From a virus: a stretch of DNA of 64,000 bases. The notes under the pieces were generated by a model. That model ran no database searches. It saw only the letters and a list, made by a program, of their open reading frames with translations, and was not told the DNA's origin. The translations under genes and the position numbers were made by a program. The stretch is taken from IMG/VR virus record IMGVR_UViG_3300005264_000040, positions 64,001 to 128,000 of that record. One strand, written 5' to 3'. Shown here in pieces: positions 1 through 64,000 of the stretch (positions within the stretch are counted from its first letter, which is position 1; each line of letters begins with the position of its first letter).

Positions 1-13
1 AAAAGAAAAAGGT

Positions 14-721
14 ATGAATCCTGAAGAAGCGCAAGAAACTTTAATTCAACAATTAAAAACACAAGGATATGAACCTTATCAAGAACAAAACACAGAACAA
101 AACGCAAAACAAGAAACTCCAGAGGAGATAACAGAAGAAGAAGTGCAAGCTGCATATAACGATTTAATACAGCAAGGATATTCTCCTGAAGAAGCAGAAA
201 CTGCTATTTTGCAAGCTTTGAAAGAGCAGGGATATGAAGTAGAAAATATGGAACAAGCTAATGAAATTGAAAATATAGATGAAGAACAATTAGTAAATTC
301 AATTTTAGAAAATGGTATTGAAGAACAAGATATAGAAGATGCATACAACGAATTAATACAAAGCGGATTATCTCCTGAAGAAGCACAAGAAGCTTTAGAA
401 GAAACACTTCAAGAATTATCTCAAATAGCAGAAATAAATCAAGCTTATAACGAATTGATACAACAAGGATATACTCCAGAACAAGCACAACAAGCTATAG
501 CTGAAGCATTAGAAACAGAACCTCAAGAAGGACAAGAGGAAGTTACACAAGAAGATGTAGATGCAGCATTTGAACAATTATTGCAACAAGGATACTCTCC
601 AGATGATGCTTTAAATATAATACAACAAAATTTGGCGGAGTTAGGCTATTCTTTAGAAGAAGGAGAAGAAGAAAATACTGATATAGATACAGATACTTTA
701 TTAAATATGTTAAGGGAATAA
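14..721 (+). CDS. Highly acidic helical-repeat protein (possible scaffold/internal head protein), 5'-truncated
   Basis: Repeats A(Y/F)(N/E)xL(I/L)Q(Q/S)G(Y/L)(S/T)P(E/D)(E/Q/D)A x4 plus degenerate copies; frame is open to the window edge (AAA GAA AAA GGT ATG = KEKGM, itself fitting the repeat). Confidence 0.75.
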   Translation: MNPEEAQETLIQQLKTQGYEPYQEQNTEQNAKQETPEEITEEEVQAAYNDLIQQGYSPEEAETAILQALKEQGYEVENMEQANEIENIDEEQLVNSILENGIEEQDIEDAYNELIQSGLSPEEAQEALEETLQELSQIAEINQAYNELIQQGYTPEQAQQAIAEALETEPQEGQEEVTQEDVDAAFEQLLQQGYSPDDALNIIQQNLAELGYSLEEGEEENTDIDTDTLLNMLRE

Positions 722-780
722 AGGGTTAAGAGCGGAAAGCTCTTCCCCCTTTCTTAATAAAAGAAAGGATGGTGTAAATA

Positions 781-1290
781 ATGTTGAAATTGCCTAAGCA
801 ATATATTGCAATAATAAAAAATAAACCAGTAATAAAACAACCAAAAAAAATAAGATTTAAAAAGAATGCATCTTTAAAAAAAGAAGCTTTCATAGGAGCT
901 TTAGCTGGTACTTTTGGAAAAGCTTTGGTTGGTGATTTAGCAAAAAAAACTTCAAAAAAACTACTAGGCGGAAATGATGATAGTTTAATGCAAACTTATA
1001 AAAGCAAAATGCAAATAGTTGCACAATCAGCTCCTTATCATGGTTCTATTTCTGCAATGAAAAGAGAAATGGTTCCTTTGATGCAAAAGAAATTTCCTGA
1101 ATTAGATAAATCAAAATTAGAAAAATATATAGTAGATATTTATAGAATTGCACCTTTTATTTTTGTATCACCTGCAGTAGTAGAATCTGCTTTAAAAAGA
1201 GTGGTAACCTATGATGGAATAGACGTAGCTTTTGCTAAAGAACTAGCAGCAGCCAACCAGAACATAATGAAACAATATGTTTTGGTTTAA
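781..1290 (+). CDS. Putative internal head protein
   Basis: SD GGATGGTG; basic N-terminal leader ending KNAS/KEAF; lies in head operon. Confidence 0.6.
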   Translation: MLKLPKQYIAIIKNKPVIKQPKKIRFKKNASLKKEAFIGALAGTFGKALVGDLAKKTSKKLLGGNDDSLMQTYKSKMQIVAQSAPYHGSISAMKREMVPLMQKKFPELDKSKLEKYIVDIYRIAPFIFVSPAVVESALKRVVTYDGIDVAFAKELAAANQNIMKQYVLV

Positions 1291-1310
1291 AAAAAGGTTG
1301 GTGATAACAA

Positions 1311-2921
1311 GTGATTGAAAAAACAATTTATCCTGATATATTAGGAACTGAAGAAGCTATATGGGGTTTTACAGATAAAAAAGATTTTATAAAAAAAGCA
1401 AGTATAAATTTTCAAGGAGAAATAGATCCTCAATTAAGAGAATTCCTTGATAATTTTAAACCAGACCCTAATTATGCATATGCACATGTTGTTGCAGTAG
1501 GAGCAGGAGAATATTGGGATGCAAATAGAAATGGCGATTACTTTCCAGAAAAATCATTAATAGAAAGCTATCATACTTTTTTAGATGGAAAAGTTTATGT
1601 AGAACACCAACATTCAGATGAATATGCAATAGGTAAAATAGTATTTGCTTATTACAATAAAAAGATGCATAGAGTAGAATTAATTATTGCTATAGATAGA
1701 GGCTTATCTCCAGAAACAGCCGAACAATTGGATAAAGGTGAAATGTTTGATGTTTCAATGGGTTGTAAAGTTCCATATGATGTTTGTTCTGTTTGCGGAA
1801 ATAAAGCTAAAACAACGGCAGAATATTGTGAGCATTTAAAGTATCAAATGGGAAAAATACTTGATAATCCTAAAGGGTTAAGAGTATATGCAATTAATGA
1901 AAAACCGACGTTTTTTGACATAAGTAAAGTTGCAGTGGGTGCAGAACCAACTGCGAAAGCTTTAAAGAAGGTGGCCTCTTTGAAAGGTTCTAATATAATG
2001 CTAAAGAAAGCAAAAGAAGATAAATATGCTTCTATTTTGAAAAAATTAAAAGGTTTAGCAATTGGAATGGATTCGGATGACTTTGCAAGAAATGCTGATA
2101 TAGAATTAGATAAAACAGAACCAATTCCAAAAGTAGTAATAATTAAAATGGTAAGGGAAGCAGATGGGGATCCTTTAGCTGTAATAAGAGAAGGTATGAG
2201 ATTTGGAATTCAATTTAGAGATGATGAAATAGATCAAATGCTTAGATGTGGAGACCCCGCTTTTGGAGCTTTGAATCAATCTGAAATGGGAAGTCTTATA
2301 GCTAATCCTTATAGACCATTGCCTGGAAGAGCAGGATTAGGTATAAGAAGAATGTTAGCATCATTTATGCCAAGACGTTCCTATTTGCCATATTTCTTTA
2401 TGCTGAGAATGGCACACAACCCTATTAACAAACTTGCATCAATAAGTAAAATGCCAGTTTTTCATGAAATGTATAGAACTGCTTTAGAAAAGAATGCAAG
2501 TCTTGTAGGAGATGTAGGAGAAGTAGGATTATTATTAGCTTTATTAGCAGCAGTAAAAAACAAACCAAAATATTATGTGGATCCATATGAAATATATAAA
2601 GCAAAAACAGTTAAAAGAAATGATCCATTTGTAAAACAATCTTCTTATCAAGATTATATGGAAAAAATTGCGGTAGTGTTCGGTCCAGTAATTTCTTTTG
2701 GTACAGGATTAGCAGCTTCACACGCTTTGAGTAGGCAAGCTAATCAAGAGAATGTAAGAAGAGCAAAAAGAGGAGAAATGCCAGATCCAATGTTAGATTA
2801 TTTAGCAAAACATCCAAATTTAGTAGGTTTTGCCGCAGGAGCAGCACTGTATCCAAGAACTAGAAAATTCTTTACTGCTGGATTAAAAGCTGCAAAAAAA
2901 GGAAAAACAATAGGAATTTAA
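1311..2921 (+). CDS. Prohead maturation protease (assemblin/HK97 clan SH-like) with Zn finger and long C-terminal extension
   Basis: NRNGDYF, YVEH (His), DVSMGC (Ser), CSVCGN...YCEHL, FFDISKV...AEPTA; upstream of capsid gene. Confidence 0.85.
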   Translation: MIEKTIYPDILGTEEAIWGFTDKKDFIKKASINFQGEIDPQLREFLDNFKPDPNYAYAHVVAVGAGEYWDANRNGDYFPEKSLIESYHTFLDGKVYVEHQHSDEYAIGKIVFAYYNKKMHRVELIIAIDRGLSPETAEQLDKGEMFDVSMGCKVPYDVCSVCGNKAKTTAEYCEHLKYQMGKILDNPKGLRVYAINEKPTFFDISKVAVGAEPTAKALKKVASLKGSNIMLKKAKEDKYASILKKLKGLAIGMDSDDFARNADIELDKTEPIPKVVIIKMVREADGDPLAVIREGMRFGIQFRDDEIDQMLRCGDPAFGALNQSEMGSLIANPYRPLPGRAGLGIRRMLASFMPRRSYLPYFFMLRMAHNPINKLASISKMPVFHEMYRTALEKNASLVGDVGEVGLLLALLAAVKNKPKYYVDPYEIYKAKTVKRNDPFVKQSSYQDYMEKIAVVFGPVISFGTGLAASHALSRQANQENVRRAKRGEMPDPMLDYLAKHPNLVGFAAGAALYPRTRKFFTAGLKAAKKGKTIGI

Positions 2922-2932
2922 AATTTTAAAAT

Positions 2933-3259
2933 ATGGAGGTGTTCTTAATGGATGATATGATCAAAACTGCAGCAGATGCTGAAATAGCAAGATTAGGTGA
3001 AATAATGGGAAATTCATTTGCAGATGCAGTTTTAAAGAAGTTTGCTTCTGCTGGAATCACAACAGAACAAGCAACAGAAATATTAGCCAAAGAAGCAGCT
3101 GATAATGAAGTTTCAGGCGTAGTTGCAAAATTAAAAAGTTTAGCAGGAGCAGAATTAGTGAGTGCTATGAAGTCGTTGAGCCCTGATATGCAGAGAAAAG
3201 TTTTAGAAGCATCACCAGAATTAAAACAGAAACTTGCACAAGCTATGGCTGGTAAGTAA
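2933..3259 (+). CDS. Small helical internal head/scaffold protein (likely start ATG 2948)
   Basis: SD GGAGGTG precedes ATG 2948; KTAA, KFAS and KEAA motifs. Confidence 0.6.
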   Translation: MEVFLMDDMIKTAADAEIARLGEIMGNSFADAVLKKFASAGITTEQATEILAKEAADNEVSGVVAKLKSLAGAELVSAMKSLSPDMQRKVLEASPELKQKLAQAMAGK

Positions 3260-3293
3260 AAATGGTTTTAAAAACCAAAGAAGGTGATAACTT

Positions 3294-4004
3294 ATGAGTT
3301 TAGGAGAAGTTTTAATAAATACTACAGCAGTAAGACAAGTACTTGCAGATACTCCGATTATGGAACATATAAAAAGTGCAGCTTTAAGTCCGAAAGTTTT
3401 GAAATTATTATCAAAAACAAAAAAAGTAGGCGCTGCCGCTGCCGCTGGTTCCAAATTAGGTAAAACAAAAGAAATGTTAGATACTGCTTCAAGTGCTGGC
3501 AATTTAGCTTTTACAGGTTTGATGCTTGGTTCAATGGCACAAATGCAAAATGACGCTAAAGAAAAAGAAGAACAACAGAAGACTGCAAGTGTGGCTGGAT
3601 TGTTGATGAAACCAGTAAAATTTGTAGCAAAAAAGACTGGGAAATTTGCTTTAAAGCATGCTTTACCAGTAGCTGGAGTTGCTTCAGATTTGTCACAAAT
3701 GAGTGCAGCTAAACAGAAACCTTTAAATTTAACAGGAAAATATGCTTCTTATGAAGAAGGTGCAGATTTAAAAGATGTTATTGACGAAGCGTTAGGAAGT
3801 TTGAATGATTTTGAAGTAGAAAATTTTGAAGTAGAAAATATTAAGACTGCTTCAACTTCTGAAGGTACTTTAAAGGAAATTATGGAAATTTCGATGTCTC
3901 CTGAATCAATTGAATACACATTCGCGCCTTCAGAAGGAACAAGCGCAAATTACGATGATGTAATGGCGGAAATAGATCAAATTTCAGCGTTAGATTTAAT
4001 GTAA
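3294..4004 (+). CDS. Scaffold-like/internal head polyprotein
   Basis: Four K-x-A-[S/A] motifs separate amphipathic basic segments and an acidic C-terminal segment; upstream of decoration and capsid genes. Confidence 0.6.
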   Translation: MSLGEVLINTTAVRQVLADTPIMEHIKSAALSPKVLKLLSKTKKVGAAAAAGSKLGKTKEMLDTASSAGNLAFTGLMLGSMAQMQNDAKEKEEQQKTASVAGLLMKPVKFVAKKTGKFALKHALPVAGVASDLSQMSAAKQKPLNLTGKYASYEEGADLKDVIDEALGSLNDFEVENFEVENIKTASTSEGTLKEIMEISMSPESIEYTFAPSEGTSANYDDVMAEIDQISALDLM

Positions 4005-4032
4005 ATTATAAATATATTTAGGAGGTGTTTTT

Positions 4033-4425
4033 ATGTTTGAAGTTAGAACAGGTGTTATGAATGTACTCCATATTTCAAAGGAATTAGGCGTTGCTCCAGA
4101 AGTTTTAAAATATGGGATGGCAGTAACGGTAAATAATGAAGGAAAGGTTGTTCCACCAATAAAGGGTAAAGGGCCAATTTTCTTTGTATGGTCACATCCT
4201 GAAAGACCATCTGTAAAAGAATCAAATACAGTTGATTTAATTATGGGGGACATGTTAATTGAAACAAACAACTTTGACCCTGCAACAGCATCAATGCTTG
4301 TATCAGGAACAGCAGTGACTGTTGATAATCAAGGAAGACTTATTCCTGCTGACACAGCAGCTGGAGATTATGTAGTGGGTACAGTTGTGAAATTTAATGG
4401 TACAACTGTAGAAGTAAAAATATAA
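4033..4425 (+). CDS. Capsid decoration/cement protein
   Basis: 130 aa beta-rich (GTAVTVDNQGRLIPA...VVGTVVK) directly upstream of capsid gene; strong SD. Confidence 0.7.
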   Translation: MFEVRTGVMNVLHISKELGVAPEVLKYGMAVTVNNEGKVVPPIKGKGPIFFVWSHPERPSVKESNTVDLIMGDMLIETNNFDPATASMLVSGTAVTVDNQGRLIPADTAAGDYVVGTVVKFNGTTVEVKI

Positions 4426-4453
4426 TTAAGATAAATTAAAAATATTTTAGGAG

Positions 4454-5344
4454 GTGTTTTTAATGAACGTATCATTCGAATATATCAACAACAATTACAC
4501 TGATATGGTAAAAACGGCAGCAGCTCAAGTAGATGAATACGGTGCATACTTTTTAAGAACAAAAATCAGAGAAGCTTCTTTCTTCAGAGCTATACTTGAT
4601 CCAGAACCAAAGACATGGCAAGAACTTATCAGAGGTTGGAACGAAGAAGAACCATACGTAGTAGTACATAAAGAACCAGATGCTACTGCATTCGTTATTG
4701 ACTTCCGTGGTGAAACTCCATATAAATACGTAGAAGAAGAAAGATATCCTGTTTATTTCAAACAGATCCAAGCAGAAAACTACGAAAAGGATCTTATCGA
4801 ATTAAAAATAACAAAGATTCCTTTAATCAAAATCTTAAAAGATATCATGCTCAAAGAAATAGCTTACACAGAAGATAAATCATTTATGCAGACATTAGAA
4901 GCTGCTGTTAATGATGGTGGTAAAATACTTAATTCTTCTAATCCATTACCTCAAAGAGAAGATTTTGTAAATCTCATGAATTTGCTTGATGGTGACAAAT
5001 TAAAGACAGAATTAATCCTTATGTCAAATGTTATGTTCAACAACATTCAGCTTTGGAATTATGCTGATTTCGGTGAAAAATTAGTTGGTGAAGTAACAGT
5101 TAATGGATTAAAAATTCCAACATTATTTGGAAGAAAATTAATTACTACAAATAAAACTGATTTAGTTCCTGAAGGAGTAGCTTATGCATTCACTGCAAGA
5201 GAATTCTTAGGACATTCATTCAAAATAGAAGATGTTAATTTCTATACCAAGACAGATAAGAAGAAAATGACATTTACAGCTTGGGAATTTTTAGGTGCTT
5301 CTATAGGAAACTCAAAAGCTGTAGCAAAGTTAGTTCTTGCATAA
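4454..5344 (+). CDS. Major capsid protein, HK97 fold (likely start ATG 4463)
   Basis: Position after protease and decoration genes; RTKIREASFFRAIL, LFGRKLITT, AWEFLGASIGNSKAVAKL; biased codon use; strong SD; followed by terminator. Confidence 0.85.
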   Translation: MFLMNVSFEYINNNYTDMVKTAAAQVDEYGAYFLRTKIREASFFRAILDPEPKTWQELIRGWNEEEPYVVVHKEPDATAFVIDFRGETPYKYVEEERYPVYFKQIQAENYEKDLIELKITKIPLIKILKDIMLKEIAYTEDKSFMQTLEAAVNDGGKILNSSNPLPQREDFVNLMNLLDGDKLKTELILMSNVMFNNIQLWNYADFGEKLVGEVTVNGLKIPTLFGRKLITTNKTDLVPEGVAYAFTAREFLGHSFKIEDVNFYTKTDKKKMTFTAWEFLGASIGNSKAVAKLVLA

Positions 5345-5371
5345 TAAAAGCCTCTTTGAGAGGCTTTTATT
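5343..5371 (+). terminator. Intrinsic terminator after capsid gene
   Basis: Perfect 13-bp stem AATAAAAGCCTCT-TTG-AGAGGCTTTTATT. Confidence 0.8.
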
Positions 5372-5414
5372 GCATTGTATGTTTTTATAATTATATTAGA
5401 AGGGGGTAATTTAA

Positions 5415-5858
5415 TTGAAAATCAGGGTAAGATCTAGTAATCCAAACAAATATATTTCTTTAAAAACAATGATTATTGGGAAAGAGTGGGTTGTAGTAGA
5501 TGATTCAAATCCAATTATAAAACGATTGCTAAAAGGTGGTTTTATAGAAACATATAGCGCATCGAAAAAAAATCAAAAACATTTAGAAGAAAAAGTAAAA
5601 AGTAATGTATCAATGAAAAATAAAGGTTTTATATATTTTGCTAAAGATAAAAAGAAAATGAAATACGGCGAAGTTTTAGATTCAGAAAAATTGCCAAATA
5701 GTCAAGAAGAAATAAAAATGTTTATTGATAGAGGTGTTTTAGTAGAAGTTTCTGAAAAGACGGAAGAAAAACCAAAAAAAGAAGAAAAAACAGAAGAGGT
5801 TGTTGAAGAAAAAACTCAAGAAAAGAAAATAAAGAAAAATTCAAAAAAGAAGCAATGA
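5415..5858 (+). CDS. Hypothetical virion-associated protein
   Basis: SD AGGGGG; two similar short domains plus K/E-rich tail. Confidence 0.6.
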   Translation: MKIRVRSSNPNKYISLKTMIIGKEWVVVDDSNPIIKRLLKGGFIETYSASKKNQKHLEEKVKSNVSMKNKGFIYFAKDKKKMKYGEVLDSEKLPNSQEEIKMFIDRGVLVEVSEKTEEKPKKEEKTEEVVEEKTQEKKIKKNSKKKQ

Positions 5859-5887
5859 AATTAATAATGAAAGCGGGATGATTTTTT

Positions 5888-6568
5888 ATGATACTAATTA
5901 GAACTCTTTCACTTTACTTAAAAGTACCAAGGACTACAAACAGACTAATTTCAGTAACAATAGGAAAATATCATCTTACCGACACAAGACACTTATCTGT
6001 GTGGATACAGCCTGCTCCCGCTTTTAAAAAAATAACTGCTTATGTTCCACATTTAAATTCAAGAAGAGAGATACATCTCCACTGCACAATACAAGGTTAT
6101 GGTGAATTCGAACCTTTTATAAAAAAATTAAGAGAGGTACTTTTAGACAATGAATTAGCTAATGATTTATTAAATTCTAAAGAGTTTTCAAATGAAACAT
6201 TGTACAAAGCTCTTCGCTTCTCTTTAGAAACAATAAACACAGCGCCTCCTATGCAAACTGCTTTTGGAATATTAACATTTCCACGACCGCAACTAATAAT
6301 AGACGGAGCTCTAGTATATTTATATAGAAGTTTAATGTTGTTAGAGTATAGAAATCAATTGAATTATGCAAATTCTCAAATAAATGTAGGCATTCATGAT
6401 AAAGGTCCAATTTATCAACAATTATATAATCAATTCAAACAAGAATTTGAAATGAAAGTAGCTAAATTCAAATCTCAATATAATGTAGAAAACAGTTGGT
6501 CAGGTGTATTTGGATTAGAATATGGTGATTGGGATTATTCGTGGTTGCCTGATATAGGATGGTGGTAG
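5888..6568 (+). CDS. Head completion/neck protein 1
   Basis: Helical C-terminal part (KLREVLLD...IIDGAL..LYRSL...QLNY) typical of head-tail adaptors; syntenic position. Confidence 0.65.
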   Translation: MILIRTLSLYLKVPRTTNRLISVTIGKYHLTDTRHLSVWIQPAPAFKKITAYVPHLNSRREIHLHCTIQGYGEFEPFIKKLREVLLDNELANDLLNSKEFSNETLYKALRFSLETINTAPPMQTAFGILTFPRPQLIIDGALVYLYRSLMLLEYRNQLNYANSQINVGIHDKGPIYQQLYNQFKQEFEMKVAKFKSQYNVENSWSGVFGLEYGDWDYSWLPDIGWW

Positions 6569-6569
6569 T

Positions 6570-7397
6570 ATGTCAGCTTATTATGCTAAATTATATGTAA
6601 AACAAGAAGGTGAGCATATTAAACTCAGTCCTATAATTGTAGGTTTGGATTATTCCAAAATTAAAACGATAGCGCTCTACATAGGCAACGCGTCCAACAC
6701 CTTAGAGTTATATGAAAAACTTGGGACTGATACCCAATACTTTAAAATACCTTCAGGACTCGCTTTAAATTATAATGGGTATTCAGTGATTGCCCAAGTA
6801 AAAATTTTTGATTTTGAAGATAAACTCTTAATGGAATCTATGCCTTTAAATTTAACAGGAACTTTTAGCCATATATCTGAAATTATAAAAGAAAAAATAG
6901 ATAAGGCAATCCGTTCAGTGGATGGAGAACCTTATGCTCTTTTGGCAAGGAAAATATTAGGGAGTCCCTGTTCCGTGTGCAGAAATGTTTTTACAAACAC
7001 GGCCTCTGATCCAAATTGTCCTGTTTGTTTTGGGACAGGAATCGAGGGTGGTTATTATAAAGGGATCTCTGTGTTTTTAAGGAAGTTAAAGATTCCAAAT
7101 AGGAGATATGTTTCTGAACAAAAACCAGCATTTCAAACATCACCCGATGAAATTTTCCAAGGGTCTGCAAAAAACCTTATGAAAGAAGGCGATGTGTTGG
7201 TTAATTTAAAAACAGGAGTGCGTTTTAAAATATATGCAGTGGAGATGTCCTCTTTTAGGAATATACCCGTAGATCAGACAATTTATGCTAAAAGGATAAA
7301 GGGTGATGTAATAGAGAAAAAAATCCCAGTACCTCCAAACCTCTATGCACAGGTGGAAACCGAACGTTTAGCACGTTTGACCAATCGCATGTTATAA
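6570..7397 (+). CDS. Neck/head-closure protein with Zn finger
   Basis: CSVC...CPVCFGTGIEGGYY, then beta-barrel (KEGDVLV..GVRFKI); syntenic position. Confidence 0.7.
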   Translation: MSAYYAKLYVKQEGEHIKLSPIIVGLDYSKIKTIALYIGNASNTLELYEKLGTDTQYFKIPSGLALNYNGYSVIAQVKIFDFEDKLLMESMPLNLTGTFSHISEIIKEKIDKAIRSVDGEPYALLARKILGSPCSVCRNVFTNTASDPNCPVCFGTGIEGGYYKGISVFLRKLKIPNRRYVSEQKPAFQTSPDEIFQGSAKNLMKEGDVLVNLKTGVRFKIYAVEMSSFRNIPVDQTIYAKRIKGDVIEKKIPVPPNLYAQVETERLARLTNRML

Positions 7398-7415
7398 TTA
7401 AAGGGAGGTTTTTAT

Positions 7416-8039
7416 ATGGGACATATAAATTCGAATATACCTTTTGGTGCTTTGGAAAAGAAACATTTTCCTACAACAGAATGGCAAAGTTTAGAAGAAA
7501 GAATTTCTGATATTATTATTTCTTGGATTTTGAATGTCATAAAAAGTCATACAACATATAGTTATGACGAAGAAATACAAAAGTCGGATATTTATGTAGG
7601 TGTTCCTTGGAATATAAATAATATAGAACATATGCCGGCACGTTTAATTACATTTGAAGTTCAGAGTTATGGGGACAATAAACCCTTTGATGTATTTAAA
7701 CATGATACAAGGCCTATCCCAGGTGATGTCCCAACAGGTAGTACTTATGAAATTTTTAGTGTTCAGGGAATGTTGTATGTACAAACACCAAATAGGTTAG
7801 AAACTCAAAGATTAATCTTTTTACTTTACACTGCTTTTAAACATTACGAAAGACAATTTTTGAAATACAGAATTAGAAATATATTCCCAGGAGTAGTTTC
7901 GACAGCACAAGCATCACAAGCTGCGGATGTATCCTACGTTTCTCAAATGTCTGTAAGTTTTGAATATGAATTTAGTAGTTTTGTAAAGGACTTAAGAGAA
8001 TTTACAATAAATAACATAAGGTTAGTTTTAAATTATTAA
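7416..8039 (+). CDS. Tail terminator/completion protein
   Basis: Between neck and sheath genes; alpha/beta pattern. Confidence 0.55.
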   Translation: MGHINSNIPFGALEKKHFPTTEWQSLEERISDIIISWILNVIKSHTTYSYDEEIQKSDIYVGVPWNINNIEHMPARLITFEVQSYGDNKPFDVFKHDTRPIPGDVPTGSTYEIFSVQGMLYVQTPNRLETQRLIFLLYTAFKHYERQFLKYRIRNIFPGVVSTAQASQAADVSYVSQMSVSFEYEFSSFVKDLREFTINNIRLVLNY

Positions 8040-8066
8040 AGAATATATTTGTGGAGGTGACATTAA

Positions 8067-9929
8067 ATGCCTTATAAGAAACCAGGTGTTACGGTAGTAC
8101 AAGAATTTACACAACCGGCAGTGCCGGAGATTACAACAATATTGCCACCTGCAATAATTGGTGCATGTAATGTTGTAATAGAAGGACAGAATGCAAATAC
8201 GGGAACTGTTTTTAATCTCAACGAAGAATTAACACAGAATCCTGGAGCAACTAATTTAGGAGTTATAGTTGCTTTCGAAGATCCATATAATCCTTCAATG
8301 GATGTAGAAGATCCTAGTTCTGTTAGGGTTTTACTTGTAGAAAAGAAAAATGCTGATGCATTTGATTACAGACCTTTTGTAAGAGAATTCATGCAAAATA
8401 TAGGAGCACATCCTAAAAAGGCATTTTTGCCAAAATACCCTTATGCAGAAATCAAAAAATCTTGGTTAGAACATATGCCAGGTTATGGTGTTGAAATCAA
8501 AAACATCGAACAATGGGATGCTTCATCAACAGGAAACATCGCTGATATTTTAGAAACATATAATGGTTTTACTTTTGATGCTGATTTAGATTACATGATT
8601 TTCGTATTCTACAAAGCTCATAGAACATCAGAAATAAAGAAACAAATTATCGTAAATGTGAATGACACTGCAAGCACAATTTATCTTGAAGATGCTCCAT
8701 TGACAGATTCACCAGTTATAATAACAATGGGTACAAATCAATATAATGAAAGTCCAAGTACTTTTGAAGTAGATAGAGTTGGAGGTATAATTAGACTTGC
8801 TCCTGGTTTTATTACAGGTTCAGATGTATATCTAACAGTTGATTATGCTATCTACAATCCTATTTATAACAAACCTGTAGCATTACACCAAGTCCAGGAT
8901 ATACAAAAAGAATTTGGTCCAATACATCCATATAATCCTGTAGCTTACGGTGCTTATTTAGCTATGATGAAAAATGGAAACATCGGAAAGACTGTATATG
9001 CTATTGCAGCTGAAACACCAAACAGTCAATTGACTGATGACTTAGATCCTGATGTTGGATTAGGTAACGCATTAAATAACATTAATAAAGTAAATTATTA
9101 TACTTTAGCAGTTATGGCTGATGTAAAACTTGGCGTGGGTGCTTCTACTGTTTATGACAGAGTAGAAAGCTTGATTAATCAAAATGCTGATGAATATGCA
9201 TCAAGACCAACAATTGCTATGTTAGGATTTAAAACATTGACAAGTGCTTCTAATTTGTTCTTAACTGAACTTAATACAGAAAAGATAATGAAAGATATTA
9301 ATCTTTTCTTTAGAGCAAAAATAAATAGAAGAATTAGAGTAGTATTCCCACCATTACTTAAAACTAAATATGCAGGAGAAACTTTGGTAATTCCTGGATA
9401 CTTCTATGGTGCAATGTATGCTGGGTTGGTACAAGCATATGAAGATAAAGCTGCTACTCCATTTACATTGAAACAAGAACCAGATATAATAGGTTTTTAT
9501 TATCCAAATGGAACAGACATGTTCTTCACTGACAAAGAATTAGATATAATTGCAGCTGAAGGTGCTTGGATTTTATTCATGGATGAAAACAATGTAGTAA
9601 AAATCAGACATCAATTAACAATGGATACAACAATGCCAGAAAAGAGAGAAGATTCAATCGTTAGAGCTATGGACTTCATCTCAAAAGATTTAAAAGCATT
9701 CATCTATTCAATGATGCCAGAGAAAAATATTACCCCTTCTTTGATCAATAATTTGAGAATTATGATTGCTAATAAAATTCAAAATTATATAGAGAATGAA
9801 TTAGCAGGTGCTGGTACTCAATTAGTTTCTATTGAGAAAGATCCAGAATCACCAGATAGTTTAATAGCTATCTTAGATTATCAACCACTTTATCCATTTA
9901 ATAGAATGAGAATTGTAATTAGAGTATAA
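8067..9929 (+). CDS. Contractile tail sheath protein
   Basis: MPYKKPGVTVVQEF start; C-terminal VKIRHQLT...EDSIVRAMDFI...YQPLYPFNRMRIVIRV sheath signature. Confidence 0.9.
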   Translation: MPYKKPGVTVVQEFTQPAVPEITTILPPAIIGACNVVIEGQNANTGTVFNLNEELTQNPGATNLGVIVAFEDPYNPSMDVEDPSSVRVLLVEKKNADAFDYRPFVREFMQNIGAHPKKAFLPKYPYAEIKKSWLEHMPGYGVEIKNIEQWDASSTGNIADILETYNGFTFDADLDYMIFVFYKAHRTSEIKKQIIVNVNDTASTIYLEDAPLTDSPVIITMGTNQYNESPSTFEVDRVGGIIRLAPGFITGSDVYLTVDYAIYNPIYNKPVALHQVQDIQKEFGPIHPYNPVAYGAYLAMMKNGNIGKTVYAIAAETPNSQLTDDLDPDVGLGNALNNINKVNYYTLAVMADVKLGVGASTVYDRVESLINQNADEYASRPTIAMLGFKTLTSASNLFLTELNTEKIMKDINLFFRAKINRRIRVVFPPLLKTKYAGETLVIPGYFYGAMYAGLVQAYEDKAATPFTLKQEPDIIGFYYPNGTDMFFTDKELDIIAAEGAWILFMDENNVVKIRHQLTMDTTMPEKREDSIVRAMDFISKDLKAFIYSMMPEKNITPSLINNLRIMIANKIQNYIENELAGAGTQLVSIEKDPESPDSLIAILDYQPLYPFNRMRIVIRV

Positions 9930-9933
9930 AACC

Positions 9934-9964
9934 GGATTGATAGCCTGCAGAGGCTATCATATCC
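9934..9964 (+). other. RNA hairpin between sheath and tube genes (processing/stability element or weak terminator)
   Basis: TGATAGCCT-GCAG-AGGCTATCA, extendable by GGAT/ATCC; no adjacent long U-tract. Confidence 0.45.
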
Positions 9965-9988
9965 TTTATAAAGAAGGTTGGTGTAAAA

Positions 9989-10627
9989 ATGATAACCCAA
10001 TCAATGTTAGGGAGATTATCAAAAACTCAAGATACAGATAAAGGATATTTAGCACCTATAAACGATAGATTTGTATATATTGGGTTTGCTGTAAATGATA
10101 AAGAAGAACCAGTTTTTTCAACAAGTGATATGAGTGATGTAATTTGGTTAGGATTGGCTCAAAGTTTTGCAGATACAAATCAGGTTAATATACAACCAGT
10201 TAAAGAAATGGGAACATTTAGGACTTATTTGGTTTCTGATGGAACAGTTAATTCAAATTACCAATTGACTGGAGTAATGTTAGGATATGATAATTATCTT
10301 GCACAAATATATGGGAAAATTAAAGTGTCAAACAAACTCCCCGCATATTTGAAACCAGGGTTTAAAGGTAAAACAGCTAGATTTTATGCTAATTTACAAT
10401 CATTCATTTTTAGAAAATCCTTTTGTTTGATAATAGGGATGGCAAATCCAGAAATTTCAATGCCTAATGCAGGATTTTATCAATTTTCAACTTTTTATGC
10501 AATAGAAGGTGCAACTATTAATTCATATAATCTTAGCGTACAAACAAACAGTTTAATGATTTATGAAAATTTAGTAGGAAGTTATTCATATAAACGTATT
10601 CTGGAAGTAGAAACTCCAGCAGAATAA
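9989..10627 (+). CDS. Tail tube protein paralogue 1
   Basis: WLGLAQSF..QPVKEMG; after sheath; similar to next ORF. Confidence 0.75.
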   Translation: MITQSMLGRLSKTQDTDKGYLAPINDRFVYIGFAVNDKEEPVFSTSDMSDVIWLGLAQSFADTNQVNIQPVKEMGTFRTYLVSDGTVNSNYQLTGVMLGYDNYLAQIYGKIKVSNKLPAYLKPGFKGKTARFYANLQSFIFRKSFCLIIGMANPEISMPNAGFYQFSTFYAIEGATINSYNLSVQTNSLMIYENLVGSYSYKRILEVETPAE

Positions 10628-10656
10628 AAGAATAATATAAATGGAGGTGTATTTAT

Positions 10657-11430
10657 ATGAGCGAAGTAAAAGGAGGAGCTACAGGAGCAAACAAACGTAT
10701 AACATGGGATCCATATGGTGGCCCTATAAATGAAAACTATGATTCTCATGTTGCTCTTAATAGTAAGTTCTTTGCAATTGGAGTAGGACTTTCCAAAGTT
10801 GAAGGAAGCGAAGGAACAATGCCTGCCGCAAGATGGGATAATGTAACTGATATAGTATGGTTAGGATTAGCTCAACAATTTACAGATGCAGACCAAAAAC
10901 AAGTACAACAGTTGTTCGAAATAGGTTCAGATGAAATGTATTCTATTCCTGGAAGGACATTCCATAATTTCACAATAAATGGTGTTTTATTAGCAAGAGA
11001 AAATTATCTTTTCACAATGTATAACGGAATGATGAATAGAATAAAGAAAAAATTGACAGACAAATATAACGCAACTGTAGCAAATGGAGTTACTACAGCT
11101 ATTAACGCAAACAAATTAAATGCTCCTGGAACTACTGCAGATGGAAAATCAGGATTTTTCTTCAATATTCAATCCCCAATTTTTGACAGACCAATTTGTT
11201 TAGTAGTTGCTATTGCTAATCCGGAAGTGACAGTTGGCGGTTATACTGATTTAGTAACAGCTTATGCTTTAGAAAAGGCTTACATTTCAAATTATAATAT
11301 TTCAACTTCAGCCGGAGATGTAGTAATTTATGAATCGTTATCAGGAACATATACAAGAAAAAGACCGTTAATTGTTGATAGCAATACTGAAAATGAAGTA
11401 GCAGGTGGAAATGCTTTTGAACTAGAATAA
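10657..11430 (+). CDS. Tail tube protein paralogue 2
   Basis: WLGLAQQF..QQLFEIG..YSIPGRT; YALEKAYISNYNIS..VIYESLSGTY; strong SD. Confidence 0.75.
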   Translation: MSEVKGGATGANKRITWDPYGGPINENYDSHVALNSKFFAIGVGLSKVEGSEGTMPAARWDNVTDIVWLGLAQQFTDADQKQVQQLFEIGSDEMYSIPGRTFHNFTINGVLLARENYLFTMYNGMMNRIKKKLTDKYNATVANGVTTAINANKLNAPGTTADGKSGFFFNIQSPIFDRPICLVVAIANPEVTVGGYTDLVTAYALEKAYISNYNISTSAGDVVIYESLSGTYTRKRPLIVDSNTENEVAGGNAFELE

Positions 11431-11434
11431 TATT

Positions 11435-11457
11435 AAAAGACCCTTCAAGGGTCTTTT
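11435..11457. terminator. Bidirectional intrinsic terminator
   Basis: AAAAGACCCT-TCA-AGGGTCTTTT between convergent genes. Confidence 0.8.
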
Positions 11458-11684
11458 TTTAATAGTTCTATATAATCTTTTTTATAATGATGAGGTAATG
11501 CATATAAAACTTGTAAAAAACTTATTGTTTCTTTAGTTAAAATAAAATTTTTGAAGGTGTCTAATAGCAAAGGATCGTAATATATCGCTCTATATTTCAT
11601 AAGTTCTGTAATAGTTAGTTTTACTTTTAAACAAAAAAAATCATAATTTGAAATATCATTATGGACAGCGTAATACCGCATCAA
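11445..11684 (-). CDS. Out-of-frame C-terminal part of the HD-GYP domain
   Basis: ITELMKYRAIYYDPLLLDTF matches the HD-GYP terminal EL..G.QFDP.VV.AF motif; overlaps the end of 11659..12834 in the +1 frame. Confidence 0.6.
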   Translation of the reverse strand: MMRYYAVHNDISNYDFFCLKVKLTITELMKYRAIYYDPLLLDTFKNFILTKETISFLQVLYALPHHYKKDYIELLKKDP

Positions 11685-12834
11685 AACTATCTATTATACG
11701 TAAAATTCTTGCAAGATATATAATATTAGTTCCTTTCAAACCCATAGGATATCCTTTCCCATTAAAATCTTCGTGATGCTGTAAAATTATATTTTTCATA
11801 TTTGGATCTTTAAAAAGAGAATTGGCAATTTGAGCTCCAATTATTGGATGCCTTAATATTTTTTGTTTTTGTTCTGGCGTTAAAGGGTCTTCGGGATCTA
11901 CTTCAAAAACTTCAGGGATAAATATCAATCCAATATCGTGATATAATGCGCTTTTGGTTAAAAGTTCTATTTGTTGTTCGCCCAAATCTAGGAAGTAGCC
12001 AAACTTTTCTGCAATGTTTTGGACTTTTACTGAATGATAAGGGTTGTTTTTTATAATTTGCTCAAGATTAGTAATTGCAACTTCAATAATATGTTCATGT
12101 ACATGAGAATCTCTTTCTAGAAAACTTTTGATTTCATAATAAAGTATTAGCATTTTAGATACATATTCTAAAGATTCTTTTTCTAGAAAAGTTAGAGAAG
12201 TAGTTTTTGGATATGTTGCTATTAGCATAACATGTTTTAATGATGTTTTCAACAACACTTTTGCATATACTTTATAATTAAGAAAATTATCTAAAATTAA
12301 ATTCAAAGTTTGTTTCATTCTATAAGGAAGCTTTGAAAAAAAAGCAAGACTTCCATAAGCCACATTATTAGGAAGGGTTAAATGGTTTCCAGCTATTAGA
12401 TTTTTGTCAAAAAAATGTTTAAATTCTTCGTTCGAAGAATATATACAAACCCAACGTTCATCTTTTGCATGGCGTTTCTTCTGTTTTTCAATTATCGAAA
12501 TATTAGTCAAAGTTGGCACTAAAATTTTCAATCCTTGAACTGTGCCTGCTATATAAGAAACATGATCTTTTGTTCCTTCAAGTTTTATAATTGAATTAAG
12601 CAGAGTTTTGAACCCATTTATAAATTTTATATCTTCGTTTCTGTTTTTCAATATAGTTTGTTCTGTGCTACTTAAAATAGCATTCTTTTCATTTATGCAT
12701 TTTTCATATTGTGTTTTTAAATTACTAATTTCAAGTTGCAAATCATGCCTTTTTTTTGAAGCTGTTATAGCGTGTATAATTATAAGTATCATTATAATCA
12801 TAATTAAACCAAAGAAAACATACATACGGGCCAC
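11659..12834 (-). CDS. Membrane-anchored GAF-like + HD-GYP cyclic-nucleotide phosphodiesterase (C-terminus frame-broken; likely start ATG 12825)
   Basis: N-terminal TM helix, coiled coil, HSVKV, YHDIG, RHP, QHHE..GKGYP.GLKG, IIDSFDA. Confidence 0.85.
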   Translation of the reverse strand: MARMYVFFGLIMIIMILIIIHAITASKKRHDLQLEISNLKTQYEKCINEKNAILSSTEQTILKNRNEDIKFINGFKTLLNSIIKLEGTKDHVSYIAGTVQGLKILVPTLTNISIIEKQKKRHAKDERWVCIYSSNEEFKHFFDKNLIAGNHLTLPNNVAYGSLAFFSKLPYRMKQTLNLILDNFLNYKVYAKVLLKTSLKHVMLIATYPKTTSLTFLEKESLEYVSKMLILYYEIKSFLERDSHVHEHIIEVAITNLEQIIKNNPYHSVKVQNIAEKFGYFLDLGEQQIELLTKSALYHDIGLIFIPEVFEVDPEDPLTPEQKQKILRHPIIGAQIANSLFKDPNMKNIILQHHEDFNGKGYPMGLKGTNIIYLARILRIIDSFDAVLRCP

Positions 12835-13004
12835 CTCCCTTCAACAAAAAAAAGGTGGGAGTAATAAATCATTCAAACCCCCACCATAATATAATTATTT
12901 TTTGAAATTAATAGATGCATTTCCTGGATGTTTATTCCAGTCTTTAGCTAATTCTTCAGCCATTTCTTTTGCTTTCTCTTCTGTTTGTTTCTTTTTGAAT
13001 TCTT

Positions 13005-13262
13005 CTATTTTTTTTTTGCATCAAAATTTTCGGGTTTTTCTTCATCGGGATGTAAATCTTTTAAGGTCTTCCCGATTTTTATCATTTCTTCTCCAATCAA
13101 ATTTTCCACTTGGTTCAAAGTATCTGTATTTTTAATTACTTTTGAAAGAAATTTTGAAAATAACTTAGCTGCTGCAGCAGGCTTGATAGCTGCAAATAAT
13201 GTTGGTAACCCCCAACTAACGATTATAGTAATTAAAATCTGAATCCAATCAAAATTTTCCAT
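13005..13262 (-). CDS. Holin-like single-TM protein; -1 frame continues to 12895
   Basis: N-terminal hydrophobic helix; stop follows an A10 run; the -1 frame encodes a charged helix IEEFKKKQTEEKAKEMAEELAKDW. Confidence 0.55.
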   Translation of the reverse strand: MENFDWIQILITIIVSWGLPTLFAAIKPAAAAKLFSKFLSKVIKNTDTLNQVENLIGEEMIKIGKTLKDLHPDEEKPENFDAKKK

Positions 13263-13266
13263 ATTT

Positions 13267-13707
13267 TCAACCTCCCGTAAAATAGTGTATTAAGATTTTA
13301 AATATACCATCACCTGCAAGTAATAACGTGACAATTTGGATCATTAATTTTCTTAATTCTTTTTTAAAAGCATTTTTTGCAATTCTTTCTTCCAAAAGGC
13401 TATCTATGAATTTTTCAAGATATTTATCTAAAGAATTTTTTTGAGTATTTAATATTTTTAATGAATTTTGATAACTGTTTATAATTGCATTAAATTCAGC
13501 TTCTTTTAATTCAAGTGTCGTTCGAAGTTCTGTTATTTCAGCAGTTAAATTCTGATGTTCCTTCTCTTGTTCTTTTATTTTATCAGCTAATATATCCATC
13601 CTAGTTCCTAATGATTTTAAAGTAACAGCAATCATTCCTGGATCTTGTAGATAAACTTCTGCTATTTCTCTTATTTTTTCTTCAGGAAAATCTTCATTCA
13701 TATCCAT
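13267..13707 (-). CDS. Coiled-coil protein with C-terminal TM segment (holin/spanin-like)
   Basis: Long heptad region then LMIQIVTLLLAGDGIFKILI; SD AGGAGG. Confidence 0.55.
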   Translation of the reverse strand: MDMNEDFPEEKIREIAEVYLQDPGMIAVTLKSLGTRMDILADKIKEQEKEHQNLTAEITELRTTLELKEAEFNAIINSYQNSLKILNTQKNSLDKYLEKFIDSLLEERIAKNAFKKELRKLMIQIVTLLLAGDGIFKILIHYFTGG

Positions 13708-13733
13708 GGTTTCGACATCCTCCTTTTACTTTT

Positions 13734-13742
13734 ATGATAACA
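13734..13742 (-). promoter_or_regulatory. Near-consensus extended -10 promoter (TGTTATCAT)
   Basis: 27 nt upstream of start 13707. Confidence 0.45.
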
Positions 13743-13781
13743 TAAAAAGTGTAACTTTGCTATCTTGTTTGAACCTTATAA

Positions 13782-15407
13782 TCAAGGCTCATTTTGAATT
13801 ATTCCTTTGTCAAGGCGGCCTGAATAAAACAGTGCAGCCATTACCGCATATGTGACACTATGTACAGAATCATCGTAAGTTTCAGGGTCATGATCATAAA
13901 TAACTTTTGTGCCGTTTCTTGTGTCACTTTGTTCAACATATAAAGATAAAAAGTCTTTAGCAAAATTCTCCCACACTTGATATTTAGGGAATAATATCCT
14001 AAGATTTTTTATATTTTTTATAATCCAACGAATAGCTATGGTTCTATTCATAACAAATTTTTCAGAACTTTTATCCCATTTTAAAAAAGCAGAAGAATTT
14101 CCGGAATAGTAAAATTCTAATACAGGATTATATTCTAACACACGCATAACAGCTGTACGAATAGCACTATTTGCTCCACCTGCACCTACTCCCCAATCTA
14201 CTCCTATATATTTTGGTTTAAATGTATTAAATAATGGAATGACATAATTTTGTACAATTTTAAATGGATCCGAATTTGTTTTTTCAAATCTCAACATTTT
14301 GACAACTTTAAAATGTATTCCATCAAATGCTAAAATAGTAATTACTGTAGAAGCATTTTTAGTAGAAGTAGTTGCCCAGTCAATTCCCATAAAATAATTG
14401 GTGGAAAACTTTAATTTGTCAGGTTTTTCTAAAAAGTCCCAATCCCCAGAAGCTCTTATCAAATCTTCTTGTGACAAAGGCCTTTCTGCATCTTCCCACG
14501 AAATTCCCAAAACTTCGTTAGCAAATTGTGTAATTGTATAATTTTCATTCATATATTTTTCCCAATAAATATTTTCCCAGGAAATCCATTTAACCATTAA
14601 TTGAGAAATATGAATTCCTCTTACACGTGCTCCTGGGTTTAATGCGGCCCATTGCCCTTCTTTAGGATTTACTAAACCTCCACATCTAAGACAATGAAAA
14701 CCATCTTCTTTGAAGATTTTGTCATGGTTTTCTACTAATGCAGGATCAGATGCTGCGTGCCAATACCCACAATGCGGACATTTGAATACCCATTGAATTT
14801 GAGTAGATTTTTGCCATGTGGTTTCTATAATATTCTGTCGTGTTTTAGGAGTTCCTGCATAATATTTTAATTTATAAGGGGAATGTGATAAAGATTCTTC
14901 TATGATTGGAATTGAATCTCTTAAATGGTCCTGGAATTCATCGAAAATATTTGCATCAGCAGAGAAACCCCTTGCACGGTCTCCAGCACCTTCTTTCTTT
15001 TTATTAGAAGCACCAGAATATGTCACAATTATGTGAGAACCATTTTTGAACTTTCTTTCCATAACTTTATTGATTAATCTTCTATCTACCATGTATTTTC
15101 TAAAATAAGGTGATTCTTCTATAAAAGGATTTAACTTTTCATTCGCAAATAATTCTGCTTGGAATTTTGAAGGAGCAATATAACCCGATACGAAGTAAGG
15201 AATTGCAACACTTAAAGATAAAATTTTTCCTGCGGCAGTAGTAGATTTTTCAACTTGCCTTGCGGTTTTTAAAACAGTGGGATGCGTAATATCATCATAA
15301 ATAAGTTTTAAATAATCCCTGCCTTTAAGAGAGAAAGGTTTTCCCCCTAATGTCAGAACCGCTTGAGCTATATCGCTCAAGCGGGTTCTTTTAGTTTTTG
15401 TCTCCAT
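13782..15407 (-). CDS. terL: Terminase large subunit (lambda GpA-like)
   Basis: KTARQVEKST Walker A variant, IFDEFQD Walker B, GTPKT, CPHC/CLRC Zn ribbon, GIDW RNase H-like nuclease, DDSVHS. Confidence 0.93.
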   Translation of the reverse strand: METKTKRTRLSDIAQAVLTLGGKPFSLKGRDYLKLIYDDITHPTVLKTARQVEKSTTAAGKILSLSVAIPYFVSGYIAPSKFQAELFANEKLNPFIEESPYFRKYMVDRRLINKVMERKFKNGSHIIVTYSGASNKKKEGAGDRARGFSADANIFDEFQDHLRDSIPIIEESLSHSPYKLKYYAGTPKTRQNIIETTWQKSTQIQWVFKCPHCGYWHAASDPALVENHDKIFKEDGFHCLRCGGLVNPKEGQWAALNPGARVRGIHISQLMVKWISWENIYWEKYMNENYTITQFANEVLGISWEDAERPLSQEDLIRASGDWDFLEKPDKLKFSTNYFMGIDWATTSTKNASTVITILAFDGIHFKVVKMLRFEKTNSDPFKIVQNYVIPLFNTFKPKYIGVDWGVGAGGANSAIRTAVMRVLEYNPVLEFYYSGNSSAFLKWDKSSEKFVMNRTIAIRWIIKNIKNLRILFPKYQVWENFAKDFLSLYVEQSDTRNGTKVIYDHDPETYDDSVHSVTYAVMAALFYSGRLDKGIIQNEP

Positions 15408-15594
15408 AAACGATTCCCCTTACACTATTATTTATATCAATTATATCCAATAACCAATTTTTTAATTTTTCTGGCAAATCTTTTTTTAATACATCATTTC
15501 TGGATAATTGCCCACTATGAGCTAATTTTATTAAATTTGTATATTCTGGATTGTCAGAATAATAAACCCCTTCTTTTCTCATACCACCTGTCAT
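15391..15594 (-). CDS. Small hypothetical protein
   Basis: SD AGGGGG; overlaps terL start by 17 nt. Confidence 0.55.
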   Translation of the reverse strand: MTGGMRKEGVYYSDNPEYTNLIKLAHSGQLSRNDVLKKDLPEKLKNWLLDIIDINNSVRGIVYGDKN

Positions 15595-15609
15595 TGTTTT
15601 GCCCCCTTT

Positions 15610-16641
15610 TTACGAATAAAAACGCATACCTGCTTTTTGTTGTTTTAATTTTTGTTGTAATTCTTCTTTTGCATCTAGTAATTTGTTTGAAAGATTTTGC
15701 CTTTGTTGGTATGACATATTTGTAGCCTTGTTTTTAATATGTGGTTTGTAAGAATTGGCTATTTGTTGTGTTTGTATGTCTTTAAATCTTGGATTATAAG
15801 TATAGACTTTTTTAGCGTATAAATTTTTAGGAGTAACTTTAGGAGCGCTTTTTACAGTTTTAGAGATTGTTTTTGTTGCTGATTTATTTTTGACAAAAGC
15901 TCCTAAAAATTTAGAAGTGAGACTTCCTCCTTTTTCCATATACCCATTTAAAATTTTTTGGAAATCTTTTGTATATTTCTTTTTTTGAACAGAAGGTCTG
16001 GAAGCAACAACTGGAGTTCCATTTTTGTTCAAACGAACTTTTTGAATAGCGGAAATAGACGTTACTTTTCCGTTAGTACCAGTTGCTTTCCCTATAGTTT
16101 TTGGCATAATTGAAATAGGACGATTGTATTTATTAATTTTTAAAGATGCTGTTTTGTTTCTTTTTTTAGAAGACTTTTTCTTTCTTGTAGGACTAGAAAT
16201 TTTATTTTTCTTTTTTTTGGTTTTTCTCATATATTCATCATTTTTCATTTGAGGATTTCCTCTGTTTAAAACAGAATACAAACTAAAATAAGTTCTACTA
16301 ACAGTATCTGTACTTCTCACTAAAGCTGGTAATTCACGTATTTGTGTTTTTAACATATAGAAATTTTTATTTTTATAAGCAGCAGTTTTAACCCCTTTTC
16401 GTTTTAATCCTTTTATAACTTTTTTTGCTTTTGGTTCTTCTTTAGGATGCAAAATGGAAGTAGCTTCAGTTTTACCATTACTTTTAATAGCAATGGTAAG
16501 CACATGCTTATATCCGTTTTTATCATAAACTACTTTTCTACGCCACTTTGAAACTCCTTTTGGATCTTTTTCTGTTATATATTCTTTTACATATTCTTTC
16601 CCAGGTTCATATTCTTTCCCTTTATATTTAATGCCGGGCAT
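15610..16641 (-). CDS. Very basic, probably DNA-binding internal head protein
   Basis: K/R-rich; KTAA and KTAS motifs; SD AGGAGG. Confidence 0.6.
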   Translation of the reverse strand: MPGIKYKGKEYEPGKEYVKEYITEKDPKGVSKWRRKVVYDKNGYKHVLTIAIKSNGKTEATSILHPKEEPKAKKVIKGLKRKGVKTAAYKNKNFYMLKTQIRELPALVRSTDTVSRTYFSLYSVLNRGNPQMKNDEYMRKTKKKKNKISSPTRKKKSSKKRNKTASLKINKYNRPISIMPKTIGKATGTNGKVTSISAIQKVRLNKNGTPVVASRPSVQKKKYTKDFQKILNGYMEKGGSLTSKFLGAFVKNKSATKTISKTVKSAPKVTPKNLYAKKVYTYNPRFKDIQTQQIANSYKPHIKNKATNMSYQQRQNLSNKLLDAKEELQQKLKQQKAGMRFYS

Positions 16642-16673
16642 TTTAAAACCTCCTTCAATAATTCTCAGTTATT

Positions 16674-16682
16674 ATTATATCA
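16674..16682 (-). promoter_or_regulatory. Extended -10 promoter TGATATAAT
   Basis: 33 nt upstream of start 16641; TGA doubles as the upstream gene's stop codon. Confidence 0.6.
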
Positions 16683-19600
16683 TAAATATGGAAATCTTTT
16701 CTGAGTAACTTTTCTAAATGTGTTGTTTTCTTCTTGATATTCAATTTCTATTCCATCAAGTTGATCGTTTATAATTAGTTTTGCATAAGTGAATCTTAGA
16801 CTTAGCAACCCATTTTTGACTAAATCCATGTTAAAATCTTTTTTTATACTGTCCCATAAATAAAGATAATCATTAATAAACTCAGAACGCCAACCATAGA
16901 ATATCACTAGTTCTTTTGGAGCTATAGAAATATTTCCGCGTCCATCTAATAAAATATTTTTTACAATACTATTAGTAGTGTTTTCAACAATTGTCACTGG
17001 AAATCTGAATACTTCTTGCGAAACAGAACATGTCAATGCATTCTGAATTCTTACAACATTTTTTAATTCAAAAAGCATAGTGAATTTCTTTTCATCAAAA
17101 CCCACATTTGCAATATTTGTATATATGTCTTTTCGGGTTTTTGAACAATCCTTTTTATACCCTAATAAAATCAATTGATATCTTGAAAATCTCTTTATAT
17201 TAATGTCAAAACTTTCTATTAACTTTTTATATTGACTTAATTCATTGTGTATATATAGTTGTAAAGCAGTTGATTGCATTTTTGTATTGGCTTTTATATT
17301 AGCAGAATTAATATTATATTGTGATATTTCAGATTTTAAAGAAAAATAGTTTTTATGAGCTATAACAAACTGTATGTCGATATTTAAAGACAAACTTAGA
17401 AGTTGCATAAGAATTGCATTTAATTCCTTTTCAAATAATGCTACGTCTTTTTTATATCCTTTAAGAACTCTTTTTATTGGCAAAGAATACGATACTAAAT
17501 TCATATCTATGAAATTTGAAGAAATATCATATTGTGTTACTTTATTTTCTATAAATAATTGATAGTGTTGTAAATTATGTAAAGCTGAAACTATGCGAAC
17601 ATCTGTATCAGAATATTGAAGTGCTTTAGAAAATACAGGATCAATATTCAATTTTTGTAATTGTATATAATAAACAACTACATACGAATCAATTTCATTT
17701 TCTTCAGTTAGGGTTGATGGGACTATTTCACACTCTAATAACTTATTATTATTTTCAGTTGGATATTGAGCGATTTCTACATCATCTATAAATATTGGTT
17801 CTGGTTCCCTAGAAAGTAATTTGTATATAGCGTTAATATGTATAGGTTCTGTTTTAGGGGCAACAGAATGTTGGAAAACTGTGCTTCCTATAAAAACTTG
17901 TGGTAATACCCATACTAGTGCATTTATGTTTCTTAAGGTTCGATTTGTAAAAGTAGGATTATTCAAAAATTGTTTAGAATTAAAATATAAAAGTCCTTCA
18001 GTTAAATTATTAGTATCATTTCTTAAACCTAAAACATTAAAAGCCGGATTGAGGAAACGTCCTGTCCTAGCCAATTTAAAACTTGAAGTTAAAGCTAAAG
18101 TATAATCTCTTTTTTGAACTTCTAAAAAAGTATCTTCTTGAATTAATCTTTTTTCTGGCTCATCAACGTGTTTTAAAAAAGTTATATAATTATTTTGTTT
18201 TCCAACAAAATATTTCGAATTAGTACTAATATTGAAAAAATCATAGTAATAATTATAAGGAGTAGAATTATCAAGATACGTTCGAACTAATGTATCGGAT
18301 ACGTTCGGGTCTAAAGAAAAATATTCTTCATATATAATTTTCAAATTAGAATCCAAAGAGGAATTACTTGCTGCCTTAATTGCTCTAAAAGTATTAGGAG
18401 AATTGATGTAACAATAATGAATAGAATAATTAAATAGGAATGTAAAATCATCTATACTAAAACGATTATAAAATATTATTTCTTTATGAGTAATAGTTGA
18501 AAACGTATCTAAATCATAGTAAATTAAGAGGAGCCCATATTTTCCTTGTTCATAGTCTTTAACCATAGCTCCTACAATCAATACATTAGAATAAACTTTA
18601 TTATCATATATCAATGTATCAAGAGGTCTGAAAAACATGTATCCTTGTGCTCCTGAATATCCGAAATCATTTACATGTGTTGGAAAACCTATACTATTAA
18701 CAGTATCAGTTTCAGGATCATATATATATTTTGATATGGGGTTATATATTACATTATAATTTGAAGGATCTTTAAAAAATAAACTAGGAATATTTGAATA
18801 ATTGCTTCCTATTTGAGTAACTTCTAAATTTACAGGATCTAAACGATATTTTGAATTGCTATAAAAAAATTCGTAAGTATTAGGGTTAAAAAATACAAAT
18901 GGAGTTATAAAATTATAAGGAGTAGATTTAAATCGTATGCTAGAGTTATTTTGATTTAGCTCTATTAGATATTTAGAGGCTGAAGTATCTCCTGTTAATT
19001 TTACGATCGAATCTAAAAGTTTGAAATATTTACGATTTGGATCAGTTTTACTTACAAATAAACCATACAGACCAAATATTGCGTCAATGCCAGAATTATT
19101 TTCTCTAAGTAGTAAATACATATATTTTTTATCATTAGCTTCTGCCAGATAATAAAGATCAAAGTCATTAGTTATTGCTAGGTTATCGTCTCCGTTTATA
19201 TATTGTGTTTCTTTAAGACTTACTTTTAATCCTTTTAATTCGTAAATTTCAACTTCGCAGTTTAGTGTATTAGTAGAATCAGAATGTATAGGAATGTAAG
19301 TTGGTATATCTATATTTTCTCCAAAAACAATCCAATTTAAATATAATATGTCATTATTTCTTTTATAATAAGAAGATTCACTAATATTGTCAATTGTAGT
19401 TTGTGTTGGCCACGGATAAACAGTTTCTGAAGTTGGATTTGTTGTCAAATCATACAAATGAATTCCATCGGTAGCTATTAAATAAAATTTGTATTTATTC
19501 GTAGAAAACCGCCATCCTGTATATCCAGCTCCAAGCATATATGTAGGCCAATTTGAAATTGTGCTTTCTGCTTTTATGTCAAATGAAACAAATCCATCTG

Positions 19601-20576
19601 TAGGGTTAGGACCTACTAAAGCATCTACTACTGAGATTTTATTTGTAGATGTATCATATAATAATAAAGGTATATAAGGCATTGAAGTAGATTTTATATC
19701 TCCTGCAATATCCCCAGCTGTCAAAGCTGTATATACAGGGCTTTTAGAACCCCACACATAATCAATGACGTGCATTGCTGTAATATCCATTTGAGATGGA
19801 TCTTCTGGCAAATATAATTGAAACCTAATTATTTTTGTAGTAATTAAAATATATTCGTAATGGTCATCGTCTATTTTTCTAATTGCTCTAAATCCGGATC
19901 TATTTTTCCCATTGTTTGTATAAAAATAAGTAGAAGAAACTTCTGAACCTGCGGGATAAATTGCTTGCAACGGAATGGGTGAATCAGTTGTGCTAGTAGC
20001 CCAATGAGCAAGACCATATTTTTCGTATTTATGGTTTCTGTATAAAATAAAATAATAATCATATACTGGATGTTTGAATAATTCATGTATTATTCCAGTT
20101 GTTGCATTATTATGAGTATAAATAGTAGAAGTATTGTCTAGTGCTCTTATCGTATAATATTTCCCAATATTAAGTGATCGAGATGTAATAGAATACCTTT
20201 CTACAACATCAAGACCTGCTTCTCTTGCTAACAAATTCCACAACATTATGTTAGCATAAGAAAGATCAGGTTGGGAGTTTGAACCTTGTGCGTGATAAAG
20301 TTCTTTTACGTGAAAATTATAATCTTTGTTATCTTCTAAATTCATCCAACCACAATAATAAAGAGTTTCGTCAGGATTAGTATAATTTAATGTTTGAGTC
20401 AAATTATTAGGTGTATTGTAAAAATTCAAAACAAAGGAATCTCCGGGATTTAGACATATAAAACTAGAAGCAAAATTAAACTTTAAATACCAATCATTGT
20501 GTGATGACAAAGATTTAAAAAAATGAAATTCGGTGCGAACTCTTTTATTGTTAATCCAAAACTCCAAGCCATACAT
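16680..20576 (-). CDS. Large fibre/receptor-binding-like virion protein, shared C-terminal module
   Basis: Y/N/I-rich beta-structured N-region; C-terminal ..LVIFYG...LIINDQLDGIE. Confidence 0.6.
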   Translation of the reverse strand: MYGLEFWINNKRVRTEFHFFKSLSSHNDWYLKFNFASSFICLNPGDSFVLNFYNTPNNLTQTLNYTNPDETLYYCGWMNLEDNKDYNFHVKELYHAQGSNSQPDLSYANIMLWNLLAREAGLDVVERYSITSRSLNIGKYYTIRALDNTSTIYTHNNATTGIIHELFKHPVYDYYFILYRNHKYEKYGLAHWATSTTDSPIPLQAIYPAGSEVSSTYFYTNNGKNRSGFRAIRKIDDDHYEYILITTKIIRFQLYLPEDPSQMDITAMHVIDYVWGSKSPVYTALTAGDIAGDIKSTSMPYIPLLLYDTSTNKISVVDALVGPNPTDGFVSFDIKAESTISNWPTYMLGAGYTGWRFSTNKYKFYLIATDGIHLYDLTTNPTSETVYPWPTQTTIDNISESSYYKRNNDILYLNWIVFGENIDIPTYIPIHSDSTNTLNCEVEIYELKGLKVSLKETQYINGDDNLAITNDFDLYYLAEANDKKYMYLLLRENNSGIDAIFGLYGLFVSKTDPNRKYFKLLDSIVKLTGDTSASKYLIELNQNNSSIRFKSTPYNFITPFVFFNPNTYEFFYSNSKYRLDPVNLEVTQIGSNYSNIPSLFFKDPSNYNVIYNPISKYIYDPETDTVNSIGFPTHVNDFGYSGAQGYMFFRPLDTLIYDNKVYSNVLIVGAMVKDYEQGKYGLLLIYYDLDTFSTITHKEIIFYNRFSIDDFTFLFNYSIHYCYINSPNTFRAIKAASNSSLDSNLKIIYEEYFSLDPNVSDTLVRTYLDNSTPYNYYYDFFNISTNSKYFVGKQNNYITFLKHVDEPEKRLIQEDTFLEVQKRDYTLALTSSFKLARTGRFLNPAFNVLGLRNDTNNLTEGLLYFNSKQFLNNPTFTNRTLRNINALVWVLPQVFIGSTVFQHSVAPKTEPIHINAIYKLLSREPEPIFIDDVEIAQYPTENNNKLLECEIVPSTLTEENEIDSYVVVYYIQLQKLNIDPVFSKALQYSDTDVRIVSALHNLQHYQLFIENKVTQYDISSNFIDMNLVSYSLPIKRVLKGYKKDVALFEKELNAILMQLLSLSLNIDIQFVIAHKNYFSLKSEISQYNINSANIKANTKMQSTALQLYIHNELSQYKKLIESFDINIKRFSRYQLILLGYKKDCSKTRKDIYTNIANVGFDEKKFTMLFELKNVVRIQNALTCSVSQEVFRFPVTIVENTTNSIVKNILLDGRGNISIAPKELVIFYGWRSEFINDYLYLWDSIKKDFNMDLVKNGLLSLRFTYAKLIINDQLDGIEIEYQEENNTFRKVTQKRFPYL

Positions 20577-20579
20577 AAA

Positions 20580-22121
20580 TTACCACCACCTTACTTCTTT
20601 CGAATCGCGACTATCATTATAAAAGATTGTGGTTTTTCCGTAATAAATATCTAAAACACCCTCGGGATTTCGAGTATATTTTTTTTCATTATTCACATAG
20701 ACATTTCTTACAAAATTCTTCACGCTCCACATCTTTTCAAGATGTTTTGCATGACCGTATATAATCAAAGGTTTATTCGGTTCTAGTGTAGGAAATTCTT
20801 GATTATTTACTTCTAAATTTTTCAATATTCTTCCACTAATATTCAATATTGTAGTTGAGTCTATCATTTGTTCTTGTGAAACTGATACTTTTATATATTT
20901 TTTGTCTTCAGTTATAATAGATATTTTTTCTAACAAAACCTGTATTTGCATTAATCGAATTAATGTTGTTTGTGATGTTATGAATAACGAAGAACCCATA
21001 TCTTCTTTTATTACACTGATTTCTAAGAATTTGCTTGTAAAAATCGAATTAGCATTTATTTCGGCTTCTATATTTTTGCTTTTTTCCCTTTTGACAGTAC
21101 TTATAGCATTTATGTTGAGATTTAGAATATTGTGTATTAAAGTATTTGAAATAAGAAAAGATTGAGCATTTTCAGGTGAAGCTAAAGATCCACCTATATT
21201 CATAGAATCAATTATGTTTTTGCTCATAAAAGAATCTAAAAAAATTGATTTGCTTACATGTACATTAAACTGCGAATGTAAAACTCGATTCACTTTGTCA
21301 TAAATTATTATTATTTCTTTATCTATATCATGTATAACATAAATTATTTTGTCACTGTATATAGAACTTCCAATCTTATCTGTATTGTTAAATCTATACA
21401 TATTTATATTTTCAGCATCTGTTAAAGCAACAATAACAGAATCAACTTCCTCATAATCTACACTTATATATGCTCCTTCATTATTTTGTTGAAAAGTGCA
21501 TTTAATCAATTTGAAAATCAAATTAGTTCCTTGAGTATGTTTCACTATTTGCCAAATAGAAGTCGTCGTAATAGAACCTGAAGTAACACCTTTTGCTTCA
21601 AAAGAGCGTTCATCTAAATCTACAGTTTCTGGTAAAGTATATCTCATAGTTGCTAGGTTATAATGCACATATTGTCCTAAATCAAAATTGGAAGTTATTT
21701 CTACAGGATTATTTTGTTCTATTCGAGCTGTTTTCCATAAAGAATAATTAGTTTTATCAAAATATGTAACAATTAATGAATTAAAAATATTCATTGAATA
21801 GTGCAATGTAGAAATAACATCTTTAAAGTAAGGATCTGCAAAATTTGATATAGTTACATATTTTATTTTTCCGTATGTAGAAGGATCATAAGTTATATAC
21901 AAAATTTGATTAGGATGAGATTGAATGTTCAAATAAGTTATATCTTTTATATCAATAACTTCTTCGGTAGAAGTTAGCATTTCCAATGTGACTGAATAAG
22001 GATTATAATTTATATTCGGAATTTTAAAAAAACTATAATAAGAAGTCGAGCTACCTTTGATTGAATTATGAACATAATAAACTTGATCTCCATATGAAGA
22101 TGAAATAGTTATTCTAAACAT
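20580..22121 (-). CDS. Fibre-like virion protein, shared C-terminal module
   Basis: C-terminal LEPNKPLIIYG...NPEGVLDI...YNDSRDSKE. Confidence 0.6.
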   Translation of the reverse strand: MFRITISSSYGDQVYYVHNSIKGSSTSYYSFFKIPNINYNPYSVTLEMLTSTEEVIDIKDITYLNIQSHPNQILYITYDPSTYGKIKYVTISNFADPYFKDVISTLHYSMNIFNSLIVTYFDKTNYSLWKTARIEQNNPVEITSNFDLGQYVHYNLATMRYTLPETVDLDERSFEAKGVTSGSITTTSIWQIVKHTQGTNLIFKLIKCTFQQNNEGAYISVDYEEVDSVIVALTDAENINMYRFNNTDKIGSSIYSDKIIYVIHDIDKEIIIIYDKVNRVLHSQFNVHVSKSIFLDSFMSKNIIDSMNIGGSLASPENAQSFLISNTLIHNILNLNINAISTVKREKSKNIEAEINANSIFTSKFLEISVIKEDMGSSLFITSQTTLIRLMQIQVLLEKISIITEDKKYIKVSVSQEQMIDSTTILNISGRILKNLEVNNQEFPTLEPNKPLIIYGHAKHLEKMWSVKNFVRNVYVNNEKKYTRNPEGVLDIYYGKTTIFYNDSRDSKEVRWW

Positions 22122-22142
22122 ATTACAAGCTCCTTTCGCAGG

Positions 22143-25100
22143 CTATTTGATTAATTGCTCAAATTGCCATTTGTCTAATATATTTATGGTTTTTATTTTG
22201 TTTTCCTTCAAATCGCGATAATCATTTAGCACTATTGTTTTTTGAACATCATATATATCTAAAGAACCTTCTGCATTCATTACATTTTTTATTCCATTTT
22301 TACTATAATAGTTTCGTATCCAAAATCTATCTTTTAATTCTTGATAGATTTCAAAGTATTCATCTAAAAAATAAAATGCACTATCTTTAGGTAATACTTT
22401 TATATGTGGCAAATTATATATAGGTTTTCCGCTTATATTAACAACTAGCTTTAAATCTATCAAAATAGCTTTGCAAATTTCTACTTCTATTTTTCTAAAA
22501 GACTGAACAAATAAAAACTGAATCCCTCCACAATTTTCCAATTTGACAGGGGGACAACTATCTTCTGTCGCGTATTGAGATACGAATATATCTGTATAAA
22601 TAGGAGGACAATTGTCTTCTGTTGCATGCTGTAGTACATACACATCAAAGTTTATAGAAGGATGTACGTATTGCATTAAATCAGCGAATTCTATATCAAT
22701 AGGAGGACAATTATCTTCTGTTGCATGCTGAATTAAATTAGCAAACTCAATGCTAATCGGAGGACAGTTTTCTTCTGTTGCATATTGCATCAAATCTGAA
22801 AATGTAAAACGCACAGGTTCTTTTGTATTGAATACTGAATATTGCGATATTCGAATATCCATATCAATAGGAGGACAACTATCTTCGTCTTGTGTTGCAT
22901 ATTGCAATAAATTCAAAGTAAGATATTTTGAAACATCAGTATAAGGCATTTTATAATCTTTATTTGTATATTCTAAAACAGTGCATTTAATTGTATTTTT
23001 AGGTTTAATTTCGAAAGGAGTTTTTTCAATATCTACATATTGAGTTAAATTAGCAAACTCTATATCAATAGGGGGACAACTGTCTTCGTCTTCTGTTGCG
23101 TATTGCATTAAATCAGCAAACTCTATATCAATAGGAGGACAACTATCTTCGTCTTGTGTTGCATATTGCATTAAATCAGCAAACTCTATATCAATAGGAG
23201 GGCAACTGTCTTCGTCTTCTGTCGCGTATTGCGTTAAATTAGCGAATTCAATATCAATAGGAGGACAACTGTCTTCATCTTCTGTTGCATATTGAGTTAA
23301 ATCAGCGAATTCAATATCAATAGGAGGACAACTGTCTTCATCTTCTGTTGCATATTGTAATAGAGTAACAGGTTTAACATCAATAGGGGGGCAACTATCC
23401 TCATCTTGTGTTGCGTATTGCATTAGATTTGCAAACTCTATATCAATAGGAGGACAGCTATCTTCGTCTTGTGTTGCATATTGTAATAGAGTAACAGGTT
23501 TAACATCAATAGGGGGGCAACTATCCTCATCTTGTGTTGCGTATTGCATTAGATTTGCAAAAGTTATAAATTTAGAAACATCAGTATAGGGCATATGATA
23601 ATCTTTATTTGTATATTCTATTATGACACATTTAATTGAATTGTGGGGCCTTTTATCTAAAGGTGTCTTTTCTTCATCTATATATTGAATAAGATCTGCC
23701 AAGTCTATTTTGTGACTTTCTTTTTTATGATAAATTTTACGTTCCCACTGACACTCGATTGATGCATGAGGTCTTTTGTCTAAAGGTGTTTTCTCTTCAT
23801 CTATATATTGCATCAAATCTGGAAATTCTATTTTCTTTTCTTTTTTTATATGATAAATAATAGGTTCATAAACACATTCAATTGGAATACCAGGCCTTGT
23901 TACTTTATGAAGAACAGTCTGATAAAGATCAAACATATATATAGAACGGTTTGTATCTTCTCCATAACTCGCAACAACAAAAGAAGGGCCTGCTTGGTTT
24001 GTATATCTTTTTGTGAAAACACTTAAATATTTCGCATTTATTATATTTAAATCATAAAATAAATGTATCGGATACACTATATCTGGATATCCGTAGAAAA
24101 TATTCGTTTCATCATGATGATCGGGAATTTTTATTATATAAACTCTTTCATCTATTGTACTATTAGCTATAATAAAATATCCATATATATCAACTGTATA
24201 ATAGCTAAAATCAAAGTTTTCTATATCAGGTATTTTTGTTTGTAAAATGTCTGATATATATCCTACGTGATAAAAAAACTTTTCTAATCCTCCATTATTA
24301 TCTATTGAAAATTTAATTTGTTTAGTGTGTAAGGTATATATGGAATGGGTAGAACTAGGATATTTTGCATAATAAGTTAATCTTCCAAGATAAGAGTTAA
24401 AACGAACAGGATTGCTGGTATTAAACATCCCATTCAAACTTTCTCTTATACCTTGCCCATCTTTAGGATATAAAAGATAATATTGAAAGTTATGATCTTC
24501 TACATTATATTTCATGTTTGCAATTTCTATAAAATAGTAATCCGGAATATCTATTGGAGTTGTGCTACCATTATAATTTTCCTTGATTAAAACAAGGTTT
24601 TGAACACCGCCTGTCCATATAAACCATTGATATGGTTTTGCTTTTGATTGCAAAACCATAACAGGTAAATAAAGAGGTTCGTTTCTATATTCTACATTAT
24701 TAGTAATATCTTTTATATAAACAGTATAAAAATCATCATTTGCAGTATATTGAACATATGTACTGTAGCCTATTACGCCTTGAGATATATCAAAAGCGGA
24801 AGAATCAGGAAGATCTGCATATTGTATATTTTGATTTACCAAATCCAAAAGAAGAATTTTATTTTGACTTCTACTTAAAACCATTACATAACCATTAAAA
24901 GGCCAAATATCATTTCTATCATCTAACCACGTATCGTCTGGAGTAACAAAAAGAGAACCTTCGCCTATTGGATCCACGCCTCTTCTTCCATATTTTATAA
25001 TAGCATTAGTTGGTTCCATAGCAGTCATTATCCACCAGTCTTCCAACAAATAAGTTCTATGCAATCTGAAAGGTACTAAATTACTAGCATTTGGATCATT

Positions 25101-25475
25101 ATATACATATATTCTGCTAAAACTTCGATTATCTATATCGAATTTTACTAAATAACAATGTTGAACTGTTTGATAATAATCGGAAAAACCTACTCTCCCT
25201 ATATATATATCTTTATTTTCTCTATCATAAATAGCACGTCTTGTATAATTTCCGCTTGAACCATTTGGCATAGTATAAGTATGAACGGATATAATTGAAT
25301 AATCATATCCTACCAGAGTTATTCTTAAATTCTGATAATAAGTTTCTACTATAGCAAACTTAATCGTTTCATCTATATTATGAATATAATCAATAGTACT
25401 TGTGATATTATATGTTTCTTCTATATTTATATTTACTTTATTCACTACAAAAGTATAACTTGTCACATCGCTCAT
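22143..25475 (-). CDS. Fibre-like virion protein with acidic Cys-Pro-Pro tandem repeats and shared C-terminal module
   Basis: Propeller-like N-region similar to 25549..27591; repeat shaft; ..NAEGSLDI...LNDYRDLKE. Confidence 0.65.
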   Translation of the reverse strand: MSDVTSYTFVVNKVNINIEETYNITSTIDYIHNIDETIKFAIVETYYQNLRITLVGYDYSIISVHTYTMPNGSSGNYTRRAIYDRENKDIYIGRVGFSDYYQTVQHCYLVKFDIDNRSFSRIYVYNDPNASNLVPFRLHRTYLLEDWWIMTAMEPTNAIIKYGRRGVDPIGEGSLFVTPDDTWLDDRNDIWPFNGYVMVLSRSQNKILLLDLVNQNIQYADLPDSSAFDISQGVIGYSTYVQYTANDDFYTVYIKDITNNVEYRNEPLYLPVMVLQSKAKPYQWFIWTGGVQNLVLIKENYNGSTTPIDIPDYYFIEIANMKYNVEDHNFQYYLLYPKDGQGIRESLNGMFNTSNPVRFNSYLGRLTYYAKYPSSTHSIYTLHTKQIKFSIDNNGGLEKFFYHVGYISDILQTKIPDIENFDFSYYTVDIYGYFIIANSTIDERVYIIKIPDHHDETNIFYGYPDIVYPIHLFYDLNIINAKYLSVFTKRYTNQAGPSFVVASYGEDTNRSIYMFDLYQTVLHKVTRPGIPIECVYEPIIYHIKKEKKIEFPDLMQYIDEEKTPLDKRPHASIECQWERKIYHKKESHKIDLADLIQYIDEEKTPLDKRPHNSIKCVIIEYTNKDYHMPYTDVSKFITFANLMQYATQDEDSCPPIDVKPVTLLQYATQDEDSCPPIDIEFANLMQYATQDEDSCPPIDVKPVTLLQYATEDEDSCPPIDIEFADLTQYATEDEDSCPPIDIEFANLTQYATEDEDSCPPIDIEFADLMQYATQDEDSCPPIDIEFADLMQYATEDEDSCPPIDIEFANLTQYVDIEKTPFEIKPKNTIKCTVLEYTNKDYKMPYTDVSKYLTLNLLQYATQDEDSCPPIDMDIRISQYSVFNTKEPVRFTFSDLMQYATEENCPPISIEFANLIQHATEDNCPPIDIEFADLMQYVHPSINFDVYVLQHATEDNCPPIYTDIFVSQYATEDSCPPVKLENCGGIQFLFVQSFRKIEVEICKAILIDLKLVVNISGKPIYNLPHIKVLPKDSAFYFLDEYFEIYQELKDRFWIRNYYSKNGIKNVMNAEGSLDIYDVQKTIVLNDYRDLKENKIKTINILDKWQFEQLIK
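22545..23830 (-). repeat. Coding tandem repeats, 63 bp / 21 aa unit QYAT(E/Q)DEDSCPPID(IEFA(D/N)L(M/T)|VKPVTLL)
   Basis: 8 contiguous + 1 separated full units, 4 shorter CPP units, and duplicated QYIDEEKTP and KDY.MPYTDVSK blocks. Confidence 0.95.
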
Positions 25476-25507
25476 TTTATATCCACCCCTGTCTTTATAT
25501 CCTTCTT

Positions 25508-25516
25508 ATTATAACA
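25508..25516 (-). promoter_or_regulatory. Extended -10 promoter TGTTATAAT
   Basis: 33 nt upstream of start 25475. Confidence 0.6.
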
Positions 25517-25548
25517 TCTTCACTCATAAAAATGCCAATAAACAATTT

Positions 25549-27591
25549 TTATTCTTCAAAAAGTGCAGAAGGCATATCCTTGTCATATGCAATTTCTTTT
25601 GAATCTCTACTATCATTTAATATTGGAGCATAATCCCGCATATATTGAATATCTACTAAACCGTCAGGATTGTATGTATATTTTTTTCTATCTTCTAGAT
25701 AAATATGTCTAACTAAATTGTCTTTTGCGAGTTCTTTTTCTAATTTTTGTAATCGGCCCAAAACTTTTATACATTCATGTGGCTTTAAAGTTTTTATTTG
25801 TCTATTTTTATAAGTTAGATTGGATAAAATCTTATCCGATGCATTAATTAATAAAGTATAATCTGTTTTTCTGTCGGTAGCAACATACATTTCTATTGTA
25901 GCTTTCTTTTGATTTTCTAAATAATTAACAAAACTTTTCAGGAACAAAGGAGATGTTTTTGTTTTTCTATTTATAAAACTATTTAATTCTTTTTTTGAAA
26001 TATTATTAGTTAAAAATACATTGCTATTTATAAACAAACTTAAATTGTCATCAAAAGATGCAACATTTGCTAGTATATTTTTATTTCTTTTCAAACCTAA
26101 AAGCTGTACATTTGCAAATATATCTTTTATATTAAGTTCAGTTAATGCCAATCTATTAAATTTAAAACGATAATAACTGTATTCTGCAGAATTATTATAA
26201 GTCGCTTGATCAATAAAATACTGTAGTTCCCAATTCTGATCGTAAATAGCTTGAAGAGCAGCATGCCTAAAATTATTTCCGTATTCTGCGTTTATATCTT
26301 GATAATATAGAGAAGAACCTGACAATGCAATAGCTTCCATATTTATCGTATTATAAGCAGTATCCCTTACTATTATAGCGGGAAAAGGATCCAAAGTAGT
26401 GAAGATTGCTGGCGCTTGATATGTATTTACTAAAGGAACATTGCCTTTGTATTCAAAATCAACAGAAAATGTAGCATCTTCATTAACGTTTAATAGAATA
26501 GAACTAAGAATTTGAATGCTGTTTGTTGCGGAATCATATTTAGTTATTATTTTTTCTTGAGGATAAAAATAAGGTTTATATTCTGAAAAATTGTATTCTT
26601 GATAATATACATTTTCCCTAAAGATAGCTTTAGCAATAGGAAAACTTTTATATTTCATATTGAGAGGAGTTTTGCTTCTAGTATCAGCATTGTATAAATC
26701 GTAATTATAATCTTCCAAAAATACAATATATCCGTGCAAAACAGAATTTGAATCACTAGTTGTATTAGAATAAATTACTGCTGTTTTAACAGTTATTGTT
26801 TTTGTATATTCATTTGTATCTTTGTTGTAAAAAAATAAAATAGGGTCATTGAGTTCTAAGGTGAATTCTTTAAAGAAACCGTTTAAACTAAAACTAACTG
26901 TTTCATCCCAAATTAAGTCTGGTAAAGGATAATTTTGTATTGTTCTTTCTTTTAAATCCACAATATGCATAGTATTTTCTTTATCTATATTTATATATTT
27001 TATTTTGTAAAAGTTATTTTTATCTAAATAGGTAATAGGGATCCCTTGATTTTTTTTAAATAATTGGTTTGGAAGAACAAAAGTCCAATCACTCCTGTCA
27101 TTCTCTAAATCTGATATATTTTCACTATACATAAATGGCGTAGAACTAGAAGAACCGTCAAAAGGGACCAAAAGCCATTCTCCATTTTTAAACATATACA
27201 GATTTCTAGCTGGATAATTTGTATAGATTTTACTTGTTGTTATTTCACCCACTGTTCCATCATCTAAGAGTGGAATTTTTATCAATACATCATTTACACA
27301 TGTATTGTATGAATCTGTTAAGCCTAAAAATATGGTATAAAAAGAACGAGATTGAGGATTGTACCACCCGTTATAATTATAAGTGCCTGACCCTGCAGTT
27401 GGCATTCTCTTATGTTTTTGTTGTATTTGATTAAAATTTTCATCATATACTTTTACATAGAAATCATAATAAGAAGAATAAAGCCAAATTTTATTTCCTT
27501 GTAAAAAATCAAAATTATCTAACCATCTTGATGTAGAACTGGGAACTGCAGTATTTTTCTTGTTTTCTATTTTTAAAATTTTAATATCCAT
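25549..27591 (-). CDS. Fibre-like virion protein, shared C-terminal module
   Basis: C-terminal LKPHECIKVLG...NPDGLVDI...LNDSRDSKE; SD AGGAGG. Confidence 0.6.
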   Translation of the reverse strand: MDIKILKIENKKNTAVPSSTSRWLDNFDFLQGNKIWLYSSYYDFYVKVYDENFNQIQQKHKRMPTAGSGTYNYNGWYNPQSRSFYTIFLGLTDSYNTCVNDVLIKIPLLDDGTVGEITTSKIYTNYPARNLYMFKNGEWLLVPFDGSSSSTPFMYSENISDLENDRSDWTFVLPNQLFKKNQGIPITYLDKNNFYKIKYINIDKENTMHIVDLKERTIQNYPLPDLIWDETVSFSLNGFFKEFTLELNDPILFFYNKDTNEYTKTITVKTAVIYSNTTSDSNSVLHGYIVFLEDYNYDLYNADTRSKTPLNMKYKSFPIAKAIFRENVYYQEYNFSEYKPYFYPQEKIITKYDSATNSIQILSSILLNVNEDATFSVDFEYKGNVPLVNTYQAPAIFTTLDPFPAIIVRDTAYNTINMEAIALSGSSLYYQDINAEYGNNFRHAALQAIYDQNWELQYFIDQATYNNSAEYSYYRFKFNRLALTELNIKDIFANVQLLGLKRNKNILANVASFDDNLSLFINSNVFLTNNISKKELNSFINRKTKTSPLFLKSFVNYLENQKKATIEMYVATDRKTDYTLLINASDKILSNLTYKNRQIKTLKPHECIKVLGRLQKLEKELAKDNLVRHIYLEDRKKYTYNPDGLVDIQYMRDYAPILNDSRDSKEIAYDKDMPSALFEE

Positions 27592-27614
27592 TCTATTCGA
27601 CCTCCTTTTTTAGT

Positions 27615-27623
27615 ATTATATCA
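27615..27623 (-). promoter_or_regulatory. Extended -10 promoter TGATATAAT
   Basis: 24 nt upstream of start 27591. Confidence 0.6.
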
Positions 27624-27653
27624 TTTAAAATTTATATGATGCTATTAAAAAAA

Positions 27654-27677
27654 AATTCGGGATATACATCCCGAATT
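27654..27677 (-). terminator. Intrinsic terminator after RNAP gene
   Basis: AATTCGGGAT-loop-ATCCCGAATT followed by a U-run on the minus strand. Confidence 0.8.
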
Positions 27678-30600
27678 AGTACTTTCCTTTTTCGCCTTTC
27701 CCAAAAGTAACACCTCTTGCCCATTGAGCTATTGGTGAATAACTATGTTTCTTTGTTTTTGCACCTGTCATAGCTGAATGAGGAACAGTTTGTCTTAAAT
27801 ACCTAAAACTCATTCTATGTTCAAAATCATCTGCAATTGTAGGTTGTTTTGCTGAACCTAGTAATAAATTCTTGTATTTTATCTTATCGTTATAAACAGT
27901 AACTTTTTTTATACCTGCTTTTTCTAATTCTTCTTTTATATCTTCATCTATTAAAGTTCCTTTTGAAATATGAGCTGTGTCATCATATAATCTATGTCCT
28001 ATTGCATCTTTTAAAGGGACTGTCATAGAAGAATCTCTATTTAAAGAATCGATATAATTCCAATTTACGACATCTCCTGTTTTTAATTTATGTTCATAAG
28101 GTCCTGGATCCACTACTACAGCTTTATCAGTAACAGATCTTACAATAGTTTCCGTTACTTGAGGATTCATCTTTTTATCTATTTGGTTATATACAATATC
28201 ATTTAATTCATTGAGCATTGCTTTTTGTGCTTCAGGCACACCTCTTAATCTTGCTAATTGTTTGTGAGGCAAAATACCATGGGACAGTTTGTCTCCTTTT
28301 TTTACAAATTGTCCTTCCTTCACAACTAATCCTAAACGTTTAGGGATTTTGTGTATTTTATCTTTGATTTTCACTTCATAAACTGAAGATTTTTCTACAA
28401 TTTTTTCAACTTTTCCACTACGTTCTGCAAGTTTTGCAAAATTAGGATTACTTTCAGGCATTCTTAATAATGTAGAAACTTGTGTAAATACATCCCCTAT
28501 ATTTTCATTTCCTGCTCCTACTACACTACCGGAATGAAACAATGACATAGAGGTTTGAGCTAAAGGTTCTGTTACAGCTTGTCCTGATTTTATCCCTATA
28601 TTTTCTCCTATTTCAGGTAATTTATAACTTTCATCAATACCAAAAGATTTAGCCGCTATTCCTTCAGGTAATGTTGATGTTAAAGGGGATTTTATGTATA
28701 TAGACGTTATTCCGCTTTGTTTTAAATCTTTAATCATTTCAGCGGTTACTTCTTCGCCTTTTTTATATTCTGTTTTCTTACCTTTTATATTTTGAGCTAA
28801 AAACCTTCCTATATATTTTTCATCTACATTTACTTTTAAACCTGGATCTTTGTCATCATCTTTATCAGCAACAACTAAGGTCATTAAAGATTCTAATAAT
28901 TCTTTGTTCAAAGCTCCAGGTTCAGAAACCATAGATTTTCTTGCAATCATACCAGAACGAGCACCATACCCTACACTTAAATATTCAGCAGGAGTTAAAC
29001 CTTCTGCGAAACTTCTTTTTACTACAATTGGTGCAGGTTTTCCTTTTGCGTCCTGAACTAATAAAGGAGTAGCTGCAATTTGCCTTATTTGTCCAATACT
29101 TCCTTTTGCTCCTGACATCGACATGTTGTATAATCCATTCTCCTTATATTTTTTAGAACGTTTATCTTCAAGGGATTTATCTAATTTCTTTTGTAAATCC
29201 ATAGCTTTTTCTATTTTTTGTTTATAAGGAAGTTGATTTATTTTATCCACTTCTTCTTTGATTTTTTTGACATCATCATCTTCTTCTTTAATATCATCAA
29301 TACCTACACTTAATCCAATTCTTGTAATTGCGAATCTTCCTACATCTTTCCAAGTTGAGAATATTCTATTTATCTCTTCTCCTAATAAACGCCCTTTGGA
29401 TTTTTCAATAGCTAATTCATTAGCTAATTGTTGAATCATTTTTTTGTTCCATGTAGAATTTTTATTTGGTTCTATATATTTTCTGTAGAATTCTCTTTTA
29501 AGATTTTCATCTTGGATAGTTAATAAAACATCCATAATCAAATGCCTTCCTGCAGTTGCACTATACCTGTATCTCGGATCTACTCCTAATATTTCCACTG
29601 TATCATTCCATTTTATTTGGTTATTTAAAAATCTATCATACAATTCATCATAACTTTTTACCATTATTTTTCTTCCTGGTTTTTCTGGTGGTTCTGTCAC
29701 TCTAAATATTCCATTTAAATATTCCATTGAAGGCAAATGCATTATTTGTTTTGTTCCAGGTTTTAAAAGATTATTAGAAGGCAACATTTTAAATGCTTCT
29801 TTTCTTGCTTCTTCAGTAACCGGAACATGAATTCCCATCGTATCACCATCAAAATCAGCATTAAAGCCTTTTACAACCAATGGATTAAGTTGAACAGCTT
29901 TCCCTTCTATAAGTCTTGGCTTAAAAGATAATATAGAAAATTTGTGTAATGAAGGCGCTCTATTTAACATTATAGGACGTTTTTTCATTTCTTCTTGTAC
30001 AATATCCCAAACCATATCATTAGGATCTTTCAATAATTCAGTAATTCTTTTATTGTCATATCCCATTTTTTTGAGTTCTTTCTTTATAAATGGTTTGTAA
30101 AGATTCAAAGCAACGGGTTTAGGAATACCAGCTTCATCTAATTCTAAATCAGCACCCGGTTCTATTAATCCTGTTCCTGAAAGTTCTTGCCTTTTCTTCA
30201 CTACTTTTGACTGAAAATATCCAGATTTAGGAGATTTACCTGGAGCACCTGCCACATAATGTAGAGCTCCGGCTGGTTCTTCTTGTTTGCTGTTTTTCAT
30301 AGGAGGATTACTTCCAACAACAGCTCCTACAGCTTCCAATAATTTTTGTCTATATTTTGCTGCACGTTTAGGGGATAAATTATCTTTCATTTCTTTGAAA
30401 CGTTGGTTTAAATTAATCAAATCTTGATATACATAATTTATTTGAGAAACTCTTACATCTGATTTATCGGTGGGAGAAGGATACACCGGCCTAAATTTTG
30501 GTGGGATTACTGGGATTTTAGAAATAACTAAATCTTCAGGTTTTAATTTATTTTCCTTCAACATTTTTAACATTTGCACTTTTCTTAAAGCTTTGTCAAG

Positions 30601-32097
30601 AGTTCTTTGTTCATTACTATTTTTCAAATGTTCTTCTGCTTTTTTTAATTCTTCATCCACATTTATTTTTGACAATAAATATTTAACAGCTTCGCCTCCG
30701 CCAATTGCTTTATCTTTTGGAGATACTTTATTTACATCTACTAATTTACCATCTTTTAAGACCATTTTACCTTCCATGATTTTTCTTAAATCTTTTTGTT
30801 TTAAATCTAATAATTCAGCTATTTGTTTTTCGAATAAAGGATTTACAATAGGTTCTGCTAATTCTATTTTCCCCCATTTATCTCCTTTAAGGCCACCTAA
30901 TTTATGCGGGTCAAACAATCCACCTTTTTCTGGTAAAAGGTTGTGGCCTGCTAAAATTTTAGCGTTTTCTACTTCACCTGCGGCTAAATTATCTACATCT
31001 TTATCGGTAATAGGTCTATATTTAATCTCCTCTTTGTTTTCTTCTGAATAAATACCAGCACCAGTTAAATAGGCTCTAAATTTTTCATATGCAAAAGGAG
31101 TTTTCATGGTTGAAGGAGGGGGTACTTCCCCGTTCTCAATGGCCCTCCAGAATTCATCATTTTTCTCAGCTTTATAGGTGGCCATTTCACGCAGGTTTTC
31201 CCTTGCGTTGTGCGCTACCATCCCGTAGAATGTTAGCGCATCTAAAGAACGAGCACCCCCACCAGCACCAGTTCCTTTTAAAGGTTGTAAATCTGAATCG
31301 TAAGCCCAATATTCGCCTCTTGTATTAGTTTTCTTATCTACTTGTTGAGGAAGTTTTATAAAATATTGATATCCCACCAAAGCCGGTGTTTCCATTTCAC
31401 CTTCTCCAGGAATATATATTTTTTCCTTATCTTTAATATTATATTTTTTCATTAATTGTTTTGTATATTCTGTCATATCCTTTTCCGTATCAAACAAAGG
31501 CACTTTAATAGGATGTCCAGCTTTAACTGCAGCTTTCCCAGCTACAGTCTCTAATATCTGCGATGGATTGATACGTGAAGGCAACGAAAGAGGATTTAAA
31601 AGGACATCGATAGGTTTCCCTTTTTCATCTTTAGGCATTTCGTCATCAGGTAATATTAAAGATACAGTACCTTTATTCCCGTGTCTTCCGGTCAATTTAT
31701 CTCCAACTTGCATTGGAGATTCATATTTTACCATAACACGAATTTTATCTCCTAATCTATATACTTTTACTACTTCTCCTATTTCTTTATGTTTCCATAC
31801 GATACTTTTATCTACATAATCTCTTAAAACTTTATCTGCAAAAGCACCTAATATTTTATCATTTTCTGAAGGTACTCTTTCTCTCAAAACTACTGCAATA
31901 GGATCCCCATTTTCAAGTTTAATTCCTTTTTTTGCAATACCTTCATTATCTAATTTTTCTAGTTGGTTTGCACTATATTTAGTTGGATAATATGCTTGAT
32001 ATTTCTTTTTATCAAGAATAGTTTCTGGTGTAATTTCGATATCGTATTCTACCAAGTGTTCAGAAGTCATTTTTTTTGCTGCAGTTTCTGAAAGCAC
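27676..32097 (-). CDS. rpoBC: Phage two-barrel RNA polymerase: beta C-terminal third fused to beta'
   Basis: GDKLTGRHGNKG, NPLSLPSRIN, PVIPPKFRP, LNRAPSLH, catalytic NADFDGD, GAKGS, bridge helix EGLTPAEY..GYGARSG, trigger loop EPLAQTSMSLFH; annotated GTG start has no SD. Confidence 0.95.
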   Translation of the reverse strand: MLSETAAKKMTSEHLVEYDIEITPETILDKKKYQAYYPTKYSANQLEKLDNEGIAKKGIKLENGDPIAVVLRERVPSENDKILGAFADKVLRDYVDKSIVWKHKEIGEVVKVYRLGDKIRVMVKYESPMQVGDKLTGRHGNKGTVSLILPDDEMPKDEKGKPIDVLLNPLSLPSRINPSQILETVAGKAAVKAGHPIKVPLFDTEKDMTEYTKQLMKKYNIKDKEKIYIPGEGEMETPALVGYQYFIKLPQQVDKKTNTRGEYWAYDSDLQPLKGTGAGGGARSLDALTFYGMVAHNARENLREMATYKAEKNDEFWRAIENGEVPPPSTMKTPFAYEKFRAYLTGAGIYSEENKEEIKYRPITDKDVDNLAAGEVENAKILAGHNLLPEKGGLFDPHKLGGLKGDKWGKIELAEPIVNPLFEKQIAELLDLKQKDLRKIMEGKMVLKDGKLVDVNKVSPKDKAIGGGEAVKYLLSKINVDEELKKAEEHLKNSNEQRTLDKALRKVQMLKMLKENKLKPEDLVISKIPVIPPKFRPVYPSPTDKSDVRVSQINYVYQDLINLNQRFKEMKDNLSPKRAAKYRQKLLEAVGAVVGSNPPMKNSKQEEPAGALHYVAGAPGKSPKSGYFQSKVVKKRQELSGTGLIEPGADLELDEAGIPKPVALNLYKPFIKKELKKMGYDNKRITELLKDPNDMVWDIVQEEMKKRPIMLNRAPSLHKFSILSFKPRLIEGKAVQLNPLVVKGFNADFDGDTMGIHVPVTEEARKEAFKMLPSNNLLKPGTKQIMHLPSMEYLNGIFRVTEPPEKPGRKIMVKSYDELYDRFLNNQIKWNDTVEILGVDPRYRYSATAGRHLIMDVLLTIQDENLKREFYRKYIEPNKNSTWNKKMIQQLANELAIEKSKGRLLGEEINRIFSTWKDVGRFAITRIGLSVGIDDIKEEDDDVKKIKEEVDKINQLPYKQKIEKAMDLQKKLDKSLEDKRSKKYKENGLYNMSMSGAKGSIGQIRQIAATPLLVQDAKGKPAPIVVKRSFAEGLTPAEYLSVGYGARSGMIARKSMVSEPGALNKELLESLMTLVVADKDDDKDPGLKVNVDEKYIGRFLAQNIKGKKTEYKKGEEVTAEMIKDLKQSGITSIYIKSPLTSTLPEGIAAKSFGIDESYKLPEIGENIGIKSGQAVTEPLAQTSMSLFHSGSVVGAGNENIGDVFTQVSTLLRMPESNPNFAKLAERSGKVEKIVEKSSVYEVKIKDKIHKIPKRLGLVVKEGQFVKKGDKLSHGILPHKQLARLRGVPEAQKAMLNELNDIVYNQIDKKMNPQVTETIVRSVTDKAVVVDPGPYEHKLKTGDVVNWNYIDSLNRDSSMTVPLKDAIGHRLYDDTAHISKGTLIDEDIKEELEKAGIKKVTVYNDKIKYKNLLLGSAKQPTIADDFEHRMSFRYLRQTVPHSAMTGAKTKKHSYSPIAQWARGVTFGKGEKGKY

Positions 32098-34030
32098 TAT
32101 AGCATGCTGTTTTTAAATTTTTACCTGTTGTAAGCTGATTCTTTTTAGAATAATTACTTTCTGCCAAAACAGTTCCTGGAGATACTTTATCTCCTTTTTT
32201 GATTTTAGGAGTATGTCTAATGAAACTCGTAGGACCCGTTTTCAAATATGAGGCCATATTAAAGGTCTTAATAGTACCGTCTGGCTGTTTTACTTTGATA
32301 GAGTTTTCAGACACGTCAGAGACGACGCCAGACACATCTGAGACGATATTAGTTTCAGTTGCAAGTAATTTTCCTACATCTGTTTTTCCTTTTTGAGTAG
32401 CTTGTACTAAAGGTATCTCAGCATCTTTTAATGGGATAGCTTGTGTCATCTGTTTTGCTGCCATAGCAGCCCTACCTCCCTGCAATGATTGTAAATAAGG
32501 AATTTGCAAGGTGGTTGCATCAAATAATTGATCTACATCTGTAAAAATATGAGTTACATCTTTTCTATTTACAACATCAAGTTTTCCGTGATTTAATGCT
32601 TTTACATCATTTTCTTTTGCTATCCATTTTATGTTTTTCACTTTGCCTTTATCATCTTTTTCTATTTTAGCTTCTCCATATAATGCAATAACATATTTAT
32701 CATAGTCAATTGGTCTTACCAGTTCATAATCTTTCTTCTTAATATTATAAAGTTTAGCTGCCAAATCTTTCCCTTTTCCTTTTTTAACAACTTGAGTTTG
32801 CATAGTTTTATACAATGTTACACCTAACTTATCCGATTCAGGTGTATGAACAGGATCTACAACTCCAAATTGATAATCGTTTAAAGACCTATCCATTGTA
32901 GTAATTTGTTGTTCGTCTTCCAACCCGCCTTCACCTGTTAATATAACTTTATTATTGTGTGCTAAAACAGAGAGAGGGTTATAACCATCCACTACTTGAG
33001 ATAATGATGAAGTTTTAAAAAATTTGAATATTGTGTTTGAAAATGTTTTTTTCAAAAATTCCAAATCTTTTATAGAAGATATAGAATCAACTTTATCTTC
33101 TAACGATTTTTGTATATATTTCATTTGATTTGAAAGTTTTTCTCCTAGTATATCTTCTATTTCAACAACTTTTTTGTATTTAAAATTAGAAGTTTCTGTA
33201 GGTTCTTTTTTACCTCCAGCTAAATCTATTGCAGATTTTATTAAATCTACTATATAATCTAAAGAAACTTTTTCGTGGGGAACATCAATGTTTAATTGAT
33301 TAACTTCAGGATCCATTATAGTTCCATTGAAATAGTCTTTAATTTTATCTACCATATAAGAATGTTCCCTTTTTTCAGGGTCCTTAAATATAATCTTATA
33401 AAAAGTTTCTACTGCTTGCTGAGAAGCTGTATTCAAATCTCCTTTAACATGTTTCAATGCATCATCAACAACATCTTTTCCTAACTTCTTTTTTAAATTT
33501 TCTACGCTATATCCCATACCAATTAAGAATGGGATAGCATCCATTGTTTTTGACATAAATAATTTAATTGTGCCTTTAATTGGATTATAAATTATTTTAA
33601 AATTCAAACCTTTTTCAAGGAAAGCCCTTGCTTCGTATTCGTCTCTTGAAGTTAATTTGAGATAGGATCCAGCTTTAAGTCTTAATTGAGTTGGAACAGA
33701 ATACTGTGTTCCATCTACAATAAAAGTCCCATGAATTCCCATAATAGGAAATTCCATAAGCGTAATCGTATCTTCATCTATTATTTTATTATTCTTTTTT
33801 AATTGTAATTTTGTATTAAGTTTAGCAGTAAGACTTCTATCAGTATTAAAGATTTCTTCAAGTTCTTTATAGTCTTTATAAGCTTCAGCCATATCTATTT
33901 TATAATCAACTAAATCAATAATTTGTGTTTTACCTTTAATAGGGAAAACTTTTTTTAATAATTGTTCTGCAGTTCTGATTAAAGAATTATTGACTCTTTC
34001 AACTGTTTTTTTAAGACTATTTTCAGACAT
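32060..34030 (-). CDS. rpoB: Phage RNA polymerase beta N-terminal two-thirds (last 14 aa out of frame)
   Basis: GTFIVDG, SLSQVVDGYNPLSVLAH, TGEGGL, DPVHTPE, KQMTQAIPL, TGKNL; SD AGAAGGTGG. Confidence 0.93.
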   Translation of the reverse strand: MSENSLKKTVERVNNSLIRTAEQLLKKVFPIKGKTQIIDLVDYKIDMAEAYKDYKELEEIFNTDRSLTAKLNTKLQLKKNNKIIDEDTITLMEFPIMGIHGTFIVDGTQYSVPTQLRLKAGSYLKLTSRDEYEARAFLEKGLNFKIIYNPIKGTIKLFMSKTMDAIPFLIGMGYSVENLKKKLGKDVVDDALKHVKGDLNTASQQAVETFYKIIFKDPEKREHSYMVDKIKDYFNGTIMDPEVNQLNIDVPHEKVSLDYIVDLIKSAIDLAGGKKEPTETSNFKYKKVVEIEDILGEKLSNQMKYIQKSLEDKVDSISSIKDLEFLKKTFSNTIFKFFKTSSLSQVVDGYNPLSVLAHNNKVILTGEGGLEDEQQITTMDRSLNDYQFGVVDPVHTPESDKLGVTLYKTMQTQVVKKGKGKDLAAKLYNIKKKDYELVRPIDYDKYVIALYGEAKIEKDDKGKVKNIKWIAKENDVKALNHGKLDVVNRKDVTHIFTDVDQLFDATTLQIPYLQSLQGGRAAMAAKQMTQAIPLKDAEIPLVQATQKGKTDVGKLLATETNIVSDVSGVVSDVSENSIKVKQPDGTIKTFNMASYLKTGPTSFIRHTPKIKKGDKVSPGTVLAESNYSKKNQLTTGKNLKTACYSAFRNCSKKNDF

Positions 34031-34071
34031 AGAAAATGCACCACCTTCTTAAAATTGTTTTCTTCAATGGT

Positions 34072-34080
34072 ATTATATCA
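34072..34080 (-). promoter_or_regulatory. Extended -10 promoter TGATATAAT for RNAP gene
   Basis: 42 nt upstream of start 34030, just downstream of a terminator. Confidence 0.6.
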
Positions 34081-34088
34081 TAAAAAGG

Positions 34089-34115
34089 AAAACAGTCGCT
34101 ACGTGCGACTGTTTT
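34089..34115 (-). terminator. Intrinsic terminator
   Basis: AAAACAGTCGC-loop-GCGACTGTTTT perfect 11-bp stem. Confidence 0.8.
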
Positions 34116-34126
34116 GTTATATTGAT

Positions 34127-35026
34127 TTAATAATCATAATCCTCATATTCTTGGTATGAATTATCATAATCATTGTATTCATCATAAATTGGCTCTTCGT
34201 TCTCTACAATAGGAGCATGTTGGCCTATAGTTATATCTCTGTCTTCACCTTTATACTCCTTACCACTAGAATATGTTTCTTGGGTACCACCTACAACTTC
34301 ATCAAAGGTTGCTATTTGCGAATCTTCCACTTGTTCTAATTGTAATTCAAGGAATTCAATAGGACTTTGTTCAGATTCTTTATCGTATCTATAAAGCAAT
34401 TCAATAGCTTTTAAAGCGAGAGAAGCATTTCTAGGATCTGACATATTAGCCTTTAATTGATCTTGAATAGCTTTCATTCCAGAAGCAATTAATAATTTCA
34501 TAAAATCTTTTGGAGCAACATCAGGAATTAAACCTAAAGAAAGTTCCGCATCCATTCTTCTTCCTGTATATACTAAATTTAATTTTTCTGCATATTGTGC
34601 TCCCATATGATTAATAATATCAAGAATTTTATCCATATCAACACCAGTTGTATCCCAAAACACTTTATGAAAAGCTTCAATAGCAGGTGCAGGATAAAAA
34701 CCATAACCTGCTTGAGATATTCTAGTGGATATTTTGTCATAATCTTCAGTTCCGTCTAATTCCATACTTCCTATCAAAACTGTTCTTAAATCTTTATTTA
34801 CCAAAAATCTATAAAACAAAATATCAAAATCTGGGTCAATTGCTTCATTCCTTAACCATTTCAAAAGACGATATACCCACTCATTTGGTGGGGTCTTTTC
34901 TAATACTATTTTAAATTCGTCTTTATTTATTGTAGGCAAACTCATTTTTTTTAATTCTCTATTAATTTCATTGAAATTCATACCGTAGAGGAAAAAGCCT
35001 TGTAACATTCTTAGGTATGGCACCAT
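34127..35026 (-). CDS. Hypothetical helical protein with acidic Tyr-rich tail
   Basis: Own promoter, SD and terminator; ends YDEYNDYDNSYQEYEDYDY. Confidence 0.7.
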   Translation of the reverse strand: MVPYLRMLQGFFLYGMNFNEINRELKKMSLPTINKDEFKIVLEKTPPNEWVYRLLKWLRNEAIDPDFDILFYRFLVNKDLRTVLIGSMELDGTEDYDKISTRISQAGYGFYPAPAIEAFHKVFWDTTGVDMDKILDIINHMGAQYAEKLNLVYTGRRMDAELSLGLIPDVAPKDFMKLLIASGMKAIQDQLKANMSDPRNASLALKAIELLYRYDKESEQSPIEFLELQLEQVEDSQIATFDEVVGGTQETYSSGKEYKGEDRDITIGQHAPIVENEEPIYDEYNDYDNSYQEYEDYDY

Positions 35027-35061
35027 GTTAAAACCTCCGTTTTGACAAAACGCTCAATCCT

Positions 35062-35070
35062 ATTATATCA
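35062..35070 (-). promoter_or_regulatory. Extended -10 promoter TGATATAAT
   Basis: 36 nt upstream of start 35026. Confidence 0.6.
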
Positions 35071-35104
35071 CATGTTTTGACGTTCTTGCCAAAAATACTA
35101 AAAA

Positions 35105-35128
35105 TAAAGGCCTTTTGACAGGCCTTTA
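35105..35128 (-). terminator. Intrinsic terminator
   Basis: TAAAGGCCT-loop-AGGCCTTTA then TTTT on the minus strand. Confidence 0.7.
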
Positions 35129-37126
35129 AAGTAATCTTTTGTACCCTTTTTGTTTTAACTCTTGATAATCACGTCTATCATTAATAAAAATATATCCCAG
35201 TTCAACCATTATATGAATTTTTTCATATGGATTTTCGGAGGTTATAACTATTTTGTTTCGTTTTGAAAAGAAAGAAATCAAATTTCTTTTTAAAAATTCT
35301 TCAATGAGCTCGTCAAAATAGCCTATGAAAGCTATACTTCTTTTAGGTTCCAAACGTTCGACAAAAGGTAAATTAGTGTATATAGAATTAGTATTATTAG
35401 TTATAATAGTGAAAAGTGCTTTTTGTTCGCGAGATATTTTTGCATCTATCGTATTTGAAGCTTTGTTTTTTAAAATGAAATATGAATTTTCAATAGGAAT
35501 AATATTTGTGCTTTGAACAAAAATTCTTGTGTCTATCATAATACTTGTTTCTTCACCTAAAGCTTTAACTTGGCAATCAATAGATAAAGGTCGCATACCA
35601 TTCTCATTAACTACAATCATTCCTATATCTTTTTTTAATCTTACATAATTTGTATAATCTCTATGAATAGAATTATAAACATCAAAAGAATTTTGTTGTT
35701 TTAAAATAGGGATTGAATATCCTGAGATAAACAAAGAATCGTTTTGCGGGGATGCAATTTGGGTTTCAATCGCGTTTTGTATATAAATTTGAATTTGCGA
35801 AACATTATTTATAATTATGTTTTTTTGAACCTGCGGTGGCATTTGACTTATATTTGTATAATGAAAAATATAAACATTGGAATCATTTGCCTCTCCCATT
35901 AAATATGTTTCATCGGAATTTATAAATACACCATATGTTTGTGTTGGATTTTTTGGATACAAAGAATCAATAGAAGTATTATATAAAGGAGCTTCAAATA
36001 TTTTCATTCCTTCAGAAAGATTTAATCGTACTACTGTTAAAGTTTCAGAATTAACATCTTTTTTTATAAAAGTTAAAATATAAGCATTTCCCGTATACTC
36101 CAATTCTCCCAACGATGTATGTGTGCCAAAATGTTTTGGAAAATTCACATAATCAAAAGCATCTTCAATATGGATAGTTCTTAACAACCCTGAATATATA
36201 GTGTTGTTTTGGTACGAAATATCAATTTTATATATATATATTTTTTTATTAATAGCATCTCTTGTATATATATATAAAGTTCTATTTTCATAAACACCAA
36301 CAAAATTAGCATCAATCAATGTTCCTGTTATGTGTATGTTTTTTGAAAAATCAACTTGTCCCGTAACGGTATTAATAGCTTCAACATACCAACCATTAGC
36401 ATCAGTTCTAATTATTATATAATATTTAGGCTCAGTTCCTCCTACAGGATCAAAAAAGAAAGCTCTAATTACATAAGATATGTTAAAGTGGTTCAAAAGA
36501 GAAACGTTATTGTTACTAATTTCAAAAACATATAATTGTTGATAAAAAACAAATAAAAATTTATCTTTCAATAAATAGTTAGGAGCTCGCCAATATTGGT
36601 AATGCTTTAATACCTGAGAGGAGATTGTGTATAGACTACTTAAAGTACCGTTAAGAGGATTATCTTTAACATAATCATATTTATATAAAACACTAGAATA
36701 AGAATCACTCGTTGCAAGGATTAAAAAACTTTGATTTATATCATCATATTGTGGGGTTATATTTCGTGTAAATAATATTTTTCCATCTATTATTAAGTTA
36801 TGAAATCTTTTTGTTGTAGGGTTTGTAGGATATATAAATTCATTCGCAATACCATCTGTTGTTATAAAAAAACCATTTGAAGATAAGTTTGTTAAATACA
36901 ATGCGTTATGATCTTTATCATACAAAAAACTATATTTTGGATCAAACGGAAATACAGTAGAGGAATTAAAGGCAATTCCATATATACTATGGAATTGCTT
37001 GGCATAATAAAAAGGAGGATAATCTCTCAATGCATCTGCATAATAAGAAGATAAAGATTGATAACCTGTAAACGAATAATAATCATTAATATTGAATAAA
37101 TATAAATATTTTGACAAAACAGCCAT
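35126..37126 (-). CDS. Fibre-like (propeller-like) virion protein, shared C-terminal module
   Basis: C-terminal LEPKRSIAFIG...NPYEKIHI...FINDRRDYQE. Confidence 0.6.
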   Translation of the reverse strand: MAVLSKYLYLFNINDYYSFTGYQSLSSYYADALRDYPPFYYAKQFHSIYGIAFNSSTVFPFDPKYSFLYDKDHNALYLTNLSSNGFFITTDGIANEFIYPTNPTTKRFHNLIIDGKILFTRNITPQYDDINQSFLILATSDSYSSVLYKYDYVKDNPLNGTLSSLYTISSQVLKHYQYWRAPNYLLKDKFLFVFYQQLYVFEISNNNVSLLNHFNISYVIRAFFFDPVGGTEPKYYIIIRTDANGWYVEAINTVTGQVDFSKNIHITGTLIDANFVGVYENRTLYIYTRDAINKKIYIYKIDISYQNNTIYSGLLRTIHIEDAFDYVNFPKHFGTHTSLGELEYTGNAYILTFIKKDVNSETLTVVRLNLSEGMKIFEAPLYNTSIDSLYPKNPTQTYGVFINSDETYLMGEANDSNVYIFHYTNISQMPPQVQKNIIINNVSQIQIYIQNAIETQIASPQNDSLFISGYSIPILKQQNSFDVYNSIHRDYTNYVRLKKDIGMIVVNENGMRPLSIDCQVKALGEETSIMIDTRIFVQSTNIIPIENSYFILKNKASNTIDAKISREQKALFTIITNNTNSIYTNLPFVERLEPKRSIAFIGYFDELIEEFLKRNLISFFSKRNKIVITSENPYEKIHIMVELGYIFINDRRDYQELKQKGYKRLL

Positions 37127-37142
37127 ATTATTACACCTCTTT

Positions 37143-38609
37143 TTATTCTATTTTTATATAAAGTTTTGAATACGGATCTGAATCGTTCTTTATTATTCTT
37201 CCATCGATTTTAAAGTAACTTACAAGATTTCTTTCTAAAAGAGCATAAGCAACTTTTTCTTGCCTCCCGGAAAGTGTAATTGTAGTATTAGATTCAATTT
37301 CATTTAAGATAGGAATGTTTTTATAAATAACATTTCTGTTATTTATAATAATGGTTTGATAATCATGTTTTTGTTTTAAATTTAAGTCTTCAACATTAAT
37401 ATCAGTTCTTATTCCATTTTGTATATTTTTTAAATGATATACAAAATTTTTATAAACTTCATTTACTGTTTCTCTTATTTGCAAAATTAATTCGTTTTCG
37501 TTTATAAACTTCGAAAATGAAAGAACTACATTTTTCCCCATTGAAACAGGCAAAACACTGATTTTTATTTCTTTTGTAGAAAAATCTATTATATATACAT
37601 GAAGTTGTTTTAATTTTATGTTGTATTTCAAAGCTAAAAGTTTTTTATTAGTTGGATTATAATAAAAGTCTTCTATAAAATCAGGATAAAAATTAGTTTT
37701 AGGTATTGGGTACATTTCTATTACAGTATTAGTTGTTTTATTTATATTCCAAAAGCAATATTCTGAAACTAAAATATTATTGGATACTATTTTCCCTTCA
37801 GTAATTAAATATAAATTAGAACCTTCTTCTTTAAAATTAACTACTTCTGAAATATCTATCTTATAATTTTGATAAACTTTTGGCACAATATTTGTTTGGT
37901 TAGTACCATTTTGTACTTTCCCTTTTTTTGTCAAATAGCGATTTTCTGACAATCTGTATATTATTTTGTCATCAACAAAAGTATTATTGGTTAAATCACT
38001 ATATCCATATACTACATTATTTTTATAATCTTTCAGCATATTCTTTTTATTTATTATTCTATAACGCAGTTTATCCTTGTATATCATAGTTTCTTTTTGA
38101 ATTACACTTGAATAAAATAGATAAGGTTCTATAAAAGGCAAAAAGAAGATTTTTCCTTTTGTGTTTTTGTATGTTGGATCTAATCCGAATCCTCTTACAA
38201 TACTTGTGATATCGACTTGAGAAGAATCATTAGGATTAACTAACACAACTTTATTTTCTTCTAAAATATTAGAATTTTTTGTATATACTATTTTTATTTC
38301 AGAATTATAATTTATAACACCACTCGGAATTAAATCATCGAAAGGTTGAAAAGTTTTTACTACATCACATGTATTAGGATCTAATTCAAAGATAAGAGAT
38401 TCACCTCTAATGTAATTTGTTCCTTTTACCTCATAGTAATTTCGAGAACTAGAAGGCAAAGTTGTTGTATTTACAACAAGATTGGAGCTAGTATCATATT
38501 TAATGATTTTATTGTCATAAAAAATACAAATTAGATTACCATTCATTTTCACCGCAATATTTTTTTCGGGTATTGTATTTTGAATTATTATATTACTTAA
38601 AACACTCAT
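37143..38609 (-). CDS. Fibre-like (propeller-like) virion protein, shortened shared C-terminal module
   Basis: IYKNIPILNEIESNTTITLSG...LERNLVSYF...DPYSKLYIKIE parallels 35126..37126. Confidence 0.6.
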   Translation of the reverse strand: MSVLSNIIIQNTIPEKNIAVKMNGNLICIFYDNKIIKYDTSSNLVVNTTTLPSSSRNYYEVKGTNYIRGESLIFELDPNTCDVVKTFQPFDDLIPSGVINYNSEIKIVYTKNSNILEENKVVLVNPNDSSQVDITSIVRGFGLDPTYKNTKGKIFFLPFIEPYLFYSSVIQKETMIYKDKLRYRIINKKNMLKDYKNNVVYGYSDLTNNTFVDDKIIYRLSENRYLTKKGKVQNGTNQTNIVPKVYQNYKIDISEVVNFKEEGSNLYLITEGKIVSNNILVSEYCFWNINKTTNTVIEMYPIPKTNFYPDFIEDFYYNPTNKKLLALKYNIKLKQLHVYIIDFSTKEIKISVLPVSMGKNVVLSFSKFINENELILQIRETVNEVYKNFVYHLKNIQNGIRTDINVEDLNLKQKHDYQTIIINNRNVIYKNIPILNEIESNTTITLSGRQEKVAYALLERNLVSYFKIDGRIIKNDSDPYSKLYIKIE

Positions 38610-38638
38610 ATTTAATTCCTCCCTTCATCATTTATTTT

Positions 38639-38647
38639 ATTATAACA
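38639..38647 (-). promoter_or_regulatory. Extended -10 promoter TGTTATAAT (leftward of divergent pair)
   Basis: 30 nt upstream of start 38609. Confidence 0.6.
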
Positions 38648-38668
38648 GAAAAAAAAAGAAAATTGCTA

Positions 38669-38697
38669 TTGGAAGAAGTCTCAAATTATGTTATAAT
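38669..38697 (+). promoter_or_regulatory. sigma70-type promoter TTGGAA-N17-TATAAT with extended TG
   Basis: Directly upstream of tmk. Confidence 0.65.
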
Positions 38698-38709
38698 TAT
38701 AATGAATAA

Positions 38710-39351
38710 TTGAAAGGGGGGTACGTTGTGAAATTCATTGTTTTTGAAGGAATAGACGGCTCAGGCAAAAGTACTTTGTTAAATAAATTAGCAGAACATT
38801 TGACAACGAAAGGTTTTGATGTGGAGAAAATACAAAATCCTGGAACTTTCGAAATTAGTCAAGATATTAGAATGATTCTTGAAAAATATCCACGACTAGA
38901 AGAACAAGAAAAATTTTTATTATTCGCAACTAATCATTATTTAGTTTCAAAATATATTGCAGCTTTCCTTGATAATAAAAAGAAAATATTTCTTATGGAT
39001 AGATATATTTTCTCTACTTTTGTATATCAAAAAAACGAAACAAATGGTCTCACAATTGAATATATGAAATATGTATTCAAATACTTACCAATTATGCCTA
39101 CTTTAACAATTGTTGCGAAGGTGCATCCTCTCATTGCAAAAGAAAGAATACTTCAAAGATCTGAAAAGACTACTTTGGATGAGCATGCACTGAATAGACT
39201 TTTTGAACTGTATGACAGGTATGAAGAACTTCCTACTATTTTCCCAAATCAAAAATTTGAATTTATAAGTACAGCTAAAAGTGAAGAAGAAAGTTTTGAA
39301 AAACTGTTAGAAAAAGTAAAGCCTATTTTAGGTGATTTATATGTGGAATGA
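38710..39351 (+). CDS. tmk: Thymidylate kinase
   Basis: IVFEGIDGSGKST P-loop, DRY..ST..YQ motif. Confidence 0.92.
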   Translation: MKGGYVVKFIVFEGIDGSGKSTLLNKLAEHLTTKGFDVEKIQNPGTFEISQDIRMILEKYPRLEEQEKFLLFATNHYLVSKYIAAFLDNKKKIFLMDRYIFSTFVYQKNETNGLTIEYMKYVFKYLPIMPTLTIVAKVHPLIAKERILQRSEKTTLDEHALNRLFELYDRYEELPTIFPNQKFEFISTAKSEEESFEKLLEKVKPILGDLYVE

Positions 39352-39856
39352 GCTTTTTGCGGATAATATTTTTATATTAAGTGAAAGCTATGGTTTAATT
39401 TATTTTTATTACAAGAAAAACCCTTTAAAAAAAGCTTTGTATTATATTAATTACCCAGAAAAATGGTTTGACAAAATAATAGAATATGTTTCAAAAATAG
39501 AAATGCCTTTATCGGATGATATAAATAAAAAATTTTTAAAATTTACATTTTCTAAATTAGATAAGGCTTTAAGAGATATTCATTACACAAATAAAATTTC
39601 AGATCTTAAAAAGTTTTCAGGAAAAAAATTTTATGGTTCTTCGTTTATAATAGTTGATAAAGAAATAAATGTATTTAAAAACTTATATTTCCAATCTCCT
39701 TATTTTTCAACATATAATGTTGTTGTGCCTGTTTTAATAGATTCAATAAGAAAATTTAAAACTATTCAACCAGAATTATTAAAAGAAAGAGGTCTTTATG
39801 ATATTGATAATGCTGCACAATTATTTGAATTTATTGTAAGGAGGAATAATGCATGA
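39332..39856 (+). CDS. Hypothetical protein
   Basis: Overlaps tmk stop; coding-like composition. Confidence 0.6.
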   Translation: MIYMWNELFADNIFILSESYGLIYFYYKKNPLKKALYYINYPEKWFDKIIEYVSKIEMPLSDDINKKFLKFTFSKLDKALRDIHYTNKISDLKKFSGKKFYGSSFIIVDKEINVFKNLYFQSPYFSTYNVVVPVLIDSIRKFKTIQPELLKERGLYDIDNAAQLFEFIVRRNNA

Positions 39857-39952
39857 AAATGGTAATTAACAACAGTGGAAGTTGGTCCCGAAGGTCTCAA
39901 CCGATTTCTATTAGAATGGGAAACACACATTACACACACGAGGTGAAAATCG

Positions 39953-40228
39953 ATGAAAAAACGTCCAATCCAGTGGTCAGATTTGGTTTCTATCATAAAA
40001 GAAGGATCGAAGAAGACGATTGCGATGTGTCCAAAATGTGGCAAGAAGACAGCGACGATTTCACACATTACTGATATTCTATATTGCAAAAATTGTGGCT
40101 TTTATGGTACTATAGAAACAGTTTATCTTGTTAAAAATAAAACAGCAAAAAAAATAGGTTTAAAACCTCAAATGAAAGACCCAAGACCCAAAGAAGGGGA
40201 TACCTTACCCTTACCTTTGGATTTGTGA
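39953..40228 (+). CDS. Zn-ribbon protein (primase Zn-finger-like)
   Basis: CPKCGK...LYCKNCGFYG; SD GAGGTG. Confidence 0.7.
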   Translation: MKKRPIQWSDLVSIIKEGSKKTIAMCPKCGKKTATISHITDILYCKNCGFYGTIETVYLVKNKTAKKIGLKPQMKDPRPKEGDTLPLPLDL

Positions 40229-40246
40229 AGGGAGGGAATTAGTTGC

Positions 40247-40726
40247 GTGTTCGCTTATTACGCTAATGACTATAACAAAGAATTCGTTAAAACGTGGTTT
40301 CTATACCAAAAACAAAATGTAGGAACCCTTTTAAGAGATTTAGGAGAAGAAGGATTTTTTACTAAATGGTCTATAGAACCTGTTGTATATATTCCGAGAC
40401 ACTTGTTTTTACCTATTTATAAAGATATGAACCATGTCTTGGAAAAATATAGTCAAATAAAAGTTTCTTCCATAAGTATTGAAAGAAAAAACTTAGGCAT
40501 TACAAGACCATTTATAATCAAATATAAAAAAACTTTTTATGCATTATCCCCTACAAAATGTATGTCATTATCAGTATTAACTCATCCGTTAGAACTTAAA
40601 ATTCAAGAAAGGTATTTTTACAATGCTTTCAAATGGTTTTTCAAATACATGGAGAAAGTTCTTAAAACAACCTCTGAAGATGTAAAAGATTTAGCAACTG
40701 TTTTTTATGTCAATCCAAACATTTAG
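40247..40726 (+). CDS. Hypothetical protein
   Basis: SD GGGAGG; fills operon. Confidence 0.6.
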   Translation: MFAYYANDYNKEFVKTWFLYQKQNVGTLLRDLGEEGFFTKWSIEPVVYIPRHLFLPIYKDMNHVLEKYSQIKVSSISIERKNLGITRPFIIKYKKTFYALSPTKCMSLSVLTHPLELKIQERYFYNAFKWFFKYMEKVLKTTSEDVKDLATVFYVNPNI

Positions 40727-40740
40727 AAAGGTGGAGAAAA

Positions 40741-41124
40741 ATGGCAGAATCTTACGAATTTATAATTGAACAAGTTCCTCCAAGTGTCAATCGAATTTAC
40801 AGATTTAATAGAAGATATGGTAATATGTACAAAACAAAAGAAGCAAAGGATTTCCAAGATAAATATATTTTACCTAAGTATAAAGGAAAATTTTTTAAGA
40901 CAGAAAAGGTAAAACTGAGCATTATTTTTGTGCATAATAGAGATAGAGATATTGACAACATTTTAAAAGTATTATTAGATTCATTTCAGAAAATTATTTA
41001 TGAAAATGACAAACAAGTATATGAGTTGAATATAAAGAAAGTTAAGAGGAAAGGTACATCTTTCGTAAAAGTAAAAGTAGAAGAATTGCCGCCAGAAGCA
41101 ATAGAGGGGGTGGGGTTAATTTGA
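40741..41124 (+). CDS. rusA: RusA-family Holliday junction resolvase
   Basis: PPSVNRIY, RDIDNILKVLLDSF..IYENDKQV. Confidence 0.9.
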   Translation: MAESYEFIIEQVPPSVNRIYRFNRRYGNMYKTKEAKDFQDKYILPKYKGKFFKTEKVKLSIIFVHNRDRDIDNILKVLLDSFQKIIYENDKQVYELNIKKVKRKGTSFVKVKVEELPPEAIEGVGLI

Positions 41125-41684
41125 AAAAAGATTCTGTTATTTATAGTATCCCTAGTAAATTAAACAAACTAAAAACAAGCGATTTACAAAGTTTAATTAT
41201 TTCATATGCAGAAGAAGTCGGCGTAAGTTCTCCTAGTTTTATCAGGACATTAATTGATTTTTTAATTACTTTTTTAAAAGAAATAATTCCTGAAGAAGAA
41301 TATGAGACTTGGCCCGAAAAAGATGAGTATGTCCAAATGGTAAAAGATTTACTTTCTTCTTTTGATGAAAACTTTACTACTTTACAAAAAATTACATTGA
41401 TAAAAGAAAGCAAAACTACTTTCAACCCAAATCTTTATGCTTCACAATCATGGGAATTAGATGATTTGTTAAACACTTGGTTTAAAGAAGCTATTTACGA
41501 CATGATTTTGGATTATTTCGATAAAGTAGATGAAGTTAATATAAACAGCCCTTTGTTATTGGATTATCTTGTAAAACAATTAAAAATTTCTAGCAATGAG
41601 AAAGCACATTCTGTTGTAGTAAAAATTTCTAATACAAAAACAATGACTGCAGATGTAATGATTATAAAAAATGGACCTCAATAA
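41121..41684 (+). CDS. Hypothetical protein
   Basis: SD GAGGGGG; coupled to rusA. Confidence 0.6.
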   Translation: MKKDSVIYSIPSKLNKLKTSDLQSLIISYAEEVGVSSPSFIRTLIDFLITFLKEIIPEEEYETWPEKDEYVQMVKDLLSSFDENFTTLQKITLIKESKTTFNPNLYASQSWELDDLLNTWFKEAIYDMILDYFDKVDEVNINSPLLLDYLVKQLKISSNEKAHSVVVKISNTKTMTADVMIIKNGPQ

Positions 41685-41693
41685 AGGTCCATT
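41670..41693. terminator. Terminator between convergent genes
   Basis: AATGGACCT-CAATAA-AGGTCCATT followed by a T-run. Confidence 0.65.
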
Positions 41694-41699
41694 ATTTTT

Positions 41700-41984
41700 T
41701 TAAAGATATTTTTTTAAATCAGAAGCTGGTCTGAACTTTACTACAATTCTATCTCTTGTTTGTACTTGTCTCTTTTCTGGTGTAAAACCAAGAGTATAAA
41801 GTTTTCCTTTCCTTTTTTCTGCTTTAAAGGCACCAAAACCTCTGAATTTTACAGAACCTTCCTTTTCTATAAGTTCTTCTTTCATTACGTCCAATGCGTA
41901 GTTAAGGACATCTTTTACCACTTTTTTGCTTGCTTCTCCACTCATCTTGTTTGCTACGATATTAATAAGTTCTCCTTTAGTCAT
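41700..41984 (-). CDS. hup: HU/IHF-family DNA-binding protein
   Basis: MTKGELI..VA, VKFRGFGAF, VVKFRPASDLK. Confidence 0.9.
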   Translation of the reverse strand: MTKGELINIVANKMSGEASKKVVKDVLNYALDVMKEELIEKEGSVKFRGFGAFKAEKRKGKLYTLGFTPEKRQVQTRDRIVVKFRPASDLKKYL

Positions 41985-42059
41985 TTATTAGACACCCCCA
42001 GTATATATAATATTTTGCAACATTTAAATTATAGCACGTTTTTTCGTGAAAATCAAGTC

Positions 42060-43865
42060 CTATGCGAGATAAACGGATTGGATAAAGTCATCGATTTTAA
42101 AAACTACCTCTTGGAGTAATTTGTCATTGATAAGTATATTGCCCAAATAGCTCATTAATAACAGTTTTAAAAGATATTGTTTTATTTCTTCCATTTCAGG
42201 AAGTTTTTCTTTCAAATTTTCTGCATCAACATCTCCAACTATTGCTAAAGTGATTAAAGTTTCTAATGCTAAATCTGGTATATCAGAATATTGTGTCAAA
42301 TCATTGGCTAATTTAAGGAATGAAGTTCTATCGTCATATGTCATAGATCTTATTTTAGAAGCAATCTTAACAACATATTTTTTAGTATTTTCAGCCCATT
42401 CTTTTTGCCAATCTGGTACTTTGCCTAAATCTGAATATTTTCCTCTAATTATGGTAATTAATTTTACTTTCATATTTTTTAAATTAGATCCTAATATTTT
42501 TTTTATTTCATTTTTATCTACTCCGAATGAAGCTAATTTTTCCATTATACCATATTTATCGTATATTTCTTTTGTATAACCATCTTCTACTTCAAACATG
42601 CCATTTGGTTTTTTCTTAATATACCATTCAATTGAATGGTCATTAGCCGTTTTTGTTTCTTCAACCTCATATAGTTTCCAATGCAAAGGAATATATATTG
42701 TATTATCCGATTTGAAAATTTGTTTTAATCCTGCTACTTTTTTAAATTCTAATTCTTTGTTAGACCACAACGTTTGAATTAATCCACTTTTACCGTTATC
42801 ATATATTCCTTCGATTACAAAAGGTTCTGTTGTATGATTCTTTTCTCCCAATAAACCTGAAAAAACGCATGGTCTTTCATATGCTAATATTTCTGGTTCA
42901 TAAAATTCTTTTAATGAAGCTGTTTTTCTAGTTTCAAAAGAAACTTCAGGACTATCTAAATTTGTATATTGATTTATAACATCAGGAGTAACTTGTGCTA
43001 CTGCTCCTGCTACTATAGGAAGTATATCTATATCCTTTTCAGGATTCCATTTGCTTACATCTACTCCTTTATACATTAACAATTGAACTACTTGTTCTTT
43101 TGCCAAACCAGGAGCTTTTTGAAGAGGTTCTGCTTTTGGTTCAGTTTTCACTTCTACAGTATAAATAGGTTCTCCATATGGTTGTGGAGTTTTCAATATT
43201 TTGACATATCTTGCTTGCTGCATCTCGTCATCTTCTTCTCTTTCTTGTTGCATTGGTGGTTGTTGTGTATCTTGAAGATTTGTATCTTGCATTTGCTTCT
43301 TTTGTATTATATTCATTAATTGATTAGAAGCTTTCTTTATTAATTGTCTAAATTTTGGGTTAGTTTGAAAATCATGTAATAAATCAGAATCCATTTTTAT
43401 AAAATATTCGATATCTTGCAATGCTTGTTCCGGATTCTTGAGAGAACCTACTTTTATTCCCATACCATTAACAGAGTGGGAAGGAATAAATGGCAAAGGT
43501 TTTTCTGCTGTAGGTGGCTTTTCTTTTATAGGTCTTCCTATAGTATTTGCATTTTGTGCCAAGTTATTAAAATGATTTTCATCAAGCACTTCTAAATTCC
43601 CATTATTATCAATAAATATTGTCAGAGGAGCTAACTTTTTGTTTTTTATAATAGCAGGAACTACAAATTGTATTTCTCCTAATTTAAATACTAAAGCAAA
43701 AACAGTTTTCATCATATCATCTTCTACTATTTTTACTTTAACAGAATCGTATTTTACATATGGATGCAAACTTTTAAACACTTTTATTATATAAAATGGC
43801 CACTCTGATTTTTGACTCGGCATTTTCTTTTCTTTTATTTTAGAAACATCAATCATGTTTGTCAC
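42060..43865 (-). CDS. Putative large internal head/ejection protein
   Basis: KKAS, KTAS, KLAS and KIAS motifs shared with head-operon proteins; SD AGGAG. Confidence 0.55.
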   Translation of the reverse strand: MTNMIDVSKIKEKKMPSQKSEWPFYIIKVFKSLHPYVKYDSVKVKIVEDDMMKTVFALVFKLGEIQFVVPAIIKNKKLAPLTIFIDNNGNLEVLDENHFNNLAQNANTIGRPIKEKPPTAEKPLPFIPSHSVNGMGIKVGSLKNPEQALQDIEYFIKMDSDLLHDFQTNPKFRQLIKKASNQLMNIIQKKQMQDTNLQDTQQPPMQQEREEDDEMQQARYVKILKTPQPYGEPIYTVEVKTEPKAEPLQKAPGLAKEQVVQLLMYKGVDVSKWNPEKDIDILPIVAGAVAQVTPDVINQYTNLDSPEVSFETRKTASLKEFYEPEILAYERPCVFSGLLGEKNHTTEPFVIEGIYDNGKSGLIQTLWSNKELEFKKVAGLKQIFKSDNTIYIPLHWKLYEVEETKTANDHSIEWYIKKKPNGMFEVEDGYTKEIYDKYGIMEKLASFGVDKNEIKKILGSNLKNMKVKLITIIRGKYSDLGKVPDWQKEWAENTKKYVVKIASKIRSMTYDDRTSFLKLANDLTQYSDIPDLALETLITLAIVGDVDAENLKEKLPEMEEIKQYLLKLLLMSYLGNILINDKLLQEVVFKIDDFIQSVYLA

Positions 43866-43888
43866 TCCTTTTTATGGCTTTTTATTTT

Positions 43889-43944
43889 ATTATAACATAT
43901 TTTTTTCGTGATTTCTTATTAAAAACTCACTTTTGATTATACCA
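43889..43944 (-). promoter_or_regulatory. Tandem extended -10 promoters TGTTATAAT (43889-43897) and TGGTATAAT (43936-43944)
   Basis: Both upstream of start 43865, downstream of a terminator. Confidence 0.6.
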
Positions 43945-43956
43945 TAAAATAAAAAG

Positions 43957-43982
43957 AGGTTGCCAAAACAGATTGGCAACCT
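43957..43982 (-). terminator. Intrinsic terminator after spike gene
   Basis: AGGTTGCCAA-loop-TTGGCAACCT then CTTTTTATTTT on the minus strand. Confidence 0.8.
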
Positions 43983-44005
43983 TACTCAATTCTAAAGGAG
44001 GGATA

Positions 44006-45631
44006 CTAAGATAGCGGTGGGGTCATTGGTGTGGTAGGAGCACCTGGTCCCGTACTTACATGCGTATGCGCATTTAAAGAGGTTTTTAGCGTTGTCAAAA
44101 TTTGTTCCATTTTGGTTTTATATTCTTCAAATTCTGTTTTTGTAATAACATTATCTCCGTTTCTTTTTAAATTACCGGTTATATCAAAATTCCCGTCTAT
44201 TAAAAAATCTCCTTTAATTGATATTTTATTTCCTGTAATATATACTTCCTTTCCTTTTATTACTACATCTTCTCCTGCTTCCAAACTTACACCTTTTTTA
44301 GAAGCGTAAGTCAAAGGCTCATCTGTAGAAAATTTAATTCCTTCATTAGTGACAAGAATAGAATGTTTCCCAGATTTTAATTCTATTTGATTTCTTTTTA
44401 TAGAAATAAAAGAGCGTTCTGTTTCTTCAGTTGATTGTGTTAAGTTAAGATCAGAATCAATCCTAAGATTAGATGCATTGGATTGTTCCTGTGAATTTTC
44501 TACCATTATTTTTATTTCACCGTCTTGGTTAGAATATATAAAAATACCATCTTGATTATAAATTGTTTTTACAATAGAATCTTTATTTTTATAATTTCCT
44601 ATTTCTATTAATTCAGGATTCATAGAAAACTTTGTTATAGGCAATCCTTTTTCTGGTATATCTTTTGGATCTTCAGGATCTCTTGGAGATGAAGTTAAAG
44701 TCATTTGATTTTCATCCATATAAATAAGATTTCTAAAAATATTGTAATTAAAAGAGAAAGGACCTAATGCTAATCCTGATGAAACAGCCCATTCGGGAGT
44801 TTCTTGTCCAACTTTTTTATTATAGCTCCATGTCATTTGAAGCTTTTGAGAAGGTTCTCCAAATGTTGTTAATAAATTAGTAGTTACTTCTTTCCCTAAA
44901 GGTCTATCGTAATAGTTGAACACAAAACTAGTACTTCTTTCTTTTAAGTCATACTGTACGTTCATTTCAGTATTTAATAATTTTATAGCTAATTGTGGTA
45001 ATTTCATTTTTAAAACAGGAATTATAAGAGGAACAGATTGAATATATTCTATCCTCAAAGGTGAAAAAAGTTCTGAAGAATAATCTTCCATTTCTTTATG
45101 GAATTCTTCTGATGTCTTAATGTCTAATGCATTAAGATGTTCTAACATTGGATAATTAAATATTCTAAAACTCATGTCTCCAGAACTTTTTATAATATAA
45201 CTATATGTATAAAAGAAACCATATTTATCTCCATAATCAGGAATTATATTAGAAAAAGAAGAACCAGCTTTTGATTCTTTTATTCCTTTGTTTTCAGGTA
45301 AAAACTTTTTGAAAGCTATCAAATTTTGTTGCTTGTCAAAGTTTTCATAAGTTGCTATTGTCCTTTGTAAAAGATATGCTTTATTAGTATCTTCATCCAC
45401 TAGTATTACAACATGTTCTCCAGGAGTTGGAATTTGAAATTGATAACCGTATATAGGATGTTGAACTCCTATTTCTTTTCCTTTTTTATTTTGAGTTCTC
45501 ATTTGAACATATTTTTGCATAGAATCAAAAACATATCTTGTAACGTATATTGAACCATCTTCTGCTAAAACTTCTATTGAATGTGTTTCTTTTATAACTT
45601 TTTTTATTATACCCTCTTTTATCGAAATCAT
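44006..45631 (-). CDS. Baseplate central spike (gpV/gp5-like)
   Basis: N-terminal OB-fold (PTPGEHVVILV), beta-helix-like repeats, C-terminal HTH(V) metal-binding tip NAHTHVSTGPGAPT. Confidence 0.85.
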   Translation of the reverse strand: MISIKEGIIKKVIKETHSIEVLAEDGSIYVTRYVFDSMQKYVQMRTQNKKGKEIGVQHPIYGYQFQIPTPGEHVVILVDEDTNKAYLLQRTIATYENFDKQQNLIAFKKFLPENKGIKESKAGSSFSNIIPDYGDKYGFFYTYSYIIKSSGDMSFRIFNYPMLEHLNALDIKTSEEFHKEMEDYSSELFSPLRIEYIQSVPLIIPVLKMKLPQLAIKLLNTEMNVQYDLKERSTSFVFNYYDRPLGKEVTTNLLTTFGEPSQKLQMTWSYNKKVGQETPEWAVSSGLALGPFSFNYNIFRNLIYMDENQMTLTSSPRDPEDPKDIPEKGLPITKFSMNPELIEIGNYKNKDSIVKTIYNQDGIFIYSNQDGEIKIMVENSQEQSNASNLRIDSDLNLTQSTEETERSFISIKRNQIELKSGKHSILVTNEGIKFSTDEPLTYASKKGVSLEAGEDVVIKGKEVYITGNKISIKGDFLIDGNFDITGNLKRNGDNVITKTEFEEYKTKMEQILTTLKTSLNAHTHVSTGPGAPTTPMTPPLS

Positions 45632-45643
45632 ACTTCCAACTCC

Positions 45644-45922
45644 TTAGAATGAATGGAATCCGTCATTTTCAACCTTTGCTTTTATTTCAGGGTCTGTTTT
45701 ATCTTTATCTAAAGAATAAGAAGGTTTTTCACTATAATTTGAGTAAGTTTTTATCCAACCTGTTTTATCCACTATTTTCAAAGCTGGTTTGCTTATCAAT
45801 CTTATCATAGGAGCACCACAAGTACTACATGTTTTTGGTTTATCTCTATCTTTTACAGATCTAAATTCTGTTTCTTCGTTAAAACATATTTCACAATAAT
45901 ATTTATACATTGGCATTATCAA
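45644..45922 (-). CDS. FmdB-like Zn-ribbon protein
   Basis: MPMYKYYCEIC...KTCSTCGAPMIRLIS. Confidence 0.8.
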   Translation of the reverse strand: MIMPMYKYYCEICFNEETEFRSVKDRDKPKTCSTCGAPMIRLISKPALKIVDKTGWIKTYSNYSEKPSYSLDKDKTDPEIKAKVENDGFHSF

Positions 45923-45934
45923 TCCACCCCTTTC

Positions 45935-47200
45935 TTATACTATAACTAAATTAAGATTTAAATTTATCACAGTAGGTCTCTGAGGGTCCTGCAATAAATT
46001 AAAACTTTGTATTGTACCTGTCAAAAACGAATCAGTTTCTGTTTTGGAATAATTCTTAAAAAATTCTTTTTCAAAAAAATAAGAACTTCTCAATGAAATA
46101 GTTGCGCCTGTTCTCATTATACCATTTAAAATACTTTCAAAAATGTTATATACTGCAAACGGGTTCTCATCTATTTTTAATTCTTCTACCAAATCAGCTA
46201 CATCAAACATAACATTTATATTCATAGAAGTGGTAGAAATATCATAATAAAACAAGGATATAGTTCTTACATATTCACGTAATGCACTTGAAGGATTTAA
46301 CGAAATACTTAAATTTGTCAAAATCCCAGGTAATATATATTTATGTTTTTCAGATAAATTTAAAATCAACTTTACTTCTGTTTCCTCTTCAGAATTCAAA
46401 TAATCCAAAAATGCATTATTCCATCTCATCTCTTGGATATCGCCTTTTATTTTTGTTATTATTTTTTCATCAGTTTGATGATGTAATACAGGAGTGTATA
46501 GTCTAAATTTACCTTTCGGATCTACTATAGGATCTTTTAATATATTAGTAGTAGGCATTTTACTTTCTTGTATGTAATCATACCATGCAGTTCTTTCTTT
46601 ATCTAAAGTATATCTATCAATAGAAGATAATAGAATGCCGGTCAAACCTCCTGTTATTGCTGGTGTATTTGCATCCCACATATAAGAAAACCCTACAGGA
46701 GCAAATAAATAAACTCCATTTTGTGAAGCGATGTAAGTTATATAATTGCCAGCAAAAAAACCAGTCCAAATATGTTTATAGAACCAATCCAAAAACGCAA
46801 AAGCATTTCTTAATTGTCTTTGTAAAATTTGTGCAGTTTCAGAAGCATACGGATTTGTATTTTGAATATTTAAAGCATAGTCTTTATCATGCACAGCAGG
46901 AAACATAAATCCCAAATTTATTCGTGGAAAACTTGGTGTAGAATATACAGGCTGTGCTTGTTTTAAAGTATATAAAGTTTGCATTCTTGAGTTTTGATTT
47001 ATTGTCAAAGAATTCATAAATGCATCTACAAAAAGAGGTTCTCTGACTATTTTAGGTTTATCATATCCGGAATCCTCAGTAATTTCTTGATAAACAATTC
47101 CAAACTCTACTTCGCTTACATCGTCATATTCATACCCTGCTTTATTCAATATTTCTTCATAAATTTGGAGTTTCGAAGTTTTATTTGCCATTTTTATCAC
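45935..47200 (-). CDS. Tube-initiator/baseplate protein with tube-like domains
   Basis: FMNSLTINQNSRMQTLYTL..VYS and similar beta-strand repeats; in baseplate cluster. Confidence 0.5.
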   Translation of the reverse strand: MIKMANKTSKLQIYEEILNKAGYEYDDVSEVEFGIVYQEITEDSGYDKPKIVREPLFVDAFMNSLTINQNSRMQTLYTLKQAQPVYSTPSFPRINLGFMFPAVHDKDYALNIQNTNPYASETAQILQRQLRNAFAFLDWFYKHIWTGFFAGNYITYIASQNGVYLFAPVGFSYMWDANTPAITGGLTGILLSSIDRYTLDKERTAWYDYIQESKMPTTNILKDPIVDPKGKFRLYTPVLHHQTDEKIITKIKGDIQEMRWNNAFLDYLNSEEETEVKLILNLSEKHKYILPGILTNLSISLNPSSALREYVRTISLFYYDISTTSMNINVMFDVADLVEELKIDENPFAVYNIFESILNGIMRTGATISLRSSYFFEKEFFKNYSKTETDSFLTGTIQSFNLLQDPQRPTVINLNLNLVIV

Positions 47201-47931
47201 CTATCAATTTTTATTTTGTCCAATTGCATTTTAGAAATCTTTGTAATTTGACTTTCAGCATTAAGATAATCTTGTAATATTTTTGTTGATTTGTTTTTGA
47301 TTTGAGAAACTCTTGCATTTGATATTTTGTATTTTTTACTAATCTCGTTTCCAGATTTTCCTTGAAGAATATCATTAAAAATTGGGATATGTTCTTGAGG
47401 AAGTTTTTGTTTGGCATAGTCAATAGCATTTTTATATTTTAAACTTGTGTCATCTTCGACTGGATCGAAACTAGTATAATCAACACTTACACCTGGCTTT
47501 AACATTTGCTGCATTTTATTCACCTTCGAAACTGGCCATTTTAATTCGTCAGCTAGTTGTTGTGGTGTTGGGTTTATTCCACCGTTTCTTGATTTGAGTT
47601 TTTCTCTTACTGACAAAAATGTACCTGCTTCCAATTTATAATTTTCTGGAAGCCTTACAGCTGTTTGATTATCATTTACAAATCTATATAATTTGTTTAA
47701 ATAACTTGACACTACAGCTTGTACAGGTACTCCTCTATTAGGATTATACACCTTTAATGCTTGTATAATCAATCTATCCGCTTCAGCTTCTATTACTGAA
47801 GGAGATACTCCACTTCCATAATATTTCTTTATGGCATTGACTTTTTGTCCTTCTAAATCATCAAGGATTTCATCTAATAACATTGGATCTTTTGTTTGTT
47901 GCCATTTAACTACTTTTTCTTTAAGTGTCAT
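47197..47931 (-). CDS. Phage sigma70-family factor
   Basis: Region 2 (QALKVYNPNRG), VRLP, region 3 (PTPQQLADELKWP), region 4 HTH (SGNEISKKYKISNARVSQI). Confidence 0.85.
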   Translation of the reverse strand: MTLKEKVVKWQQTKDPMLLDEILDDLEGQKVNAIKKYYGSGVSPSVIEAEADRLIIQALKVYNPNRGVPVQAVVSSYLNKLYRFVNDNQTAVRLPENYKLEAGTFLSVREKLKSRNGGINPTPQQLADELKWPVSKVNKMQQMLKPGVSVDYTSFDPVEDDTSLKYKNAIDYAKQKLPQEHIPIFNDILQGKSGNEISKKYKISNARVSQIKNKSTKILQDYLNAESQITKISKMQLDKIKIDR

Positions 47932-47951
47932 TTTTCAACACCATCCTTTTT

Positions 47952-50342
47952 TTACTCATCAAGTATAATATTTGTCATAACTTGCCATGCGCCTGGTAAT
48001 AAACTTTTTAAGTTATTATCAATTTTATGTACTTGTTCCCAATCTTTTCTTACTGATGTAACTTGATTAGTAATCATAAAATTCTTTATATCTCTAACGA
48101 TTACTTTGTTAGGATAAAGTTCCTTTGCTTTATTTAAAAGAAAAGCTGTTGCAGTATTCTCGGCTGGTTTATAAGTTTCCTGATTAATTCTTACATGTAG
48201 CCCTAAATCTGATTTATAAGGTAAATTCCTTTTTCTTATTTTATATATTTTTTCTAATTGTTCATAAGTAGGATTAAAGAATTTAATTCCTTCTTCGTTT
48301 TCTAAATCTATATGATTGAATGCATTCTTATCTTCAGGATTTAAATTGGCTAACACATATTTAAACATTTCAGAATTTACTATTTTAGGTGTATTAAAAC
48401 CTTCAAACCATTCTTTAGAAACCCATGGCAATGGAACTCCGTATTTTTCGCTCCAACTTGCGCCTGTTAAATCGTTTTCTATACTATTAGGCTCAATCCA
48501 ATTTTGAGTGCCATATTCTGCTTCTGCAGTTATTGGTAAAGGTTGTATGATTGTCAAATTAGTAATTGCAGTTCCTGAATTTGCATCTATAGTATGAGTT
48601 AAACCTTCTAAAGTAGCAATAATAAATAAACCATTTAAATCTATCAAAACAGGCATTCCTACTATTAAATAAGGATTAAATTTAACTGTAATAGAAGTTT
48701 GAGCAGCTTGAGTAACGTGTTGATAATAAACAGCAGCTGCATAACTAGCTCCATAGTTGTCATATAAGTTTCTTACCACATCATTTACTTTAACTTCAGA
48801 ATCAGCCATAGCTTTTTGAATATCTTGTATTTCTACTGTAGCAGGATTTTCATATTGTTGTTTTTCTATATCCAATCTTTCTTTACTATATTGCTCTGTT
48901 TTTCCTTTCAATCCCGGTATTAATTGAAACAACAATAGAGAGGTTGCATCTGAACCTACTTCTGAAGTTGTAGTTTTACTGTCACCATCCACATAAGATA
49001 TTTGTGATAAACCATTGAATACCATATTTAATAAAGGATAACTATCCTGCACCATTTTAATTGGTTTATAATATTCAGCAGCTAAAAATGGATCTTTTAT
49101 AGGTGTGTTTTGGGTATAAGCATTTTCCCATAATCCACCTCCTACATAATCAAAATAACCTAATAACATATTTTTCGAGACAACTTCCAAAAGAGTAGTA
49201 GAATTTTCATATATAGATTTTGCGCTCGAAGCAATGTCATTTAAAAAGTCATTTGTTTTTAAAGACAGGTAATTATTATCGTCTCCTCCAAAATCATTAC
49301 TTAGGTTTCTAGCTATTTTATTATTAGGAAAGAAAGATAACATAGGAATTTGCCCACCATTTGTGCCAGAAGGATAAACCATAACTCTAGTAGGCATAGC
49401 AAAATAATCTTGCCCAACATTTACATTAATTATATCTTCTGGAATTAATACATTGCACAAAGGTACTCTTCTTCCTGCAATCCAAACTGGATTAGCTGTC
49501 ATTCTAATAACTTGCATACTAAGTTCTTTGTTTTTCCCTACTTTTTTCAGATAAGGAGCTTGACAATACATCTTACTTGACACTGCTCCTATAATATTAT
49601 AAAAAGCCCCGCCTATTGTTCCGGAACGCATATAATTTGTTGTAGAATAACTTTGCAACTCAACTAATTTAGCCGCACCCATTCCGGCGGATAAACTTCC
49701 TATCCCTTTTATACTTTCGTATAATCCATATTTCATATCAATATATTTACTATATAAAGTCAATTGCCCAAACAATTCTTTTAAGAATTTAGTTAATTCA
49801 TTTAACGGGATTTCACCATTTCTGTTGAAAAAATCCAAAAGTTCAAGTACTATATAAGTTCCCGCTTCTCGCCTTGTAGTAGTGAGCATAGCTTCATACA
49901 TCGATGAATTTAAATTAATGACATCTGCACCATTATTTAAAATAGCATAAGGGATTCTAAACATTAAGTTCGGAATCCCTTCTACATTTATCGAGACACT
50001 ATGGGATATAGCAGTTTTATTATATGCATAACCAGATACTACTCCATCTGCAATAAGTACTTCTTTTCCCGTTTCGTCTTCAAAAGTTACTTGTACCCAT
50101 GACATTGGTGGAATTCTAGTCATCACCATATAAGGGGGAAATGAAATTTGAATGGTAATATTATTTTCGCCTGCAACTATATTTATATTAGAAAAGTCAA
50201 ATTCTATGCCTTCTATATAAACATGGAAGCGTTCTACTGGATTGGGAACCATTCTTATATCATATTTATTGTTTTCCTTTATTATTTTGTTGAATTTATC
50301 GAAATCGGTTAATTCGGTGAGTTGGTTGAATTTTTCATCCAT
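47952..50342 (-). CDS. Baseplate hub (gp27/gpD-like)
   Basis: N-terminal GIEFDFSNINI..IQISFPP; C-terminal SITVKFNPYLIVGMPV...LEGLTHTI. Confidence 0.7.
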   Translation of the reverse strand: MDEKFNQLTELTDFDKFNKIIKENNKYDIRMVPNPVERFHVYIEGIEFDFSNINIVAGENNITIQISFPPYMVMTRIPPMSWVQVTFEDETGKEVLIADGVVSGYAYNKTAISHSVSINVEGIPNLMFRIPYAILNNGADVINLNSSMYEAMLTTTRREAGTYIVLELLDFFNRNGEIPLNELTKFLKELFGQLTLYSKYIDMKYGLYESIKGIGSLSAGMGAAKLVELQSYSTTNYMRSGTIGGAFYNIIGAVSSKMYCQAPYLKKVGKNKELSMQVIRMTANPVWIAGRRVPLCNVLIPEDIINVNVGQDYFAMPTRVMVYPSGTNGGQIPMLSFFPNNKIARNLSNDFGGDDNNYLSLKTNDFLNDIASSAKSIYENSTTLLEVVSKNMLLGYFDYVGGGLWENAYTQNTPIKDPFLAAEYYKPIKMVQDSYPLLNMVFNGLSQISYVDGDSKTTTSEVGSDATSLLLFQLIPGLKGKTEQYSKERLDIEKQQYENPATVEIQDIQKAMADSEVKVNDVVRNLYDNYGASYAAAVYYQHVTQAAQTSITVKFNPYLIVGMPVLIDLNGLFIIATLEGLTHTIDANSGTAITNLTIIQPLPITAEAEYGTQNWIEPNSIENDLTGASWSEKYGVPLPWVSKEWFEGFNTPKIVNSEMFKYVLANLNPEDKNAFNHIDLENEEGIKFFNPTYEQLEKIYKIRKRNLPYKSDLGLHVRINQETYKPAENTATAFLLNKAKELYPNKVIVRDIKNFMITNQVTSVRKDWEQVHKIDNNLKSLLPGAWQVMTNIILDE

Positions 50343-50354
50343 TTAAAATCCCCC

Positions 50355-51137
50355 TTATTCCTCAAGTCCAAAAAATTTTCTATATTTATAAGATGTTTTA
50401 GGCCCAAAAATGCCATCTGGCTGAGCTCCTACCATTTGTTGTATATTTTTTATCAAAGTTTTTAACGGAGGATGTACGTTATATAATTTATAAACCTTAT
50501 AACATTTTTTAGCGTAATCTGGATCAGTTGCATATCTATGTTCTTGTAGTTGCTGATAGAAATATTCTACTTTTAATTTTCTTCTATAAACAATAGTTGT
50601 CCAATCAAAATACCTTGAAATAAACTGTACATAAGTTTCAAAAAAATCTTCAGGATTTCTAAAAACTGCAAAAGTTTCTAAGGACAACACTTTGTTTCTA
50701 TATTTTGTTGATTTAGTACCACCTTTTATCAATTTGTATTGTTTTAACCTTGATAAATGTCTAGAACCATAATACTCAACAACTTCCACTTCAACTTTTT
50801 CTGCTTTTTCCATCCAATCACGATACTTTAAATTACCGAAATTATATCCATAAACTCTTCCGTTTATAACAGCGCTTTTGACATTAGTGAACCATTCAGT
50901 CTCCAAAGCAAACTGTCCTAATATTGCATCATGTACTAGTTTTCTTCTTTTGTTATTAACTTGGTCAAAAGTTTTTAACCATTCCATTATTATAGGTGAC
51001 AAAATTCTTTCTGCCGTAAGTTTAGCAAGATATACTTTTTCGCTCAAATTTAAATCTTCGGTAATCACTCCCGGTACAAGAAATCCTTCATACAAATTAC
51101 TCATATTGTTCAACTCCTTTCTTTTTAAAATATTCAT
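50355..51137 (-). CDS. GH73 glucosaminidase lysin with C-terminal peptidoglycan-binding motif (likely start ATG 51104)
   Basis: QFALET, YNFGNLK, YATDPDY; IQQMVGAQPDGIFGPKT. Confidence 0.85.
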   Translation of the reverse strand: MNILKRKELNNMSNLYEGFLVPGVITEDLNLSEKVYLAKLTAERILSPIIMEWLKTFDQVNNKRRKLVHDAILGQFALETEWFTNVKSAVINGRVYGYNFGNLKYRDWMEKAEKVEVEVVEYYGSRHLSRLKQYKLIKGGTKSTKYRNKVLSLETFAVFRNPEDFFETYVQFISRYFDWTTIVYRRKLKVEYFYQQLQEHRYATDPDYAKKCYKVYKLYNVHPPLKTLIKNIQQMVGAQPDGIFGPKTSYKYRKFFGLEE

Positions 51138-51651
51138 CCAGCTGCACCTTTATATTTTCATATAAAATTTGTTTAACTGTTTCCCTCAAAGTTTCGAATA
51201 ATGGTTGCAATTTTTCATTTTCTTCATCAAATAAAACAATTTCTTTTTCGCTCATTTCTGTTGCTTTTAACCATACCGTCTCAAAAGCAATTCTATCTAT
51301 TTTTATTCCTTTTTTTCTTATATCTATTTTATCCATAAGAAAATTAGATATAGAAAAATCATCCATATAGTCTTGCGCCTCAATAAAAAGCGGGTCTGTT
51401 TTCAGCATTTCAAATTCTTTTTCAAATATTTTTTCTTCCGCCATTCTTTTAATAGCTTCTTCAAAAAACTCTTTGTAATTAAACAACTTCAAACCAGCTT
51501 TTATTATTTTAGTATCTGATGTATTTTTTATCAAAAAATATACATATAATTCTTCTGACATATTTATAGGAGTTGTTATATCTACTTCTAAAATCTTTGT
51601 TGTATTAACAAATACACTATGATTAAATTCTTTAAAATGTATCCATCCCAT
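51097..51651 (-). CDS. Hypothetical protein
   Basis: Coupled between portal and lysin genes. Confidence 0.6.
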   Translation of the reverse strand: MGWIHFKEFNHSVFVNTTKILEVDITTPINMSEELYVYFLIKNTSDTKIIKAGLKLFNYKEFFEEAIKRMAEEKIFEKEFEMLKTDPLFIEAQDYMDDFSISNFLMDKIDIRKKGIKIDRIAFETVWLKATEMSEKEIVLFDEENEKLQPLFETLRETVKQILYENIKVQLDEYFKKKGVEQYE

Positions 51652-53572
51652 TGCAACCAGGACTTCTTGGCGGCCTTACTTCCGGATTAGATTTTATTTG
51701 CTGGGGATTCTGAGGCTGTTGCGGTTGTTGTGGTTGTTGTGGTTGTTGCCCCCCACTTGTATATTGCTGTAATGCGGCAATTACATCATCTGTTAAATAA
51801 GGCATAATTTGGTCTAAGAAACCTTGGTTAGATTGATCTAATTGTTGTAATTGGCTCAATATTTGTTGTAAATGAGCTGGAGGTTGTGGGCCTCCAGCCT
51901 GTTCGGGTGGTTGTTGAGGTGGTTGCACTTCTGCTGCATTTGGCAAACCATTAATAAGTAATTCTTTTATCTCAAGAGGTGTATAGGTTTTATCTAGTGA
52001 TATAGAAGGTGTAGCCTCAAATGCTTGAGCATTTGTTTGAGCTTCTTCTACAACCTTCTGTGCTCTATATTGTGATAAAGATTGTGTTTCTGCCATTGTT
52101 AATTCTTCCTGTTTTATGTTATTCATTTCTTCTTCGTAATCTAATCCAAAGTTTTCTAACAATGTCTTTCCAGAAACTAATTTCATCTGATTTAAATTCA
52201 TCAATGATTGTTTAAACTGAACGTCATCTGCCATTTTAAATGGTGCAAAATCCACTTTTACTCGTGGTAATTTATGATAATTTGCAATATATTTTACTAT
52301 TTTTCTTAAAACTTCTTTTATTCTATTTCTGTAGTTTATGTATTGATTTTCTAACATTCTCATTGAAACAGAACTTCCACTCCAGGTTAAACCCCCATAA
52401 ACAAATTCTCTTGGAACTCCCATCCCAGCTATAACTTCTTCAGCTAATTGTTGGATTTCAGGTTGCAAAAGATACATTTTACCGTCTCCTGCAAGTTTCC
52501 CTTGACCTACTGGAATAGGGAAAATTCCTACATAAGAAGGGTCTAATTCATATCTTTTTAATTGCATCCTAATTTTGCTTTCTAATTTTTGAAGATTCAT
52601 ATTATTCATATAAGGTGAAGTTGGATCCACGTTTTGTGGAAATAAATAATTCCTTGGAATTACCTGATTAAAAGCAATGTATTCATTAGCTCTTCTTAAC
52701 ATTTGCATATAAAACAAAGTTTTCATTACAGGAGTTATTGCTGGTAATCCCCACCCATTCATATAGTCAGAAGCTGTTCTAGTCTCTTTTATATGAATGA
52801 TTTCGTTAAATTCTACTGCAGGATACCCTTTTAATACTGCGTCTATAAAAGGTTTTGGTGTTGTATAAAGGTACCAGGGTTTTGTTAAAATATTATGTCT
52901 TAAAGAATTTTTTATAAAATACAAATATCGATAAGAATCTGAAGTTTCATTATGTTCTATCATCATATTATTAGGTTGCCATGAAATTATCCTTAATTTC
53001 CCATCTCTTTTTATTTCATCTTTTGATTTCAATGGTTGCATTTTACCGCATTTGTCACAATATCCGTATATTTTGTGATTTCTAATATACCAATTGGGTT
53101 TTGATTTATCTGAACCTGTATTATAAATTGTCTCATTTGTAGAATTAGTATTATCTTTTTTTAATGTAATTTCATGGTCACATACACTACATTTATATGT
53201 TCTTGTAAATGGAGGTAATACAGTTAAAAATACATTTCCATACACTTTTAAATCAATCCCGATTTTTATTAAAGTGTGTTTTATATTCATCTGTTCAAAT
53301 ATATCTTCATATGCTTCTTTTATCTTTTCATCAGTAGTATCAAGTTCTATTGTAGTAATAGGATATTCTGCTGATTTTGATATTATAGCATGTACTAACG
53401 GATTTGTTTCGTAAAAATATTCTGACCATGAAAACAATTCTTTTATATTTTTAGGAAAAAACAAACTTGAAACATCAAAGAAAGGAGAAATAGGTGCATA
53501 CCAAAATAAACTAGCAGCAGTTCCTGTTTTCCTTGTTTCCTTTCTCATTTCTGGATTATTAGTTATACCCAT
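51632..53572 (-). CDS. Portal protein with Zn-ribbon insertion and Q/P-rich tail
   Basis: NPLVHAIISKSAEYP, GWGLPAITP, IAGMGVPREFVYGG...SGSSVSMRMLEN; CSVC...CDKC. Confidence 0.85.
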   Translation of the reverse strand: MGITNNPEMRKETRKTGTAASLFWYAPISPFFDVSSLFFPKNIKELFSWSEYFYETNPLVHAIISKSAEYPITTIELDTTDEKIKEAYEDIFEQMNIKHTLIKIGIDLKVYGNVFLTVLPPFTRTYKCSVCDHEITLKKDNTNSTNETIYNTGSDKSKPNWYIRNHKIYGYCDKCGKMQPLKSKDEIKRDGKLRIISWQPNNMMIEHNETSDSYRYLYFIKNSLRHNILTKPWYLYTTPKPFIDAVLKGYPAVEFNEIIHIKETRTASDYMNGWGLPAITPVMKTLFYMQMLRRANEYIAFNQVIPRNYLFPQNVDPTSPYMNNMNLQKLESKIRMQLKRYELDPSYVGIFPIPVGQGKLAGDGKMYLLQPEIQQLAEEVIAGMGVPREFVYGGLTWSGSSVSMRMLENQYINYRNRIKEVLRKIVKYIANYHKLPRVKVDFAPFKMADDVQFKQSLMNLNQMKLVSGKTLLENFGLDYEEEMNNIKQEELTMAETQSLSQYRAQKVVEEAQTNAQAFEATPSISLDKTYTPLEIKELLINGLPNAAEVQPPQQPPEQAGGPQPPAHLQQILSQLQQLDQSNQGFLDQIMPYLTDDVIAALQQYTSGGQQPQQPQQPQQPQNPQQIKSNPEVRPPRSPGCNGMDTF

Positions 53573-53585
53573 ATTTACACCCCTT

Positions 53586-54272
53586 TTAAATGAAATCAGG
53601 TAATTCTTCAGCTTTTACAAAATGTTTGGTAGCCATATTAACATTTAATATTTTTTGTATTTGAACATTTAAAACTGCATCTTCTTTTCCTAAAATAGAA
53701 GGTAAATCTTTTTTATCTAAAGTTGGTATAATTCGTTCCAATGCTTTAAAACGTTTCTTATTTTGATTGTCTAAGTTTTTATACAGTTTTTCTTTTGCGA
53801 ATTCCAGATATGTTGGAGGATATAAAAAACCTCTTTCTAATAAAACACCTACTACAAAATCTATTACTTTTTCTTTTTTTACTTTATTATGAATAGTAGG
53901 AAATTCTTTCTTAAAAATACTTTCTGCACAAGTAAGTTCTAAAACTTGAGGTGGTATTATAACACCTTCCTCTGGACCTATGCCATCTATAATCACACTT
54001 ACAACTTTATAATAAGCATACCAATTACCTAATATTAATTCCGGTTTTTTCAAAAAAGTTCTATAAGCGTTTATTTTTTCAAAATTTGAAGGATGTACTT
54101 TACTAGGCAATTTTGATGCAAGTATTTTTATTACTCCTATATCATCTTCTTTTGACCAAGTATATTTTGTATTTATATGAGTTCTAATTGCCTGTTGAAT
54201 ACTATTTATTACAACTGCAGGATGATATGTATTTACATCCGTTAATTTATCCAACTCAACTATTTTGCTCAT
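53586..54272 (-). CDS. Hypothetical protein
   Basis: Long ORF in operon upstream of portal. Confidence 0.6.
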   Translation of the reverse strand: MSKIVELDKLTDVNTYHPAVVINSIQQAIRTHINTKYTWSKEDDIGVIKILASKLPSKVHPSNFEKINAYRTFLKKPELILGNWYAYYKVVSVIIDGIGPEEGVIIPPQVLELTCAESIFKKEFPTIHNKVKKEKVIDFVVGVLLERGFLYPPTYLEFAKEKLYKNLDNQNKKRFKALERIIPTLDKKDLPSILGKEDAVLNVQIQKILNVNMATKHFVKAEELPDFI

Positions 54273-55143
54273 TGTTTTTCATCTCCTCGTACAATTCACT
54301 TATATCTTTCTTCGTATGTTCAAACCATTGCAATTCATCTATATCTTTCGTGTCATTTATATTATAACCCATTAACTCCACCGAAACGTTTAAATTTCCG
54401 TTAAATTTAAGTAACGGAGTATTATTAATATATAATGTTCCTAGTAAATCTTTGGCCATCATTTCTTTGATTAATTCCTTATCATAACCAATCAAAACAA
54501 TTGGATCATCTTTTTCTACCTTATATTGTACATCGTTAAGTTCAAATGAATAGATTGTATCTTCGTCTATGTCTTTTGCGTATATTCGCATTATGTCTAG
54601 GACCTTGTTGTATTGCAATAATTCTTTTGGATATACAAAACTCCACAATATAGCTTTTTTTGCAAGTGTGCTTTTTACTGTACCTTTTACAAATATACTT
54701 GCAAATCTGCTTCTTATTTTTGCTTCTATCGGCATTATGTGTAGAGAATATTGTAATACTCTTCTTAAATATACACTGATGCTTCTTTTAATTATCCTGC
54801 ATTCATGTATATCGAATGGTATTTCGTTGCTTATTTTTATTTGTTTCATTATAACTAATGCGATATATTTGGATGTCTTGTAGTATTGTACAAAATCTAA
54901 ATCAATCGGTATATCTTCTTCTAGTTTTGTATATTGCATAAAAATATTCATAGGTCGTGAAATGAAAATATTTTGTTTTAAATAACCATTGTAAAAGAGC
55001 CAATCTTCACTATGATCTTTTGACATGTTTTCTATTTGTTTTTGGGTCTTTAAATTAATATGTTGAATATGGCAAAGCATTTCTTTCTTTTTGCATTGTT
55101 TTTGAATATTTATTCCATTGTAAATTAGAACTATATAATACAA
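54256..55143 (-). CDS. Carrier of the shared fibre C-terminal module; probably the +1-frame continuation of 55055..57718
   Basis: PIVLIGYDKELIKEMMAKDLLG...NINDTKDIDE; QY/QH periodicity continues; TTG start lacks SD. Confidence 0.6.
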   Translation of the reverse strand: MYYIVLIYNGINIQKQCKKKEMLCHIQHINLKTQKQIENMSKDHSEDWLFYNGYLKQNIFISRPMNIFMQYTKLEEDIPIDLDFVQYYKTSKYIALVIMKQIKISNEIPFDIHECRIIKRSISVYLRRVLQYSLHIMPIEAKIRSRFASIFVKGTVKSTLAKKAILWSFVYPKELLQYNKVLDIMRIYAKDIDEDTIYSFELNDVQYKVEKDDPIVLIGYDKELIKEMMAKDLLGTLYINNTPLLKFNGNLNVSVELMGYNINDTKDIDELQWFEHTKKDISELYEEMKNNEQNS

Positions 55144-57718
55144 GTTGTTGTATCCAATATTGCCACATTTCTATGTAAATTCTTCTAATATGACTACTCC
55201 ATTGCGAAACTTTAATATCAAACCACTTTTGAATTCTCCAAAATTGTAATACATCTATTTCTATTTCTTTGGCGTAAATCGAATACTGCAGCATATTAAC
55301 ATAAAACAATAAATTGTACTTGCTTTCTTGTTGGACTTTTGTATCTATATAATATTTTAATTTTGTATATTGTAATGCGTATATATCTAAATCATAAGGT
55401 AAATTTGTATGTTGCAACATATATCCATATACCCGATATTGAATAAATTGATGTTGTATCAATAATAATTCTATAGGGTTTTGTAAAATTGTATGTTGTA
55501 GCATTTCAATATTCATTTCTTCTTTATATTTTGAATAAACAATGGCGGTTCCTGGTGTCAGAATTTCTACTGTACTGCTTTGTAATACCATTGCATCAAT
55601 CGTTATTTTTTTATGAGAACTCTGTAAAAGGTCTGATTTTACATCTGCTAAGTGCATTCCTATCTGCAATACGATATTTGCTACATTTAATTCTAATATT
55701 GTATATTGACTGATATTTATATCTAATTCTTCTTCTTTTTTTCTTTGGATTTTATTATATGCTTCTATTTGCTTTGATAACTCTGTTTCGTCCATTACAG
55801 AATTTTCTATAATCCTCTTTATAGTAATACCTCTATGGTACATTAATGATTTGAATTCTAAAAATAATTTAGTAACTGCTAAAATTTCCGTTTCAAATAT
55901 TGCCTTAGTTAATGAAAATTGAAGTGTTTTGTTATCTAAACTCTCGTACAAATTTGAATATTGTAGTATTTCTTCTGTTATTATTGCTTTTTCTTCTACA
56001 CTATGTTGGAAAACATAACATCCTATTTCAATTTTATTCTTAGCGTACTGAAGAATTTCATTTTTTATATCCTCAAAAAACACACTATATTGTAGGTTAT
56101 TCGTATTTAAAACTTTGTTTATAAAAGTATGTTGATACATTTCAGCGTATATTCTTCTTTTATCTTTTTTCCATAATATTAATCTCACTATACCAAAAAT
56201 TCTAAATAAAATTTTATACTGATATTCTTGCGCTATTACTTTAGCCTGCTTCTTACTTGTTTGTAAAATTGAATTATCTAATAGAAGGAACAAAACATTA
56301 CGTTGCAAATTATAAGTTTCAATATTTTGCGATAAAATATGATATTGTGAATTAGAACAAAAAATGCTTGTATTCCAATTTATATTTGCTATTTTATTTT
56401 GAGCATTAATAAATTGTCTAATATTATCTACTTCTAAAACATGAGCACTAATATCTTTTTTTTCGCGTAATTTGCTTATATATATTCTAGAAAACAGTTG
56501 ATTATATATTTCATTATAGCTTTTGATTTCAGAATATAATTCAAATTCAAATGAATAAGTTTGTGCATTATATATTTCAATTTCTAAAGTTTTTAAAGAA
56601 TTTGACAAATTTATAGTATATAGCCATCTAACTAAACCTCTCCCATTATAGGAATGAGCAGTTATTTCTTTTTGCTCTTTATTTTTAAACTGTAATTTTA
56701 ATGTTATCGGAGAGATTTTTTTTCTAACATGCAAAGTTTTGTTTTCTATATCTTTTTCTTGAGTTGAGAAATACGTTATTAAACTTTTTAAAGCAAAATT
56801 TATTCTATAATAGTATTCTATAAAAGTTCCAATATATTTATTTATTTCAGTTTCGCTTGTTACATGTGCAGTTATCTCATTTTGTTTATAAAAATATTGA
56901 AAAATACTTCCCCTTATATTTTGAAAGGAGTTTTGTATTAAGGTATTATATATATAAATGTTTCGTGCTTTCGTATTTATTAATAAGGAGTAATTTTGTA
57001 TTTTGTTTTCTTTATAAAGTTCATGTTTTGTATATAAATTTAAAAATAATTGCAAGTTAGAATCCGAAATCAAAGTTGTTTGTAAAAATCTGCATTTTCT
57101 TAATTTGGTATATTCAAAACTTTCAATAGTATTAATATCTAAAGCAATATTACTATTTTTCGAATACAAGGTATTAAAAATTGTGGATATTAATTGCAAA
57201 TGCAAAGGCATAACTTTCACTTTTGGAAAATCATGTCTTTTCATTTTTATATCTAAACCTTTTCTTCTACTGGAAATAATACTATTATAACTTTTAACAA
57301 ATCTTCCCCATTTCACTCCTGTAATATTTAAATCAGAAGTTATTTCTATATTTTCTTTCGACCTCAAAGCATATATACTATCAAAATGTTTTGAAATTAA
57401 AATAGTTTGTTGTTCGAACGGCCTTATATAAGAAATAATAGGTAATCCTACTACTCTAAATACATGATGAAAAAATTGATATTTCCTGTACCATTTTAAA
57501 ATATCTTCACAGTAGGGAGTATTACCATAATAGTAATAATAAAACACAAAATGAAAATAAAACACAACCCATGTATGATCATATCCTCTATATGGGTTTA
57601 TTGTGATGCACTTTTTACAGTGCTTTTTCTTTTTCTTATCTACACATTTATTGTAATCCTCTATCGTCTCACAAATAATAACATCCGTATTCGTACCAGG
57701 ACAACAACTTTTAGGCAT
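55055..57718 (-). CDS. Fibre-shaft-like pseudo-repeat protein with Cys/aromatic-rich N-terminus
   Basis: SD GGAGGG; ~14-aa periodic (L/M/V)Q(Y/H/F/W/S) pattern. Confidence 0.65.
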   Translation of the reverse strand: MPKSCCPGTNTDVIICETIEDYNKCVDKKKKKHCKKCITINPYRGYDHTWVVFYFHFVFYYYYYGNTPYCEDILKWYRKYQFFHHVFRVVGLPIISYIRPFEQQTILISKHFDSIYALRSKENIEITSDLNITGVKWGRFVKSYNSIISSRRKGLDIKMKRHDFPKVKVMPLHLQLISTIFNTLYSKNSNIALDINTIESFEYTKLRKCRFLQTTLISDSNLQLFLNLYTKHELYKENKIQNYSLLINTKARNIYIYNTLIQNSFQNIRGSIFQYFYKQNEITAHVTSETEINKYIGTFIEYYYRINFALKSLITYFSTQEKDIENKTLHVRKKISPITLKLQFKNKEQKEITAHSYNGRGLVRWLYTINLSNSLKTLEIEIYNAQTYSFEFELYSEIKSYNEIYNQLFSRIYISKLREKKDISAHVLEVDNIRQFINAQNKIANINWNTSIFCSNSQYHILSQNIETYNLQRNVLFLLLDNSILQTSKKQAKVIAQEYQYKILFRIFGIVRLILWKKDKRRIYAEMYQHTFINKVLNTNNLQYSVFFEDIKNEILQYAKNKIEIGCYVFQHSVEEKAIITEEILQYSNLYESLDNKTLQFSLTKAIFETEILAVTKLFLEFKSLMYHRGITIKRIIENSVMDETELSKQIEAYNKIQRKKEEELDINISQYTILELNVANIVLQIGMHLADVKSDLLQSSHKKITIDAMVLQSSTVEILTPGTAIVYSKYKEEMNIEMLQHTILQNPIELLLIQHQFIQYRVYGYMLQHTNLPYDLDIYALQYTKLKYYIDTKVQQESKYNLLFYVNMLQYSIYAKEIEIDVLQFWRIQKWFDIKVSQWSSHIRRIYIEMWQYWIQQLVLYSSNLQWNKYSKTMQKERNALPYSTY

Positions 57719-57748
57719 ATTTGTTCCCTCCAGTTTAATTCTGCCTTA

Positions 57749-57757
57749 ATTATAACA
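57749..57757 (-). promoter_or_regulatory. Extended -10 promoter TGTTATAAT
   Basis: 31 nt upstream of start 57718. Confidence 0.6.
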
Positions 57758-57841
57758 TAGTGTTTCTCTTAAATGCTAAGATTATTTTGTCGAACTATTC
57801 GTTTTTGAAATTATAACTGATTAAAATAATCACGTAACTTA

Positions 57842-58110
57842 AGCATAATATGGCATACATATTTTAAGTGTGGTATCTCTGAAATGCACTATTTATAAGG
57901 TTTTGCTGCAATGTGCTTTCTCCGTTTTCTGGAATTTTTGGCTGAATTTCTAAAATCGTCCCATTTCGGAGTGCATTTCAGCACCCAAAAAGTACCTCAA
58001 ACTCACTATTCATAGGGGTGCGTTTGACGTTCAACGGTCCTATTATATATATATAATAGAGTCGTTGCCCGTCATTTGCACCCCTTTGAATATGTACGCC
58101 ATATTATGCT
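57842..58110. repeat. Nested inverted repeats, including an 86-bp imperfect palindrome with (AT)n core
   Basis: 22-bp IR 57842-57863/58089-58110 (1 mismatch); 12-bp perfect IR 57879-57890/57970-57981; gapless palindrome 58007-58092 centred at 58049/58050. Confidence 0.9.
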
Positions 58111-58193
58111 GACATTACAAAGATATTACGAACGTAAGGGTTTTCTAAGGTATGAAAAAGAGGAGAAATACCTTAATTTTCTGAAAAAAATTA

Positions 58194-58202
58194 TGGTATA
58201 AT
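58194..58202 (+). promoter_or_regulatory. Extended -10 promoter TGGTATAAT
   Basis: 27 nt upstream of start 58229. Confidence 0.6.
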
Positions 58203-58228
58203 AATATCGAGAAAAGGAGGGTATAAGT

Positions 58229-61200
58229 ATGGCTGATGACTATGTAAATCAAATTTTTGAAAAACGAAAGGAAAATATATTATTAGATTTGCAAAATAAT
58301 ATAAATAATGTATGTAATCAATATAGCCAAATGTTGGAAGAAACAGTCTCGGGGAATTTGAATATAATAGAGGCTATGAAGAACAACGAAGACTTACAGA
58401 CATTTTTTAGGCAAACTGCTGCTGATTTGTATCACGTAGCATATGCTGCTGCTTTCGAATCCGGAGCTATTCCTTTCGTAGATAAAGTGAATCCTGAACC
58501 TGTAGGTGGAGCTTATAAATTATGGCAAGATTTTACTGCTAATTATGAAGTATTTAAAAGTCTTTGGGATGAAGACCCTAATAATTTTATAGACCTTGTA
58601 AAAAGCACATACTTAACTCCTTTAGTTGATTTTTATAATGATTTTTCAAAAGATATAAAAACTTTATGGGATTTGACTTTATATATATTAGATTGGATAA
58701 ACAAATTAAGTGATAAAATGCAAGCAGCTAATGATTTTGACCCTAAGGAAGTTAATAAAATTTTGAATAAGCACAGAACTTTGTTTTATAATGCTGCTTA
58801 TTATATGGATTATGGCGCAATTGATTTATATTATGGATTAAGCCCAAAAACATGGGAAGACTTTTTTAGTGAATTGAGAGAATATAATAATGAATTAAAT
58901 GATTTTCTAGAGCCTTATTTTATATCAACCAAACTAACGATAGGAGTTATGAACATTCCAGGTGATTTTTGTAAAGGAGGAGCTAGTGCTTCTGATATAA
59001 TTGGACTTTTGGAAGCAAAGACATCTTCTGTCAGCAATCTGACACAATATACTGCTGATGCTACAGGATTAGCAGAAGCTAATTTTACACTGAACGATAC
59101 TTTGTTTGGATTCCAATATTTTTTGTATTCAATGATGGATATGCTTTATAAAACAATAACAAATCAACCTGGAGGAAAAGCTTTCTTTTACGAATTTGTA
59201 GAAAAATATGAAGCTAAACTTCAAAACTCATACTACGAAACTATTGCAGATGATTTTAAAAGCACTTTGGACAATCAGATAAAGATAGAAGAAACAAAAA
59301 CACTTCCAGAAGATAATGAAAAACACTATTTTGAGCCTAATGAAGTACCAACAAGTAAAGTAAAAATATTGGGATATTATGATGAATCAAATAATTTTCA
59401 AACTTATGTGCTTGAAATTATACCTGCCGGAAAAAAAGTATATTTAAAACAACAAGATTGGGATGTATTAAAAGGAAGAACCATAAGTTATGTATATTCA
59501 TCTGTAGCAGGTTTATCAAAAGTATTTGAATATTTGGATTTTATCATAAATGCAGTGGCATATGCTACTGGCGATGAACAAACAAAATTAGATGTTGCTA
59601 GTACAAATGATTTTTTAGCAAAATGGTTAGAATATTCAGAAAAAAGGAAAGAAACATTCAATCAAAAAGGATTATCTGTTTTTAATACATTTGAATACAG
59701 GTTGCAATTTATGAATGAATTAGAAACATTAAAAAAAGAATTGAACGATTCTTATTACAAAGAAAACAAATATGAAAAATTTGATTCAGTTTTGCTTTTT
59801 TACAACGATTCTGTAGCTTTTTGGGAAGAGTGGAGTGCAAGGATAGAAGACCTTAGAGTTTTTTCTATTCCTGAAATTGTTGATGCTAACTCTTTGAGTT
59901 TAGAAGAAAGAGTAAAAATTTTATATAATTTTTTATTAGAAATACCTTATGTCGGATTTGTTGTGTATGTACTTGGAGTATCCACAACTTTTTATAAGGA
60001 GATGATGAAACAATTAAGGCAGGTTTTAACTCAATTTTGTAAAGATTTATTAAACCCAAGGATGTATGCATTTTTGGTAGAAAGAGCAGTACCTATACTC
60101 ACTAATTTTAAACTAGCACTAGAAACTTTTGTTGATTTTTATGAGCAGATGATAAAACCAATAATAGATTTTTTAACTAATATGGTTAATATGAATCTTT
60201 CTACAATGGAGAAAAAATTAAGAAGTTTTATTGATAACTTTCAAAAAAATGCTTTATATAGATTCGGCCTTGGAGAATATGTAGATAAATTACAAAATGT
60301 TCTAAAACTTGCAGACTGTGTTGTTAAAAATAAAGATTCAGAATTGGAATTGTTAAAAAAAGGATATGATGCTCTTATAGGAAAAAAAGTAGAAATGGCA
60401 CCTACACCTTTTTCAAATAGAGAAGAACCGGATAAAGTTGTAACTTCTAACAATAAAGTTTTAATGAGCAAAAAAGAGATAGAAACACGAACTCATATAA
60501 AGCCTCTTTCTATCACAGAAAAAGAAATGCAATTTTTATTTGGGACAGAAACAGAAGATGATTTTTTGCGTCAAATTTCAGAAATGAAAGAAATTAACAA
60601 AAAAACCACACAGAAGCAGAAACAATATGTGCCACCTGTAACGGTTTTATCTCCTGAAGTATATTTAAATGGAGATGCTGAGGAATTGCTAAGAAAAATA
60701 GAAGAAATAGATAATAGAACCGGTAATCAAGCAAGCCTTATATTAATGCAAATTGCAGCTGAAGGTTTAGATAATATACCAGACGAACCTATTAAAGATA
60801 TACCACCTGAAGCTTCTGAAGAAGAAAAACAACAAATAGAATTAGAAAATGCTAAAAGGGAATTAAAGAAAACAATAAAGAACTCACCTGATGCTGTAGA
60901 TTTTTTTGAATTTGAAGAAGAAGATTTTGATTTAGCTGCTTATTATAAAGAACAAAAAGAAAAAACTTTAGAAGAACAAAGGCAAAAAATGAAAACAGAA
61001 ATAGAAAAAGCAACCCTTCCTACAAATAAAAACGAAGTAAAAATAACAGCCGGAACTGTTATTGCTGCTAAATTAAAGAAATCAGAATTTAAACCCAAAA
61101 CAAATGTTATCATAAATAATAACAATGTACCCAAAAATGAAAATACAGAAACAAACGCAAATGACGTGTTACCTTTGGATCCTCAAGAAGTTAATGCTAT

Positions 61201-61552
61201 GGCTGGTATCAAAGAGAAGAAACAAGCTGAAGGCTTAGAATTTACTGAAGGAACTGATGAAGAATTAACAAAGACCTCTTTAACCAATACAACATTGATT
61301 ATCAATAATGTAAGTCCATCTGGTTATCCATCGCCTTCTATTGATGGAGCTACTCACCAAATGGAAGTACATCCAGCTGTAGCCCAACTAGTTAATTCTT
61401 CTTTTAACGGATTAGAATTAACTTCAGGGGTAGCAGGACAGGTATTAAGTGAAAAAAATAAAGTAGCAGCTGAAATAGTGAAAAAGACTAAAGCAATAAA
61501 AAATAATGAAGTAATAGACGTATTGGCAGCAATGAACTATTTTACTAAGTAA
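58229..61552 (+). CDS. Large helical hypothetical protein (tail/baseplate-associated)
   Basis: SD AGGAGG; first gene of the baseplate wedge operon; no recognisable motif. Confidence 0.7.
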   Translation: MADDYVNQIFEKRKENILLDLQNNINNVCNQYSQMLEETVSGNLNIIEAMKNNEDLQTFFRQTAADLYHVAYAAAFESGAIPFVDKVNPEPVGGAYKLWQDFTANYEVFKSLWDEDPNNFIDLVKSTYLTPLVDFYNDFSKDIKTLWDLTLYILDWINKLSDKMQAANDFDPKEVNKILNKHRTLFYNAAYYMDYGAIDLYYGLSPKTWEDFFSELREYNNELNDFLEPYFISTKLTIGVMNIPGDFCKGGASASDIIGLLEAKTSSVSNLTQYTADATGLAEANFTLNDTLFGFQYFLYSMMDMLYKTITNQPGGKAFFYEFVEKYEAKLQNSYYETIADDFKSTLDNQIKIEETKTLPEDNEKHYFEPNEVPTSKVKILGYYDESNNFQTYVLEIIPAGKKVYLKQQDWDVLKGRTISYVYSSVAGLSKVFEYLDFIINAVAYATGDEQTKLDVASTNDFLAKWLEYSEKRKETFNQKGLSVFNTFEYRLQFMNELETLKKELNDSYYKENKYEKFDSVLLFYNDSVAFWEEWSARIEDLRVFSIPEIVDANSLSLEERVKILYNFLLEIPYVGFVVYVLGVSTTFYKEMMKQLRQVLTQFCKDLLNPRMYAFLVERAVPILTNFKLALETFVDFYEQMIKPIIDFLTNMVNMNLSTMEKKLRSFIDNFQKNALYRFGLGEYVDKLQNVLKLADCVVKNKDSELELLKKGYDALIGKKVEMAPTPFSNREEPDKVVTSNNKVLMSKKEIETRTHIKPLSITEKEMQFLFGTETEDDFLRQISEMKEINKKTTQKQKQYVPPVTVLSPEVYLNGDAEELLRKIEEIDNRTGNQASLILMQIAAEGLDNIPDEPIKDIPPEASEEEKQQIELENAKRELKKTIKNSPDAVDFFEFEEEDFDLAAYYKEQKEKTLEEQRQKMKTEIEKATLPTNKNEVKITAGTVIAAKLKKSEFKPKTNVIINNNNVPKNENTETNANDVLPLDPQEVNAMAGIKEKKQAEGLEFTEGTDEELTKTSLTNTTLIINNVSPSGYPSPSIDGATHQMEVHPAVAQLVNSSFNGLELTSGVAGQVLSEKNKVAAEIVKKTKAIKNNEVIDVLAAMNYFTK

Positions 61553-61569
61553 GAAAGGAGCGTAAAATA

Positions 61570-63150
61570 ATGTATCCTGTAGATTTTGATGTTTTTAAAA
61601 AGAATTTCTTTAATCAATTGACAATGATGTATCCTAATATCAATTGGAATGACGAAACCAGTGTTGTTAAGAATCAAATTTTAAATCCTTTACTTTCAGA
61701 ATTTGAAAAGGTTTATAAAGATTACACACAGATGTTTAATAATATAGAAAATTTGATGTATAACAATAACGATTATGCTTCAGGAGAAACTTTGGATTTC
61801 ATTGCTTCTTTATATGGATTAAAAAGAAATCCTGGTTCAAAAACCCGAGGCCTTTTAAGTGTATATATTCCTTTTGAATTTTACCCTAAAATAGAGGCAG
61901 AAGGTTCTTTGATTTTTTCTGATATTATAATTAACATTGAAGGAAAACAATATATAATTCCAAAATTACCTATGACAATATCTCATTTGAATACAGGTGT
62001 TGTACATGTTGAGTTTGAAGCTTTAGAAAACGGTTCTACAATTTTAGGAATAAACAAAAAAATAAAATTTGCTTTAAACCCTGGAGGGGCATTTCAAAAT
62101 ACAATAGAAGTCAATGCCCAAATATTAGATGTGACTTCTGGTGAAGACGAAGAAACAGATGAGAATTTTAGAAAAAGAATAAACAACATAAAAAATAATA
62201 TCTATTTAGTAAACAAGCATCAACTTATAGAATATTTTAAAGCAGAAGAGGCAATAAAAGCAGTAGATTTTATAGATAATAACAATATTTGGAATTTAAA
62301 AGGTATAATTTCACAATATAAAATAGACAGTACAACAGGTGAAATTTTATCCGAATCTGAAATAGTGAAAGTACCATATGGATATGAATTAAAAATACAA
62401 GGTCCGGTTATTACAAAATCGGAAACTAAAACTTTATCTGCAATGACAGCATCTTATTCTATAGATATAACTTCACGTTCAAAAACTGTAGTTTCTTACT
62501 TGAAAAACAATATCAGTAGATATACTAATTTTATAGATCCTTTTTATGCAGCAACATTTTTAGTATCTACAGATACCACAGTGCCTGTATTAACAAATCT
62601 TAAATATGTAGAAATAGAAGGGCCATTATTATTTCCTTTGAAAGTATTAAGACTTTTTGATAATAAAGAATTAGAATATGGCAAAGATTTTATAACTGTA
62701 GTATATGAACCTGCAAATGCATTTACCAAGCTTCAAAAAACTATTTTTATATTCAGAGAATCATTACAATCAGACATTCAAATAGAATATGTATCTGCAG
62801 ATTTTAATCGAATTGAAGAACTTTTAAAAAAATTACCATTTGTTGCAAATGCTACCTTAAGTTATTTTAATCCTATAATGGTTCAATATACTTTTAATTC
62901 AGAAAACATTCCAGATTTTTCCGAATTCCAAAGACCAGATTATACATTAACTCCAGGTATAGATATACCTTCTAATTACTTAGTACTACAAACAATGGTA
63001 TCTGCAATGTTACCTACAGGAGGTATTACTCCATTTAAACCAATACCTAATACTACCACTATCTCAGACGCTTTAAACACTTTAGGTATAGTAGATTATC
63101 CTCCTTATAAGTTTTACACCGTAGGGCAGCTTCTAGGAGGCGGAGAATGA
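61570..63150 (+). CDS. Baseplate wedge protein, J-like
   Basis: ASGETLDFIASLYGLKR, VEFEALENG, TSGEDEETDENFRKRI. Confidence 0.85.
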   Translation: MYPVDFDVFKKNFFNQLTMMYPNINWNDETSVVKNQILNPLLSEFEKVYKDYTQMFNNIENLMYNNNDYASGETLDFIASLYGLKRNPGSKTRGLLSVYIPFEFYPKIEAEGSLIFSDIIINIEGKQYIIPKLPMTISHLNTGVVHVEFEALENGSTILGINKKIKFALNPGGAFQNTIEVNAQILDVTSGEDEETDENFRKRINNIKNNIYLVNKHQLIEYFKAEEAIKAVDFIDNNNIWNLKGIISQYKIDSTTGEILSESEIVKVPYGYELKIQGPVITKSETKTLSAMTASYSIDITSRSKTVVSYLKNNISRYTNFIDPFYAATFLVSTDTTVPVLTNLKYVEIEGPLLFPLKVLRLFDNKELEYGKDFITVVYEPANAFTKLQKTIFIFRESLQSDIQIEYVSADFNRIEELLKKLPFVANATLSYFNPIMVQYTFNSENIPDFSEFQRPDYTLTPGIDIPSNYLVLQTMVSAMLPTGGITPFKPIPNTTTISDALNTLGIVDYPPYKFYTVGQLLGGGE

Positions 63151-63961
63151 TGTTTTTTGATGCTCACAAATTTTGGGAAAAGTTATGTCTTACAACATCC
63201 GAAATATAAAAGATATGACAGAAGAATTATTTGAATTTGGGATTAATGCAAATATTAAAGTTACATTACCTGTATCTTTTTCTTATAATGCCGATACTAA
63301 AGAATATATTGGCATTGAATATGATAATGGAATAATAATTGAAAATGAAGATATTTTTGAAATTACTGAAGTTGATTTGTTTTTAGATGAGGAACTAGTA
63401 CAATCTTTTACAGAAACAACTAAACTTCCAGATAATAAATTCAAGCTCAATTTTGACGTAGAAAGCTTATTTGCTGAAGAAGAAAAAGGGATGAAATATT
63501 TTACTCTATTAGCAACAGGTCTTGTCTTTAATTTTGAAGGAGTAAAATCTTTATATGATGACTTGGATTATGTAGGTGCTAAAATATTACAAATACATAA
63601 TTTTGCTTCGATAGAAGAAGTAAGAAATGCACATCCTTTAAAAAGAGAAGATATAGCGTATAGACTTGCAACTGCAGCATTTGTGTTAAAAACAGGAATG
63701 TATTTTAAAAACAATTATTTAAATCTTTTGAGTATAATAAAAGGGATGCCTTATGCGCCAATAGGCGGAAAAATACTTGGTTATAAATATAACTCTTTAT
63801 ATGGATATACAGGAGTACAAATAGAAAGCAGAAATAATAAAAAATATTGGTTCTGGTTTTCGGGTGATTTCAGAAATAATTTATGGTATAATATTGATGA
63901 TGAAATAGAGAGGGGAGACCCACTTACTAATTTAATTGATATTGAAATTGTGAGGAGTTGA
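63147..63961 (+). CDS. Baseplate wedge protein; SD-supported start at 63147 is one frame off from track ORF 63173..63961
   Basis: AGGAGG-N6-ATG overlapping the upstream stop gives MMFFDAHKFWEK; the -1 frame continues VMSYNIRNIKDMTEELF. Confidence 0.6.
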
Positions 63962-63966
63962 GGAAT

Positions 63967-64000
63967 ATGGATTTTTTTCCTTATGCAGTTACTTCAAATT
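63967..64000 (+). CDS. Start of next gene (MDFFPYAVTSN...), truncated by window end
   Basis: GAGGA SD before ATG; open to window edge. Confidence 0.45.
   Translation, partial: MDFFPYAVTSN

Follow-up and report, generated by a model that had tools for sequence, protein, structure and literature searches.

A single-chain bacterial-type beta-beta' RNA polymerase without cysteine or zinc sites in an uncultured phage, and its possible carriage in the virion

By the current view, bacterial RNA polymerase (RNAP) depends on alpha2 and omega to assemble and on a pair of structural zinc sites within beta'. The window analyzed here (the whole stretch of 64,000 nt, positions 64,001 to 128,000 of IMG/VR record IMGVR_UViG_3300005264_000040, a 177,768-bp record of an uncultured phage that is 83% complete) encodes a polymerase in which beta runs directly into beta' and these elements are missing, and it raises the questions of whether this is a genuine enzyme and whether, as a first-pass annotation proposed, it is packaged in the virion and injected. 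We find a genuine single-chain beta-beta' polymerase without cysteine or zinc site; this chain, the sole RNAP of the phage, is probably made late, packaged together with the phage sigma and introduced along with the genome. The features discussed are collected in Table 1.

Architecture and cysteine content

The RNAP gene forms a single 6,387-nt open reading frame (ORF) encoding 2,128 aa (P0133) in two sibling assemblies of this phage. Pfam domains lie on this chain co-linearly, with Rpb2_3 and Rpb2_6 (beta) followed by Rpb1_1, Rpb1_2, Rpb1_4 and Rpb1_5 (beta'), in agreement with the earlier reading of co-linear motifs and a fused beta C-terminus; the predicted single chain of about 2,130 aa after repair is also borne out, with its exact length corrected. 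PF00562 matches at 2.2e-58 (the beta DPBB, with the GRHGNKG lysines and Rpb2_6 present). The catalytic core appears to be retained: the GRHGNKG lysines (K789, K797), the NADFDGD aspartates (D1403, D1405, D1407, intact as first annotated) and the trigger-loop histidine (H1843) are invariant in the family, and in the NFED loop the Asp is invariant and the Glu nearly so. We reproduced two further substitutions noticed from the sequence, namely Ser for the trigger-loop Arg and Gln for the His of the beta KLxH motif (KLPQ here). The clamp helices of beta' and the flap-tip helix of beta align to their bacterial counterparts.

Table 1. Coordinates of the polymerase gene, its parts and associated features in the window
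Feature	Position	Strand	Remarks
RNA polymerase gene, beta fused to beta'	27676..34030	(-)	two overlapping frames in this record
ORF1	32060..34030	(-)	656 aa: beta residues 1-642, then 14-aa out-of-frame tail
ORF2	27676..32097	(-)	1,473 aa: remaining beta (DPBB, flap, C-terminus) and whole beta', directly joined
32-nt deletion junction	32104..32105	(-)	codons for YLAYKGMNFED gone, frame shifted
beta C-terminus to beta' N-terminus fusion point, approximate	31033..31065	(-)	...YLTGAGIYSEENKEE...
Site of missing beta' N-terminal zinc-binding domain	30850..30924	(-)	short Cys-free GGLFDPHKLGGLKGDKWGKIELAEP instead
NADFDGD catalytic Mg-binding motif	29842..29862	(-)	ORF2 residues 746-752
Second zinc site, first ligand position	~28855-28857	(-)	Asp
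Former second zinc site (KSPLTSTLPEGIAAKSFG)	28639..28692	(-)	C, C, C replaced by S, A, S
Trigger loop MSLFH	28534..28548	(-)	Arg to Ser; His retained, family-invariant
Promoter-like site of the RNAP gene, TAGCGA-N15-TGATATAAT	34072..34101	(-)	
Intrinsic terminator-like hairpin and T-run	27647..27675	(-)	directly after RNAP stop codon
Class A promoter of next gene	27615-27644		
sigma70-family factor, 244 aa, 0 Cys	47197..47931	(-)	Sigma70_r3 5e-6, phrog_351 1e-10

The initial cysteine count holds exactly: ORF2 has none, and both cysteines of ORF1 lie inside its out-of-frame tail (CYSAFRNCSKKNDF). Zero Cys in 2,128 aa, against 7.9 expected, is significant (P ~4e-4), and the depletion is conserved across the family, although it is less extreme than it appears because the whole proteome is Cys-poor (0.37%, 202 Cys in 54,832 aa). 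The four-Cys zinc domain of the beta' N-terminus, correctly described as deleted, is likewise absent from 35 of 35 aligned family members. At the second zinc site none of the four ligands survives, as had been claimed, giving D...S...A..S here versus C...C...C..C in 24 of the 35 relatives; these 24 keep exactly four zinc-site cysteines, which in most of them are the only cysteines in the protein. In the survey of homologues that had been suggested as a check, the closest clade is Cys-free, and the family tree shows at least two independent losses of the second site (in this clade and in at least one other lineage). Fused, bacterial-looking matches (P0109-P0111) carry 15-27 Cys.

The metagenomic family comprises about 50 clusters of single-chain proteins (about 2,000-2,150 aa) on phage-sized contigs, from phages that span 30-53% GC; three related IMG/VR loci are single ORFs of 2,139-2,489 aa. 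A division into beta plus beta'N and beta'C, as in Salmonella phage Arash (see below), is absent both here and in these clusters. The annotation had named split, Cys-containing close homologues as an outcome that would speak against it, and this objection fails because the close homologues are also single-chain and Cys-free.

Relation to known polymerases

The enzyme shares domain order, catalytic motifs, clamp helices and flap tip with the bacterial core alpha2-beta-beta'-omega, and its beta-to-beta' orientation with the natural rpoBC fusions of Helicobacter and Wolbachia. It differs from bacterial RNAP in having neither zinc sites nor Cys, in its shortened beta lobes, in being about 260 aa shorter than B. 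subtilis beta plus beta' (1,193 + 1,199 aa) and in belonging to a phage without alpha or omega genes. Its strongest hits in the PDB are bacterial beta (1e-73) and beta' (6e-94), compared with 2e-23 for the beta of AR9 nvRNAP; judged by sequence match, the solved structures closest to it are those of bacterial beta/beta' rather than those of AR9 or phiKZ.

Arash (OQ632216; PMC10585845) has a bacterial-type beta/beta' polymerase (gp206 plus gp216, with sigma gp10) that is 35% identical to the enzyme here. Translated searches (tblastn) against Arash matched the RNAP (2e-134 and 8e-34), major capsid protein (MCP; 2e-28), portal (4e-71) and TerL (2e-64). The two phages thus have MCP, portal, TerL, RNAP and a gp10-type sigma in common, and in both the RNAP gene lies among the structural genes; both polymerases have beta fused to beta', lack the N-terminal zinc domain and contain hardly any free Cys. 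The Arash enzyme, however, comes in two pieces (1,525 + 606 aa), divided where the catalytic half of beta' ends, whereas ours is one chain, and the Arash enzyme keeps a four-Cys second zinc site. Homologues also occur in Vibrio phages D181, D148 and D69, the D181 enzyme being in three pieces with a homing endonuclease.

The phiKZ and AR9 polymerases (PMC7598289, PMC9209446) resemble the present one as phage-encoded two-barrel enzymes without alpha or omega, one set of which is virion-packaged, but they consist of 4-5 chains in two paralogous sets, work with gp68/gp226 instead of a sigma70-type factor and are far more divergent. A polymerase of the phiKZ/AR9 type does not fit this locus, with its single fused copy, the presence of a sigma and the weaker AR9 match. 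The mReC phages (Weinheimer & Aylward 2020, PMC7481178) are likewise uncultured tailed phages of ~100-300 kb with RNAP genes amid structural genes and with beta/beta' recognizable by cellular COG models. In the mReC enzymes listed there, beta (~1,000 or 1,365 aa) is a separate protein from beta' (~905-1,005 aa), and some contigs have two sets, alongside TerL PF03237 and MCP PF07068, whereas here the enzyme is fused, TerL is PF05876 and the MCP has no Pfam match. That paper makes no mention of fusion, sigma, cysteine, zinc or virions, and the IMG identifiers of the related loci are absent from its supplements.

Two further comparisons concern giant or single-polypeptide enzymes. The N4 virion RNAP differs in its unrelated T7-like single-subunit fold, its hairpin promoters and its lack of a sigma. 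It too is a giant cysteine-free polymerase, and it is carried in the capsid and ejected (PMC4496689, PMC3821669); packaging here was hypothesized by that analogy. P0133 is clearly two-barrel by Pfam, and PF00940 (the T7-like fold) matched neither in the record nor in any control genome. The crAss-like gp66-type and YonO RNAPs are also single polypeptides containing both barrels, and the enzyme of crAss-like phages is packaged in the virion (bioRxiv 10.1101/2020.03.07.982082), but they are too divergent to be detected by cellular beta/beta' profiles (PMC7481178), and have neither bacterial accessory domains nor sigma docking sites.

Probable virion carriage, assembly and promoter recognition

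In mass spectrometry of purified Arash virions, gp206 gave the most spectra of all (3,516, exceeding the major capsid protein), gp216 gave 1,210 and gp10 reached 100% coverage; both parts of the RNAP and the sigma orthologue rank with the most abundant virion proteins (PMC10585845). The authors allow for carry-over of abundant intracellular proteins, which is possible because the preparation yielded 116 proteins including ribonucleotide reductase (RNR) and kinases (PMC10585845). By analogy with Arash, the one phage for which virion presence was measured (RNAP 35% identity), we infer packaging and ejection of the polymerase with its sigma: both would most likely be made late, enter the capsid and accompany the DNA into the host, where they would start phage transcription. 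That free Cys is avoided throughout the family fits a protein that has to survive outside the cell and pass through the tail. Virion proteins do not lack Cys as a rule, however, because in this phage the portal and the counterparts of Arash gp222 and gp234 contain it.

The alternative that survives best, although we consider it unlikely, is an intracellular, non-virion polymerase for middle and late genes: host RNAP would read the early genes, the phage enzyme and sigma would then take over, and the lack of Cys would reflect proteome composition or resistance to a redox- or zinc-directed defense of the host. Canonical TTGACN -35 promoters in the left arm, the genome-wide Cys content of just 0.37% and the evident cytoplasmic enzymes in the Arash virion list are all consistent with it, and host sigma-A enzymes can read extended -10 promoters. 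The abundance of gp206 relative to the capsid protein, and the detection of gp216 and gp10 with it, argue in the opposite direction. So does the specificity of Cys depletion in Arash, which is confined to RNAP (one non-zinc Cys in 2,131 aa), gp10 (none), gp217 and gp4 against a normal proteome background of 0.6-1.1% (terminase, RNR and primase have 11-13 each), as does the position of the present RNAP gene in the structural module behind a promoter of late-gene type. Virion carriage remains our preferred reading. Its fullest version, in which a complete sigma holoenzyme (the single-chain beta-beta' without alpha, omega, zinc or Cys, plus the phage sigma) is packed and ejected with the DNA, we put forward tentatively, as a serious possibility.

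Whether such a chain is self-sufficient depends on alpha and omega, for which the window had already appeared empty. Across the 177,768-bp record (83% complete) we obtained no match to alpha (PF01000, PF01193) or omega (PF01192), whereas 14 of 14 control genomes were positive; the record holds a single beta/beta' copy and no second polymerase. We infer a chain independent of alpha, in which the covalent beta-beta' fusion probably takes over the role of the alpha dimer and omega as assembly platform. Recruitment of a host alpha dimer and omega is rather improbable, even though the fused rpoBC of bacteria such as Helicobacter and Wolbachia still uses alpha and the enzyme is far closer to bacterial beta/beta' than to alpha-less AR9. 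The phage encodes neither subunit, a conserved host-alpha interface is unlikely given the 30-53% GC range of the family and hence its very different hosts, and AR9 demonstrates that an alpha-less core is viable (PMC9209446).

The sigma predicted at 47197 is real: in addition to its profile matches it is the orthologue of Arash gp10 (tblastn 7e-7), and in a complex model its residues 14-56 and 87-92 contact RNAP residues 1209-1244 (the clamp helices). The model scored 0.71 (the best of three controls, 0.49), runs shared at least 31% of contacts and partner pLDDT was at least 70; the mark used is reached by 58 of 80 solved complexes and by 2 of 110 mismatched pairs, and a pass may merely reflect likeness because sigma-clamp complexes have already been solved. 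Docking elements are present on both sides (clamp helices and flap tip on the polymerase, Sigma70_r3 on the sigma). The phage sigma is the likely initiation partner of the RNAP; that the sigma is Cys-free is uninformative by itself, because only 0.9 Cys are expected in 244 aa.

We found 17 sigma70-like promoters with an extended -10 (class A, [AT][AG]GCA-N15/16-TGNTATAAT), compared with 0.3 expected, of which 15 lie just upstream of genes; this points to ordinary double-stranded promoters. Initiation would most likely be by the phage's own sigma at such sites; the motif was not found in the relatives examined and is therefore not assignable to this sigma. The RNAP gene forms its own transcription unit, with the promoter type of neighboring large virion-module genes (the -10 precedes the ATG by ~40 nt, and the -35-like box falls within the upstream terminator hairpin). 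The left arm has four canonical TTGACN-N-TGNTANAAT promoters, which could let host RNAP begin infection without an injected enzyme. The suggested use of hairpin or forked templates found nothing in its favor, and N4-like initiation on single-stranded promoters such as the 58007-58092 palindrome is very improbable: beyond the N4 analogy and the long palindromes of the genome, nothing points there, whereas the enzyme is of the sigma-dependent bacterial type with its sigma-docking elements retained, the -35/-10-type sites far exceed expectation, and the palindrome region has promoters of the same type on its two sides, at 57757 and 58194.

The frame break and the meaning of the enzyme

The frame break described at first is present in this record but does not belong to the phage itself. 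The record alone carries a 32-nt deletion, because two assemblies of the same phage (an ENA 184-kb scaffold and Logan SRR6301447), which except for these bases match the window at 100% identity over 12,387 nt, are intact; their 32 extra bases restore one ORF and the beta loop YLAYKGMNFED, an active-site loop of the xMPxxGYNFED type equivalent to E. coli E813/D814. The deletion junction forms a palindrome (AGCATGCT), and the overlap of ORF1 and ORF2 is out of frame. That the gene is a pseudogene of a defective phage is scarcely credible, for although the record lacks the family-invariant NFED Asp and has no Shine-Dalgarno sequence before the GTG start of ORF2, both intact assemblies match it over 12.4 kb, neither half carries further damage and the other long ORFs of the record are all open. 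As a practical correction for the window, the frameshift should not be taken as a pseudogene, a split subunit or recoding.

This family does without both zinc sites and probably without alpha2 and omega, and its single chain of ~240 kDa retains sigma docking together with the catalytic core. Structural and synthetic-biology work thereby gains a minimal bacterial-type polymerase of natural origin. Its proteins, ~30% identical, keep only the four zinc-ligand cysteines, and several lineages then lose those; this is an unusually clean evolutionary signal of physical constraint, most plausibly of virion life and tail passage. If packaging is confirmed, the enzyme would join the T7-like N4 vRNAP and the split vRNAP of phiKZ as a third independent solution to transcription from the virion, with relevance for anti-phage defenses and for resistance to host shut-off of the rifampicin type. 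If the packed holoenzyme is real, the phage would be independent of host RNAP from the first minute, the enzyme would be the smallest self-sufficient bacterial-type RNAP known, and covalent fusion would be able to replace the alpha/omega platform and both structural zinc sites.

The polymerase gene and its frame break

The window spans bases 64001-128000 of its source, an IMG/VR phage record. This record, which is linear, 177,768 bp long and an estimated 83% complete, contains one beta/beta' copy, divided in the window between two frames (ORF1 and ORF2) that overlap and are out of frame with each other. The domain order (listed with the coordinates below) is beta and then, directly, beta'. NADFDGD is unbroken in ORF2, and cysteine is absent from ORF2 and occurs twice in ORF1, both times within its 14-residue out-of-frame tail. 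These data confirm the first-pass annotation in what it had observed, namely a fused, Cys-free beta-beta' RNA polymerase (RNAP) that keeps NADFDGD; its interpretation, a minimal enzyme that is packaged and injected and possibly acts on hairpin or forked DNA, is supported in part. The frameshift is an artefact or rare allele, and hairpin templates find no support. Profile searches of the record found neither alpha nor omega (control genomes were positive in 14 of 14 cases).

Coordinates of the features discussed (window positions, unless prefixed G000 for the whole record or L009 for a relative's locus)
Feature	Position	Strand	Remarks
Major capsid protein	4454..5344		common to window and Arash
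Terminase	13782..15407		common to window and Arash
Cys-rich ORF	22143-25475	minus	1,110 aa
Class A promoter sites	27615-27644, 35062-35091, 38639-38668, 57749-57778	minus
ORF2	27676..32097	minus	1,473 aa; Pfam Rpb2_6, then Rpb1_1, Rpb1_2, Rpb1_4, Rpb1_5
ORF1	32060..34030	minus	656 aa; Pfam Rpb2_3
Sigma ORF	47197..47931		244 aa; Sigma70_r3 5e-6; PHROG sigma family 1e-10
Portal	51632..53572		common to window and Arash
Cys-free ORFs left of window	G000:C1:62509-63612 and 5129-6349		weak sigma-region matches
Cys-free ORF outside window	G000:C1:163864-173472 (L019)		3,202 aa
Relative's polymerase (P0003/P0008)	L009:2066-9535		49% identity

Alignment with 35 single-chain relatives showed that 11 conserved residues, Y-x-P-[YF]-x-G-x-N-[YF]-E-D, are missing from the window; they make up the beta active-site loop with the equivalents of E. 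coli E813/D814, in which the Asp is invariant and the Glu nearly invariant across the RNAP family. The 90%-identity cluster that holds ORF1 and ORF2 has a third member, P0133 (2,128 aa, no Cys), whose sequence agrees at 100% identity with ORF2 and with residues 1-642 of ORF1 and reads NLKTA-YLAYKGMNFED-AIVLSE at the break. Its gene lies on an ENA scaffold of 184,070 nt and again on a Logan contig from SRR6301447; both match the window at 100.000% identity over 12,387 nt save for 32 extra bases at 32104/32105. Because these identical assemblies are intact and no Shine-Dalgarno sequence precedes the GTG of ORF2, the real product is one chain of 2,128 aa; the 32-nt gap in the record arose in assembly or else represents a rare allele with a deletion. 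A programmed frameshift or a true two-subunit split is ruled out on these same grounds and by the absence, rather than displacement, of the 11 family-conserved residues. An intron or homing-endonuclease footprint is likewise excluded, the window having no added DNA at the break and the endonuclease of Vibrio phage D181 occupying another beta motif. The deletion junction forms a perfect palindrome, AGCATGCT (32101-32108), and in the intact sequence a 2-nt AT microhomology flanks the 32 deleted nt.

Lineage, single-chain family and zinc sites

The best PDB matches of the window RNAP are bacterial beta' (6e-94) and beta (1e-73), followed by chloroplast PEP (about 1e-49), AR9 nvRNAP (2e-23) and the archaeal and eukaryotic enzymes (about 1e-20). 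Both sigma-docking elements, the flap-tip helix of beta and the clamp helices of beta', can be aligned with those of bacterial enzymes. The beta lobe region falls about 117 aa short of that in the bacterial beta that matches best; the PF00940 profile had no match in the record or in any control genome. The phiKZ/AR9 type, which is split and has no sigma, is the only one treated in reviews of jumbo-phage RNAPs (PMC7598289, PMC7824862, PMC9209446). Metagenomic phages with cellular-like beta and beta' have been described as mReC (Weinheimer & Aylward, PMC7481178), but the tables of that study give the two as separate proteins, whereas the window RNAP is fused, and its text makes no mention of fusion, sigma, zinc, cysteine or virions. 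Our literature search found no paper on a single-chain, zinc-less form.

A search of a 5.8-billion-protein collection returned about 50 clusters that share this set of beta and beta' Pfam domains; their members are 2,000-2,150 aa long and lie on contigs of up to about 180 kb. It also returned intein- or LAGLIDADG-bearing forms (2,300-2,550 aa) and Arash-like forms (about 1,450-1,600 aa) that break off once the catalytic half of beta' is complete. In three IMG/VR relatives the enzyme is a single ORF, of 2,139, 2,143 and 2,489 aa. The N-terminal zinc-binding domain of beta' is missing in every family member. At the second beta' zinc site, 24 of the 35 aligned relatives have Cys at all four columns (for most of the 24 these are the sole cysteines), the window has D, S, A and S, and the clade closest to the window RNAP has no Cys. 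The tree makes CCCC the ancestral state, with one loss leading to the window's clade and an independent one in P0042; P0048 perhaps represents a separate further loss. Members of the zinc-less clade carry Ser or Asn in place of the trigger-loop Arg, and KLPQ in place of KLxH in beta; the His of the trigger loop and all three Asp are invariant in the family, this clade included.

The gene is also a hotspot for selfish elements. The relative's protein P0003/P0008 has an insertion of about 360 aa straight after NADFDGD, which matches the Intein_splicing Pfam and holds that protein's only four Cys; intein or LAGLIDADG insertions occur in many other family members, and in Vibrio phage D181 the pieces of beta are separated by a homing endonuclease.

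Genome context, promoters and the sigma factor

The polymerase and sigma, like the capsid, terminase and portal genes, are common to the window and the cultured Salmonella phage Arash, and these shared genes around the RNAP place it within the morphogenesis region, as in Arash. It is a separate transcription unit, with a promoter-like site, TAGCGA-N15-TGATATAAT, that is preceded by a terminator hairpin and has its -10 about 40 nt upstream of the ATG, and with a hairpin and T-run after the stop codon. Genome-wide, TGNTATAAT is enriched upstream of genes, and 17 of its 58 occurrences have [AT][AG]GCA exactly 15-16 nt upstream (0.3 expected). These sites constitute a phage-specific promoter class (class A), with a -35-like TAGCA box 18-19 nt from TATAAT; for 15 of the 17, a start codon on the same strand follows at 18-71 nt, in most cases that of a large structural-block gene. 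Four further sites, all in the left arm of the genome, have a canonical TTGACN box and form a second, rarer class. Both classes appear to be ordinary sigma70-style double-stranded promoters, and the hairpin-template idea is unsupported. The class A motif was not found in the relatives' loci examined, so that it may be read by the polymerase and sigma of the phage or by those of the host. The window has no tRNAs.

When ten large ORFs nearby were scanned with Pfam and PHROG, only the sigma was matched; it aligns with Arash gp10, the virion sigma of that phage (tblastn 7e-7). It was modelled without an alignment, because a word-indexed homology search with it as query returned only itself. In the complex model, sigma residues 14-56 and 87-92 lie on polymerase residues 1209-1244 (the clamp helices), with a score of 0.71 (best of three controls, 0.49), agreement between runs in at least 31% of contacts and partner pLDDT of at least 70. 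Of 80 solved complexes, 58 attained this mark, as did 2 of 110 mismatched pairs; since sigma-clamp complexes have been solved many times, passing it shows likeness to them and is not proof of binding. The record's other weak sigma-like matches are in the two Cys-free ORFs left of the window (r3 E 0.015 and r4 E 0.002, respectively). Both were rejected: the first match is unsupported, and the second ORF looks like a generic protein with a C-terminal HTH_17. The record thus yielded no convincing second sigma of the Arash gp196 kind.

Cysteine avoidance and virion packaging

The whole proteome of the window phage is Cys-poor (0.37%); at this rate 7.9 Cys would be expected in the RNAP, versus none observed (P about 4e-4). 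Arash, with 53% GC and a Cys background of 0.6-1.1%, is the cleaner comparison: its RNAP pieces have 1 and 4 Cys (the four being the zinc site) and its virion sigma gp10 and helicase gp217 none, whereas its terminase, RNR and primase have 11-13 each. Lack of Cys is ruled out as a general mark of virion proteins, because Cys is present in the window phage's portal and in its homologues of the shell proteins gp222 and gp234; the constraint thus applies to the polymerase set. The 3,202-aa ORF outside the window, which has no Cys and no Pfam match, may be a further virion protein of the ejected or internal kind (the comparable Arash structural protein gp229, of 2,548 aa, has 2 Cys). The 1,110-aa ORF two genes downstream of the polymerase is an outlier: its 20 Cys amount to 1.8%, five times the average of the genome, and it matched neither Pfam nor PHROG.

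In purified Arash particles the polymerase piece gp206 gave the most spectra (3,516) and gp216 gave 1,210, and gp10 was recovered with 100% coverage and 24 unique peptides; the preparation also gave RNR, kinases and ligases, and its authors noted that abundant infection proteins might co-purify (PMC10585845). Three indirect indications agree with packaging of the window RNAP: the position of its gene in the structural module, a promoter of the same type as those of the neighbouring large structural-module genes, and its avoidance of Cys, as in N4 vRNAP, which is described as cysteine-free (PMC3821669). With Arash as the sole source of experimental evidence, it is likely but unproven that the window RNAP is packaged in the virion and ejected. 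The enzyme itself belongs with the Arash-type, bacterial-like RNAPs that phages encode, as a zinc-free form made of a single chain.

Follow-up and report, generated by a model that had tools for sequence, protein, structure and literature searches.

The fused beta-beta' RNA polymerases (RNAPs) of uncultured large phages share the domain order PF04565, PF00562, PF04997, PF00623, PF05000, PF04998, and nearly all of them are encoded by one ORF. The RNAP beta subunit of E. coli carries an 11-residue active-site loop, and the phage proteins have such a loop at the equivalent place. Cultured relatives of the phages with a fused RNAP are the Vibrio phages D69, D181, and D148 and the Salmonella phage Arash; by tblastn, the identity to phages of 180-187 kb is about 30%. 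Inteins and homing endonucleases occur in this gene in relatives. The annotation of Arash lists beta and beta' as two genes, Gp206 and Gp216, and both proteins are abundant in virions (PMC10585845).

The IMG/VR record IMGVR_UViG_3300005264_000040 (177.8 kb) has a fused beta-beta' RNAP gene on the minus strand that lacks 32 bases. The whole stretch analysed, called the window here, comprises 64,000 nucleotides (positions 64,001 to 128,000 of the record). In contrast to the single ORF of the uncultured large phages, the gene is cut in two in this record, and the part encoded by the missing bases is the essential active-site loop, the 11 residues ahead of AIVLSE. Is this a property of the phage or of the record? 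As described below, the record does have the gap, but the most likely explanation is an artefact of IMG/VR assembly rather than a feature of the phage.

Results

The RNAP gene in the record

A continuous ORF of about 2000-2100 residues, or more where inteins are present, which is typical of the phage fused beta-beta' RNAPs, is not present in the window. Two overlapping ORFs of 656 and 1473 residues together make up a fused beta-beta' RNAP in two pieces (Table 1). The last 14 residues of the former are an out-of-frame tail. The latter (P0002) contains PF00562, PF04997, PF00623, PF05000, and PF04998. Its match to PF00562 (Rpb2 domain 6; E=3.9e-45, 162 bits, above the cut-off) covers profile positions 100-357 only, while the NADFDGD catalytic motif of beta' is intact (GFNADFDGDT). 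The loop pattern x-x-P-x-x-G-x-N-[FY]-E-D before [GA]-I-V-x-S-E is absent from the window's RNAP copy, so that a segment belonging to the active-site loop of bacterial RNAP beta is missing altogether. The minus strand at the junction reads GGT AAA AAT TTA AAA ACA GCA T GCT ATA GTG CTT TCA GAA, with the same orphan T that the original prediction had pointed out. It had also described the GTG that opens the 1473-aa ORF as lacking a Shine-Dalgarno sequence (SD), and indeed no purine-rich SD lies upstream of it.

Table 1. Pieces of the RNAP gene and deletion sites in the window (window coordinates)
Feature	Position	Strand	Basis or remark
RNAP gene, N-terminal part: 656-aa ORF	34030..32060	-	PF04565; first 642 residues identical to P0124
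RNAP gene, remainder (C-terminal part of beta plus the fused beta'): 1473-aa ORF starting at GTG	32097..27676	-	domain matches
Deletion junction AGCATGCT	32108-32101	-	32 nt lost between 32105 and 32104, AT ambiguity
86-nt deletion: runs from the end of a 90-aa gene into the start of an 85-aa gene	5611..5613	.	ENA comparison
17-nt deletion: frameshifts an HD/HD-GYP gene (465 aa in ENA, 391-aa ORF here)	11670..11671	-	ENA comparison
30-nt deletion: takes the stop codon of a 653-aa gene together with the following gene's RBS	51655..51657	-	ENA comparison
36-nt in-frame deletion in the 653-aa gene, 7-nt microhomology	51838..51846	-	ENA comparison
113-nt deletion: 1191-aa structural gene becomes ORFs of 887 and 295 aa	55090..55092	-	ENA comparison
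126-nt intergenic deletion	58088..58093	.	ENA and Logan comparison
25-nt deletion: start of a 279-aa gene (262-aa ORF here)	63164..63166	+	ENA comparison

The intact allele and the missing piece

An intact RNAP of 2128 aa (P0124) was found in the 90%-identity cluster of the record's two RNAP ORFs. It is encoded on the ENA scaffold DOMB18-1_SAMN06288063_METAG-scaffold_15 (184,070 nt) and reads YLAYKGMNFED where the record has the gap. Direct comparison with this independent scaffold put the missing piece at exactly 32 nt, which occupy L005 11928-11959 or, because of the AT ambiguity, 11926-11957 and amount to the 11 loop codons minus one base. The codons flanking the lost piece are TAT and GAT, and the inverted ends AGCAT/ATGCT lie at L005 11923-11927 and 11958-11962. 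The 32-nt loss, the two flanking codons, and the AT microhomology had all been deduced in the original prediction, and they match the scaffold base for base. It had also named the active-site loop as the lost part. YLAYKGMNFED aligns column for column with FMTWEGYNYED (8i23_C) and FMPWEGHNYED (8dy7_C) of solved bacterial beta subunits, although LA takes the place, in the phage allele, of the MP seen in most sequences.

The segment is ungapped in all 120 aligned homologues. Its final D is invariant, and the E/D-D pair is kept in 119 or 120 of the 120 phage proteins. Of the 120 best homologues, nearly every one is a single fused ORF with a length of about 1850-2580 aa; one entry, on a 4.3-kb contig, has 1190 aa. 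All 120 aligned proteins are continuous across the gap site, and none of these best matches ends or begins there. Thus, a natural split conserved among these proteins was rejected, and homologues natively lacking the segment, which had been considered beforehand, do not occur in the alignment. Nor was a donor copy of the 32 nt found in the 177.8-kb record by a six-frame motif search and blastn-short, which extends to the whole record the earlier observation that the intergenic regions of the window have none. A programmed frameshift or bypass was likewise rejected; since the 11 conserved residues are not encoded anywhere in the record, no frameshift can restore them. It is therefore extremely unlikely that the broken gene is a natural or programmed state, either a polymerase split that is conserved or a segment stored separately and restoring the gene conditionally, as had been suggested. 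The one point in favour of such a state is that the gap fits 11 codons exactly, and it is set against the homologues, the lack of any copy of the motif or of the 32 nt elsewhere in the record, and the other assemblies of the same phage, which hold the whole gene.

Junction features and the question of a site-specific event

The original prediction preferred an event at the RNAP motif itself, namely hairpin-assisted slippage between AGCAT and ATGCT or the microhomology repair of a cut, for example by CRISPR; a homing nuclease may be considered as well, given the inteins and homing endonucleases in the gene of relatives. In the intact allele, the lost 32 nt are flanked by the 5-nt inverted repeat and the AT microhomology, which speaks for such an event. 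However, neither DNA strand of the intact allele folds better than shuffled sequence (z 0.77 and 0.54). When 32-nt deletions are placed at random in this DNA, 4.5% of the junctions are spanned by an 8-nt palindrome, and microhomology of at least 2 bases accompanies 22% of random junctions; neither feature of the RNAP junction is beyond chance. An exact search for the 22-nt core of the lost piece in 185,579 species genomes gave three matches, none of them in a CRISPR array; all belong to a single unrelated locus, seen in three MAG contigs that are nearly identical. Together with eight further deletions at unrelated sites, these results leave slippage and cut repair unsupported, and a site-specific event is very improbable.

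Nine deletions along the record

The ENA scaffold from 42450 to 127398 (84,949 nt) was compared with the corresponding part of the record (84,339 nt). Neither substitutions nor insertions were present (0 of each), whereas 9 deletions of 17 to 145 nt each, 610 nt in total, were counted in the record; as the comparison spans about 85 kb of the 177.8-kb record, the number is at least nine. Besides those listed in Table 1, a 145-nt deletion breaks a 2011-aa primase-helicase-exo-PolA (DNA polymerase) gene. Three of the nine lengths are divisible by three, matching the chance prediction. The 36-nt deletion adjoins a CAA-rich low-complexity stretch, and a 183-nt island by this stretch has a deletion on either side. 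The RNAP gene is thus no special case: its gap belongs to a set of nine similar deletions scattered along 85 kb, and nothing targets the RNAP motif. Over the deletion junctions, the microhomology has a mean of 2.1 versus 0.89 by chance (P=0.011). This is somewhat above chance and also fits a molecular process.

Other assemblies

The intact RNAP is also encoded, with all 2128 residues identical, by a Logan contig (a match at the protein level), and Logan contig SRR6301447_29622 equals the ENA sequence across the 145-nt PolA site. Logan is thus intact at both of the two sites checked there, the RNAP as product and the DNA polymerase as sequence, and ENA is intact at the remaining deletion sites; the IMG record, ENA, and Logan were compared as assemblies, which may stem from different reads. 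Reads uniformly containing the 11 codons had been named beforehand as the sign of an artefact, and the codons are there at the level of assemblies rather than raw reads, in the ENA scaffold and in the Logan product. At the 126-nt deletion, another SRR6301447 contig stops 3 nt away from the edge. This contig end, a single case, fits a break of the assembly graph there. The broken RNAP products are recorded from JGI/IMG and from no other source, which indicates that the assembly already had the gap when it was deposited. The exact 26-nt flank pattern had no match in viral_contigs or metagenome_contigs, and the phage collection gave no DNA match.

Discussion

Of the explanations in the original prediction, the two alternatives of an assembly chimera and a defective genome agree best with the data, while the mechanisms that it preferred are not supported. 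In a real defective genome, a phage sub-population would carry many short deletions flanked by microhomology, including the RNAP knockout, and would persist via intact co-infecting helpers or as dead-end DNA; the IMG assembly would have taken that haplotype. The junctions are exact with microhomology mildly above chance, the record has no N runs, and graph assemblers normally give only junctions found in reads. Against this stand nine deletions with zero substitutions over 85 kb and the knockout of the RNAP, the DNA polymerase, and structural genes all on one haplotype. Since these genes are lost together, such a genome could not replicate alone. Moreover, ENA and Logan are intact at both sites that can be checked in Logan, the broken products come from no other source, and the flank is on no other contig of viral_contigs or metagenome_contigs. 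A real defective genome is therefore rather unlikely, and it is quite improbable that the record is the faithful consensus of a multiply deleted, defective-interfering-like phage without RNA and DNA polymerases of its own.

The assembly artefact is the preferred explanation. In this reading, the phage encodes one 2128-residue fused beta-beta' RNAP with the loop YLAYKGMNFED intact, and the IMG/VR record is a faulty consensus in which short stretches (17-145 nt) were dropped at 9 or more places. One of these drops happens to cover the loop codons, splitting the gene into the 656-aa and 1473-aa ORFs. As to the step behind the losses, the leading guess is that contig ends were joined across small gaps or mis-estimated overlaps in scaffolding or merging. 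Against the artefact, a de Bruijn assembler alone cannot create a junction with an overlap of only 0-7 nt; a further step of joining or merging, or else reads that already carried the deletions, is therefore required. Assembly or scaffolding mis-joins in which short stretches are lost where contigs meet resemble the present case in the many short deletions without substitutions relative to other assemblies of the same DNA and in the indifference of the deletions to reading frame and gene importance. They also share the features of the edges, one of which is a contig end elsewhere and two of which flank a low-complexity stretch. In contrast, such mis-joins leave the mild microhomology excess of the record unexplained.

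The main value of these results is quality control: along 85 kb, this IMG/VR record has nine or more short deletions. Any motif that seems lost in it, and any gene that seems split or frameshifted, therefore needs comparison with the ENA scaffold before a biological reading. The same cause explains several other apparent frameshifts on this genome, and the features covered are the RNAP gap, the HD-GYP frameshift, the split gene of 887 and 295 aa, and the exonuclease-PolA break. Should the deletions be real, the record would represent a defective phage genome from the environment, which would be of moderate interest; such a genome would need to be abundant enough in the environmental sample to assemble and would depend on an otherwise identical intact helper.

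An intact RNA polymerase allele in other assemblies

In the record, a 177,768-nt linear IMG/VR phage sequence with an estimated completeness of 83% (window, bases 64001-128000; window G+C, ~30%), two overlapping ORFs make up a fused beta-beta' RNA polymerase (RNAP) with a break inside beta. In the downstream ORF, the Rpb2_6 match begins only at profile position 100 and is followed by Rpb1 domains 1, 2, 4, and 5, with NADFDGD intact. As originally read, one extra T separates GKNLKTA from AIVLSE, which stands in the next frame; the palindrome AGCATGCT occupies the junction (32108-32101), and no Shine-Dalgarno-like run precedes the GTG.

It was found that a 90%-identity cluster containing both ORFs has a third member, P0124, a protein of 2128 aa recorded from ENA and Logan. 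This is the exact mended length (642 + 11 + 2 + 1473 residues). P0124 is encoded on the 184,070-nt ENA scaffold DOMB18-1_SAMN06288063_METAG-scaffold_15. Over 26.4 kb, this scaffold differs from the window only in having 32 more bases at the junction, encoding YLAYKGMNFED; the identity is otherwise 100.000%. The original prediction had deduced a loss of 32 nt and, on the condition that the flanking codons were TAT and GAT, inverted AGCAT/ATGCT ends and AT microhomology; the scaffold has both codons, the inverted ends flanking the 32-nt piece, and a 2-nt (AT) microhomology, so that the reconstruction was correct in every detail. Of the features that define the fused beta-beta' family, the window copy lacks two, an unbroken ORF and the loop of the active site, whereas the ENA copy of the same phage has both.

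In Logan, the product of a third assembler, P0124 is on record as a protein. The broken products were recorded from JGI/IMG only; thus, the gap already existed when the assembly was deposited and did not arise afterwards. No further contigs with the flanking sequence were found in viral_contigs or metagenome_contigs.

Conservation of the missing loop

Residues 601-720 of the intact protein were aligned with 120 related proteins (118 database homologues and two translated from related loci). The 11-residue segment, predicted to be conserved, is ungapped in all 120; its last D is invariant, and the preceding residue is E or D in 119. In an alignment with solved bacterial beta subunits, it falls on FMTWEGYNYED and FMPWEGHNYED, and it is the loop that contains E813/D814 in E. 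coli beta and lies at the catalytic centre. A polymerase lacking this loop, and frameshifted besides, should be inactive.

Three related IMG/VR loci each have one continuous ORF (2139-2489 aa), with the sequence Y[VM]P[YF]xG[FL]NYED-GIVIS at the gap position. The best 120 matches among 5.8 billion proteins are almost all single fused proteins of ~1850-2580 aa; the longer ones contain domains of inteins or homing endonucleases, and one entry, on a 4.3-kb contig, is 1190 aa long. No homologue split at the gap site was found among these best 120 matches or the 120 aligned proteins, and a programmed or natural split of the RNAP, which is not supported, has a negligible probability.

The gene falls among the fused beta-beta' polymerases found in large uncultured phages. 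Of its cultured relatives, Vibrio phages D69, D181, and D148 and Salmonella phage Arash come closest, at ~30% identity; Arash virions contain beta and beta' in abundance (PMC10585845). Many homologues have large insertions directly after NADFDGD in beta' that match the intein/homing-endonuclease families PF14890, PF14528, PF05204, and PF03161, the protein length then being 2400-2580 aa. Downstream of the polymerase, a gene among the structural genes, identical in both assemblies, encodes a 244-aa protein that faintly matches Sigma70_r3.

Nine deletions in the record

ENA scaffold positions 42450-127398 (84,949 nt, six loci) were aligned with 84,339 nt of the record. Over this stretch the record has no substitutions, no insertions, and nine deletions totalling 610 nt. 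Three of the nine lengths are divisible by three, matching chance expectation, and the sites are indifferent to gene importance.

Table. Positions of the RNAP ORFs, the deletions, and other features (window coordinates unless stated; G000, whole record; L numbers, fetched loci)
Feature	Position	Fetched locus	Size	Remark
RNAP ORF 1	34030..32060, minus		656 aa	Carries RNA_pol_Rpb2_3
RNAP ORF 2	32097..27676, minus		1473 aa	GTG start; overlaps ORF 1
Deletion	G000 ~59267, 4.7 kb before window	L009 3861-9896 (gene)	145 nt	Inside 2011-aa primase-helicase-exonuclease-PolA gene
Deletion	5611-5613		86 nt	Covers end of 90-aa gene and start of 85-aa gene
Deletion	11670		17 nt	HD-GYP gene frameshifted, 465 aa to 391 aa
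Deletion	32104		32 nt	RNAP
Deletion	51656		30 nt	Stop codon and RBS of next gene lost
Deletion	51838-51846		36 nt	In frame, 653-aa gene
Deletion	55091		113 nt	1191-aa gene to 887 + 295 aa
Deletion	58088-58093		126 nt	Intergenic
Deletion	63165		25 nt	Start of 279-aa gene
HD-GYP gene	11445-12834	L006 4883-6280		Intact 465-aa ORF in ENA scaffold
887-aa and 295-aa ORFs	54256-57718	L007 2446-6021		Overlapping; one 1191-aa gene in ENA scaffold
Internal repeats	23036-23561		~400 nt	Inside 1110-aa gene
Sigma70_r3-like gene	47197-47931	L007 12412-13146	244 aa	
RNAP relative with beta' insertion		L004 2066-9535		
22-nt core in MAG contigs		L011 3484-3505; L012 591-612; L013 4552-4573		

In every stretch that could be read, Logan contigs of run SRR6301447 match the ENA scaffold base for base. 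One of them, SRR6301447_29622, crosses the 145-nt site intact and, like the ENA scaffold, encodes one 2011-aa protein. The end of another is 3 nt away from an edge of the 126-nt deletion. Between the 36-nt and 30-nt deletions lies a 183-nt island beside a CAA-rich low-complexity stretch. This island and the contig end suggest that assembly graphs break at these sites.

The IMG/VR consensus is likely to be faulty and the RNAP gap an artefact of this record, in keeping with the assembly chimera that the original prediction had listed. The observations show what the intact sequence is, how many deletions there are and of what kind, and that the other assemblies lack them; I infer the step that made them: short stretches may have been dropped when contigs were joined or merged, one loss happening to take all but one base of the 11 loop codons. 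Some scaffolders join contigs with an estimated gap of zero or below, trimming without an overlap check, which would yield exactly such a pattern. The main rival, also foreseen, is that the IMG assembly followed a real haplotype made defective by multiple deletions. This is rather unlikely, since such a haplotype would have nine knockouts yet no substitution and could not replicate alone, and at the two sites that could be checked in Logan, both ENA and Logan have the gene or the sequence whole.

As a separate feature, secondary blastn matches revealed internal repeats (83-87% identity, offset ~126 nt) forming a tandem-repeat shaft.

Junction statistics

Deletions of matching sizes placed at random in this DNA gave a mean junction ambiguity of 0.89 nt, against 1.9 nt for the nine observed and 2.1 nt for the eight tested (P=0.011), an excess that stems from two junctions (7 nt and 4 nt). 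The 2-nt ambiguity of the RNAP junction was found at 22% of random junctions, and 4.5% of random 32-nt deletions have an 8-nt palindrome across the junction. The intact-allele DNA does not fold more stably than shuffled sequence on either strand. Thus, the palindrome, the microhomology, and the "hairpin" need no special mechanism, and the proposed hairpin-assisted slippage is not supported. Nor is CRISPR-linked cutting and repair, the exact 22-nt core of the lost piece occurring in no CRISPR array across 185,579 species genomes; a site-specific hairpin, CRISPR, or nuclease event at the RNAP is very improbable. The lack of a donor copy, noticed in the intergenic regions of the window, extends to the whole 177,768-nt record, which has no six-frame motif copy and no 32-nt DNA copy elsewhere; thus, an excised or separately stored segment restoring the gene is not supported either.

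The sole exact match to the core in these genomes is one unrelated locus in three near-identical MAG contigs. One of the contigs is labelled Thermoflexus hugenholtzii and the other two Betaproteobacteria; all three have in common a stretch of at least 262 nt that is almost the same, which suggests that at least one of the MAGs includes a mis-binned or contaminant contig.

Consequences for other gene breaks

Three other breaks were reassessed against the ENA scaffold. The 17-nt deletion accounts for the HD-GYP frameshift, so that a one-base insertion was rejected; the 113-nt deletion accounts for what had been read as a +1 frameshift between the 887-aa and 295-aa ORFs, and the 145-nt deletion for the break that interrupts the proofreading domain in the primase-helicase-exonuclease-PolA gene. 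These "frameshift" and "split gene" cases have the same cause as the RNAP break, and the practical result is a warning about such readings of this genome.
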